A stretch of DNA of 55,622 bases from Pelomyxa schiedti (Eukaryota; Protista; Evosea), in contig JAHLWZ010000895.1 of assembly GCA_020536535.1 (NCBI GenBank), forward strand, positions 1-55,622, read 5' to 3'. The position numbers were made by a program, and so were the translations under genes. Shown in pieces: positions 1 to 55,622 of the stretch (positions are counted from its first letter, which is position 1; each line of letters starts with the position of its first letter). A model generated the notes under the pieces. The model had not been told where the DNA came from, did not search any database, and was given only the letters and a program-made list of their open reading frames with translations.

Positions 1-3
1 GCG

Positions 4-1439
4 ATGAGTAGATCTGATGCGTCATCAGTGCCGGATGTCGATGTTACGATACGGTCAATGTCACCTTCAGTGCCGGAGTTTACGATCCGAGTCTCTGTGA
101 ATCTCACTGTTGGCGACGTAAAGACCCTCGTGTCGGCCCGGGAGGCCGAACCAATTGACACTGCTTCGATGAAATTGATCTATGCTGGAAGAGTGCTGCC
201 TGATGCCTCTATTTTGTCTGATGTTTTTGCAGGAGTTAGTCTATCCTTTCCTTCTATGCAATTCTAATGCCCCTTCTTGCAGCGTGATTTGAACTCCCCA
301 CAGGTGGTGCATCTTGTTGTGCGGCCTATTGAGAGGCCAGTGGATAGAGATCAGGTTTGTTTCTTTTGTACAAATGCTGTTTTCACCTGAAATTCTGTAA
401 AGGTACCTGATGGCCGTCCAGGTTTCATGTAATTTCGTTTATGTGTCAATGGTTTATTCATTTTGGATAGGCCTGGCACGCCCTATGCTCCATTCCCTAC
501 TGGATTTCCAGGCGCAATGCCACCGTTTACTGGTTACCCACTGCCTCCCGGTTACCCTACACCTCCAGGATACCCTAATGTACCAATTTACCCACCACCT
601 CCCGCCTCTTTCCAACAGGCTCACCCTCAGATGGGATTTCCCCCACAGCAACCCCATGTTCCGCCACCTCCTCCCCCTCACCCGCCAACGGGATTTCCAC
701 CACAGCACACCCCACCTTATCCACCACCTCCAGGATACGGACCACCCCCAGGCTATACATTGCCTCCTCCAGGCTATGGGGTACCTCCCGGTTATGCTCC
801 TCAATTCGGGGCCCCCCCAATGGGCATGTATGGCGGAGCCTACCCAAATTTAATGAGATTCCCCCAGCCTGATCCCAGACATGTGCATAATCCAAGCCGT
901 AAATTCTTTCCTAACTTATTTACAGGTACTGGTGCAGAGGAGACGTTTAAACCTTAGCAGTATTGTATGGCGTATCATTGTAATTTTTATTTTGTGCACA
1001 ACGGCTCCCACCATGAAGACTATGTTTCTCCTACTTCTAGTTGCTGGAGTTATTTTGTATGTCTCTCCTTTTCCTGTTCTTATTCCTCATAGTATGGTAA
1101 AGATTCCGAGGATTATTCAACTTCAATTTTGGCGTTCAAGTAGGTGTTAATAGAGTGGGGCCAAATGCTGCTAACCACCCCCAAGCTCCCAACGCCGTAG
1201 AGCCGCCTGCAAATAACATCCCTCTTCAACCCAGAACAGGTAGCACTCCCTTTACAAACCTTGAGTAACCTCACGCAATAGGAGCAGACTTTTTCATCCA
1301 CAATGTGATCCTGCCGTTCTTCTACTCCATTCTGCCTTTCTGGGAACCCAGAGAACATTTAGCACCCGCCGCACAACCTCCACCACAACAACCTCCTCCT
1401 GCACAACCAGAACCTCAACAACACCCCCACAACCTGTAG
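4..1439 (+). CDS. HERP/HERPUD-like ER membrane protein with N-terminal ubiquitin-like domain (multi-exon)
   Basis: UBL domain (TVGDVK...MKLIYAGRVLPD...QVVHLVVRP), a Pro/Gly/Tyr-rich middle and a hydrophobic hairpin (IVWRIIVIFIL...FLLLLVAGVIL). Spliced C-terminus ILPFFYSILPFWEP resembles the HERP FFASLLP motif. GT-AG introns include 235-282, 883-925 and 1057-1102; stop TAG 1437-1439. Confidence 0.75.
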
Positions 1440-1749
1440 CAGAAGGAACCTCGTACTTGGTTTTTTTTTTACTGCGCACAACCAAGTGCTCTAAATACGC
1501 TAGTGAAAATATCTCCCTTCACGAATTTCTTGAACTTTCTTTTTTAGAAAAAGCAAGCACCGTCGGCGTAATTCAAGAGTGAAAGCCTGTCTGTCTGTTT
1601 CCATAGAACTCGGCAACATTGGTGCCGCGAAAGCAGGGAAAGCTTAACACTGTTGCCACAGGAAAATTTGGCTACCAGTTATTTAACTTTACTATTCTTT
1701 ATGCTTTAACAGAAAGGAAAATCCTGGAAACCAGTGGTGAAAAAACATG

Positions 1750-3519
1750 TTACTTGACAAAGTGCATGAGGAGGGGATGTATCATTTCGTCAACATCCGG
1801 TCCAGTTTTACTGATAGAATTCAAATAGGACCTAGCAGTGATGCTGAATTCTCCTCCCTCGGGAATTTCCTGAGGTGGTAAGGATTTGGTAAAGCTATGA
1901 ATACGTACATCTACAGTAATTGGTATGCAAAATGTTTCAGCTCCACAAACGCGGGATATTTTCTCGACATAGAGCTGATCATCAAATGGAATAGTGGGAG
2001 GCTCATACAAGGAAGCGCTCCCATAGTAGTCTGTATCAAAAGCGCCAGCTACCTCAGTGTGTAAATTGTTATCTACAGCCAGTGAGGTGTACATTGACCA
2101 TCCACTGATATAATGGGACACTCCAAGTACAACGAAGAACTGTGACTCATCACCAGCGGGGCCAAGTGTAAGATTGGCAAGAGATGGAGAGTGGGCATAG
2201 AGAGCATCTGCTGAAGAACCGTCACAGATAATATCTTCAAGCACGCAAGTTGTCCAGTTGACTTGTGAAGCGGAGAACGATTCAAAGTACTTCAGAGTAT
2301 ATCCTTGCATTAGCCAGTAGTTTTCAACTTGTAACCTCAATTGCTCCACACTCTCAGTGAGGCGGTCCTGTTCTGAGGTGCGGTGCCAGACAGATTTATT
2401 AGTTTACTGATGGCGATTGGAAGTTGATATCTACCATATAAACCTGTTGCAGTTGGTCTGGAAGGTTCTATTCCATAAAGCTTGACTTCTTGTGTGTTGG
2501 GTGGTCGAACTAAATATACAGGTGCTGTGGTTTTTGCAAAGTAGTTCCCTTCATCGATATTTGAAAACCCGGCTACCCTAAGGTAATTAGGCTTCTTGTT
2601 AAGTATTACGTTGTAAACCTGCTTATCATCTCAAAAGTGTCAGAGGGGGAGGTCAAGCCATATGAAAGAAACTGACCCGGCATTACGTCTGTATTCACTT
2701 GTGAAAACCCATTCTCTATAAAGGCTTGACGAATTGTTGACTCGGTATTCCTGTTGAAGGTACAATAAGGATTTTGTAGGTTATACTAACTCACATATCC
2801 CCAGTAGTTATCACTGCCGTTGTCGCAGAAAATGGATATGACCCACCTGTTGTGTCCAGAACAAGTTGATTCAAGCTGTCTCCCAAAGGATCCCATGACT
2901 TGGGTACCAGTTAATCTTGAAATACAGTATTCAAACATACAGTGAGAGGTGTATTGCCGGGAGTTGTGAGTGTATATGACTGCCAACTGAAGTATCTAGC
3001 CTGAAGTAAGTTTTATGGAATAGACAAGGAGGTACCTTGATTCTGGTGGAGTGCACCCAAGGAAAATAATCGCTTCATTTTCTTGTAGCCTCCATGTGGT
3101 TCCATTCCTTCCAAGACCCCTTTCAGGAAGCAAATACACCTACACAGACCCATCATTACAATTACAAATAACATTATTCCCTATCTTTGTGTGATGAGGA
3201 TAGCCCTCAAAGTAAAAGTAAAATGAGAATTACATACACCATACATTGATTGGGCATTAGCTCCAAAAGCAGCCTCTTCAGTCCAAAAAAAAATTCCCTC
3301 CTCCATTACCTCGTACATCTCTTGCTCCAGGGACGACCTCACCTTGTCCCACAATTCAGCTCTCCACTCAGCCGTCGTGTCGCACACTGGATCCAAGGCC
3401 GCAGCAGAAACGGCCTGGTGTCTTTCATTTTGGCGCCGGTTGGGTTGCGGAGCGGCAACAGTCGCATCCCAAATGCACAACAGCAGGACCAAAAAACCAC
3501 GCAAGAGTGCCTGGCGCAT
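1750..3519 (-). CDS. Secreted hypothetical protein (multi-exon)
   Basis: Signal peptide MRQALLRGFLVLLLCIWDATVAA. Spliced exons give TWRLQENEAIIFLGCTPPESRYFSWQSY and later FFVVLGVSH; stop at 1750-1752. Confidence 0.7.
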
Positions 3520-3683
3520 TGGCTCTGACGGCAATCAAAAATTCTCTTTTTTTTCCTGTACCTTCCTGATTCGTGTGCTTACATTTGACGTTCAGCGGAT
3601 TCTTCGATCGAACGTTAAGTTTGTTGATACTGCTGATCAGTTGGGGATTATTATTGGTGGTACTGTGCCTCCACAAGAGAAAG

Positions 3684-4806
3684 ATGCACCCTCCTCACCA
3701 TTTAAGTGATGGAATTGTGGCAGCCGCAGTTGTGGTTTGTGGTTTGTGGTTGATGGGGTGTGGTGGTGTGAGTGGGGATGTTCTGGCTGGAATCAGCTTC
3801 CCCTCATCTCTTTTCACTCTGAATGCAACTGAGGATGGTTGTGTGTGGAGACCAGTGTCTGGTGGGCCTGAGGGTGAGATGGCAGGAGGTGCGGTTGACC
3901 GAACTAAACATGTGCACTTTCCTACTCTTCTTTTTTTTTTTTTGTTCCCCTGTATTAGATACTTCATGGATTAACAGTGGGTGTTAACAGATTTATTACA
4001 TGTTTGGCGGCTTCCAAATGTGGGGCATAGACTTGGATACTGGCCAGGTCTTGAGCAAGACTTTCATTCAAGTGGGATATTTTTCTTCCCCTGTTTGTGA
4101 CTCCGTGACGGGAGAAATGTTGTTTTTAATACCCTTGAGGTTTTTATTGCTAATGTAAAACAGATATATGTCCGCCATAAATGAGACTGCGGGGCACGTA
4201 TACAGTGTTTGCAAAGTTAACAAAGAGCGGGGCTACTGTGATGTTATTTCAACAATAGCATATTCAATGGAGTGTTATCAATACTGCCCAAGGTTTTCTC
4301 TTACTTGCCTACCTTCCACTGGGTGAGTTCATAACAGTTGGAACCAAGTAGACCAACAGTACATTAAAGTGTGGGATATCCCAGAAGGTACAGCTGTACT
4401 ACTTGAGGAATTAGCAACAGTTGATGTCACTAGTGGTAATATCGTCTATCAGGTATTCTGTTCCCCAAACCCATAATAGCAATTCCTGCCCCAACGTATG
4501 TAGGTTCCCACAGAATGGACCGGGGGATTGACTACGTATGACAACGCCAACAAGAGGCTCCTATATCTGAGTACTGCACGTGTAGGTGTCCTGGATCAAG
4601 TTACTGGGAAGATCACTCTTCTTTGCAACTTCCCGGAAATCTATAACCTCGACAGTGCCGTGGTCAGTGACTCTGGAGACACTCTCTACGTGTCAGGGAT
4701 GTTCCCAGACAACAGCATTGTGCTCATGTCCTACGACCTCAATAAATGTGCGGTGAACTACTACTGCAGTGGCCCCAATGGACTCTTCTATGCCGGCCTT
4801 GTATGA
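3684..4806 (+). CDS. Secreted, beta-strand-rich hypothetical protein (multi-exon)
   Basis: ATG 3684 followed by hydrophobic IVAAAVVVCGLWLMGCGG; several GT-AG introns; last exon TYDNANKRLLYL...GLFYAGLV* ends at 4806. Confidence 0.6.
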
Positions 4807-5046
4807 ACAACTCAAAGTGAACAGCNNNNNNNNNNNNNNNNNNNNNNNNNNNNNNNNNNNNNNNNNNNNNNNNNNNNNNNNNNNNNNNNNNNNNNNNNNN
4901 NNNNNNNNNNNNNNNNNNNNNNNNNCCAGACAACAGCATTGTGCTCATGTCCTACGACCTCAATAAATGTGCGGTGAACTACTACTGCAGTGGCCCCAAT
5001 GGACTCTTCTATGCCGGCCTTGTATGAACAACTCAAAGTGAACAGC
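4705..5046. repeat. 121-bp exact direct repeat flanking a 100-N scaffold gap (probable assembly overlap)
   Basis: 4705-4825 is identical to 4926-5046 and the N run 4826-4925 lies exactly between them. Confidence 0.9.
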
Positions 5047-5126
5047 GACACCAAACACCGGAAATCCCCCACACACACCCACTTATGTGAAACCATCGAT
5101 TCATAAAAGAGCACTAATTTCCGGAA

Positions 5127-7742
5127 ATGAGAAATTCGTCGACGAGGCTTGCGGTACTCCAGCCAGAGTCACGCGACACCAACAAGGAACCCCAACCAAG
5201 TTGATATTGTGTTAGCTTTTCCTTTCTGTTCTCTAGCCGACAACAACTCCCCAGGTGGGGATGACGAGGATGAAATTGAAACGGCAGAAGCAGAGAGCTC
5301 AATTCCGAGTCTTGATGTAGGTGCCCTGTCGCCTGTTTTTCTTTTCTTTTGTTTTTGTTTTTGTTCTTGTTCTTGTTTTTGTTTTTGTTTTTGTTTGTGT
5401 CGAAGCACCCGAGATCTGATTTTTTTGCACCTCACCCAGGACAATTTTGGTACTACGGAGCCACAAGACACTAGTAGCCTGCAGCAGGCCAAGATTGGTG
5501 CCCTCACTGAGGAAAACAACTTGTTAAAGGTCCGTTCTGGTTAGCCAACCACTCTATTTTATGAATTCCCACAGTTGAGATATTTCAAATTCTTACTCCG
5601 GGCAGGGTGAAGTTTCCAGACTACGGCTGCTTAATGATAGGAAGCAGCAGGATGTGGAAAACCTTCATTCTCAAGTCAAGGCGTTAAGTTCCTTGATGGA
5701 AAAGCAAGTTTTACCAAATTCTTCAGCATCACATGACACAATTGGTACTAGTACCTTTTTTTGTATCAAAACAAAATAACAAAAAAAAAAAAAAAAACAG
5801 TAAAGCAACAAGACACAATACACTCTCTTGAAGCAAAACTGGAATCCACTGTATGTATCGGACTCACTTTGCAATTTCTGATCCCTTCAAAGGTAAATGA
5901 ATATGAACAGCAACTGCGTTATGCACAGCAACAACTAAAAGAAGTGCAGAACAAACAAGTTTCATATCGAACACACATAAAGAAAAAAGAAGGAAGCAAG
6001 CGGCGTCAGATGTTAGTTCACCTCAGTAATGCTGCCGATCAACTTGAACTTGTAAATGCTACAGCCGAGGAACATAAAGTTGCTCGCAATGCCGTTTATC
6101 ATGCTTTAGGGGAGCTGCTGTGTGTTGGCTCTGAATGCAATGATCCCTATCAGAAAACAACATTCCATTCACTCAGAGCTGTTCTGTTGCAGTTCAAAGA
6201 ATATATACTTGAAGAACTAGCAGCTCTAAAGACTTTCTGTGTTACATCTGTCTCCACTGTTATTGAATGTGTGAAAAAGCAGCAACAACTTGTTGACCAA
6301 CAAGAGCTCTCTATAAATGAAATGCAACACAGTCTAGAAAGTCTAAATACTGCTCATCAAAACAGTATTCAGCACGACAATGCACAGTCAGAATCCATGC
6401 TCGTCGAACTGCAGCAACTGCGAGAGCAGTGTAATACTCTCATGGCTGAAAAGACTGCCACATCGAACGAATTGCGAACTCTCCAAAAGAAGGCACACAG
6501 CCAACATACTAAAAATGTGGAACTGCAAAAACAGTTGGATCAGGTGACATCTGAAGTCCGGATCACAAAAGAGGAACAAAACCGCTTAATAATGAAGTTG
6601 AATGACGCTCAGCAACTCCTCAGCACGAAAGATAATGCATTAACCTCTCTTCGAGCCGACTTTACCAAGTTGGAGGCACTGCACCATTCAGAGTTGGAGA
6701 AGTTCAAAAAGACTTATCAGGAGTTGGAGCAGAGTCAGCAAAAAATGTCAATTTTGGAGTTGAGTAAGGTGAATGCAGAAACAGCACTTGGTCAGTTACG
6801 CCAAGATTACGATATCAATGCCCAGAAAATAACAGCCTCCATTAAAGAAAAAAACGGTGAAGTCACATCAGCACTCCAGCAAGTAGGCAACCTGCGGAAC
6901 CAAGTCAAGGAAAAAACGGAGGAAATTGTAACTCTCTCCAAACAGTTGGAAGACTGTGAAATCAGATTCAAAGAAAATCTCGCTGTACTTGCTGAACACA
7001 ATATGCAACTCGACCTCAAAGTGGGCGATCTAAAGGAACAAGTCTGCCAGTTCCAAAAAAGGTGCGATTTCCCTTTGCTCTATTGAATCCTTACGTTGTC
7101 GAAGTGCTTCACAGGCAGAAGCAAATTTTACTGCTTTAATTAGCACGTTATGCACTACACTCCCTCAACTTCCAAAGTCTCTACAATCAGCACTTCTTTC
7201 CGGACCTTTTGATAAGGCCACTTTAGACTTACTCTCACAGTTTCTGAAACAAGTACGCCTTTGCATAATTTCCTAGTCTCAAATTCTCCTGAATTATTTT
7301 TTTAGATGCAGAAGACCTTCACTAGCACCCAGGAACAGCTGGACAATACCAACGCAAAACTTTTCTCTACACAGTCCCGGAATGTTCTATTAGAACAAGA
7401 AGTCTCCAACCTCCAAACAAAAGGTAGAACCTCTATTCACCATCAAAAAAATACCCTCGCAAAAACCTAAATTACAATCATGCAGCCAACCATGTCAGTG
7501 AAATGGAGACCAAGTTATCCACCCTCAGGCAACGAATGCAAGCCTATCTGTCATCTGTAATGGACAAGGACAAGGAGATAGAACAACTACATGGGGAGCT
7601 TGAACACACTTGTATGTGCTTGTGGATAAAAAGACTACCTAATTCCCTTCAAAAGGCACTACTGGAATCGCCAAGGAAAAAACGAGCAATGTTTGATAAA
7701 TTGAATGAAGAAGAAAACATTTTTGCGCCATTGGCGCCGTAA
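5127..7742 (+). CDS. Long coiled-coil protein (multi-exon)
   Basis: ATG 5127; large Q/E/K/L heptad-rich exon within ORF 5761-7086; GT-AG introns join the flanking exons; stop 7740-7742. Confidence 0.75.
5336..5397. repeat. Intronic (TTTTTG/TTCTTG)n hexamer microsatellite
   Basis: Directly visible. It lengthens the intron at ~5321-5439 and produces the spurious FCFC/KQKQ ORFs. Confidence 0.85.
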
Positions 7743-7833
7743 ACTTATGCAGTGTTTTTTTTGGGATTTAAAAAAAAAAAGACCAAGGGGGCATAGTGTG
7801 TGGTTCTCGGCCTTACCTAATTGTGTGATTGGG

Positions 7834-10710
7834 TTAGCCGTGTTTGTACCTGGGTGGTCCGTCTTCCATGGTGGCAGAGGCCTGAGGGCATCCAAAGAAA
7901 GAGTCACAGATAACTGGCTGATCATCAAGGGGTTCTTCACTGGGATCAAGGCGGGGGCAGGGGGGTTCTCCCTCAGCAGCAGAAACGGGGCACGTGGGGG
8001 AGTCTTGGCCGGGGGGTGGTGCTGACAGGGATGGAGTTACAGAATCGGTGATGATATCCTCCTCAGCGGGTGGATTTGGAGCAGAGAACAGACCATCGGG
8101 TGGGTCCGGGATTTCATCAGGGTGGTCAGGGTATGCACAGACACAGGCACAGCTGTTAGGGTGCAAGTCGGGTTGGATGGTGGCGGTGTGATTAGCATTG
8201 GCATTACTATCACAACCGCAACCGCAATCGCAATCACAATCACAACTACAACTACAAACACCATCATCATTGCTGGGATTGCAGGTGGCGCTGTTGCATA
8301 GGCTCGAGATAGTGGACAGGGTGGCGTGGTGCTCACCATAGACGGTTGTTGTTGTCATGGGTCCATAGTAAGGACGAGGAGATGGTTGCCTTACTGCCTC
8401 TTCCTCCTTTCAACAGGTAAATTTATATATTGTGGTAGGAAAGCAGAGGAATACCGAGCATTTCGACATTTCTTGGACATCGTATAACATTTTCTCCAGC
8501 GTTTCCACAATCTCACTTGCAGAAGGCCGTTCACTGGCCTTCAAACTTTTGCACTTAATAATCCTTTAGTGTTAACTACATGCGAAGTGATTAACTCTTT
8601 TGTGCAAATCTTGTAGGATCTTGTCCCACTTAGTGTTGTCGATATTCAGCGGCCGAACGAAGTCATTCATAACCTGGGGTGGCATTACCAGAGAGTGATG
8701 CAGTCATGACATTATACCTCTTCAATCATGATTCCAAAACTAGTCATAGTGAGTGTTATAACTGTGAAATCATCTTAAGCACCTGTAGACATCATCTGAT
8801 TTGATGGGAGCATGACCTAGTGTGGCCAACGGAAATATCGTCACGTCTTTTATTCCTTTCATAGGTGCAGCACCCCCTTCAGGGGCAGTCAATCCAAAGT
8901 CACCAACCTGGCAAAAGTGTTCCAAAAAAAGGAAGTAAAAAAGGTTGCTAAGCGTACTAAGTACGTTTCTCCACACGAATCACGGCGGACAAAGACATTC
9001 CGCCATGCCAAGTCACTAGACAATATTAAGGGGGGAAAGAAAGGCAGTGTAAGTTACCAGTGGACATATCCTTTTGTGTGTATAAAAAGTATTGCCTTAG
9101 CTACATTCTATCCAAGTAAATAACTTACAAAAACCAATGAGTGGAGAAATACATAGAGCATTTTTAAAATCGTTTCGAAGGACAGAACTTTTCCTTTGTA
9201 CACTCTCAGTACACTGCCCTTCATTTTGGGAGTGACGATAGCGTCACCCTCCTCCACATGGATAACACCCCAAAGCGGCAATGTGTTCTCACATGAGAGT
9301 TTGCGCTGCAGCCGAGCTTCCCGTCGCACTTCAGCTTTTATTTCTTCAACTGTCATTTCAACTCCCTCGGGGGGGTGGACAAACTTGACAGCGACTTTTT
9401 TCTTTCGTCTCTTGTATTGGAACTCCCCAGGATAAACCTAAAGGTAGTTATGAGTGAGAACTTGGACACAGGTACCTTGGAAAACTTGCCCGAACCCATG
9501 GACTTCTGGTTGTCATATGTCACTTGGCCAGTAAGGTCTTCAACTGGTTTTGGTACCTGTGCGGACTAAGAGAAATATACAGCTGAAGGAAAAGTACTTC
9601 AACTTCCACGTTATTTCCTCTATTTACAAATAGGAGCTTGACAAGAGGAATGAGGCAGCTTACCGCTGCAAAGAAGACAGTTGAAATATACGCCTGCGTC
9701 AGCCACCTGGAAGTGTAGAATCGGTTCTCCTCTGTGTTCTTCTCTGCAATATTCCGGCAGGTTCTGTCCGCAGAGGCCGACTCCTTTGAAGTACCGAATT
9801 TCTGGCTGAGCCACTTTGTGACGGAAAATTTCTTCCAGAAGGAAGCCGGGGGAGGATCATGCTCATACACGTTGGACCCTGGAAACACCGGCACGCAATA
9901 TCCTTGCTCGGTAGTTTGCTCAAGAGCACCAGCAGGTGGCGCGGAGTCAAGCGCAGACTTGGCCCCACTTGGAGTGCCATAATCACCAAGAATAGCCTCT
10001 CCCTTCTTGGTGTCAACATTCTTGAAAACCATGCCATCTGCCTCGTCGCCGCCGCTTCCGATGATCGACTCGTTGATTACAGATACCCCCCCATCGCCAG
10101 TGCAAGCAACCGCTCCCGGAGCTCCCATAATATCGCTACAGCAGGACATCGGCGTCGCAGGTCTGTCCTCATACGCAGTGGTATCAAGCTGCGCGTCCGG
10201 CTCCCATGACACAGATGAAGGGGCCTGGGTGGCCAGACATGTCGCCGCCGCAGCCGTCGCAGTCGACGAAGGAACAGCAGAAGCAGCAGAATCAGAGGGT
10301 TCCACCCACTTGGATTGTCGGTGGACGCAGGAGGGCACGGGAGATGTGCACGTGACCCCCTTCATGCTATTTTCGATTGGTTTCCACTTGTATTCCGCCT
10401 GCGGGCGGTCGCCGCAGCCGTCGTTGGCGAAGTGGTACGCGTTCTTGATGAGGGCGTCGTCCGAGCCGGGGACGCCGCCGCCGGCATCATCATCATCATC
10501 ATCATCATCACCGTAACCGGCGTCTCCCTTAAACAGTCTGCAGTAGCTCCCGAGGCATGCACTTGCACCAGCGCCACCCTCGATGCGGTGGCACGAGGGC
10601 GGGCTGGCGGCGGTGGTTTCGCCAAAGGAAGGCGACGACGGGGGACGATGGCGCCGGTTGTTATCGTGGCACGCAAGCGGCCAGACCACGTTGGGACCCT
10701 CCCCTGCCAT
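7834..10710 (-). CDS. Atypical tyrosine-kinase-like protein kinase with long low-complexity N-terminus and Cys/Pro/Asp-rich tail
   Basis: Spliced motifs MGSGKFSKVYPG, VAVK, EARLQRKL, YVHCDLAWRN, VGDFG, DVYSFG and ERPSASEIV. Likely ATG (MAGEG) at 10710; stop 7834-7836. Confidence 0.85.
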
Positions 10711-11439
10711 GGCTACTCGCTTTTTTTGTTTGTGCGTTTGTTTGTTTCGTTTTGTTGTTCGTTGGCACCTGGGATAACCAACAACCAAGAGTGGAATCTG
10801 ATATTTTTTGGGAACTACCTTGTTCATCATCGGTGAATTATTCCCTGGGGAGCTGGGGACATTTACTACCTGGAAGTTGATGATCATGGATCACGTCTCC
10901 AGCGTACCACAGCACTCCCACAAGATCGGAAACCTAAATAAAAATACTCCGGCCTGGCACTTCGCCAAACTTCTGGAGGGAGTGGGGTGACTACCGTCAC
11001 TACAAGCGGAAAAGAAGGTAGACCAAGTTGGTGGCTTGGGAGGAAGGGCATCTACTACAACTCGTGTGACAGAAAACATGTTTATTACAAGGTTAAAAAA
11101 CTAAATGCAAGGGGTCAACAAACAGATGAGAACCTTCTGCAACAGGTACAACAACACGACAGGTACAGCGACAGCTACACTCCTCCAAACCACAGACAGA
11201 GGCATAGCATAGTCAGGGATTGCCATACAAGTATACTAAAACGGCACAAAGCAAAGCAAAGCACCCCGCCCCCGCACCCACCAAACGACTGGTCTCTCCC
11301 AGCACAAGGTAAACGTAGAGGGCACCAGAAAACCCCTTATCTTAATTTCATCAGCAAAACCTCTCAATCATCCTTCCCATCATGTGCAGCAGAGTCCCTG
11401 TTTTGTTGTTAGTCTTAATGCTTGGAAATAGGGAGGAGA

Positions 11440-12837
11440 TTACGTGGTGGTTGTGGTGGTGGCCAACCCAGTGGGGGAGGATGTTGCATGGTCTCTGCTT
11501 GGGCTCAGTTCCTTGGTTTCAGTGGTCTTGGTTGGGCTCCCACTCCTGCTCCTGCTGCCACTTTTTGGTCTTTCACTTACTTCCCTGGTTCTGCTACTGC
11601 TTCTACTTCTGGTAGGTTTTGAGGCGGCGTCACTTGGTAGCTTGTCCCGACTCCCACTTCTTTCCCTACTTCTGCTGCGGCTATGACTAGGACTTTTACG
11701 AACCTCCTTTTTATCTTCAGCCATCTCTCCTGGCTCTGCTTCTAACTCTGTTATTGGATTGATTAAAATAGTGACAAGGGACACGGCAAGCAACCTGACT
11801 TTCGTGGTGCAGATTTTTCTCTTGTTGGGGATTCCTCTTTCTTCATTGGTGAATCTTTGCCTGTTTTTGGGCTTTGACTTCTTTCCCTTTCTCTTCCCCT
11901 TGGTTCTCTGTCCCTTTCCCTCACCTTCTCCCTTGAACTCCTATCCCTGCTCCGGCTCCTGCTTGTCTTCTTGGGTGATTTGCTCCTGCTCGAGCCATGG
12001 CGTGGAGATCGCGACCGTGATTTTCTGGGTATCTTAAACGGAGGAGAAAAGAAATTGTACTCTTACCGTGTATGGTTGTCCCTGTCCCTGTCCCTGGATG
12101 ACGATCTATGGTGACGGGAATGAGACCGAGATCGAGATCTTGATCTTCTCCTAATGTTTGTGTTATTCACTCAATCACAATAGAATAACACAACCCATTG
12201 GTACAATCGCGGGCAATGTGACCAGGTCTACCACATGTGAAACAGCCACCCATTGGCCGGCTGTTCCTGCCCCTGTATTCGTTATGAGTTCGTTCGCTCC
12301 CGTGCACATTGTTAACGAAACAACCTTGAGTGCGGATCGGAGGGACAATCCCTTGCCCTGTGAAGTCTCTTAGTTTTTGTAAACAATTGAAAAATTATAC
12401 TGACCAATGACCTGGTCTACCACAAGAGAAGCACTGACCACTACCACCCATACTCCCCATGCCACCTCTGGGAGAGTATCTGGGGTTCTGCTTGGAAAAG
12501 TCAGAAATGTACGCCACAGAATTCTCCAAACCTTATTTGAAAACTCTACGATAATACGAGATCCGTCGAGGTCCCTAGCGTTCATTCCATGAATAGCGTC
12601 CTCTGCTGCTCGAGAGCTCTCGTATTCCTAAAGGTGAGTGTGAAAACCTCCCCTCCTAGAGGCTAAAAAATAAAATAAAATGAAATAAAAGAATTGTTAA
12701 AAAAAAGGGCTTACCAGGAACGCATAGCCATACTTGAGATCCAATGTCTTAATTCTCCCGTACCTATCAAACTTATCTTCTATGTCTCTCTCCCTCGTAC
12801 GCAGGGACAAATTCCCAATGTAGATACGTCCACTCAT
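11440..12837 (-). CDS. SR splicing factor: RRM + two CCHC zinc knuckles + RS domain (SRSF7/RSZ/RS2Z-like)
   Basis: RRM: MSGRIYIGNL...YGYAFLEYESSRAAEDAIHGMNARDLDGSRIIVEFS. Knuckles CFSCGRPGHWARDC and CFTCGRPGHIARDC, followed by an RSRSRS-rich tail. Confidence 0.92.
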
Positions 12838-13128
12838 TGTCGTTTATGTGGGGCGGTTTTCCGCGATGTTGTGTTGCTACTCCTACCAAATAGACAGTGG
12901 CGCCTCCACCCCCTTGTTTTTTATTTTTTTTGATTTCCTGTGAAGCTGTGGATCTTGTACTTGCTTGTGGGTCTTCATCGACTCCGTGTCTCAGAGCCCT
13001 AGCCCCAGATCAAACTCTCTTCTAATGATAGAAGCCCCTGGAATACACTTTGAGAATCATTTCTCCCAACCCCTTTCATTTTACAGATTTCCACTAACCA
13101 TCAAAGATCCAAAAATTTACGTTTTCCA

Positions 13129-16100
13129 TCAGACAAGTTGGGTGGCAGTGTTCTGCTGGTGGAGGTAAAACAGCGTGGAGTAGTCCACAGGCTGCGTGTA
13201 AAAGTCCAGCAGATTCGCGGGCACGCCGTGGGCGAAGGGGTTGCGGAACCCGCCCGAGGGGCTCTGCATCCACGGCATCCGGCGCCAGTTGAAGTGCTCG
13301 TTGAGGGTCACGTTCCGCAGTAGGCACCACCCTTGGTAGAATGCAACCTGCAATTGTGGGACATTAGGTAAGTTGTGTGTGGCGCTGTGGTTCGCGGTCG
13401 GTAGTTTTGGGTTTTGGGTTGCGCGGAAGCGATGTAGGTGTATTTATAGATTGTAGTACAGAAGGAAATAACAGGGGGGTGTACTTGGAATTCCCAGGAA
13501 AGAAATCCCACGTGAAATAGGATGGCCCAAAGAACCACTTTTTGCCTGAGAATGAGTCTGACAGTTTCAAACGTGAAAACCTTGGCAATCTCTTGGTAAC
13601 AGGAATGATAAAGGTCTAAAAGAAATGTAAATAAAAAAGGAAGTGAGTACGGACTTACACAAGCAGCACATTGCAATGAATGTGATGTGCAAAATTGTGG
13701 TCAAAAAAGTGAGTAAGTGGAAAACTCTGTGATTCCTGAATCCAACACAATTATTGACCCAGGCGCAATGGTGATCATAACGAGCAACACATCGACCACA
13801 GGCAAAGCAGTGCCTGGCTCGGAGAGGACGCAAAATCTTGAGGTAATTGTAATGTTAGCGCGCAGTGTACTGAGTACAGAAAGCATACTGAGCAGTGAAG
13901 GCAAATGTCATATCTGGAAAATTCATTAGAATCAATTAGCTCTTCCAATTTCTTCAAACAGGTGAGAGATAAACAGACATAGAAGTTTATTACCGGGAGG
14001 GTAATGGTACTTTGGGGGAGAAATCCTGGATCTTGTGTTGCCATGTAGTAGTACGTGTACATCATCACAAAGTTGACGAGAATGAAGAGCAGGTTAGACA
14101 CAACCCCGAATTCTTCAGGCCAATTTGACATTATACAGGGAAAAAGTATTGTCTACCATGGAAAATCGTCCTAAAGTAAATAACTGCGGAAGTAGCCAAG
14201 CCACTACAAAAAATGCAGAGCCACAGCGGGTTCTTTTGGGTCATGCCTTCTCTTTTGTCAAGGAAGGAAAAAAAAATGAGTGTTGCTGGTACCCAGGAAA
14301 ACACTTACATGGGACATCTATGCGGTGTAATGATTACAATAGAAGCTGCAGCAATGGAAATGATGAAGGCTGCCAATAGTAGTGGCAGAAAGGCAATTAG
14401 CAGAGTTGACACAGTGACAGATGATAGACCCACACAAATCCAAAAGGGATTCAACTTCTCCAAATTCTACACAAAAAGATTGGGAAAGCAAGCAACAAGA
14501 AATTTCTACCTTCTTGTAGAGAGATTTACGTGTTGCCATTCGCAAAAACCTTGCAATAGGAAGAAATTTCTTCTCAAAGGCACATACAAGTGGTGTGGAA
14601 CTGATTTTTTTTATTTAGGGGAACTTAAAGCAAACAAACAGTATACCCAGAGTTATCCTGCCGGTGTGGGTCTGCTCCTTCTGATACAAGAACCTTTTGT
14701 AATGTAGTCAGACAAAGTTGAAAGAAACAGATGAAGGAAACGTTACCTTACAACAAAAGAGGTTCCCTTTTATTGCAGCCCAATGAAGAGGGGTTTTGCC
14801 AGCGGCATCTGGGTGATTGATATTTGCCTACCCACAAAGATCAACGACACACTAACCAAGGCAGTCTTACCCCATTGTTGATGAGAAATCTGAGGACAAT
14901 ATCATTTCCTTCATACGCAGCCCAATGAAGAGGAGTATGTCCTTCAGAATCTTTGAAGACAGTAAGTTTAGCTTTAGATAAATGTTAAAGAAAAATGCCA
15001 GTTGCATTAATGGGGATTCCTTTTAAAACACAATAAAATGTGCATTTGTCAGATCCATGCTGGACAGCAATGTGAAGTGAATTATTTCCTCTGGCGTCAA
15101 GATGTTCAAGATCAGAACCCTAACACTATTAGTGATCCAGAAAGAGATCAGTTAATCTACCCTTCCAAAAAGGTATGTTAACCTGTTTGAGTAGATAGGC
15201 GACTACTGACAAATTCCCACCAACTATTGCCCAGTGAAGAGGTGTTCTATTAATAGTAAGATTAGGTGGAAGAGTTCACCAAACAAACCTTTTATCTCCA
15301 TTAGTTACAGCTTCAAGGTCTGCACCTTTGGAAACCAAAAATTTAACAACTTCAAGGTGTGCATTATAGCTGATATCATGTGAGGGGGAAAAGTGGTTAT
15401 AGCAATCTAACCTGGCCCAATGAAGGGGTGTGGTAGCATCAGTGGCATCCTTCATATTGACGGACCTAGGGTCTTCTTCAAAGAATTGAAGAACCTTGGG
15501 TAATAGCCCAAATTTTGCTGCGGTGAGCATATCTTGTTGAATGTTAAAGTCAACAACATCCAGAACAAAAAAAACCTTTAACTTCATCTGCCATTGGAGT
15601 TGGTGGGTCCAGTTCTAAGAATGTACCAACCCAATGAGAAAAACAAAAACCAGGAAAGGGGAAAAAAAAAAAAAAGTCAAACATCAAGATATATTGGAAA
15701 AAAAACCCCCAATCTCACAAAAGCCAAAACAAACCCACCACCACTCCACAACACACCAGGCACCCCCCCAACATCAACCACCACTTCCAACCATCTCTCC
15801 CACAATTCATACCGCTGCGCCCTTTCGCGTTGGCATTAGCCACGTGCCCTCCGCGCTTACACACACGGCCGTGGGCGTGGGCGTGAGAATGGGCGTGGCC
15901 GGGCTGCTCGGCTCCCGCGGCCTCCCCCGCCTCGGCAGAAGCAGCTGCCCCCCTGCCTACCTCGCTGGCCCCCTCCCCCTCCTCCTCCCCGCTCGTTTCC
16001 CCCTCAGGGTCGTCGTCGTCCTCCTTGGGGTGGGGCAGGCGCGGGCGGCGGTGGCCGTGCCTGGGGCAGCCGGCTGCGGCCGCGGCGGCGGCGGCGTCCT

Positions 16101-16257
16101 GCGGCTCGTGCTCTAGCAGGAGCTGGAACAGCTGCCTGTGCTCGGGCGACCCCACGCCCACGTTGTTCCGCTTGACCACCGCCGCAGCCCCGCCGTTGCT
16201 CGTGCCCGCGGGGCCTCCTTCCCCTGGCGCCTCCTCGTCCGCCTGTTGCCGGGACAT
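13129..16257 (-). CDS. Ankyrin-repeat DHHC palmitoyltransferase (Akr1/ZDHHC17-like)
   Basis: Ankyrin repeats ([16 protein letters not shown]), TM helices, cysteine-rich domain [34 protein letters not shown] motif and C-terminal [15 protein letters not shown]. Confidence 0.92.
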
Positions 16258-16517
16258 TGGGGTTTTTGTTTTTCTTCCGGTTGTTGTGGCCGCGAAACTA
16301 TGATTCTCACCAATCAATTCAACGCAGGGTTGTTTAGGGGCCTGTAGGTTTTGTTGCTGTTGGTGTTAGGGCGAGGAAACCGATGCTGGGATCTATTGGG
16401 AGGGTGTCGTGCCTGGTGATTTGCCCGTCCGCGGGTGACTTTTTGAAGTTGGGATCCAAGCTCAACGGAAAGTTCAAAACGAAAACCAATGGCTCCGATG
16501 CGTTTCACGTCAAGGCC
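16258..16517. promoter_or_regulatory. Putative bidirectional promoter (DHHC gene / Roco gene)
   Basis: 260 bp, CpG-containing, between the divergent predicted start codons. Confidence 0.45.
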
Positions 16518-19500
16518 ATGCCGAAATATGGTTCCCCTGCTACCAAGTTAGTTCGCTTCGACGAGTAAGGAGCTCCTTTTCTTTTTCTGTTTGTTTGTGG
16601 GAACGGCCACATTCAAAACTTAGTGTACTATAAAAGGACTCTGGAGGAATCTTTCAAGTGGATTAGAGGAAACGCTGGTGCAGTGGTGTCTGTATGGTAC
16701 CCTGTCACCAACAGGAAATTCTTTAGTGAAATTCCCAAGTTCCTCAACATAGTGTATGACTATGCTTGGAACTGTATACCAGAATCAGGGGGCTCTGCCC
16801 CACTTATCCTCCCACCTCTTTCTATCCTCGCCCTCTCGAGATGGGGTGGGGAGGAAACTTTACAAGTTGCTGATGTGCCGACACTTCAAGGGCTAGCCCT
16901 TTCTGTAGCAGTACTTCTTCCATTCGAGTTTCTGTTCGTTCACTTACAAAACACTTTCTTCGTGCAGTTCCATGCCAGGCAATTCCAAAAGTGTTCTCCC
17001 CTTCCAGATGCTACACAGCAAATCATGTCAGATGTGCTCAAACTTCCAGCAAAGCAATTTGCCCCTGTGAGATCTGATCTTCAAATTACTGATTCTGGTA
17101 CTTTTCTTCGCTACTCTTAGGCCAGCTTATCAAATAAAACACTTAAGAAGGGCAAAACAACTGGAGCTGTGCTTGGACAGAGGGATCTCACAAGTGTGTC
17201 ATTAGCTGCAGGAGTGAAATTATTGTTCACGTAGGTATAAATTAATCGTGGAAGACAAATGTTTAATTCACACAGTTGACCCTGTTGAATGCTTTTCGGC
17301 CTCGGTTCCAGTTTTTTTAGATGACTTGGAAAAGATATCATTACCTCTGAACATTTTTATGAAGGGTATGTTCATTGAAATCTCATGGCCTTATCTTCCT
17401 TTCAATCATAGGGGATAAACTCGGTGACAGTTCCCAGATCACGTCATTATTCCAGTATCGCCATATCCGTTCCTTTGAAATACAATGTATGCTTATCTAT
17501 GAATGATTTGTACTGACATGCATTGAGATTCCACATATCAAAGTGATATCCGTTTGTGCCAGGAGATTGCACATGGACTGATTGACATGGTTAACTTTAA
17601 GAAGTTAAACCTGTCAGGTGAATAAGCACACCCAAACAGTTCTTTGTAACCACTAACACCCTCAGATATTGAACTCAGTCTAGATGCAGTAAAAGCACTT
17701 GCTCTTGGGATTCAGTCAACTCCCTCTGGCCTAATCTTGATTCTTCAAAGTAAAGTCTATGAGCTACTTTGCTTGTACAATAACGAGCATAAGGGTCTCT
17801 TAAGTCCGAATGTTACTATGTACTTACCAAAATTTTTGATCGTCTTCAAGTCCTGGACTTAGCTTGTACATTTACCACTCAGTATTAATGTAATTATGGT
17901 GGCAGGGAATTTTCTGAAACAAGAGGATGTGTCCACGATAGCCCAAGCACTTAAGGAAAATTTTACACTGAAAGAGCTCTTTTTGGATTGTAATTGCTTT
18001 GCTGAATATCTTGCATAGAAACAGTAACAACTTCTAGTCTGTTATATAGATGGCAAAGAAGAGGCTTGCCTCTTGGAGGCACTTTGTGTAAATAGGACAC
18101 TAGAGACGCTATCCTTTGCAGGAAACCTTGGTTTTTTAACAATCGAGCAAGCTCGAAAATTTTTGGGAGAAAGCAGTGGTAGAGTGGCACTTAGCCAGAT
18201 CTTTTTTTAATTGCATGTGCAGATTTGATGCAGAAGATGAGGATTCTTACAAGTTTGCAGCTTCAAAGGAGTATGCAACTAAGTGTGATGTTCTCAGTAA
18301 TCTTGTACAGGTAGAGGGTCAGAAGAGTGGGTTCCTTGTGAAAATCTCCTTCCAGCAAACAGGACTCTCTGTGACTCTGTTATAAGCAAGTACAACCTCA
18401 AATCCACCGTGATGCATAGTGACCTGGTCTCAGCAGTCTGGAGTTGCGTTAAATCTGCAGATCCAATCAGCTTAGATATTGTCTTGAACCAGTTCATCAA
18501 AATCGGCCAGCAGAATGGGACGGCATGTAGTATTGCAGCAGAATTAAATGGAGATATTCTGAGTGCTGCTTCGACATCAGGATTTTCTGGAAAGTCTCTT
18601 CTGAGAGTTTCTGCAACCCATTCTGAAGAAAATCATCACCAGTTTTCAGTTCACACCAGTGCAAACAGAGCAGCTGTCGTAATTGATGACGAAAGTGCAA
18701 GCTTATCTCTATTGCATACGGCGGCCCATTCCTCGCCAAATGGCACTGTTTTCACCCAACTTGTTGTTCCACTGCTCTTCAAAAGGGCCATTGATATCTC
18801 TATAATGAGTCCTTCCTCCGTAAGGGAGCTTGTGCAGCTTCTTCTACACCCAAAGGATGGACCACCTCTCCGGCGCCTTAATGCTATGGCTCTTAGGCTA
18901 TGGGCAAAGGCAAGGAACTGGGAAGCTGTCTCAGAGGTTTGCATTGCTGGTGGTGTGTCTGGCACAGAGGTTGACCTTTCATTCCTCTCCTTGGATTCAG
19001 TTCCACAGGCCCTACAAGGGATCTCATGTGCCGTTCTGGACTTATCATTCAACAACATAAATGAACTTCCCCAGTGGCTACACAAAATAGAAAAAGTCAG
19101 TCTCGAGGGCAACCCTCTTGGAAACATTCCTCTAAGATTTAGATGTGGATCGTGGGAAACCTTGAGAGCACTTGTCAAGTACAATGGAAATGCTGTAGAA
19201 TGGAAAAATCATAAATGCTTATTAGTTGGGGATGGTGGAGTTGGCAAAACAACACTGCTAAAATGCATGATGAAAAAAAAAAAAGTGGCCAACACAAAGA
19301 AAAATTTGGCCACTGATGGTGTGGCCATTCATCGAGCTTTTAAGTTGATAAAAAAAAGTGAACACTCCTGGGTTGCATGGGATTTAGGTTTTTCTCTCCC
19401 ATAAACAATTTTTATTGTAACAGCAACAAAAATAGGAGGGCAGGAAGTCTTATATCCATCTCATCAGTTCTTCCTCTGTAGTAATTCACTTTTCTTACTT

Positions 19501-22399
19501 GTGTTTGATTTGTCACTTGCACCCAAACCTGGAACCCAAGCTTTCCATCCAAAAGTAACCTACTGGGTTAATCAGATTAGTGCCTCACAAAGGAAATCCA
19601 ACAGCTTTGGCAACACAACACTTCTTATTGGGACACACATGGACGCAACAACAAGAGAGATTGCTGTATCTATATTGAGGCGTATGATTCAAGTCCACGG
19701 AATATTTTCCGGAGTTTTTGGTATCAGTCTAGCAACTGGTGAAGCAATCCAAGTTAAGAATCAGAATACTGTATTATTGGAGTACGGAGTTCAAACCATT
19801 GTTGGGTTGATGGAGGAGCTAGGACAGAAACAACAAGTGAACGTATCTCAGCACTGGATTGACCTGCACATGTCTTTAAACCGTTCCTCTGCTGATACTC
19901 TTCAGTGGTCACAGTTTGTGGATGTTGGGAAGAAATGTGGCGTGGGAATTAGTGATGACTCAGAAGTTGAGATTCAGATGTGCGCGGATTTCTTGTCAGA
20001 TACTGGCACGATAATCCATTTTAAATCTCCGAACAATACGAAGTTGGGGAAGCAGATGCCGAGGACACCTTCCTATACACAACTGATATCCTCAAGTGGA
20101 GAAGTTTCTCTGTCTCTCAGTGGGACAGTTCGGCAAAACAAAGTCATTTCATTGGCTGAACTAGTTATTTTGAATCCAACATGGCTTTCCTCGGTTATGA
20201 CTTCATTGCTTTCAATTGCTGGAAACACTAGATGGATATTGAATGGTTTCATTGAGCAGAAAAATCTACCTTACGCCTTTAACAAATTCCTGCCTTCACT
20301 TCACAACACGCTGGTCGAGCTTATGGAAAGGTTTGAGATTGTGAACAAAATGCCTGACGGCCGTTTGTTGGTCCCGTCTCTTCTTCCCGATTCTCTTGGT
20401 TGCAACACAGAATCTGCAGGGATTTTTACTTCTATGTGGTCTCCACCAGTCGACGCATCCACCCAAGTGATTATGAATGGTAGACGCATCAAGTTTGATT
20501 TTCTCCCAATTGGGTTCTTCTCTAGACTCGTCATATTGATGCTAGGAATTCCGGGCGTAGAACCTGTGGTTTTATGGAAGAATGGACTCGTTATTGAAAA
20601 TAAAAACCTATCAGAGCCCATAGCGCAACAAACACTCATAATGACACACCAAGACGACCACAGTTTATCAATATCCATGAGATCAGCAGTTGTGGTGACT
20701 GTAGGTCAATCACCTTTCCTCTGGAAAAAAAACAGCCTCTTGATTTCAACGATGAATCTGATAACTGAGTTCACCAAGTCATATTATCCAAGTCTTGTCA
20801 ATGCAATGACTCAAACTTTTCCTTGTACACATTGTTTGAATGAGTTTATTAACAGTGATCAGCCGCCACCCACCTCTGGAGATTCTGTGGAGAGGAATTA
20901 TATGGGCTTACCTCAAACCATATTTTTCTTCCCTTGCGACCAGATATTGAGTGCCGCCAAATCTGGTTCCAAAACTGTCTTTTGCGGACAGATATCAACT
21001 GCACCTGTTGAACTCACAGTAGTTGCTCCAGATATTACCCTCGATCATTTGCCTTTGATTGATGCTAATGAGATCCATTTCCTGGTTGCACCAAAATCTT
21101 CATCACCAAGTTCATACCCGAACGAATTAAAAGGAGGCTTTGGGAAGGTTATGAGAGGGGAGTGGAGGGGTCATGCTGTTGCTGTAAAGGAGCCACTTGT
21201 GCCAGTCACCTTAAATGCGCTCTCAGAATTTGCTTGTGAGATGACGCTTATGAATCTGGTCTCAAATCACCCCAATATTGTACATTTTTTTGGTGCCTGT
21301 CTTTCACCAAAACTCTGGTTAGTTATGGAATATATTCTCCCGGTTATACCTCCACATTTAAGTGCCATTATTGGATTGAATACGATCACCAAACCTGACC
21401 TCAATGCCCTAATTGAGCTACTGGTTAAAGATGAAAACCCAGATCTCATTACCCAAGTCCTGCCAATGAGCATGCGGAAAAAGATATTGATTGATGTTGC
21501 CCAAGGTTTGAGTCACCTTCACAGTCAAGTACCTCCCATAGTACATGGAGACCTTCATGCTGGTATTTGTTTTATGATTAGGGAGTTATTTCTAATCACA
21601 CCATAGGGAACATTTTTGTGTCTTCCTTGGATGAATTGAGTTCTGGGCCTTGGGCAAAGGTAGCTGTAACAATTCAATTTCCATTAACTCTTTGGCGGGA
21701 AAAAAAGATAGCAGACTTTGGCTTATCACAGAGGTTGTACACGGGAATGTCATGCAGCACTCAAGGAACCTTTTCTAGCATCAATGTTTATGCACCGGAA
21801 GTCCTTGCTGGGTCTATGTGTGACACGAAGGCAGACATCTGGAGCTTTGGTTGTGCTTCAACTAAGCAAAATAAACAAGCCAAAAAAAAACAAACCGCGC
21901 CCAACGTGCATCGCGCGAGATTCCACAACGCAAAGCTAACATTTTGCAAACAGCAATGGTTTCCTATCTCGTCGTAGACCCGTTCACCTCTCCCTTCATC
22001 GAGCTTGCCCACCAGCCCGAGTATGCCCACACCCGCACCAACAATGGTAAGATAGTCACTGAATACAAGTCAATGCCAATAGCCCGGTCCCTCGCCAATG
22101 GCACAATCCTGCCTTCTCTTCCGCGAAAACCCACGCCGGCACCATCACAAATGCAATCACAGTCATCACAGTCACTCCCAGCCTCTCAATCAGTATCACA
22201 ACCACCCTCAAATTCCAACCCGGGAATTGGAATCTCTGCTGCTCAACCCACACAGAACAGAGTTATCCTCCCACAATGGGCTAGAGACCTTGTGGAAAGC
22301 TGTTGGCTCACAGACCCTCAACAACGACCAACGGCACTCCAGCTGTTCCACCTGTTATCATCAGCACCAGAACCAACAATAATCGACAACCACTCCTGA
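16518..22399 (+). CDS. Roco protein (LRR-ROC-COR-kinase, LRRK-like)
   Basis: RI-type LRRs, then LDLSFNNINELP. ROC motifs GDGGVGKTT, ATDGV, WDLGGQE (across intron 19388-19436) and IGTHMD. COR motifs ADFLSDTGTIIHF, LVILNPTWL and FLPIGFFSRL. Kinase motifs GGFGKV, VAVKE, HGDLHAGN, ADFG, YAPE and DIWSFG. Stop 22397-22399. Confidence 0.93.
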
Positions 22400-22456
22400 A
22401 AAGGCAGTAGAGAAAACTGTTCATAACAAATTTTTTTTTTTGACTAGAAAGAAACT

Positions 22457-25185
22457 TCACTCAGAGGAATGGCTCTGAGGCAGATCAGGTTCCTGAGGCT
22501 GTGAGGTTGAACTTGTGGTAGTGCAATTGGTGGTTGTGGAATCACTGGTTGTATGATTTGTTGGGTGGATAGGCCTTATGAAGTCCTTGATAATAGGGGT
22601 TCTATCTGTGGGGCTGGCGAGGCAGGGTTTCCAGTAGCTTGGTAAATGTTGTGGGTGCATAGTGTCCAGAAAGTGTTGTCTCCATCTGTGGAGAGTTAAA
22701 ATGCGATTGAAATCGGAGTACGGTATTGTTTTTAGAACCTGTTGCAGAACTGCTCATAAGTTTCCCGCGATGATAGGAGAAGCTGGACTGACTGTTGCAT
22801 GGGGTTGACATCGGAAGTAACAACGGGAGTTCCTGTGGGAGGAGATGCGACCCGGGTACTGATACTTTGTGGGATCCCGCTATCTGAGCTGGACTCGGGC
22901 GATTGGGGGAGCGTGCTGTCATTTTTGTTGGGTTTTCCGGTTGTTCCTTTTTTTAGCTTCCAGAAGTTTTCCAGGAGAACCTTGCAGTGTGAATTTATGT
23001 TTGCGTCATCATCGTTTTGTATTTCGTCGGGATTTATTAATTCATGGCATTTCAGGCAGTCCATAACAACTCCATGTAAATACTGAACTCGCTGTGATGA
23101 GTCAATGGGTTTTTAAAGTGATTTAGTGTTTCCTCTTGTGGAAGTCTTTCTCTGTGTTCAGTTAATACTGTTGCTGCTTTTCGTACCTCTGTGTTGTTGA
23201 GAGAAAAGCTTAATGAATGGAAGCGTTACTGTTCGAAGTTGGAAGAAGTGCCGCTGGTAAGAAACCGCCGTTAAAGGAAGTGCTGTCTCTTTTTCTAACA
23301 TCTCATCCATTTTATTTAATCCCTTCGTTACAGTTGAGATAGTGCTAATGTGAAGGAAACCATACTTCAAGGGCTTTTGTGTGACAAGATGGGCAAACAA
23401 GGACGATATTTGGGGAGTGACCATCCTGGAGAATGTCATCTATAGCATTAAGGAAAGTACCACATGCTTTGTATTCAGCGGGCATAAATTTTCTATATTT
23501 TGGTGGTACTACACTGTATCTACTGAGGGAATCCTCTCTACCACAGACAACACAGCTACAGCGATTCGTGGGTTTTTAGGGTCAAAAATTACTCACAAAC
23601 CAGGCTTCTCTTGTCCAGATAAAAAATAACTCGCTGTCAGCAAGACGTGGTACCGGATTATAAGTGAGTCGAGCTTGGGGTGGGTCAACTGACGTGATCT
23701 CTTTTTGCAACCCACAGCGGTCACTTCACGCCTTAAAGGGAGGAGAGAAGAGTACCAGCAAGACCCCGAGACATATACCACTTTAAACGCTTCTCATCAC
23801 AATTATGGAGTACAACTCCACTCTTTGTTTGGAGTTGATAAACACCTTTGAATGATTCCTGCTTCTTTGATATGCTTGTATCCTCTTTCTACCAGTGGTA
23901 ATTAATTAATATGGATTTGGCCTCGATGATACATACCCTTTTTAGTCTTTTTAGTGTGTTCTTTTGGGGGGTTTTTTCTTTAGATAAAATCTTGACGGAG
24001 GTAAAGCCAATACCTTCCCTTCTTCAGGATCGTTTTCAGTGTTTGAGGCCTTGCTTTTAAAAATTTTGGGTTGCACGTCCACAAATGGCAGGCACCAGTT
24101 GAAAATTGGGCATGGATTTGTGCTCGTTTGTTCTTTGTGCAGATGAACAAGGAGTTCTCTGGATACCTGAAACAGCCATAAAAATTTGGGAAATAATGTT
24201 AGATGACGTGGCACACCCAAGCATCAGTTGCTGCGTAAGCTAGTTGCTCTGGTAATAAAGGAAACGAACACCAATTACCGCACCTTGTCCATCATTACAA
24301 AAAAGAGAAACAAGTTGAGAAGAACCTAATGGAATTGTGCTTTTCAACACTGAGGCCCAGAATTGTTTGTGCCAGTGCTCTTAAGCTGGTACCTTGCTCA
24401 AAGTGAGAGAATGAACATTAAAACCAGACGTTCACCATTGTCTGCATAGCCATAATGTATAGCAAGTACTTGCATGTCAACGCAAGGGTAGGTAAGTGTC
24501 TTCAAAGGGCTTTAGGTGAGAAGCTGACAGAAGAGAAAGTGTGGCAGTTACGTGGAACTTTGCCCAAATCCTTTTGGTGTCACTGTGTATTCCAACACCC
24601 GATTTCAGAAGACTATATGTAACATATGAGCCATTACCTCTCCACCAACAAACACAAGTACTTGGGGTCACTTAGAAGTTCACCAATGCAATTTGGCAGT
24701 ACAGATGCCACTTCAACCCACAAAACTATGCAATCAGTCTCCCCACACAACTGTATCACACCTGAATTCTCCCACCTTGAGTCAATTTTTTTTTTTTTTT
24801 TTTTTTTTCAGAAAAAGTGGAAAACATACCAACAGGTGAACAAGGAGATGAACCACCCCATTCCACATCCAGTCCCACAACTCCGCTTGTCCTCAACCTC
24901 CCTATTAATCATAAAAAGGAAAGGCATTGTACTTTACATTACGAACGCCTAAAAGATAACAGGGGCTCTTAACTTACCCACGACAGCAGATAGTTCATCT
25001 TCGGTAGTCCCATCGGGAGCCACACCAAAACTGTGCGTGGTTGTTGTTTGTCCCATAATGTAGTGTGCACTTTGTCCCGCATCACGCATCACCACAGTAA
25101 CAGACGTGGCGGGTTCACTCTCTGTTACCCTTCCGTCACCGTGTCCCACCGCAGGTAGTACGGTGAAAGGCACAACACTCGACAT
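22457..25185 (-). CDS. EXD2: EXD2-like DEDDy 3'-5' exonuclease with C-terminal Zn/HNH-like domain
   Basis: Spliced ExoI VVGLDVEW, ExoII KSGVGIHSD and ExoIII QLAYAATDAW. EXD2-like C-terminal motifs LHNCDEKRLKWYMSRGLA, CVVCGREDSLSRYSVVPPKYRKFMP, IVLVCPSCH and RWRQHFLDTMHPQHLPSYW. Confidence 0.88.
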
Positions 25186-25686
25186 TAGGCTCCTTGGTTG
25201 CGGGTCGAATTGAATTGGCAAAATAATCGACGACCCACAATTTCGACTTCCGGAAAAACGGAGGCAATTTAAGTCGCAGCCGGCTGTGGTACAATTGGAG
25301 TTGGTGGGGATGGAGTGAGGCTGGTAGTGACCTATAGTTGTCCCTGGCTGTGTTCGGTCCCTGTCAACATCCAATTAAAAACAAAACACACAATTTTTTT
25401 TTTTTTTTTTTTTTGTTCCTGTGCCAACTGTGTTGTGGAAAAAAAACCAGGAAACACGAGAATTGGAGCTGAAAAGGGTCTCAAACCAGCCAGAGAAAGA
25501 GTCCATATGTGATTCTCTAGTAAACCATACGACAATATATAGTCGATGTTAAAAATTGTTGATTTGGAGCTCCAGGTCAATTGATAGAGCTTTGCAGATG
25601 GCATACAGGGCATTGTCAGTGCGAGTGGCACAATGGCAATGGTATGAATTGTTGTGTTTGTCAACACAAGAATGTCAAACACTGAA

Positions 25687-27542
25687 TTAAATAAACACTT
25701 GTGCCATTTGGAGTGTGACAATGAATGGCATGAAGAAAATTCGGGTTAAGAAATAAAACATCACCCCAAATCCAATGGATATTGGCAGGGCTGGCAGGGC
25801 TTTTCGGAAAATTGCTAGTAATACAAGTGTACAAAACAAACCCTGGTTTGTATTGAATAAGACAAAGAAGCGAAAAAAGGGAGAGGTTACAGTTATGATT
25901 GCTACAAAACATGTGAAGACTGTAAGCATGTCAAAGAGAGCAGCACGCCCTATCAGGACACTGTAGAACACAAAATCCCCAAGGCCAAGTTTCAAACCTT
26001 TTGCTATGGTTAACTCAAAAATACCTGAGGGTTTGTGATACCTTTCTTGTGTTTTTTCTTCACCTGAGGGGTAGGGGGAGGTTGGGTCTGGGGTGTTGCA
26101 CTTGATGTAGGGGAGTTTGCCATCATTAATAGCACAGAAGCTTGGAGTGTTTTAAAAGTAGATTAGTTGTTTGTTGCAAAGTATGACAGGTTCTTTACCA
26201 TTATATAAAAGTGCTGGTATAGGCTGGTCCCTTTGTTGTGCCGTTTCAACCAAAATTCGAAGGGGACCCTTTGGACATAACACAGCAAATAGATCTACAA
26301 AAAACTGGGTAAGGAGTCTTTCACAAGGCCGCCAGTGATACCATAGAGAGCCACAATGATGAGGATACCCCAAGTCGTCCACTCAGGCAGTTTTGTGAGG
26401 TATGTTGCCTGTTCAATGTCAGGGAGCTCAACGGAACTAAGAAAAAAAACCATCAAGAAGCTGATGATAATAAGATAGATGTGGTTCAACAGTGTTGGTG
26501 CAACCCAAAACAAAGAAACAAGACCAACGGCAGTGAAATTCCAGGAAAAGAACATAAAGGAAATCCAATCAAGAGGCCAGTTGGCAGCATCCAAAATTAA
26601 ACTGTGAGACTGTCAGACTCAAATACCCAAAGACTCTTTTAAAACATACTAAAATAGATATCCCCCAAAACAGCCTAGCATCAGCCCAGATGTTACTACT
26701 AACCAAATAACAATCAACTAAGACAGATGTAATTAAATGGGGGGAAATGAGCTCTACGGAACCCTAACCTTAATGCAATTAAGCTTGTAGAGTATAACAA
26801 CACCCACTGTCGTGATTAATATCACACCAACGAATATAAGTGCATTCATAAAAGCCCCAGTGAATTTCTTAGTATTGGAGTCCTCTGAATTCTCCTTGAA
26901 TATCATTGAACCCCTGTAATAAAAGGGAGTGCAGCACAACGACAACCCATTATTCCTTTTATCCACTGATAGTTGTTTAAACAAAAAAAAAAAAAAGAGG
27001 GAAAGTGCAGGGAGGAGCTGGTACATTGCGCTGCTCAAGTCTTTCAGATTGAGGCCCCTCACCACGACCACCACCATCACCATCGTAACGGCCACGGGCC
27101 AAAGCACCCCAACCACGGCCACCGAGTACTCCCTGGGCGTCTGCGGCTCTGCCTCGCCCCCCTCCTCCCCCTCCTCCCCTTCCCCCTCGCCGTCCCCACC
27201 CCTGCGCCTCGGCTTGTCCTCCAGCACATCGGGGTCGTCCTCGTCCGAGTCCTCCCCGCCCTCGCTGGCTCCCCCGCCCCGCTGCTTGCTCGTGCTCCCC
27301 GTGGGCGGCCCCGGCAGGGCCGGCGCTGCGTGGTGCGTGGGGTGCATTGCCACCGCGGCCGGGGGCGGGGGGGCATGGGGAGGGGGCCCTCGGCCCTCGT
27401 GCGGGGGCGGCGGCGGCGGCGGGCTGGGGCTGCGGGCGGGGCTGCGGCCCCAGCGAGGGCACCAGCCTGGGCACTGCGGCATGGGCGGCACGTTGAGCCG
27501 CGCCCGCGCTATCTCGTCGTCGAGGTCGACTTCGCCAGACAT
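25687..27542 (-). CDS. PSEN: Presenilin (gamma-secretase catalytic subunit)
   Basis: YD (split by an intron) followed by [30 protein letters not shown]; also [29 protein letters not shown] and LPEWTTW. Confidence 0.96.
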
Positions 27543-27767
27543 GGACGTTCGCACCCCCAACGCCTTTTTTCAGGATCGTTGTGAGAGAAGAAGCGATCTG
27601 CGATCGGGAATTTCGGCCGGTTTGGAAGGCCGAACAGAAAGGTATTATCAAAACTAATTATCTCGCGGGCGACCGGTCATCGGCAGCACGTTGGGGGTTT
27701 TGCGGTGCTCGGAATATATAGAGAAAAGACAGTGCTTGCTTGTTTGTTGTCGTAGTAGTAGTAGGGG
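27543..27767. promoter_or_regulatory. Putative bidirectional promoter (presenilin / VPS13)
   Basis: 225 bp, CpG-rich, between the divergent ATGs at 27542 and 27768. Confidence 0.5.
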
Positions 27768-30700
27768 ATGTTCGAAGGATTGGTGTGTGAGTTGCTGACG
27801 CGGTTGCTCGGCAAATACATCGCCAACTTGAACGCGGACCAGCTATCGTTGGGAATCTGGGGAGGTGTGTGTGCTTCTCACTGCCTTTGTTTCCCAATGT
27901 GATCGTTTTTTTTTTTTTCTTTTTTTTACTTGCACTGAAAATGTGCCAATTACAGGGGATGTGGTGCTTGCGAATCTGGAATTCAAGCCAGATGCTTTGC
28001 AGGGGTTAAATTTGCCTATCAATGTTGTTAAAGGTATGTCGCTCACCAACTGATGACACTCCCGTTTGTAATTATTGCGCAAGGCATTGTTGGGAAACTT
28101 GTCCTCAAAATTCCCTGGACAGCTCTTGGTTCCCAGCCTGTGGTTGTTAATGTGGACCAAGTTTTCTTACTTCTTGGCCCAGAAGATAGATTTCAGGTAT
28201 CTGTCATGGTGCATGCTGATTGTAATTCTTAATTATCTTGGATGCAGTATGATGAAGCTGCTGAAACAAAAAAACTACTCCTTGCAAAGAAAGCTAAGCT
28301 TGACCAGTATGAAGTTATCAAGCTTCTGAAGGAAGGACAGGGTTCTTCTGAGGGCTCCGCCAAAAGTGAACAAACCTCTCTCTCTCTTTCTCTGCACCTC
28401 TGATTTTCTTCCATCATTAGACCAGAGCTTCACTGCATCTCTCATCACCAAAGTTATAGACAACCTTCAAATTGAAATAAACAAAATTCATATCCGGTAC
28501 GAAGCAACTCACCACAATGGAACGGTATGTAAACCCAATAGCTATCTGTCTTCACTCTGATTCATTCATCTGAAAGTCTTTTGCAATTGGGTTGACTGTG
28601 GATTCGGTGCAGCTGAAGTCCACAGATGAACACTGGGCACCCAGATTCATGCAATATGCTGGAAATGATTTAAGATTCAAGGTTAAACTCTGTCACTTGT
28701 CTTGGTGCATTCACAGAAACTTATTTGCAGATTGGAACAATTTCTTGCCTTTCTGCTTATATCCTTCCTGAATCACCAAGCATGCGTAACATTCCAGCAC
28801 GAGAAGTGTTGGTCCAATTAATGAACCAAGTGGGTTTTAAAAGACAAATAAATTTTCCTAATGACAGCCACTAGATTCCAACCCCTTCATCACTGGGTGT
28901 ATTAGCTCCTTTTTTTGTGATTGATCCCATCACAGCAAGTATTAAGGTGAGTGAGTATTAGGTTGCATTCTTTCTTATGTTGTGGGAAAAACAGGTTACG
29001 ATGAATTTTTCTCCTGAAATTCAGATGGACAAACCCAAAATCACTGTTGCTTGCAACATCAACCAGGTTCGGAACCATTCCCACCACCCCAATGTACATA
29101 TTTCTTCAATAGATTTCTGTCTCCATGCAAGAGTCACAGTATCACACAGCCCTTTGCTGCATTGAACTTCTCTCACAATATGTTCAATCTGTCAAAGTAC
29201 AGTTCCTTTTTCCTTCTTCAGGTTGTCTCACAATATGTGTTTTCAGTATCTCAAGTATCGGCCCCAACAGAGGCCAAATAAAACAAACCTCAAAGAATGG
29301 TGGCACTATGCAAGTAATAGCCCCCACCTTTTGCCACAGTTATTTCTTTTCTACAATAACCACCAAATAAGTGAATGTTACCCGGGAGCAAGTCAGGACT
29401 AGAATGCAAAGGACAAGCTTCCACTATGTTGTGAAAAGGTTGATGGACCAGCGGCGGTACATTGAATACTACAAAAGATCACAAGGTGTCAAGTGGTGGA
29501 CACCACTTGACAAGCAAGAACAACAGGCATACTCTGATCTAGAAGACTCTTTACCCTATGAAGACATTATTTTGTATGAACTTTGTTTCTTCTTGTTTCT
29601 AGTGTAGCTCATAAAAAAAAAAAAAAGTTATCGCAGTATTGCAACAGCTGCACTCAGAAAAGAGGCCGAAAATGCCAAAAAGAGGGAAGAGCTCATAACT
29701 GCACAGAAACAACGGGAAGCTGAGAGGAAAAAAGCAACTCAAAGTTCTTGGGGCAGTTGGTTTGGCTGGGGTAAAAAACCTGAGGTATAATAAACCTTCG
29801 TTTCTATGGCAACACACAAAGAAACCAAATTAAAAAGACTCCTGCAGTGACCTCTACCCCTGAGCCTGAGCCAGAGCAAGTTCTCCCCACAGTCGAACTT
29901 ACCAAAGAACAGTATGATCAAGTCATAAGTCTCGTAGGCTATTCTGAGTCAATTTCTAGTGTGGAGCCACCCAAAGAGGTTTCACATGTTAACCTCCTCC
30001 TACTTTTTTCCTCACTCTTCCCCCCCCAGTATGTCAAGCTTCGAGGGGCCCTGCTTGTGGGATCTCTTACATTTTCCTTGAAAGATGAAGTAACTGGACT
30101 AAACATTCTCACTGGTGTTTTTGAGCGAACCTATCTCTCAGCTCTCATTAGAACAGAAAATATTCATGTTTTTCCTTTCCTTCTTTCTTGTCTATTATTT
30201 CTAAATGGCAATATTTTTCTTCAAGGTGGAGGCTCAACTGGATAAGTACGATGTTGTGGACAACTTTACAAAGAATTCTCATTTTCCAAAAATTGTATCC
30301 AATTCTACAATTTGTGTTTGTTACATCTCAAAATACAACCACAGGTCAGTACCACCAGTACCACCTCTGGCTCGTTAAGACCTCCTCCACTTAATACCCA
30401 GCCCACTTTAAGTTCTGCTTCTTCCACAACGCAAGACAATGACCATTTTGTAAAACTGTCACTTGACCTGAAACCACTTGATGGACATGCTGACACAGCA
30501 GTTGAGGTGACAATAAACCCCATGACTTTTACTCTTACAAAGCCATTTCTTGATCGAGTTGGTAATGTTCTATTTTCTTTCCTCATATTGTAAGCCCAAA
30601 GCAGTTCAATTTTTTACTCCGAGTGAAACTCTTGATATTGCAGCCATGAGTGACCTGGCCAGTGATCAACTCAATAACCTTGTAAAAGCAACAAGGGCAC

Positions 30701-33700
30701 AACTTGAACTTGCTGTTCAACTTCATAAGACAGTCGATCTCAGAATTTTGATTGCAGTTGCGTCAGTCTCCACAAAACCTGATGCTGCAGCAACTTTTCT
30801 AATTTTTTTTTTTTTTTTTTTAAATCAAGGCACCAACAGTTTTGATTCCTCAGTTTGCTGACAGGTCAGACACTCCATTCTTAATGGTGGACTTTGGCAC
30901 TTTGGCTATTACAAGTGAGCCAAAGCATGCTGAAACAGCAGTACTTGGTGGAGAAATGTTTGTCTCCCAGAAATATTTATCCCTTTTTTTTTTTTTACAT
31001 TTAAGCCCACGCAGTGTAAACCTGGATTTTTATGACTCATACAATATACAATTGACCGCAGTAAAAATGATTCTATCCAGTAATGCAACAGATCTATCCA
31101 CTCCCACAGTGTGTTTTTTTTTACCCCTTTGAAATCTAATTTAGTTTGACAACTACCTCAGAATCGCAACATACAAGTGGTCGAGGACTTCAGTATTCTC
31201 CTCAAAGGCATGGTTTGCATTCAACCAAACGAGCTCACACTGACAACACTAATGTCAGTGTTACGAACTTCATGTCTTTTTTGCACCTCACCAAAATAAT
31301 ATAACAGTGTCACTGGCTCTCTGCCTTCCCTGACTGTAAACTTATCCCTGGAGAAATACAACCTTGCCATGGGAATGCTTGCTATGTTTTTAGAGAACTT
31401 GTTGCCAAGTGCTTCTTCAGACTCCCCCGTTAGTTTCATGTCGATCTAATTCCTATTTTTTTGTTGACAAAGACCATGCAGCCCCTTGACAACTCCAGTG
31501 CGGAGTCCAAACAGATAAATGAAATACTTCTAGTGCCTGATAACTTGCTGATAAAACACAAGTCCTTTGAAGCTTTTTTTACAATTCCTTGCCTTACCGT
31601 CAACTTATCTGACATGTGCCGGGATGGACAGCCTCCCTCACCTCTCATTGCAGTATTTTTTTTCTGGGCTTTTGTTGGTTTTTTGTTTTTATTCCTTGAA
31701 GGTTCACCTTGAAGGAATATCTGCACACTTTACAAAGCGAACATGGGACATGCATCTGGACACTAAATTGGGGAATTTAAAAGTTGAAGATTGTATTGCA
31801 AAATCACGGGGTCTGGACTTTGTGGATATGGTTAATTCAGTCCACTCTGGGCAAGAATTGTTACATATAACTTACCATCAGACAAGTCCTGTACGGCAGT
31901 GTGGTTTTTTTCTTTTTCTTTTTCTTAACTGGATAAAGGTTTCACCTGAGTATGCCAATGTAGATATCTCTCTAGAGACACACCTTGGAAATCTGTTTGC
32001 ATATTGCAATCCCGAAACTGTGTCTGCATTGATTGCTATCATTCTAGAAATGTATGCCGTCAACAACCCAATGACCTCATTCATAAGCACTTCACTCTCA
32101 AACTCTTACATAAAGTCTGAACAGCAAACCGCCTTCATTCAGATCTGCAAAGCCACCCCCACCTGAGTCACTTCCTATAGTGAAACCACCTGTTTCATAC
32201 AATAACCCTGTCATACTCACAAAAGTATGTTTCTTTGTAGCTCTTCTACCTGTTGTGTGATTTGCACAATAGTTATCTGTATCTGTCTCAACACTGGGCC
32301 TTGTTTTGGTCCTGAATAATACAAAATTTGCTGAGTTCCAAATATGTGGAATTAATTCCGACATCTGCTTGAATGAAGATACCACTCTTGGTGTCATGGT
32401 TCTTTTCTTGTGAAGTTATTTCTCCAAATCACACAGCCACAGGTCGAAATTGGTGGTGTATCAGTGGATGACTGCAATGCTACTGAAGGTTCATTTTGTC
32501 GGCATCTCATTTCCATGCAAGACTCCTCTACACCTATGATTTCCATGAACTATTCCACATTTACCACATACAAATCTCCTGGCTGGGATTCCTCCATTGG
32601 TAACTAATTTCTTCCACTCAGTTTTGTGATAACCTCTTCTAAAGATGCAAAGATCAAATGCATTCATGTTAACCTTGTTCAAGACTTCTTCATCCAACTT
32701 GTGTGAGTTTTTTTTTTTTTTTGTCAAGTTCACCTGGCCCCAGAAAATATGTTGTTCAAGGTCCCCTACTTGCACCTCTTAGGAAAGCCCAAGTTGACAA
32801 ACTTGTGGCCCAAACATACACATCTGTTTCACAAAACTTAAGTGATACTGTTATCCAGTACCCGCATAAAATCACAAGTATTTTTTTTGGTCTATTACTG
32901 AAAAGTAACATCCAATAGGAACAAAGATGGACATTCATTTAGAGGCTCCTGAGGTTATCATCCCAAGCCCAAAATCGCCTCAATCCTCTGTCCTCATTCA
33001 AATGGGGCAATTGTCACTGAAGAATTCCTTTTTGATAGAACAAACAAATTACAAAGCCAGCACAGTTCCAATTGAGTGCCTATGCCTCAATTTGGAGAAC
33101 GTCAATCTTGTTACTGTGCAAAATGGTGTACCAGTGCCTCTCTCCTCTGGAATTGGTTTCAAAGCTACTATTAATCGCGCCCTCATAGAATATGACCCAC
33201 AACTCAAAGTAGAAATAACATAAGGAACTACTCATTGTTAATGATCTCCACTTTTTCAGGTCTCCTTGATTGTTCCCAACATAGAGATAAGTGCCTCTGA
33301 AGAGCAAATAATCTTCTTGATGAATCAGTACTTAGAGGTCACAAAAACAATTGAACAAATTGTATCCCTCGCTTCACAGGCCCCATCCACCTTAGGTACG
33401 GGTAAAATATTGGAGGAAGTGTCTGAGGCAAACCCTTCTGGTAGTCAAATACTTCCCTAAGAGCAACATCGATCTCACTCCAGTTTTCAAGTGAAATTAA
33501 GTGAACCGCCACAGACAAAAGTCACCACAGCAGAAGTAAAACTAGAGCTCAAGAAATTGTCTCTTTGTCTTTCCAATAGGTTTGCAAGTAGCAGTTTTGG
33601 GGTGATTTAACAATCATAATTCAGTGGCACAAGCCCTTTGTTCAAAAGTACGTTATCTGAGTCAGTGGTCTTCCTTTCTCTTGCTGCATCCACCATGAAG

Positions 33701-36700
33701 GTACTGAGTATTTTCTTTTCTTTGCCATTTTGAGAGTCTGTTCTTCTAGTTGACAGCATCTGTCTCAAAATTAGTCATTCAAGATGAGCGACAGATTTCT
33801 GACATTCACTTTAAAGTCTCCCTATCTACACATCAATCTTTTGGCTAAGTTGTTGGCAGCACCTTTTTGATGGGATGGGAACAGAAGAACAACCCCTCCT
33901 AACATTGGACTACCTACGGGATAACAGTAGCAATTCCCAGGCTGTGTCTCTCTCCATCCAGAATCCCAAAATATTTATCCTTCCTTCAATCCTGGAAGAT
34001 ATCAAAGTACAAATATTTGGGTTTTGCGTTGTTAACCTCCCTTCAGTTATCAGCAATGAGACTTTTTCCCCACATCACAAGCACCCCAACACAATCTCCT
34101 CAGCATGTTGATCCTGTGCTGGTAACCAAGAAGGCTCCTATAACAATTGCAGTATCACTCAAAAATCCGGAAATATTTGCTGTGTTGGATGAGTATAGTC
34201 TCTCTCCCTGCTTTGGCATTGCTGGCAGTTTCAGCATTCAAGTATGTTTAGTGTAATCCTTGATGAACTGAATAGCCTCAAGTTAAAAGACACTACTGAT
34301 ATGCAAGTTCAAGGCTCAGATATCCAAGTATCTGTATTCACACCAACATCTAACATGGTAGGGATCTTCTTGGAGGTATGAGTGGCAAAACAGCTCTCAC
34401 TTTGATAACAGAAATCCCGAGAAGCTCAGCACTACATTCTGTCTCCATCATCATTAGACCTGAATGTTGTTAATACCCCAGCAAAACAACACATTAAAGT
34501 TGTCTCCCCAGCAATTGCTACCTCCCTCACTTTTGGAGACATTAAACTGGCCACCAAACTCCTCAATACATTATTGCCTCTTATAAAAATCTCAAAAAGC
34601 AGTGACAACCCATCCACTCCTCCACAAGAACCACCCAACATCCAACATGAAATCGATGAGAAGGTCTAATACTTCTTCACAATTATTCCCTAAGGCGGCA
34701 TTTATAGTTTGAACTCTTCTGCAAATATTTTACCGTCACCTTCAATGATGATACCAGGGCTGTTATTTCTCCCTTTTCTGTTCTCGATTTGAAGAGTGCA
34801 TCAGTGCATTTGTCAAATTGGTCCAGCCAAGTAGTTTAGCACCCACTACCTTCCTCTTCACTAAGTGAAACAATAGATGGAATTCAACATTTCCATGGAA
34901 CCTAGTTTTACCCTCTTTCAGGAATCTTCAGAAAAGTATGATTGCTCTTCATTTACATTTTAATGTCTAATGCACATAGCCCCTCTGTCACTGTTACTTG
35001 TCAGCTGAAGCTGTCCAAACCAGATAATACTTCCAACGGAGTTTCCTCTGAAACTCTGGCAACCTACAGTTTTCAAGCAATAAATGCCAATGCTACAATT
35101 TACCAGTCAAAATATCCTTTCATTGGCAATCTCAATGTTGGCACTTCAGTTACTCAATCTCCCAGCAGCACTGAGGTATATGTTCTCAGGCAGGGGTTGG
35201 GGAAAAAAACCCAAAACGAACAAACAAACAACAGATTTGCCTTTCAGTGCTCAACCCCACTGTTTCCATTTCCCAAGACCAGATTATATTTTTACTGAAG
35301 CAATACACTTTTGTGAATAAATTCCTTGGGACTGCCTCTGAATTATTGAAAGAAATTAGCTCTTCCAAGTTGATCATGGGAAACTCAGGTATCATTATTT
35401 TATTCTGTTTTTTGTAACAACCTGAAGATCATGTTGAGGTGCCACCTCCCTCAAACACAGCAATGAAGACCTCTGTTGATCTAGGAAACATGAAAATTCT
35501 TCTTTTACAACAGTAGGCCGCTACCAAAAATTCATGAAAATGTAATCTTGTCCAGAGAGGCAAGTAACATCTGTGAATTCCTTTTATCAAAAGCATCCGC
35601 AACTCTTAGAAGTGGTGATGACGTCACTGAGGTAGCATTTCCACACACCTTAATCTCCCCTCAAATTCTAATAGATAAATGCCTCCATTTTTCAACTGAG
35701 AGGCCTTGATAGAAGAAGTGAGACAGCCCTGAAGAATGCGGTATTCCACTCACATTTCTTCCAATAGTAACATTATTAGTGCATCTTGAAACAATCTGAG
35801 AATTGCATGACGCCACTTGCACAGCTTTCTTACAGGAAAAATCACAAGTCTTTAGCGCAATCCCTTTGTATTCAACTTGAATCACCAACAATATGCCTTC
35901 TACCTCATTTTTTGTTGACTATGAAGGTAGCTCCAAGTGGGTACAAGTTCGCCACTAACTTGCTCTTCAGGTCTACATTACTGCTCTGTTTCCCTACATT
36001 CCCAAAGCAAAACCATCTTCAAGTGATTCCCCTGTGGACCCTGTGCACACAGCCCTCACAACAAATGTTTCAATTCGCAACTTGAGCATCACCTGTGTAG
36101 GTGATGAATTGAGCACATCTCCTAGTTGTGTAACTCTTCTTGCTAGCACCAATATCGATGTGCAACAGGTTTTCCTTCATACACAACCTAAGGTAACCAT
36201 GTTGTTTAGATTTCTGAGGATTTGCAATTCACACTTGAAGCATCTGATATATCCTCTTTCATCTTCCAGTGGCCTCAAATAGTTGATGAACTTGATCCAG
36301 ATGCAGTTCTTCATTCACACACAGCAGTGACAAAGCACCAGATTCTTAAACCAACCTCCTTTTCTCTGTTGTTGAACAGAAAAACTGTAAACAGCTGTGT
36401 AAGTACTTCTATTGTAGTGGCACCTTCAGATCTGGCGGCTATGATTTCCCCTGTGGACATTAAGTTCTTCTGTGAAACTTGGAATGCCCTGAAGCCATTG
36501 ACCCAGTTACCCACAGAATCGAATGAGGATCATCAAATCCCATTACAGGAGTCTACAGAAAGGGTATCATCATGTTACCCAAAAACCTCTAACAAACAAA
36601 AAGCTGCAATTGAAATGGGGACATTCCTCAATTTCACTTTTAAATGAGTCCCTTCCCATGCTTTCTTTCAATGTTGACGAACTTTCTTTTGATGTGAGGG

Positions 36701-39700
36701 ACTGGTCCTCCAAGGTAATTTTACCTTCTTTTTTTATCCTTCCAAGGCTCATAAATATAGATCAAATTGGAAGGTGTTGCTCAGTTGAAAGCCAGCCTCT
36801 TCAGTGAAGGTAGTGCATTAGCCTATCTAAGTGCACATGTATCTAGTTCGGCATTGAAGAATGCTGATGCAATGTCTATGCAATGCAATGTGAGTAATAT
36901 GCAGCTGCTCCTCCAAGAAAATTCCTTAGAAAGGCCCATTCTCAGTCAAATGGAAGTGTGTGCAAACATTGCTCTTGGGCCAAAGCAAAAGGTTTTTTTA
37001 TTATTTTGACCACTTGACTTCCTCAACTTTGGTTTCTTAGGTGCAAGTCCAATTTTCTAGTGCAGATATTACAGTTTCTGAAAGTCAGATTGTACTCCTG
37101 TTGCAGCAGTACCTAAATGTTATGAATTTTACTGAACAATTGTCTGCTTCCTTTCCTTCAGCAGCAAGTCCGCAAGGTGCCAACAAATTTTTGTCTTTCG
37201 TTTCTGATCCAAGTTTCCAGTAGAAAAATCGTCATTGGCCACTGAAATATCATTGGAAACACCAAAACTCTCTCTCTCTCTTCTTCAAGGAAAAGATATT
37301 AAGTATGAACCACTTTCCATTTTCAAACTAAAGCTCCTGCCCCAACTCTAGGCTCTGCAACCTCAATTTTGTTGATTTTTCTGTGAGTGTTCTTCAAAGC
37401 CCAGTGTCTCTCAAGGTTATTGACTCCTTTTTTTCGGTGGCTTTTCCAACATTCATCTGCAAGGTGGAGGGACACTTGAAAGAAATAGCTCTTCTTGACA
37501 CTCGATCAATACTCACTGACCCCCATGTATGAATGTTGACTCCTACAACCAAACCTGAAGATTTGCAGAAAATTCTTCATTGTGAAAGAGGAAAAGGCAC
37601 TCCATTTGTTCAATTTGGGTATGAAAACCTTGCTACCGATGGTATCCAAAACGTTTCTTTGAACTGTAATTCCCCCTCTCTATGTGTGTATCCCACCTTT
37701 CTGTGCGCCCTCAAGGTAAAACTCTTGATTACCCAATTCCCTCCTGAACATCCATCACTAGGAAACCTTTTGCAATATTCTTCCTTACTGGGCCACACTC
37801 TCTCAGCCTCAAAAACCAACAGAGCACACTGGCACAAAACTGGGGTTTGTGTCACAATTACACCTGCACCAAATAGAAATTGCAGTCCTTGACGACACAC
37901 TAACTTCAGGAGCAGTACTTGCTGCTGAAATTCATTCCAATCTCAATGTACAAGTATTTATATATGTTGCATTTACTGAACAAGGCAAAGATGAAAAATG
38001 GAATTGAGGTATCTCTCCAGGCAGATATAAAAGCTTCATTCTCTGCCAATGGGTCCTTAATCGTGTGTGATACATCTATGACGTTCCTTTTAATGCCCTT
38101 TAGAGTGACCTTTTGGCTCCATTATCAGTTTCTTTATCTTACATCAAGAATGAGACCTGCAACAAAATTAGTACTCAGATTACTCAACTCAGGACTTCCA
38201 TCAGTCTTCCAGATGTGGTCAAATTAGCTGTGTTGGTTTCCTCACTGTCTCAACTTACCATTCCTCCACAACAACTAAATGTGAACCTGCCTCAAGTGCA
38301 ACCTTCTGACATTCAACCACTACAACTAACAGCAAACACTCCTCAAGTAGACCAAGTTGACCTATCTGAGAAGGTTCTACATTCTCCCTAACTACCAATC
38401 CTAACCCGACTTCCTCCTGTAATTTTTTTTTTTTTTTTTTTGGTTTTGAAGTTTGAATTTTTGTGCCCTCTTGTTTCTCTCGATCTTGGAGGCCTGCCAG
38501 ACCCAGTGAAATTTCATTTTGAAGCAACCACCACCACATTCACTGCCTCCAACTGGTCCAAAAAAGTAAGAACAATGGGCTGCTATGGGATTAATCCATT
38601 TTAGATCAACTTGGAAGCCTCACTGAGTGTTGATGCCAAGATTGAAATTAACAGCAGCCCGGCTCTGTGTCTTGCAATTCCCAATGTTTCCCTCTATACC
38701 CCTACTTCCAGCACTGCTGACACCAGTCTTTGCCTTCATCTGAGAGATATACTTTTATCATCAAATGTCAACAACTCTCCTGTTGTAATCACGAGCAACT
38801 TGGAATTTCTGTCAACAATGAACAAGATCTCTAATCCACCAAAGCTGGCAGTAATTCCCTGGGTAATTGAAAACAATCTCACATCTAAAAAGTTGGATTG
38901 CTGCATTTCCCAGGGAGATTTCTCTGTCACAGAAGACCAAATTATCATCGTATTGAAGCACTTCCCCTTGGTACTAGATATGATTTCGAAAACACTTAGT
39001 ACTTTGGAACATTTCTCCACCTCCAAGAAACAAGGTATCAACCAAACACTTTTTTTCCCGATTCTGATGTGATTTAGTGCCACCGAATACTGATCTGGTG
39101 CAGACAACTCGAGTCTCTTTGGACTTAAAGAAGTTAACCCTTCACTTTGGAATCACAGTGTATGCTGTCCACATGCCAAAAAAAAAAAGCTCAACCAAAC
39201 CAGCAGTGAACAAGAAAAATTAGCATTGCTAGATCTAGAGTGCCTTCAAGTAGTCCTTAATATCAACGAAGCTTCAACACAGGTGCTGAAGTGATCTCCA
39301 CCATTCTGTTCTATTTACACTAACAGGTTGAGGGGTCATGTAAGAATATATCTCTGGTTGATTCCCGTTCGCTCCTCCAATCTGCATATAAGGTTTTCAC
39401 TCTCCCCTAACATCATTTAACTTGTGCTAGTACATTCTGAATGGTTCCAGGGGAGATGGGGAACTCCTGGAGTTCCATTATTCGACAGAAAGTCAGACCA
39501 AAAACCAGAACATGGAACTTGCCATTAAATCTCCTACCCTAGTGGTCCTGCCATCTCTTTTAAACGAAGTGAAGGTAAGAATTTGGTTTGTTCCTTGCTC
39601 TAAGACCGACCCTCTCTAGTTATCTATCAGTCGTATCTTGCCTCACATTCCCACTTCAAAAACTCCTATGCAAACTGAACCTCAGACCAAAGGATGCTTT

Positions 39701-42700
39701 TCTGCCCAGATTTCTGTAGTCTCACCAGAGGTATTCATTTTTCAAAATGACAGCTCTCCAACATCTCCTGCATTACTCTTGAAAGGAGACCTCTCTTGCT
39801 CAGTATGCTTTTTTTCAGCCTTTTTTGGTACTAATGGAAAAAAAGATGAGTGAAGACACTCAATTTCATCTTAATGCTTCACGTACATCTGTGACATTGT
39901 GCAATGTGTCTTCACCTCTGGTACCTTTTTTTTTAATTACTAAAGTCCGGTGATTATTCTGTAGGACAACAATCATCATTCAAGTAGGTGTTTGATGGCA
40001 CCATCATCTTTTTCTCTATCCTACCAGAAATCTGGCCAACAGCAAGTCGTTATTGTTGGGCCCTCCTCTATCCAGCTGAGTGCCTCTGTGTCTGATGTTA
40101 ATCTCATTATGCATCTTGTCAAGGATCTGCAATCACTTACAGAAACAGGAACGTCCAATAAGCCCACAACCGACACATCGGGGGGATTGGAGAAGGTAAT
40201 ACTTCAATACTTGTTCTTTCTTTCCTTTGTTTATATCTCTGGACAGTTACTTGTGCAAAATGCTACAGCTCTCATCACTGTCCTCACTGATGGGGACCTC
40301 AAACCTATTATGGATTTAACTGCTTGTTGCAGTGCAAATGTTTCTGGGTTGTCATCGAAGGTACTACCCTGACCTGGTTGGAGAGTTGCCAATTGTTCTT
40401 TCTATCTTAGATGAAGTTTGCGGCCTCTATATCTTCTACATTCAGAGTTCATGGAATTTGTAATGATTCCTATGAAAGGTCTTTACATTACATTGATTTT
40501 AATGAGTACCAATCATTCACCCCATCAGGCAACCTCTTTTTGTTATAGTTCTAAATGATACCCGCATATGCACCACTCATACTGAAGAGGCATTGCTTAC
40601 TTCATACCGCCTTGTACTCCCAGAGGTTCAGGTATCAATTTGTGGGAACCCTATAGTTAATAGGGTGGACCTGATCACAGAGTTGTCACAGAACCAAGAC
40701 AAAACATCAGTGGGTCACTTTTTTCTTTTCCCTTCAAGGATTGATTGTGGTAGGTATCTGTTGTAGTCAACCACTTTGATGTGAAGTTCTCTGAACTTCA
40801 GTTGAAAACAATACTTCAACAATACCCAGCAATTTCCCAAGATTTTAGTTCTCTTTCCTCAGTGCTTCCTCATGACGCAACCACTGAAAAACATGGTTCA
40901 CTTTTTCAATATTCATTTCTCTTCCCTAGTCTTATTTTAGCAGAGGGGATCCCAAAAACCGTGCATAAAACCGACCTTGGGGTTAAAATAGACTCTTTTG
41001 GAATGTATACTCCAACCCCTCTCACCTTCTTGCCACTTATCTTTTCTCAAAGAGGTGTGGTTGGGTTGTGCACCTTGGAGTTAAAGAGCTTGAACACAAA
41101 GATTCAACTGGGTGCTAGTGCAATAATGGTACCTACTATTATTTGCCCTGATTAAAATCCAAATAGGTTAATGGTTCGGTGGTGCAAACACATTTCACAG
41201 ACTTGCGTGAGCCTTCACCCCTTTTCCAAGAGGTTTTTTTCTTCTCTTTCTTTTTCCCCCTAAAACTGATTAGAAGGTCCCACCATGGGGAACATCAGTA
41301 TGCAGCAAATTTCAATTCCATTTTGAGCAAGATGTGTCAACTGGTGAACAACAAGTCAGTGCTGCTTTTGCGTCACCCAAACTCTTCCTTGTACCATCAC
41401 TTATAGTTTGCCTTAAAGTACGGATTTCGTGTTAGCATCCTTTAATTGATTGCATCAACAGGAAGTAGCAACCAACATTCTGCAGTGCCTACCATCTACC
41501 CCACCTCAAGTGTCCAGTCAAAAACCAACTTCTGGGTTGCTTAAGGCCTCCATCAATGTTAGTGACCTTCTTCTTGTGGCTGTCTGCGATGAGTCTGCCA
41601 CAAATTCAGCTTGTATATCTGTAGGTGCCACTGTGGATGTGAAGGTGTGGATTTTTGCATTCCCCAACTAGGCCCCGTTTTTAAAGTACAGAGCAGGTGC
41701 AACCTTCACTTACCTCTGTAGCAGCCAGCAACCTTCACATTACTTCTTGTGAATTTCAAGCCCCTGATATGGTGTGCCAATAGTCAGCCTCTCTTCAAAA
41801 AGAAATAAATCATCATTAGGCCCACACAATCCTGGCGAATACAGGTCTCAACCTGTTGCACTCCCAAAATATTAGTCCCAATGGCTCTCCTGTTACAACT
41901 CTGACTGTAAACACATCTGAAATTGTTATATCTTTATTTTTGAGTGAAATTGGGGCTGCAATGAAGTTACTATCTGCTGCCAGCCCACTTATTCCCAAAT
42001 CAGAACACTCCCCACCAAAAGGATCCTCCTCTCTGAACGCGGAACAACAAGTACTAAATTTTACTTTGAGAGTCTCTCACAATGTGACAGATTTCCATAG
42101 ATTGTCAGAAAGCTTCCATTTGCCTCCTTGATTCCAAAGAAAGTAGCATCTCTGTTGGATCCCTCAACATAGAAAATCTAACATCATCTGTTGTCCTTTC
42201 GTCAAAGGTTAACCCTCTGTTTTTTCTCCTTTTTGTGATTGTGGTACCCAGACGAGAATATCTGCCCACTTCTCTGCTGCAGTGAAAGTCTGTGCACAAT
42301 CCTTGGATGAGAATTATTCTGTTCTTACAATATCAAATGTGACCCTAACCATGTCTGAGTCAGCAGAAAGCACTTTCCTTGCTGATTCATGCTCCTTGTC
42401 TGTATCACTTCGAAATCAAGTTCGCTGTATCCTTAAACCAACTCGCCTCGAGATGACTTTCTGCTCTGCTGAAGAAAAGATGGTTTTCTTTCTGAACTCT
42501 TTATTTTCCCTCATTTGGGAGTAGTTCCGACTTGTCATACCCACACTAGCCTGCAAGATTTCTGAAGAGCATATCCAGTTTTTGATCCAACAATACCTTT
42601 TTATTGTGGGTGTCTCTCATTCGTTGAAGAACATGATGCCAAGTCCCAACATATCCTGTACATTAAAACATGTGAATATTTTTAGTCTTATTCCACTAAA

Positions 42701-45700
42701 GCTGCAGAAGTTGTAGCTCCCACACAAGCAACCACTTTGAAAGGAATGGTAACCGTTCCAAATATTTCCCTAGAACTGTCTTTATTGAGAGATGAAACCA
42801 TGTACCTTCAAAATACTTGCTGCACTTACTTATTGGCACATGTAGAGAAGTGAGCCTCTGTGGATTGGCATTGTCTGATCTTAATATTAACATTGTGTTA
42901 GCCGACCGATTGATGGAGGTATTTCCAGGCTTGTTGTTTATCAAATAACAGGATTCTTTAGGTTGGTTGTGAGATAAGAAACCTTTCCATGGATGACAAG
43001 AGAGATCGACCCTCTTCTATTGTCAAGGCGTGTAGGGTAGCCATGGTGATTCTCATATTAAACAACCTCAGAAATTCATTTATTCACATGGGGAACCTGA
43101 CACTTCCACCTTAAGCATGTGCTACAAATCTGACTCAAGAGCAGTGAACAAGGTTAAGCAAAGGGCCACACTCACATTAAGAACAGTGACAGCCATCGCT
43201 GTTCCTTCCATTCTTCAGGAAGTCAAGGTTGTTTCTACAGTCCTTATGAAAAAAACCAACCCTCTTGCCCAGTCTCTTGTGACTAGGGTAGTGGCGTTAC
43301 TGCCTAAACAAGCAGTAGTTGAACCTATCAGCAGACAGCCTTCTATAATTTCCGTTCTCCATGCAACAGTATCCCTGGAAGATGCACACATTCTAGCAGT
43401 CTGTGATGAAGAAAACATATCTTCATCAGTTATTGGGCTTGCTGGAAGCTTGCTCTGTAAGGTCTAGTTATCTACAAGCGAAATTATTTTTGGTTAATAA
43501 AAAATAAACAGATTGCTCTAGATTCTTCTTCAAGGATTCAGGTAAAAGCACCTGTTTTTTCACTGTCTCGATTCCAACAGGTAGTCTTGTGATTCCTATG
43601 CCTTTCCCTCACTTTCTTTTTTAGCAATCAGCAAGTCTTCACCCCTTGTATCATATCATAGCACCGTTCAAGTTTTCATTCAATATTGACACTGCCCCCA
43701 CTTCAGCCACCTTCCAAACTTCAATTCCCCAGCTGGATCTGTCTTTTTCTCTTGATGATGTAAAGTTGGTTCTGCTGATCGTTCAGGCGTTCCTGCTACT
43801 TTCAACATCACAAGAACCAAGCAGGGAACGTACTTCAAAGGATACGTCACAAACTAAAGAGAAGGTACACTGTTTAGCATTTAGCTTCACCCCTAAAAAG
43901 TCCACTAGTTTGTTCTTGATTGTGATTCAATATCCCTGAAGCTTCTAGAGGCAGACCAACCCCTCATAACTGCAAAATTCAGTAGCTTGTCTGCCACAGT
44001 TTTAAACTGGTCATCGCAGGTTTACCCCTTTTCCTCGGCAGTATTGTCACTCATTCCTGTTACAGTTGGGAATTACTACTGCATTCTCTTCAACAGTGAC
44101 TTTATTTTCTGATGCAAACTTCACTACCGTACATATTGGTCATGCAGCAGTTTCAAAGAAGGAAGCTGCCACATCCCCTGACAGTACTGATGCCCTTTAT
44201 GAAAGATATACTTTGGATGTAAGTGAGGTCAACATTTCTACCACCATATGTGGTAAGCACCTATCACTTGTTGAAGGACTTGCTTTTGGTGCTCGAGTAG
44301 AGAGATCATTGCTTCAAACAGTCCCTGAGACAAATGTGTGTGTCTCTAACCATTGGTCAATTTTAAAAATGATAGGTCATTGGCCGCATTGGAAATAACT
44401 GCTGGTCTATTTCGGAGAGACAATTATTTGTGCTATTGAGCCAATACAGACGAGCAACGGACCTGTCTGCTGCTTTCACAAAGGCCCTGTCTTGGAGTAT
44501 AAATCTACAGCTATACCTGATGAACTCTAACTCTCCCTAGAACAGCCACCAACCTCTCAAACAACTCTCCCAGCTGCCACAACTTCACAGCACAAACTTG
44601 ACATCTCTTTGGATATTGAGCAGATCATTTTGAACTTAACCCAGGATTCTGAGTCAATGTATTTTTCTCAGTTCCTTCTGGAGATTTACTGTTGATAGAG
44701 AGTCGGCCCTATGCATGCTTTCTTTGTCGCAAGTGAAGATGAATCTTTTATCAACTGAAAGTACAACGGTAAAGAGCTCCTACTCCGTGGGTGTCATCTC
44801 AAGAAAAACCTACAAATAAGATCTCTGGAAGTATTCATCAGATAGAACTTGCTGACATACGCCCTCTCTCACATATACTTTTCAAAGTACAACTTAAAAT
44901 TACCCTGTGTATTTTACATACGGAAAAAAAGAACATTCTCTGGGGGAACTCTAAGTCCCTACCTTTGTTAGACTTCCATTATGAACAAACCAAACAAGGG
45001 GATCAAAGTCTTAAGCTCTTACTTCATAGTCCCACATTTTACATTTTATCTTCTGTACTTTCAGACCTCAAGGTAGTCTTTCTTCCCAGTAAAACAATTT
45101 CCAAACATAGTTCTTAGGCTGCCCTTATGCGAGTCAAGGAACGCCTATCTGGACCTTCTTCACAAGAAACTACCAATGTTACACAATTTGATATGAGATT
45201 CGATCTGGACAATTTTGATTTAGTTGCAGTCAGTGATGAAACAGTTCCAACTCCACCTTGTCTTGAGATTTGTGGACATGTGTTGAGTATCGAGGTACTG
45301 AACCCTTTTCCTTGACTATTCTTAATATTCTTTAGGTTTGCAAGTCTAATACAATTCTGAATATGGGAGCACTGTCTGCGGCTGTTTTCACACTGAATGG
45401 AACTGAAAACCAAGTATATTTTTTACTTGTTTATGTTCTTTCTCACACGTTCAGGCTGATGGAAGCAACAAGATTAACAGCCGTTTCCTGATTGATCCTT
45501 TCACTACACAAGTGAAGTATATACAAGAAATGCCTGCTATTAATCAGGTGTTATTGAGCCTGCCTGCACTGGAGCTGTTCCTCTCATATAGAGACTACTT
45601 GTTGCTCACGCACATCATTGCTACTGTTAAGCCTCTTACTGATCTCTCATCTCGCAATGCCCGCCGCGAATCAACACATGCCACTTCTGGTGAGCTAGAT

Positions 45701-48700
45701 GTCACTGCCTCACAAGTTTGTTCCTCGAAGTTATCTTCCTACCTTGACCTTTCACAAGCCGGTCCATATTGACTTGAAGTGCCCTTCACTCACAGTGACC
45801 CTTATCGACGACATAGAAGCAGTGAATTTACCTCTTTTTACTTTGAAAATTGCCTCTTTAGACATGAAACTCATTACTTCACCAGTTGTATGCAACAATT
45901 GTTCAATGAAGTCTAAAATTCGTTTAGATGGAACTCTCTTCTTCGTTAGCTCTGACAATTGATTTCTTCAACAACCAACTCATGATTTCTGAGCCCGTGA
46001 TCAATGCATGGAAATTTTCACTTCAAGTAACACAATTGAAAGTCACCAAGAGATCTAACCCTTCCACAAGATCAAGCTTGGAACTAAACCAGCAACAGTG
46101 ATTGTACTCAACTCCGATCTACCTTTGTGTCTCACAGTATCACATGGCCTTTTCACATCACTCACCAGTACATTCCTTTCGTTGGCAGCTGATATGCAAA
46201 AGAACACCAAGTTTTCATCTGAATTGTGGCACACCTCCTCAAAGCAAAACACCGTAGTTGTTTGCAATAAGCTTGGTAGCCGTCTTGCATTCAAACTTCG
46301 TGGTTCTGATCAAATTCCACTGCCATCTGGTTGTGAGAAGGCACAAACCCTTGAAACCTTGTCCCCCAATGTATCCTTGAAAATTCTGTCTGCCTCTAAT
46401 TCTCTTTAGGGGAGATATTCCAGTACAATGATCCATTCTGCTGATGCTTGGCTTGAAGACATGACCCCTATTCGAAACATCACAGTGGACAGAATAGGAT
46501 GTGAATTGCATCCTGTTCCTTCTTCAGCCCCAGTTGTCTCAGAGGTGCTTTTTTTTTTGTTCAACATGTTTATTACAGTAATGGTTAGGTCTCTTGGAAG
46601 GACGGCACTAAGTTGCTTACATTGAGGTCTCATGTGCTTGTTGCAAATTATACTGGACAGTCCATTGAAGTTTTTTTGTCGAGTGCAGATCATTCAACAC
46701 ACACGATAATGCTCATTGGTATGTTTTTCGATCTTAAGTTGTTATATCTTAAAAACAGTAGAGCCAGATGGAAAAGAACCCATTCCGTTGTCTTTGGTGT
46801 ATTCGTCATCTATCTCAGTTCGACCTTCATCAGAACACCCCTACAGTAACGCCAGAAACTTACTGGAATTATACCGCCTCTTGGTGTGTACTCTTATTTG
46901 GTTATTTGATCATTGTATTGAGTTGTCACAGGATAAGCCCGAACTTTTCACGTGTTTGTGCCAAGGGTCTCCCTCTTGGTGTGTGGCCATGAGAACAAGT
47001 CTCTCTGATAGTGAATTTCTTGGGTATAATTCTCCGGATGTCATCCCGTTTTTTTTAAAACACCTTCTCCAGTATTTGTAAGAATCCCCAAATTACTCTT
47101 GCATTCCACCCGTCATTTGTTGTCTATAACTATCTTCCATTTGATATTTCATACAGTGTGGTAAGTAATCTTAATATGTTCCACGTCTTACTTGATAAAG
47201 CTATCTGCAAGGGGTAACATTAGGAGTACTGAGAGTGCAGCTCTTTTTATCCCACGGGTTCCGAACATTGATTTCACCTTTGCCTCACATTGTATTTATT
47301 TCTTTATTGTGCTGTGAAATTGTGAAATATAACGGTTTTGAAGGTTTCATTGCTCATAGATACCAGCACTCACTTCTTCCTGGAAAGCATAAATTCAAAG
47401 TGGACCTCGGCAACAAACAGCATGTTCGTTTGCACCTTTTAACCAAGTAAAGTCTTCATCCTCTATCTTAGTGGTTCTTTCTCAAATTTTTCAGAACTGA
47501 GGACTCTATTGAAATGCACCTTTACGCACCAATGTGGATATTCAATAAAACTACCATCCCACTGTTCTGTGGGAAGAACACACAAAAAGGCACCTTTTCT
47601 CCCTTCTTGAAATTGTAGGTGTGCTCCTAATAACAGACAGATCTGGAAATATTTCTGGAACCTTCAACTTCGAAACCTGTACTTTTTTCTGGGAGAAGGG
47701 TGATGATCAAAGCTGAGAGAACTGATTGGTCAGAAGTATGTAGTTTCATTGCAGTGCAACTTTAATTTGTGGAAGTCCTTTAATATTACAGTGGGCACAT
47801 CTGGTTTCTTGGAGATTCCTAATCCTCGGGGAATTGTTTACAATATGCATATTACTGTTATTCCAGGAAAATCTAAGGTAGAGGCAGATATAAAGGCACT
47901 TTCTTACTTACTGCTAGTTTATGCGCACCAAGATAGTAGAAATAGAGCCATACTTTGAAATGGTAAATAATACAAACTCTGCACTTCTTGTGCGACAAAA
48001 AGGGACGACTGATCCCTCACGCTTTGTAATGTTACCTGCTCAAGGAAAAGCACCAATGCACTGGTATTCTGATATAAAGGTAGTACATCTTGTGGGAAGG
48101 TTGCCTCATTAGATTAAGGATGACAACTGGGGGGTCGTTCAAATCATGCAACCAGAGTTCCCTTTTTGTTCATGGTACCTCCTTTCTTTTAAAAAAAGAA
48201 ACCAGAAGTTTCTCATTTTGGGAAGGTCGGCACCTTTCAAGATTGATGAAGTCAATGACCTGGCCATTAAAACTGCACCCACTGGTTTGTCATTTCTCTT
48301 CTTTTTTCTTAAAAAAACCCTGAATGAATCCAGATTCTCTTGGAAATTGGATAGTAGTTGAAGTGGATGACAAGCGGTTGATCACAGTTTGTTTCAATCC
48401 TTGTGATCCCAAAATGCCACCTTTCTGGATCAAGAATGATACATCTCTCGATTTTACAATCTCACAAAAGGCAAGTGTTTATATCTAACGAAATGTGTGG
48501 CTAATACCGTGCAGGGTTCACCTTCACAACACCACCTCCCAGGGAAAAGCATTACCCCTTGGGCATGGGACCTACCAATGGGGGAACAGAAGTTGGTTGT
48601 CACCTCTTCCTCGGTGCCCTTTGAGCCAAGAGAATACCGTTTCAAAAAAGTCGGGGTGGCGAAAACTATCTCAGACTCTGTACGTTTCCCGTTTTGGGTG

Positions 48701-51700
48701 TTGTTCAGGACACTTCTTTGACGAAGACATTGTTTAACATTTCCTTGTCTTTCAAAAACACAAAACCAGAAAAATCGATTTCCTCCTATTTTCCCATTCG
48801 TTACTTTCACGGGGCCTATTCTTACTCTCGTTTTCACACACGACCACTCCATTCTTCCCAGTGAGAAAAGAAGAAGTTTGCTCCACAAAAAAACTGCTTC
48901 TGAGTCAGCTGTCACTCCCTCTGTATATGTGGTTAATTTCTTTTTTTTGCGTTTACAGTATATTAGTCGGAGTTACTGAATAGTTACTCTCTGAAGTTAA
49001 GTGGCGTGGGGATTTCAATTGTCACCAAACTGGGACATGTATATTCATCTTGCCTGTTCTTTGTTTAATGAAACTAACAGGAATTGCTTTACCTTTCCCT
49101 CCAAGGGATTTCGGCTACGTACTTCGAGTATGTGGAAGACGTACATATTCTTTTACAGATAAAAAATTTCCAAGTAAATTCTTCCAGCTCTTTTCCTCGG
49201 TAATACAGTGCAGCTGGACAACTATGGAAAATCCAATTTCCCGGTAATAATCCGCACTGTTCTCAAGGATCCTACAAAGCCATGGCTCCATTTCTCTGCT
49301 GTGAAATCCACGCTCTACAGTATGATTGTCTATGATTTAGAATGGATTGGACAAGACGACCAGACCCTCTAACGTATTTACTCAACAGAAAATATTGACA
49401 GTTACACATTCCTGCAAATTTTCCTGCAAGAAATGGAAGTTCTCATAGACACTCTTATAATTGGTGATGCAATACAATTTTATGAATCACTACCAATAAC
49501 TGAATTTTTTGATGCTGTTGATAAAGTGTCTAAACTCTTCACGTGTGGTTACAGCCTGGTAAAATCGCCTTTCACAAAGATTTAGGCCTCCTCTTGCATC
49601 ACCTCATGCTGTACCACCAACCGAATCACCTTTACTGGGGGACACAGTACCCGGTTCTCCTCTAAGTAGCTCTTCCAGAACTTCCACTTCGGCACTGTCA
49701 TCACCAGCCTCTACGGAACTTCCGTTGTCACCTCCCACCACACTGCGACAGATGCTACACTTCAAACTCCTACATATTAACTCCATTAGGATAACAATGT
49801 ATCTTCTCCTTATTTTGTCACCTCCTTATCTCCGTGCAGGACACTCGCTGTTAACTCTGGAAGCTTGAAACAACTGTATCTTCTTTCTGCCCTTTCTTTT
49901 TGAATGTGAGATTAAAAACGCACAAACTAAAACCAATGCAGCCATGGACCAGTCGTAGTGGTTTTGGAAACATTAGGCAGCACTTTTGCGAATATTGACA
50001 GAGCACCCCTGACTCTGAACACTCTCATGCTTCAGAATGTTGTATCTTCCCGCGAGAAACTCATGGCCATCTTCCGCAGGCATTTCACCCGCCAGATAGT
50101 GAGCGAGGTAAGTTCCCAATTTATTAATCTCTTCCCTGAAGATACATATTTCCAACCAGGTGCATACCTTGCTAGGCTCCACAGAGATACTGGGCAACCC
50201 AGTGGGACTATTTCATAATCTTGGTACTGGCTTCTATGACTTCTTCAGTGAACCAGCTCAAGGGTTGATAACATCACCCGAGGCTTTTGCAAGTGGGCTG
50301 GCTAAGGTTTCTAAAATCAGAGTTTTGGGTCTTCCTTACATGCTACAATTATTTGGTAGGGATCATCCAGTTTGGTCAAAAATTCTGTCTATGGTGCTTT
50401 TAATACTGTCAGTAAAATTACTGGAGCAATAAGTAAAGGTAAAGAAGCCCCATATTTAGCACCAGTTTACGTTTAAAAAAAAAAAGGAATGGTCAGTTTA
50501 TCTTTTGACGAATCGTATGCAAAACAAATGCAAGCCAGACACATGAAGCAGGCAAGACATGCAGGCGATGGTGTAAGAAAAGGATTTGAAGCTCTAGGCT
50601 CTGGAATGCTCCATGGCGTAACAGGGGTCGTTGTATGCTCTCCCGTTTAATTGGTAAAGAATTAAAGTACTGGTAGACAAAACCTGCTGAAGGTGCACAA
50701 AAAGATGGTGGTCTTGGGCTTGTAAAAGGAGTTGGTGTTGGCTTACTTGGGTAAGCAACTTCCCTTTCTGAACACGAATTCGTTTTTCGTTTACTCCAAC
50801 TTACAACAACAACCTAGGCTGGCAGCTAAACCTGCTGCCGGTGTGTTTGAGTTGTATTCAAAGGTAGAGCCAACTTGTATGGAACTAACTAATAAATCAA
50901 TAGACGAGTGAAGGAATAAAAAACACTACAGTGTCTGGTGAAGTTGCCCCACAGCGTGTTAGACTCGAACCCCAAGAGGTAAAACTGTTAATTAATCTTT
51001 TTTCCAACATACAAACAAAACAAAAGGAGGCTATAGTAGGTCAAAGTCTCATGGAGAAATACCTTGGCAATAAAAGGCGGAAGATCTTTAGAAAGACAGA
51101 AGAAAGTTATGTGTTACACAAAAGTGTGGATTCCAACAACAAAATTGTCATGCTTACTACAGCGAGTGTTGTGGTATTTGACATGGCAAGTGGTGTGACA
51201 CCACTTGCCATGACCTATCTAGGTACATCACCTTCTTCCCAGCCCCGCAGTGTGGCAATAAACTAACTGCCTACTCCAAAAAAGACCTCATATCTTGCGA
51301 GACAAGTAACGACAGCATAACGCTGGTCTTCAAGAATGCCGAGGTAAGTCTACCATGCGACTCCCAAACGTCCGCCTTGCTCTTCGCCAAAATCGGCCTG
51401 TGGGCAAGGCTCTCTTTCCCCGAGGACAACCTCGCCTCATCGTCCAGCTCGGTCCTGCCAAAGTCCCCAGAGACGGCCTCGCCGTCACCCACGCCACACC
51501 GCTCAGCTTCCTTCGCCTCCGCATCACCCGCATCACACCGCTCAGCTTCCTTCACCTCCACCTCCACCTCACCCACATCCACAGCACCGGCAACAACAGC
51601 TGCATCCTCGGCATCATCAACGTCAACGTCAGCATCAGCATCCCCATCGGTATCCCCATCACCCACAGAGTCACACTCCTCACCTTTTGGCTTGAGAGGA

Positions 51701-51742
51701 AAACTCTCTCGCTTACGTCACCCTGGAAAAGACAAGGATTAA
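27768..51742 (+). CDS. VPS13: Giant VPS13 bridge-like lipid transfer protein (roughly 140 introns, hand estimate 5,500-6,000 aa)
   Basis: Chorein_N MFEGLVCELLTRLLGKYIANLNADQLSLGIWGGDVVLANL and KVIDNLQIEINKIHIRYE. Six VAB-type repeats at ~46220-48900 (e.g. YAPMWIFNKT, PYFEMVNNT, PPFWIKNDT...PWAWD). C-terminal FANIDRAPLTL, ILGNPVGLFHNLGTGFYDFFSEPAQG, ATG2_C Gly-rich helices, a PH-like region and a Ser/Thr tail; stop 51740-51742. Confidence 0.95.
32920..45890 (+). repeat. Seven diverged ~1.85 kb intragenic tandem units within VPS13
   Basis: Recurrent peptide motifs with identically placed phase-0 introns. The PS-hydrophobic-K helix is followed by donors at 34007, 35927, 37716, 39575, 41418, 43228 and 45073. 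The NWSSQ/DWSSK-type motif is followed by donors at 34831, 36715, 38566, 40361, 42208, 44020 and, divergently, 45888. Confidence 0.88.
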
Positions 51743-52381
51743 CCTCGTTTATCCTTAACAGAGAACAACAAAAAAGAACTCTTTATTGTCCCAACCTTTC
51801 TTGGAGGCGTTTTTTTCGTGTTTTGTGCTGAAGGAGGTGTTGGTCCTCATTAGGGTTTATCATGTATTAGCACTCGTCCCATTGGAAGGTTATGTGTGAT
51901 ACGCTCTGTCAAGAAGAATTATTTTTGTTAGTATTCCTATTTACAATGTATCTGCGTTGTAACGGCGGTGGCCATTAGAATGAACGCCCTGACCGTTCCA
52001 GTGAGTGCCTGATCTGGACCAAGTTATGTTCCGAGAAGAAGCGAGATGAAGTTATGAACTTGCTCTCTGACACATGGGCTACCCAGCTCTTCAGAAACAA
52101 GTCAGGTACTGATTAACCTCCCATGCACGAAATCCTCCACATCCACCTCACCCACATCCACAGCAGCAACTGTATCCTCATCAAACGAACCAGCGCTAAA
52201 ATGTTTTCGTGTCACAAGCTTGCTTATTTAGGCTTTCTGGGTGAAACGGGGTCCAAACGCATTGTTTTACTTACAACTACGTAGTTGCAGTAACTTTGAA
52301 AGAGTAATTTTGTTATTCTCCCAATTCTGTACACTATGCACGTGCCAATGAGAATTTTAGTTGCTACTGTTGGGTGCTTGG

Positions 52382-55212
52382 TCAGTCTCGTCCCGCCTGT
52401 GTGCTTTTGTTGGATTTGTAGATTCTATTGGAGTTGCTGGTCTTTTGTGTCCTGCCAAGGGATCTTCTGGGGATAACGATGTAGTTGTCACTCGCAGCCG
52501 CCGAGCTGGGGTTCGGAGTTTGCGGCGAACAGACGTAGGCTTCTGGGGGTGTTTTGACTGGTGTGGCTAAGACAAGGCGGTTGATATCCTTATTCTCATT
52601 GTCGTCGTCGTCATCGGAGTAAAGATCCTCGTTGCTGTCAGTATCATTTTGTACTGTGATCAGCAAATCAACAAATGGGCCTGAGATTTTGGGTGGGGAA
52701 TCTGGGGTTGGTGATAGCCCTTTGAGTGAGGCCAGGAATTCAGGGCGTATTCCCAGTGTGGGGCCATACAGGTCGACAAATGACTCTCTCCTCACTATGC
52801 CAAGCAGGCCTCCTAAATGAAGAGCTTTGATTTGATCGTCTGAAGGTAGTCCCTGCCGGGATACAACAATCATGACTGGTTTGAGGGAAGGAAAAGCTTC
52901 CACTACATGAAGGTGATTTTCCTCAAGTTTTGTTGTAGTTGTTTTTGTCTCCGAGAATTCGTCGGCATATTTCAGCTCAACTGCAGCAATTACACTTGGA
53001 TTCCTGTCATGGACAAACCTCCGAACAACATCAAACCTAGGCAGAGTGAATTCAGGTTACTTCTTGTTTTTATGTTGGATAACAGGCTCACCCTGGGTTC
53101 TCTTGGCCAGGCATAATAACTGAATGCTTCAATAGAGACTGTTTCTCTGAGAAATGGTGGCGGAAACGACGGTCATTGACTTGTGCCGGGTAGCTAACCA
53201 CCTCATCCTTCAGCCGCACCAAATTCTTTTCCCCAATAAACGTGGCGCCGCGGTAATGGCTCTGAAGAGTAGTTTTTTGGGAAGCACGTAAAATTCCAGT
53301 CATCACTTCCCAGCCATAGTGAAACTTCTCCAAGAGTCTACCAGCTGCTTTTCCTGGGGGCCAAACCACTCCAGTAATGAGGAAATTTCTTATTAGGTAT
53401 GCAATTTTCGCTAACTCCATAGAGCTTGTAGGTTCCTCCATCACAAGTTTAGCCCAGAGGTGTATATGCAAAGGGGCCATACGTGGAATGACAGTACCGC
53501 TTGATACTAGTGTGTTACAATAAACACCTTGTCGAATCAAATCTCGAACGGTTGTTTTATGGTCAGGATCGTCTCCCAGTTTTTCATCCAGGCTACATGG
53601 AGAACCAAGAAGAGCAGGCTTGATCCAGCAAAGGGGAGCACCTTCGACAAAAACTCTAAAGTAATTTTTTCAGTACAATTCACTTCACCCCAAACCAAAT
53701 ATGAAGGGGGAGGGGTGGTGGACAAGGAGATGGGAGCATACTTGAGGTGCGTCTCCATATTGTGTGAAATTGAGTTGTAGTCCAGTTTTTCCCTTTTGGC
53801 CAGCATATATATCATTTATTGTGTGGTAAAGATACTCCAAAGAGCGAGGATGTCCTCCACAATCCGATATTATGCATTGAACAGTAGCATTTGTCTTAAT
53901 TTCATTTGACATTGATTCGAACAGAGACACGGAGTCGTTTAACTTCAGTGCTGTAAGGGGAACCCAGTGAATAGTCCTTGTGGAGTTATTAATGCAGTTT
54001 GTCAAATTTGATGCACAACCTTCCTGATGAAGTCGCTATCATTTTAAAACAGGACGCATCTAGTGATGTCACCAGAGCAAAAACTCTCCACCCTTGCTCA
54101 TTTGTTCCATCATAGGTGTCAAGAAGTACACCAATTTCAACCAATATTTTCTGATAGTAATCCAATGTCTTCATAATTTCATCCACTCCCAGAAAGATGC
54201 ATTTTTTCCCAGTACTTCTAAGAATCACTTCTATTGCCCAAATGACTGGCACATTGTCTAACTTTGCACCCAGCCACTCTTCAAATTGTCGGTAATAAGC
54301 AGCTTCCACAAAGTGGCTGTTTCAAAAGTTAGTTGAACGGAAAGGAAAGGAAATAAGACATACGAGCAAAGGAGCCTTAAGACAAGTCCGCGACTTGCAG
54401 AAGTGCCAGACCAAGGGGTTACATTACCGAAAGATATGAGAACAGGAACCCATGATTGAACTAGCTCCGGGATTACGCGTCTACTGTCACACTGAATTGT
54501 AGAGGTGGTAGTAGTGCTAATTTCCCTGTTTTGAGCTACGGCACTACCCATATCATGGGATTCTTCACCGCTGTTGGCTTTGTGGGAAGCGACGAAGTCC
54601 CCCATGTACTGGGATATCTGAACCAGTAATCGTGACTTTCCTGTACCAGGTGCACCACACGCGGCACACAATGGATTCTTTTGCCGTTTATCAGTAAATG
54701 GAGAAGAGATGCAGTGTTCCATGTATCTATAAACAGAGGCAAGTGAGTCATCTCGGCCAACAAATTTGCTGAATGTTGTTGACACACCCTGAAAATGTGT
54801 TAGTTCAGCAAGGTTTTTTTGTGTGTGTGTTGTGTGTTGTGTGTGTAAAAACAGTCTCACAAGGTCCGATGAAGGGGGGCTTATTTTCTTCCACCGTGGT
54901 TTTTCTTCCAACAAACGTACTGATAGACTGCAACATTGACTCAGCACAGGTGGAATCAAATTGCACCGACTTGTCTAAGCTGACGGGGGTAGTAGTGCTC
55001 GATTTCTCCGCATTTGTCACCACAGCAAGAAGTTCGTCGACGTCTTTTCTCGATTGAATAGCACGGAGTATGTCCAACGTAAAAGCATCACGGTGGGCGA
55101 ATATCGCCATAGTCCACGTCAGTTTATCGGGCAGCGAGGAGACGAGTGCACTTGTTCGGTGCACCTCGTTGAGATACGGGTCGCTCTGCGGTGTCCGGTG
55201 TGTCTCGGTCAT
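52382..55212 (-). CDS. Crinkler/RHS-type (CR) protein: header + P-loop NTPase + restriction-endonuclease-like domain
   Basis: FVGR, Walker A CGAPGTGKSRLL, Walker B IFLGVDEI, LVTSLD, SGRTIHWVPL and DCGGHPRSLE. After splicing, NPGFD...AAVELKY forms a PD-(D/E)xK-like site, followed by FVDLYGPTL. Likely ATG (MTETH) at 55212. Confidence 0.8.
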
Positions 55213-55216
55213 CGGG

Positions 55217-55622
55217 CGGTACGGTTTGGCCACAACTAAGATCTGTTAAGATCTGCTGCCATGACAGGTCGTTTTCGCTCTCCTTTTCAGCCGCAAAAGT
55301 TGGCTTCTGTCCGTGCAAGGAAAAAACAATTCAATGTCATTCGAGGTCGATGGCAATATTTTGCAGCAAACACTTGGAGCTCTTAGAAATTGTTGCTGCG
55401 ATTGTACCAATGGGAGTGCTGTCCAGGTATTTCTATTTTGCAATACACCACTGACTTTTTTTTGTGTTCCCCTCCACTCTAGACCTTGATGGCACTAGAA
55501 ACGCAGTGTGGGAATCAGTGGGGAATGGTACTTCTTGTTGTTTTGCGGCTGAAAAGGAGAGCGAAAACGACCTGTCATGGCAGCAGATCTTAACAGATCT
55601 TAGTTGTGGCCAAACCGTACCG
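55217..55622. repeat. Perfect 82-bp inverted repeat (55217-55298 / 55541-55622) reaching the window end
   Basis: 55541-55622 is the exact reverse complement of 55217-55298, with a 242-bp spacer. Confidence 0.95.
55334..55527 (+). CDS. 5' fragment of a divergent gene, cut off by the inverted repeat
   Basis: ATG 55334 MSFEVDGNILQQTLGALRNCCCDCTNGSAVQ; GT-AG intron 55427-55482; exon TLMALETQCGNQWGM; next donor at 55528, with the repeat arm starting at 55541. Confidence 0.5.

Follow-up and report, generated by a model that had tools for sequence, protein, structure and literature searches.

A Pelomyxa schiedti VPS13 gene with a sevenfold middle section and a predicted extra-long rod

Does the unusually long VPS13 locus of Pelomyxa schiedti encode one protein whose lipid-conducting rod has been extended by repetition, or is its length of some other origin? 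The locus lies in a window of 55,622 nucleotides, the whole stretch of DNA that was analysed (assembly GCA_020536535.1, contig JAHLWZ010000895.1, forward strand), in which recurring helix motifs had been noticed from the letters alone. It contains one spliced, transcribed VPS13 gene of this anaerobic amoeba, with its middle section present sevenfold. The model comprises 135 exons and 134 introns, encodes 5,882 amino acids in a coding sequence of 17.6 kb and reads through with no internal stop. Its introns are short (35-90 nt, median 44.5 nt); 129 are GT-AG and 5 are GC-AG. The splice model was trained on 20 RNA-confirmed introns and then hand-curated, with three introns set by analogy to other units or to VPS13 motifs, without RNA support. 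It replaced an earlier model with 214 introns, which was dropped for over-calling. RNA contigs from runs separate from the DNA contig confirm the splicing as modelled at 20 introns between 37000 and 42990 and, as spliced molecules, bridge three unit junctions; these are short contigs from one study, covering 37-43 kb only. One of them, X2 record 7, spans hybrid junction J3.

All 21 predicted helix motifs were located in forward-strand translations, and helix A lies exactly at each of its seven predicted coordinates (33296, 35268, 37074, 38926, 40787, 42558 and 44409). Its DNA spacing of 1972, 1806, 1852, 1861, 1771 and 1851 nt bears out the proposed period of about 1.8-1.95 kb; in the protein the spacing is 491, 474, 462, 454, 441 and 469 residues. 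The sevenfold repetition thus stands, while the proposed unit size of about 450 residues becomes a mean of about 465. Every one of the 21 unit pairs aligns over 290-430 residues, with Smith-Waterman z values of 13-34 against shuffles and 23-29% identity in the local alignments; control stretches of the same length from the N- and C-terminal parts gave z ≤3.6. Repeat detection rests on this unit-by-unit alignment, which supplies the self-alignment evidence for repeats of about 450 residues that had been proposed as a check. A BLAST self-search of the protein showed no off-diagonals, probably masked by the main diagonal. Intron position and phase are common to units in 141 of 214 comparisons, against a chance expectation of 12.5 ± 3.4 (maximum 28 in 2000 randomisations), and no DNA-level similarity between units was found. 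Shared introns combined with such divergence indicate old duplications within the gene, not an assembly error. A tree of the seven units gives no order of duplications. Most repeat exons, too short and too divergent, have no Pfam match; averaged over the seven units, the sequence resolves into 17 segments with alternating hydrophobic residues.

With six units removed, 3,090 residues are left, collinear with canonical VPS13 (a 3,200-residue fungal protein). The four ends that had been called intact, Chorein_N, VAB, ATG2_C and PH, were all recovered by sequence tests. Exons of the N-terminal part match Pfam VPS13_N at profile positions 1-32 (E 2.9e-12), 60-95 (E 6.8e-11) and 340-401, and the summed score in a genome search is above the cut-off. 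Matches to VPS13_VAB (PF25036) at 64-101 (E 0.011) and 407-450 (E 0.0014) are in the correct order, each below the cut-off, and the region is collinear with fungal VPS13 too. Over 244 residues the ATG2_C region shares 43% identity with fungal VPS13, and annotated VPS13 proteins are retrieved when the corresponding part of a metagenomic relative serves as query. The match to VPS13_C (PF25037; E 0.0025) is below the cut-off; the tail that follows the PH domain is 37% Ser+Thr. A canonical-length paralogue in the same genome (G000:C842/C862) has a single copy of the unit (85 bits), shares 7 of the 11 introns in it with the repeats, and gives its best alignment from R7 onward.

Table 1. Features of the VPS13 locus (positions in the window).
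Feature	Position	Strand	Basis
Whole VPS13 gene, ATG to TAA	27768..51742	+	Splice model without internal stop
Chorein_N cap (RBG1), RBG2, following helices	27768..29573	+	Pfam VPS13_N exon matches
Helical linker and RBG3-RBG6, single copy	29628..32877	+	Collinear with fungal VPS13; domain numbering inferred
Intact RBG7 and helix A copy 1	32919..33440	+	Pfam VPS13_M 144-206
Repeat R1, RBG7 strand 2 to RBG10 strand 3 (502 aa)	32984..34980	+	Pairwise alignment, introns
Repeat R2 (478 aa)	34981..36808	+	Pairwise alignment, introns
Repeat R3 (458 aa)	36809..38655	+	Pairwise alignment, introns; spliced RNA on part
Repeat R4 (459 aa)	38656..40529	+	Pairwise alignment, introns; spliced RNA
Repeat R5 (443 aa)	40530..42308	+	Pairwise alignment, introns; spliced RNA
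Repeat R6 (453 aa)	42309..44113	+	Pairwise alignment, introns; spliced RNA up to 42990
Repeat R7, continuing into intact RBG10 (475 aa)	44114..45969	+	Pairwise alignment, introns; Pfam VPS13_M 575-630, 690-721
Hybrid junction J3, RBG10 strands 1-3 + RBG7 strands 2-5 + helix A	38452..38983	+	Profile-profile alignment
Other five hybrid junctions	start at 34708, 36604, 40247, 42091, 43909	+	
Intact RBG10	45759..46200	+	Sole full-length RBG10-profile match, 34.8 bits
VAB adaptor-binding repeats, limits approximate	46240..48860	+	Pfam VPS13_VAB; collinear with paralogues
RBG11 and RBG12, limits approximate	48967..50107	+	Collinear alignment with paralogues
FFAT-like motif (aa 5330, near RBG11)	49499-49522	+	Motif scan
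ATG2_C-type helical region	50160..50978	+	45-67% identity to same exon in paralogues
C-terminal PH domain, then Ser/Thr-rich tail	51027..51742	+	Pfam VPS13_C

The original prediction had likened the repeat to the duplicated block of three repeating beta-groove (RBG) domains in VPS13C. This part did not survive, since profile alignments run the unit from strand 2 of RBG7 to strand 3 of RBG10. The intact RBG7 with helix A copy 1 is a full-length match to an RBG7 profile from which this protein had been left out, and it aligns with human VPS13C (9yqp_B) in two places, 1241 and 1756. In the junction profile, columns 2-53 correspond to RBG10 positions 5-56 (E 2.9e-5) and columns 66-147 to RBG7 positions 30-124 (E 6.7e-5), ranges that a fungal control model places on strands 1-3 and strands 2-5, respectively. 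A duplication of RBG5-6-7 was not seen, the N-terminal RBG1-6 part giving z ≤3.6 against the units. Because the block begins within RBG7 and stops within RBG10, every junction is a hybrid, apparently seven-stranded. A 143-residue, single-exon junction piece models as strands plus a helix (pLDDT 75.8), although its RBG10-derived strand is short (pLDDT 53-57) and the folding alignment contained VPS13 homologues. The best fold matches of this fragment, with weak scores, are Vps13 6CBC (Foldseek probability 0.99, E 0.054) and ATG2A (Z 7.3). Homology to RBG7-RBG10, the strand pattern and the fragment fold identify the repeated section as part of a rod of RBG domains, each normally five strands plus a helix, with six domains that appear to have seven strands.

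The count comes to 30 modules and about 158 strands, in agreement with the approximately 30 RBGs first proposed. The prediction of a much longer rod is also supported, but with a factor of about 2.8 relative to a 12-RBG VPS13 by strand count instead of 2.5. Judged from the sequence, the groove would be about 60-67 nm long, with about 7 nm expected per unit, compared with the usual 22-30 nm of the best characterised VPS13 rods. Published figures are about 22 nm for the 12 RBGs of PfVPS13L1 (PMC13036008), about 300 Å for VPS13C (PMC13430412), and over 75 nm for 188 strands (PMC7613979); the predicted Pelomyxa rod is about 2.2 times that of VPS13C.

We consider it probable that the gene encodes an intact, expressed bridge-like lipid transfer protein of the VPS13A/C type, its rod lengthened by old in-gene tandem duplications and forming one hydrophobic groove. 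A first duplication would have joined RBG10 to RBG7 within an exon and so created the seven-stranded hybrid; the resulting unit of 17 strands (hybrid, RBG8 and RBG9) would then have been amplified to give six additional copies. An odd number of strands preserves the direction of the meander, so that the sheet can continue, and all of the roughly 158 strands may line a single groove. The Chorein_N end would contact the donor membrane, and the opposite end, with VAB, ATG2_C and PH, the acceptor membrane; bulk lipid would cross two to three times the distance that an ordinary VPS13 can bridge. Alternatively, the rod might lie obliquely in a narrower gap. More tentatively, we propose that this is one conduit of about 65 nm, produced by multiplication of the hybrid and serving a wide gap particular to a symbiont-bearing anaerobic amoeba, with the single-unit paralogue acting at ordinary contacts.

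The extra units could also fold as RBGs while the hybrids bend or break the groove, leaving a flexible tether or lipid reservoir of near-normal reach. Each hybrid is a standard RBG plus two strands, the first retained strand is of low confidence in the model, and AlphaFold-type models are known to misjudge rod twist (PMC7613979). We nevertheless think such a break unlikely: seven-stranded RBGs have been reported within VPS13X and Tweek, and the alternation of hydrophobic residues persists in all six hybrids despite their divergence to 18-25% identity. There is likewise a small chance that the rod, though long and continuous, is non-adaptive in its length, the expansion being tolerated in a protein that does the same job as the normal paralogue at ordinary contacts. 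The genome has at least six other VPS13 loci, with the expansion in none of those examined, and RBG number has been both gained and lost in evolution; against this, the additional sequence, about 2,800 residues and some 60 introns, was kept in frame, under structural constraint, until DNA similarity was erased.

A further reading is that the locus mostly yields shorter products, by skipping of whole units or as two transcripts. The frame would survive unit skipping because the introns match in phase 0 (55 of 71 in the repeat region), the RNA contigs, covering 37-43 kb, include no full-length transcript, and about 400 letters of X2 record 7 have no match on the stretch tested. However, the join to this off-stretch part lies inside an exon, near 37928, instead of at a splice site, and each of the RNA joints listed for 37-43 kb (18 were left unlisted) is a single short intron, none an exon-skipping joint. 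Chorein_N is present once and so is the C-terminal set, and introns this short favour intron definition, all of which makes shorter main products very improbable. An assembly artefact, conceivable for a single-cell assembly in which a paralogue occurs on two scaffolds that show no difference in the 3,396 bases compared, is largely refuted by the lack of DNA similarity between units, by one 33-kb DNA contig (possibly the source run itself) bridging the stretch tested, and by RNA from separate runs across junctions.

Yeast Vps13, human VPS13A and the Pelomyxa paralogue have 12 RBGs and about 3,100-3,300 residues; our protein has the same order (Chorein_N, RBG2-10, VAB, RBG11-12, ATG2_C, PH) with six additional 17-strand units. 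Human VPS13C and VPS13D (15 RBGs) were likewise lengthened by internal duplication with a three-RBG period, of about 500 residues (PMC7613979), but there RBG5-7 was duplicated once, whereas here an RBG7-to-RBG10 block occurs seven times with six apparent seven-stranded hybrids. VPS13X and Tweek/BLTP1 also contain seven-stranded RBG domains, single and of unknown origin, while in Pelomyxa there are six copies and both parent domains can be identified.

Very long VPS13 proteins exist in other protists, as had been cautioned: 7,192 residues in Chlamydomonas, 9,307 in Plasmodium and 13,455 in Toxoplasma (PMC7613979). Length alone can mislead, PfVPS13L1 having 5,988 residues yet 12 RBGs. For Toxoplasma about 38 RBGs and a groove of more than 75 nm were suggested from a predicted-strand count (Levine 2022, PMC7613979), in a single sentence with data not shown and the repeat unit undefined; the novelty of the present case is lower than first thought because of that suggestion. 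In Pelomyxa, by comparison, repeat, breakpoints and intron signature are all spelled out, in what is most probably a free-living amoeba. A comparable tandem repeat was lacking in each of about 20 further VPS13-like proteins (3,200-6,850 residues), among them those of Entamoeba dispar (3,375) and Chlamydomonas eustigma (6,778), a small sample that does not imply uniqueness. The proposed comparison of unit number yielded one unit in the paralogue and no counterpart in this sample. Searched against 1.84 billion representatives, a profile made from the seven helix-B exons retrieved five unrelated proteins and not this VPS13, which was also not returned by searches for homologues that started from long metagenomic VPS13s; a PDB sequence search with helix-B and helix-C profiles gave nothing relevant.

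Extra-long VPS13 as such is known, and the breakpoint, differing from that of VPS13C/D, shows a second way of lengthening the bridge; it also suggests a route by which seven-stranded RBG domains originate. The match of RBG number to contact-site width has been described as unstudied (Levine 2022, PMC7613979). Here a naturally long VPS13 is well defined, its 17-strand unit is modular, and the genome also carries a sibling with a single unit; this constitutes a natural test of whether the length of a bridge determines how far apart the membranes lie. Should a conduit of about 65 nm at a wide gap prove correct, it would be direct evidence for RBG number as a ruler of contact width, and such bridges would function far beyond 30 nm.

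VPS13A/C/D carry an FFAT motif before RBG5, a common but non-defining ER anchor. The Pelomyxa protein has none just before RBG5, the sole FFAT-like match in the protein being that near RBG11. Genes for MSP-domain (VAP-like) proteins are present in the genome.

The VPS13 gene runs from an ATG at 27768 to a TAA at 51742 as a single intron-rich eukaryotic gene, and the final, hand-curated model encodes 5,882 aa in 135 exons and 134 introns, with no internal stops. All 21 motifs listed in the original prediction are present in the plus-strand translation and lie within this gene, those of helix A at exactly the coordinates proposed. The seven units (441-491 aa) could be aligned locally in all 21 pairs, at 23-29% identity and z 13-34, while control stretches gave z ≤3.6 against them. 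Each unit contains 9-11 introns, whose position and phase are common to 141 of 214 pairwise comparisons (12.5±3.4 by chance); circularity in this test is small, since only one of the 71 repeat-region introns was placed by analogy. The array is an old tandem duplication of genomic DNA that postdates intron placement.

Database searches and folding used single exons as queries. Exon-level Pfam matches to VPS13_N, VPS13_M, VAB and VPS13_C follow one another as expected, and deletion of six units leaves 3,090 aa collinear with canonical VPS13. Exon 32919-33208 matches human VPS13C at 1241 and 1756, both copies of one motif, and we take it to be RBG7 as numbered by Levine 2022 (PMC7613979). Profiles built without this protein show that the array opens with a single full RBG7 and closes with a single full RBG10, and they also pick out the first half of RBG10 at five of the six junctions. 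In profile-profile alignments of the six junction domains, columns 2-53 correspond to RBG10 positions 5-56 and columns 66-147 to RBG7 positions 30-124. A fungal RBG7-10 control model, in which each domain is five-stranded, assigns these ranges to RBG10 strands 1-3 and to RBG7 strands 2-5 plus helix. From the aligned ranges and these strand bounds, each junction is an RBG10/RBG7 hybrid, expected to be seven-stranded; the 17 strands per unit thus predicted agree with 17 alternating-hydrophobic segments in the averaged unit profile. A 143-aa junction piece (38605-39033, one in-frame intron retained) folds as a sheet plus helix (pLDDT 75.8), with Vps13 (6CBC) and ATG2A (Z 7.3) as best structural matches. 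These scores are weak, homologues of VPS13 were present in the folding alignment and confidence is low for the strand derived from RBG10; the seven-stranded fold is accordingly an inference. The repeated block is not of the VPS13C type: in VPS13C and VPS13D it is RBG5-7, duplicated once (PMC7613979), whereas here it extends from RBG7 strand 2 to RBG10 strand 3, with breakpoints in both domains.

The claim of about 30 RBG was borne out, as RBG1-7, six sets of RBG8, RBG9 and hybrid, RBG8-10 and RBG11-12 give 30, with VAB placed between RBG10 and RBG11. The computed strand count, in which the hybrid strands are inferred, is 56 + 6 × 17 = 158, versus 56 in VPS13A and 71 in VPS13C. At a rise of 3.9-4.2 Å per strand, taken from published rod lengths (PMC7613979, PMC13036008, PMC13430412), the predicted rod would be 60-67 nm long. 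We think it fairly likely that this VPS13 is a continuous, working extra-long lipid bridge. In VPS13 proteins, Chorein_N marks the end that sits on a donor membrane, and VAB, ATG2_C and PH mark the opposite end, on the acceptor. The two ends of this protein would be placed in the same way, and lipids would travel along the groove of the extended rod. That the rod is kinked or interrupted is unlikely, and it is also rather doubtful that the rod is long with its length non-adaptive. As for anchoring of the proposed bridge, a motif scan found an FFAT-like motif close to RBG11 in the C-terminal part (49499-49522), and not the usual FFAT motif before RBG5, which suggests that ER anchoring may differ from the usual. 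MSP-domain (VAP-like) genes exist in the same genome. P. schiedti carries prokaryotic endosymbionts (PMC8887013); nothing in the analysis points to a tie between them and this VPS13.

Extra-long VPS13 has already been proposed. Proteins of 7,192, 9,307 and 13,455 aa are listed in Levine 2022, where 38 RBG and a groove >75 nm are suggested for Toxoplasma, the underlying strand count not being shown (PMC7613979). Great length can consist of loops, since PfVPS13L1 has 5,988 aa yet 12 RBG. The new part is the defined sevenfold array with RBG10/RBG7 hybrids: we found no published description of either, and no comparable array in about 20 other VPS13-like proteins, a shallow sample without Toxoplasma or Plasmodium proteins. 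The array is a sharply defined natural case, not a new principle, and with it bridge length versus membrane gap becomes testable.

Single-cell RNA-seq contigs from one study, placed on 37000-42990, define 20 GT-AG introns, 38-78 nt long. These served to train the splice model, which recovers 18-19 of the 20 and was then curated by hand. Three unit junctions are crossed by spliced contigs: one (X2 record 7) covers 38104-39032 and another (X1 record 6) runs from 41819 to beyond 42900, both in consecutive pieces, and for X1 record 5 depth arithmetic, in agreement with the splice model, gives a span of 40299-40814. A fourth is covered in part, a loose RNA end at 37039 being the end of the preceding exon. 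There was no whole-gene contig among those placed on this stretch; we regard it as quite improbable that the locus yields mainly shorter transcripts. About 400 leading letters of X2 record 7 have no place on this stretch; their join at 37928 is mid-exon, which makes a chimera from the library or the assembly probable. Intron 39393-39430 is retained in X2 record 8 and spliced in X1 and X3. One 33-kb DNA contig, possibly a source of the assembly itself, covers the stretch. An artefactual array is barely conceivable, since an assembly error would yield near-identical copies and no DNA-level similarity remains between the seven units, which argues strongly against such an error.

The genome searched (52,367,397 bases, 5,337 contigs) contains at least six other VPS13 loci. 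The paralogue on scaffold G000:C842, also found on G000:C862, has exactly one unit copy, in which 7 of 11 introns are common to the repeats; a genome-wide helix-B profile search gave seven copies in the present gene and one in this paralogue. The two scaffolds (loci L006 and L007) are identical across 3,396 compared bases, either through redundancy in the assembly or because the duplication is very recent. The C682, C177 and C951 paralogues have far fewer introns and encode ~4,000-5,000 aa in rough, uncurated models with unsure 3' ends; the tandem repeat is absent from these models.

Other features of the window and VPS13 paralogues on other scaffolds of the genome
Feature	Location	Remarks
Scaffold gap, 100 N	4826-4925	Well upstream of VPS13 gene
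444-aa open frame	5752-7083	Weak intermediate-filament (coiled-coil) Pfam match, E 0.005
Roco-type gene	18301-21603	Roc GTPase, COR-A, COR-B and kinase domains (Pfam)
VPS13 paralogue	G000:C682:61005-79681	
VPS13 paralogue	G000:C177:38700-54700	
VPS13 paralogue	G000:C951:22010-7799	

A GC-rich minus-strand gene with a Pro-rich start and no Pfam match begins at 27543. Its start and the VPS13 ATG are divergent and ~225 bases apart, so the two genes probably have a short promoter region in common. At the other end, VPS13 has a Ser/Thr-rich C-terminal tail (51400-51739), a short piece of which is repeated at 52120-52200, ~600 bases downstream and past the stop.
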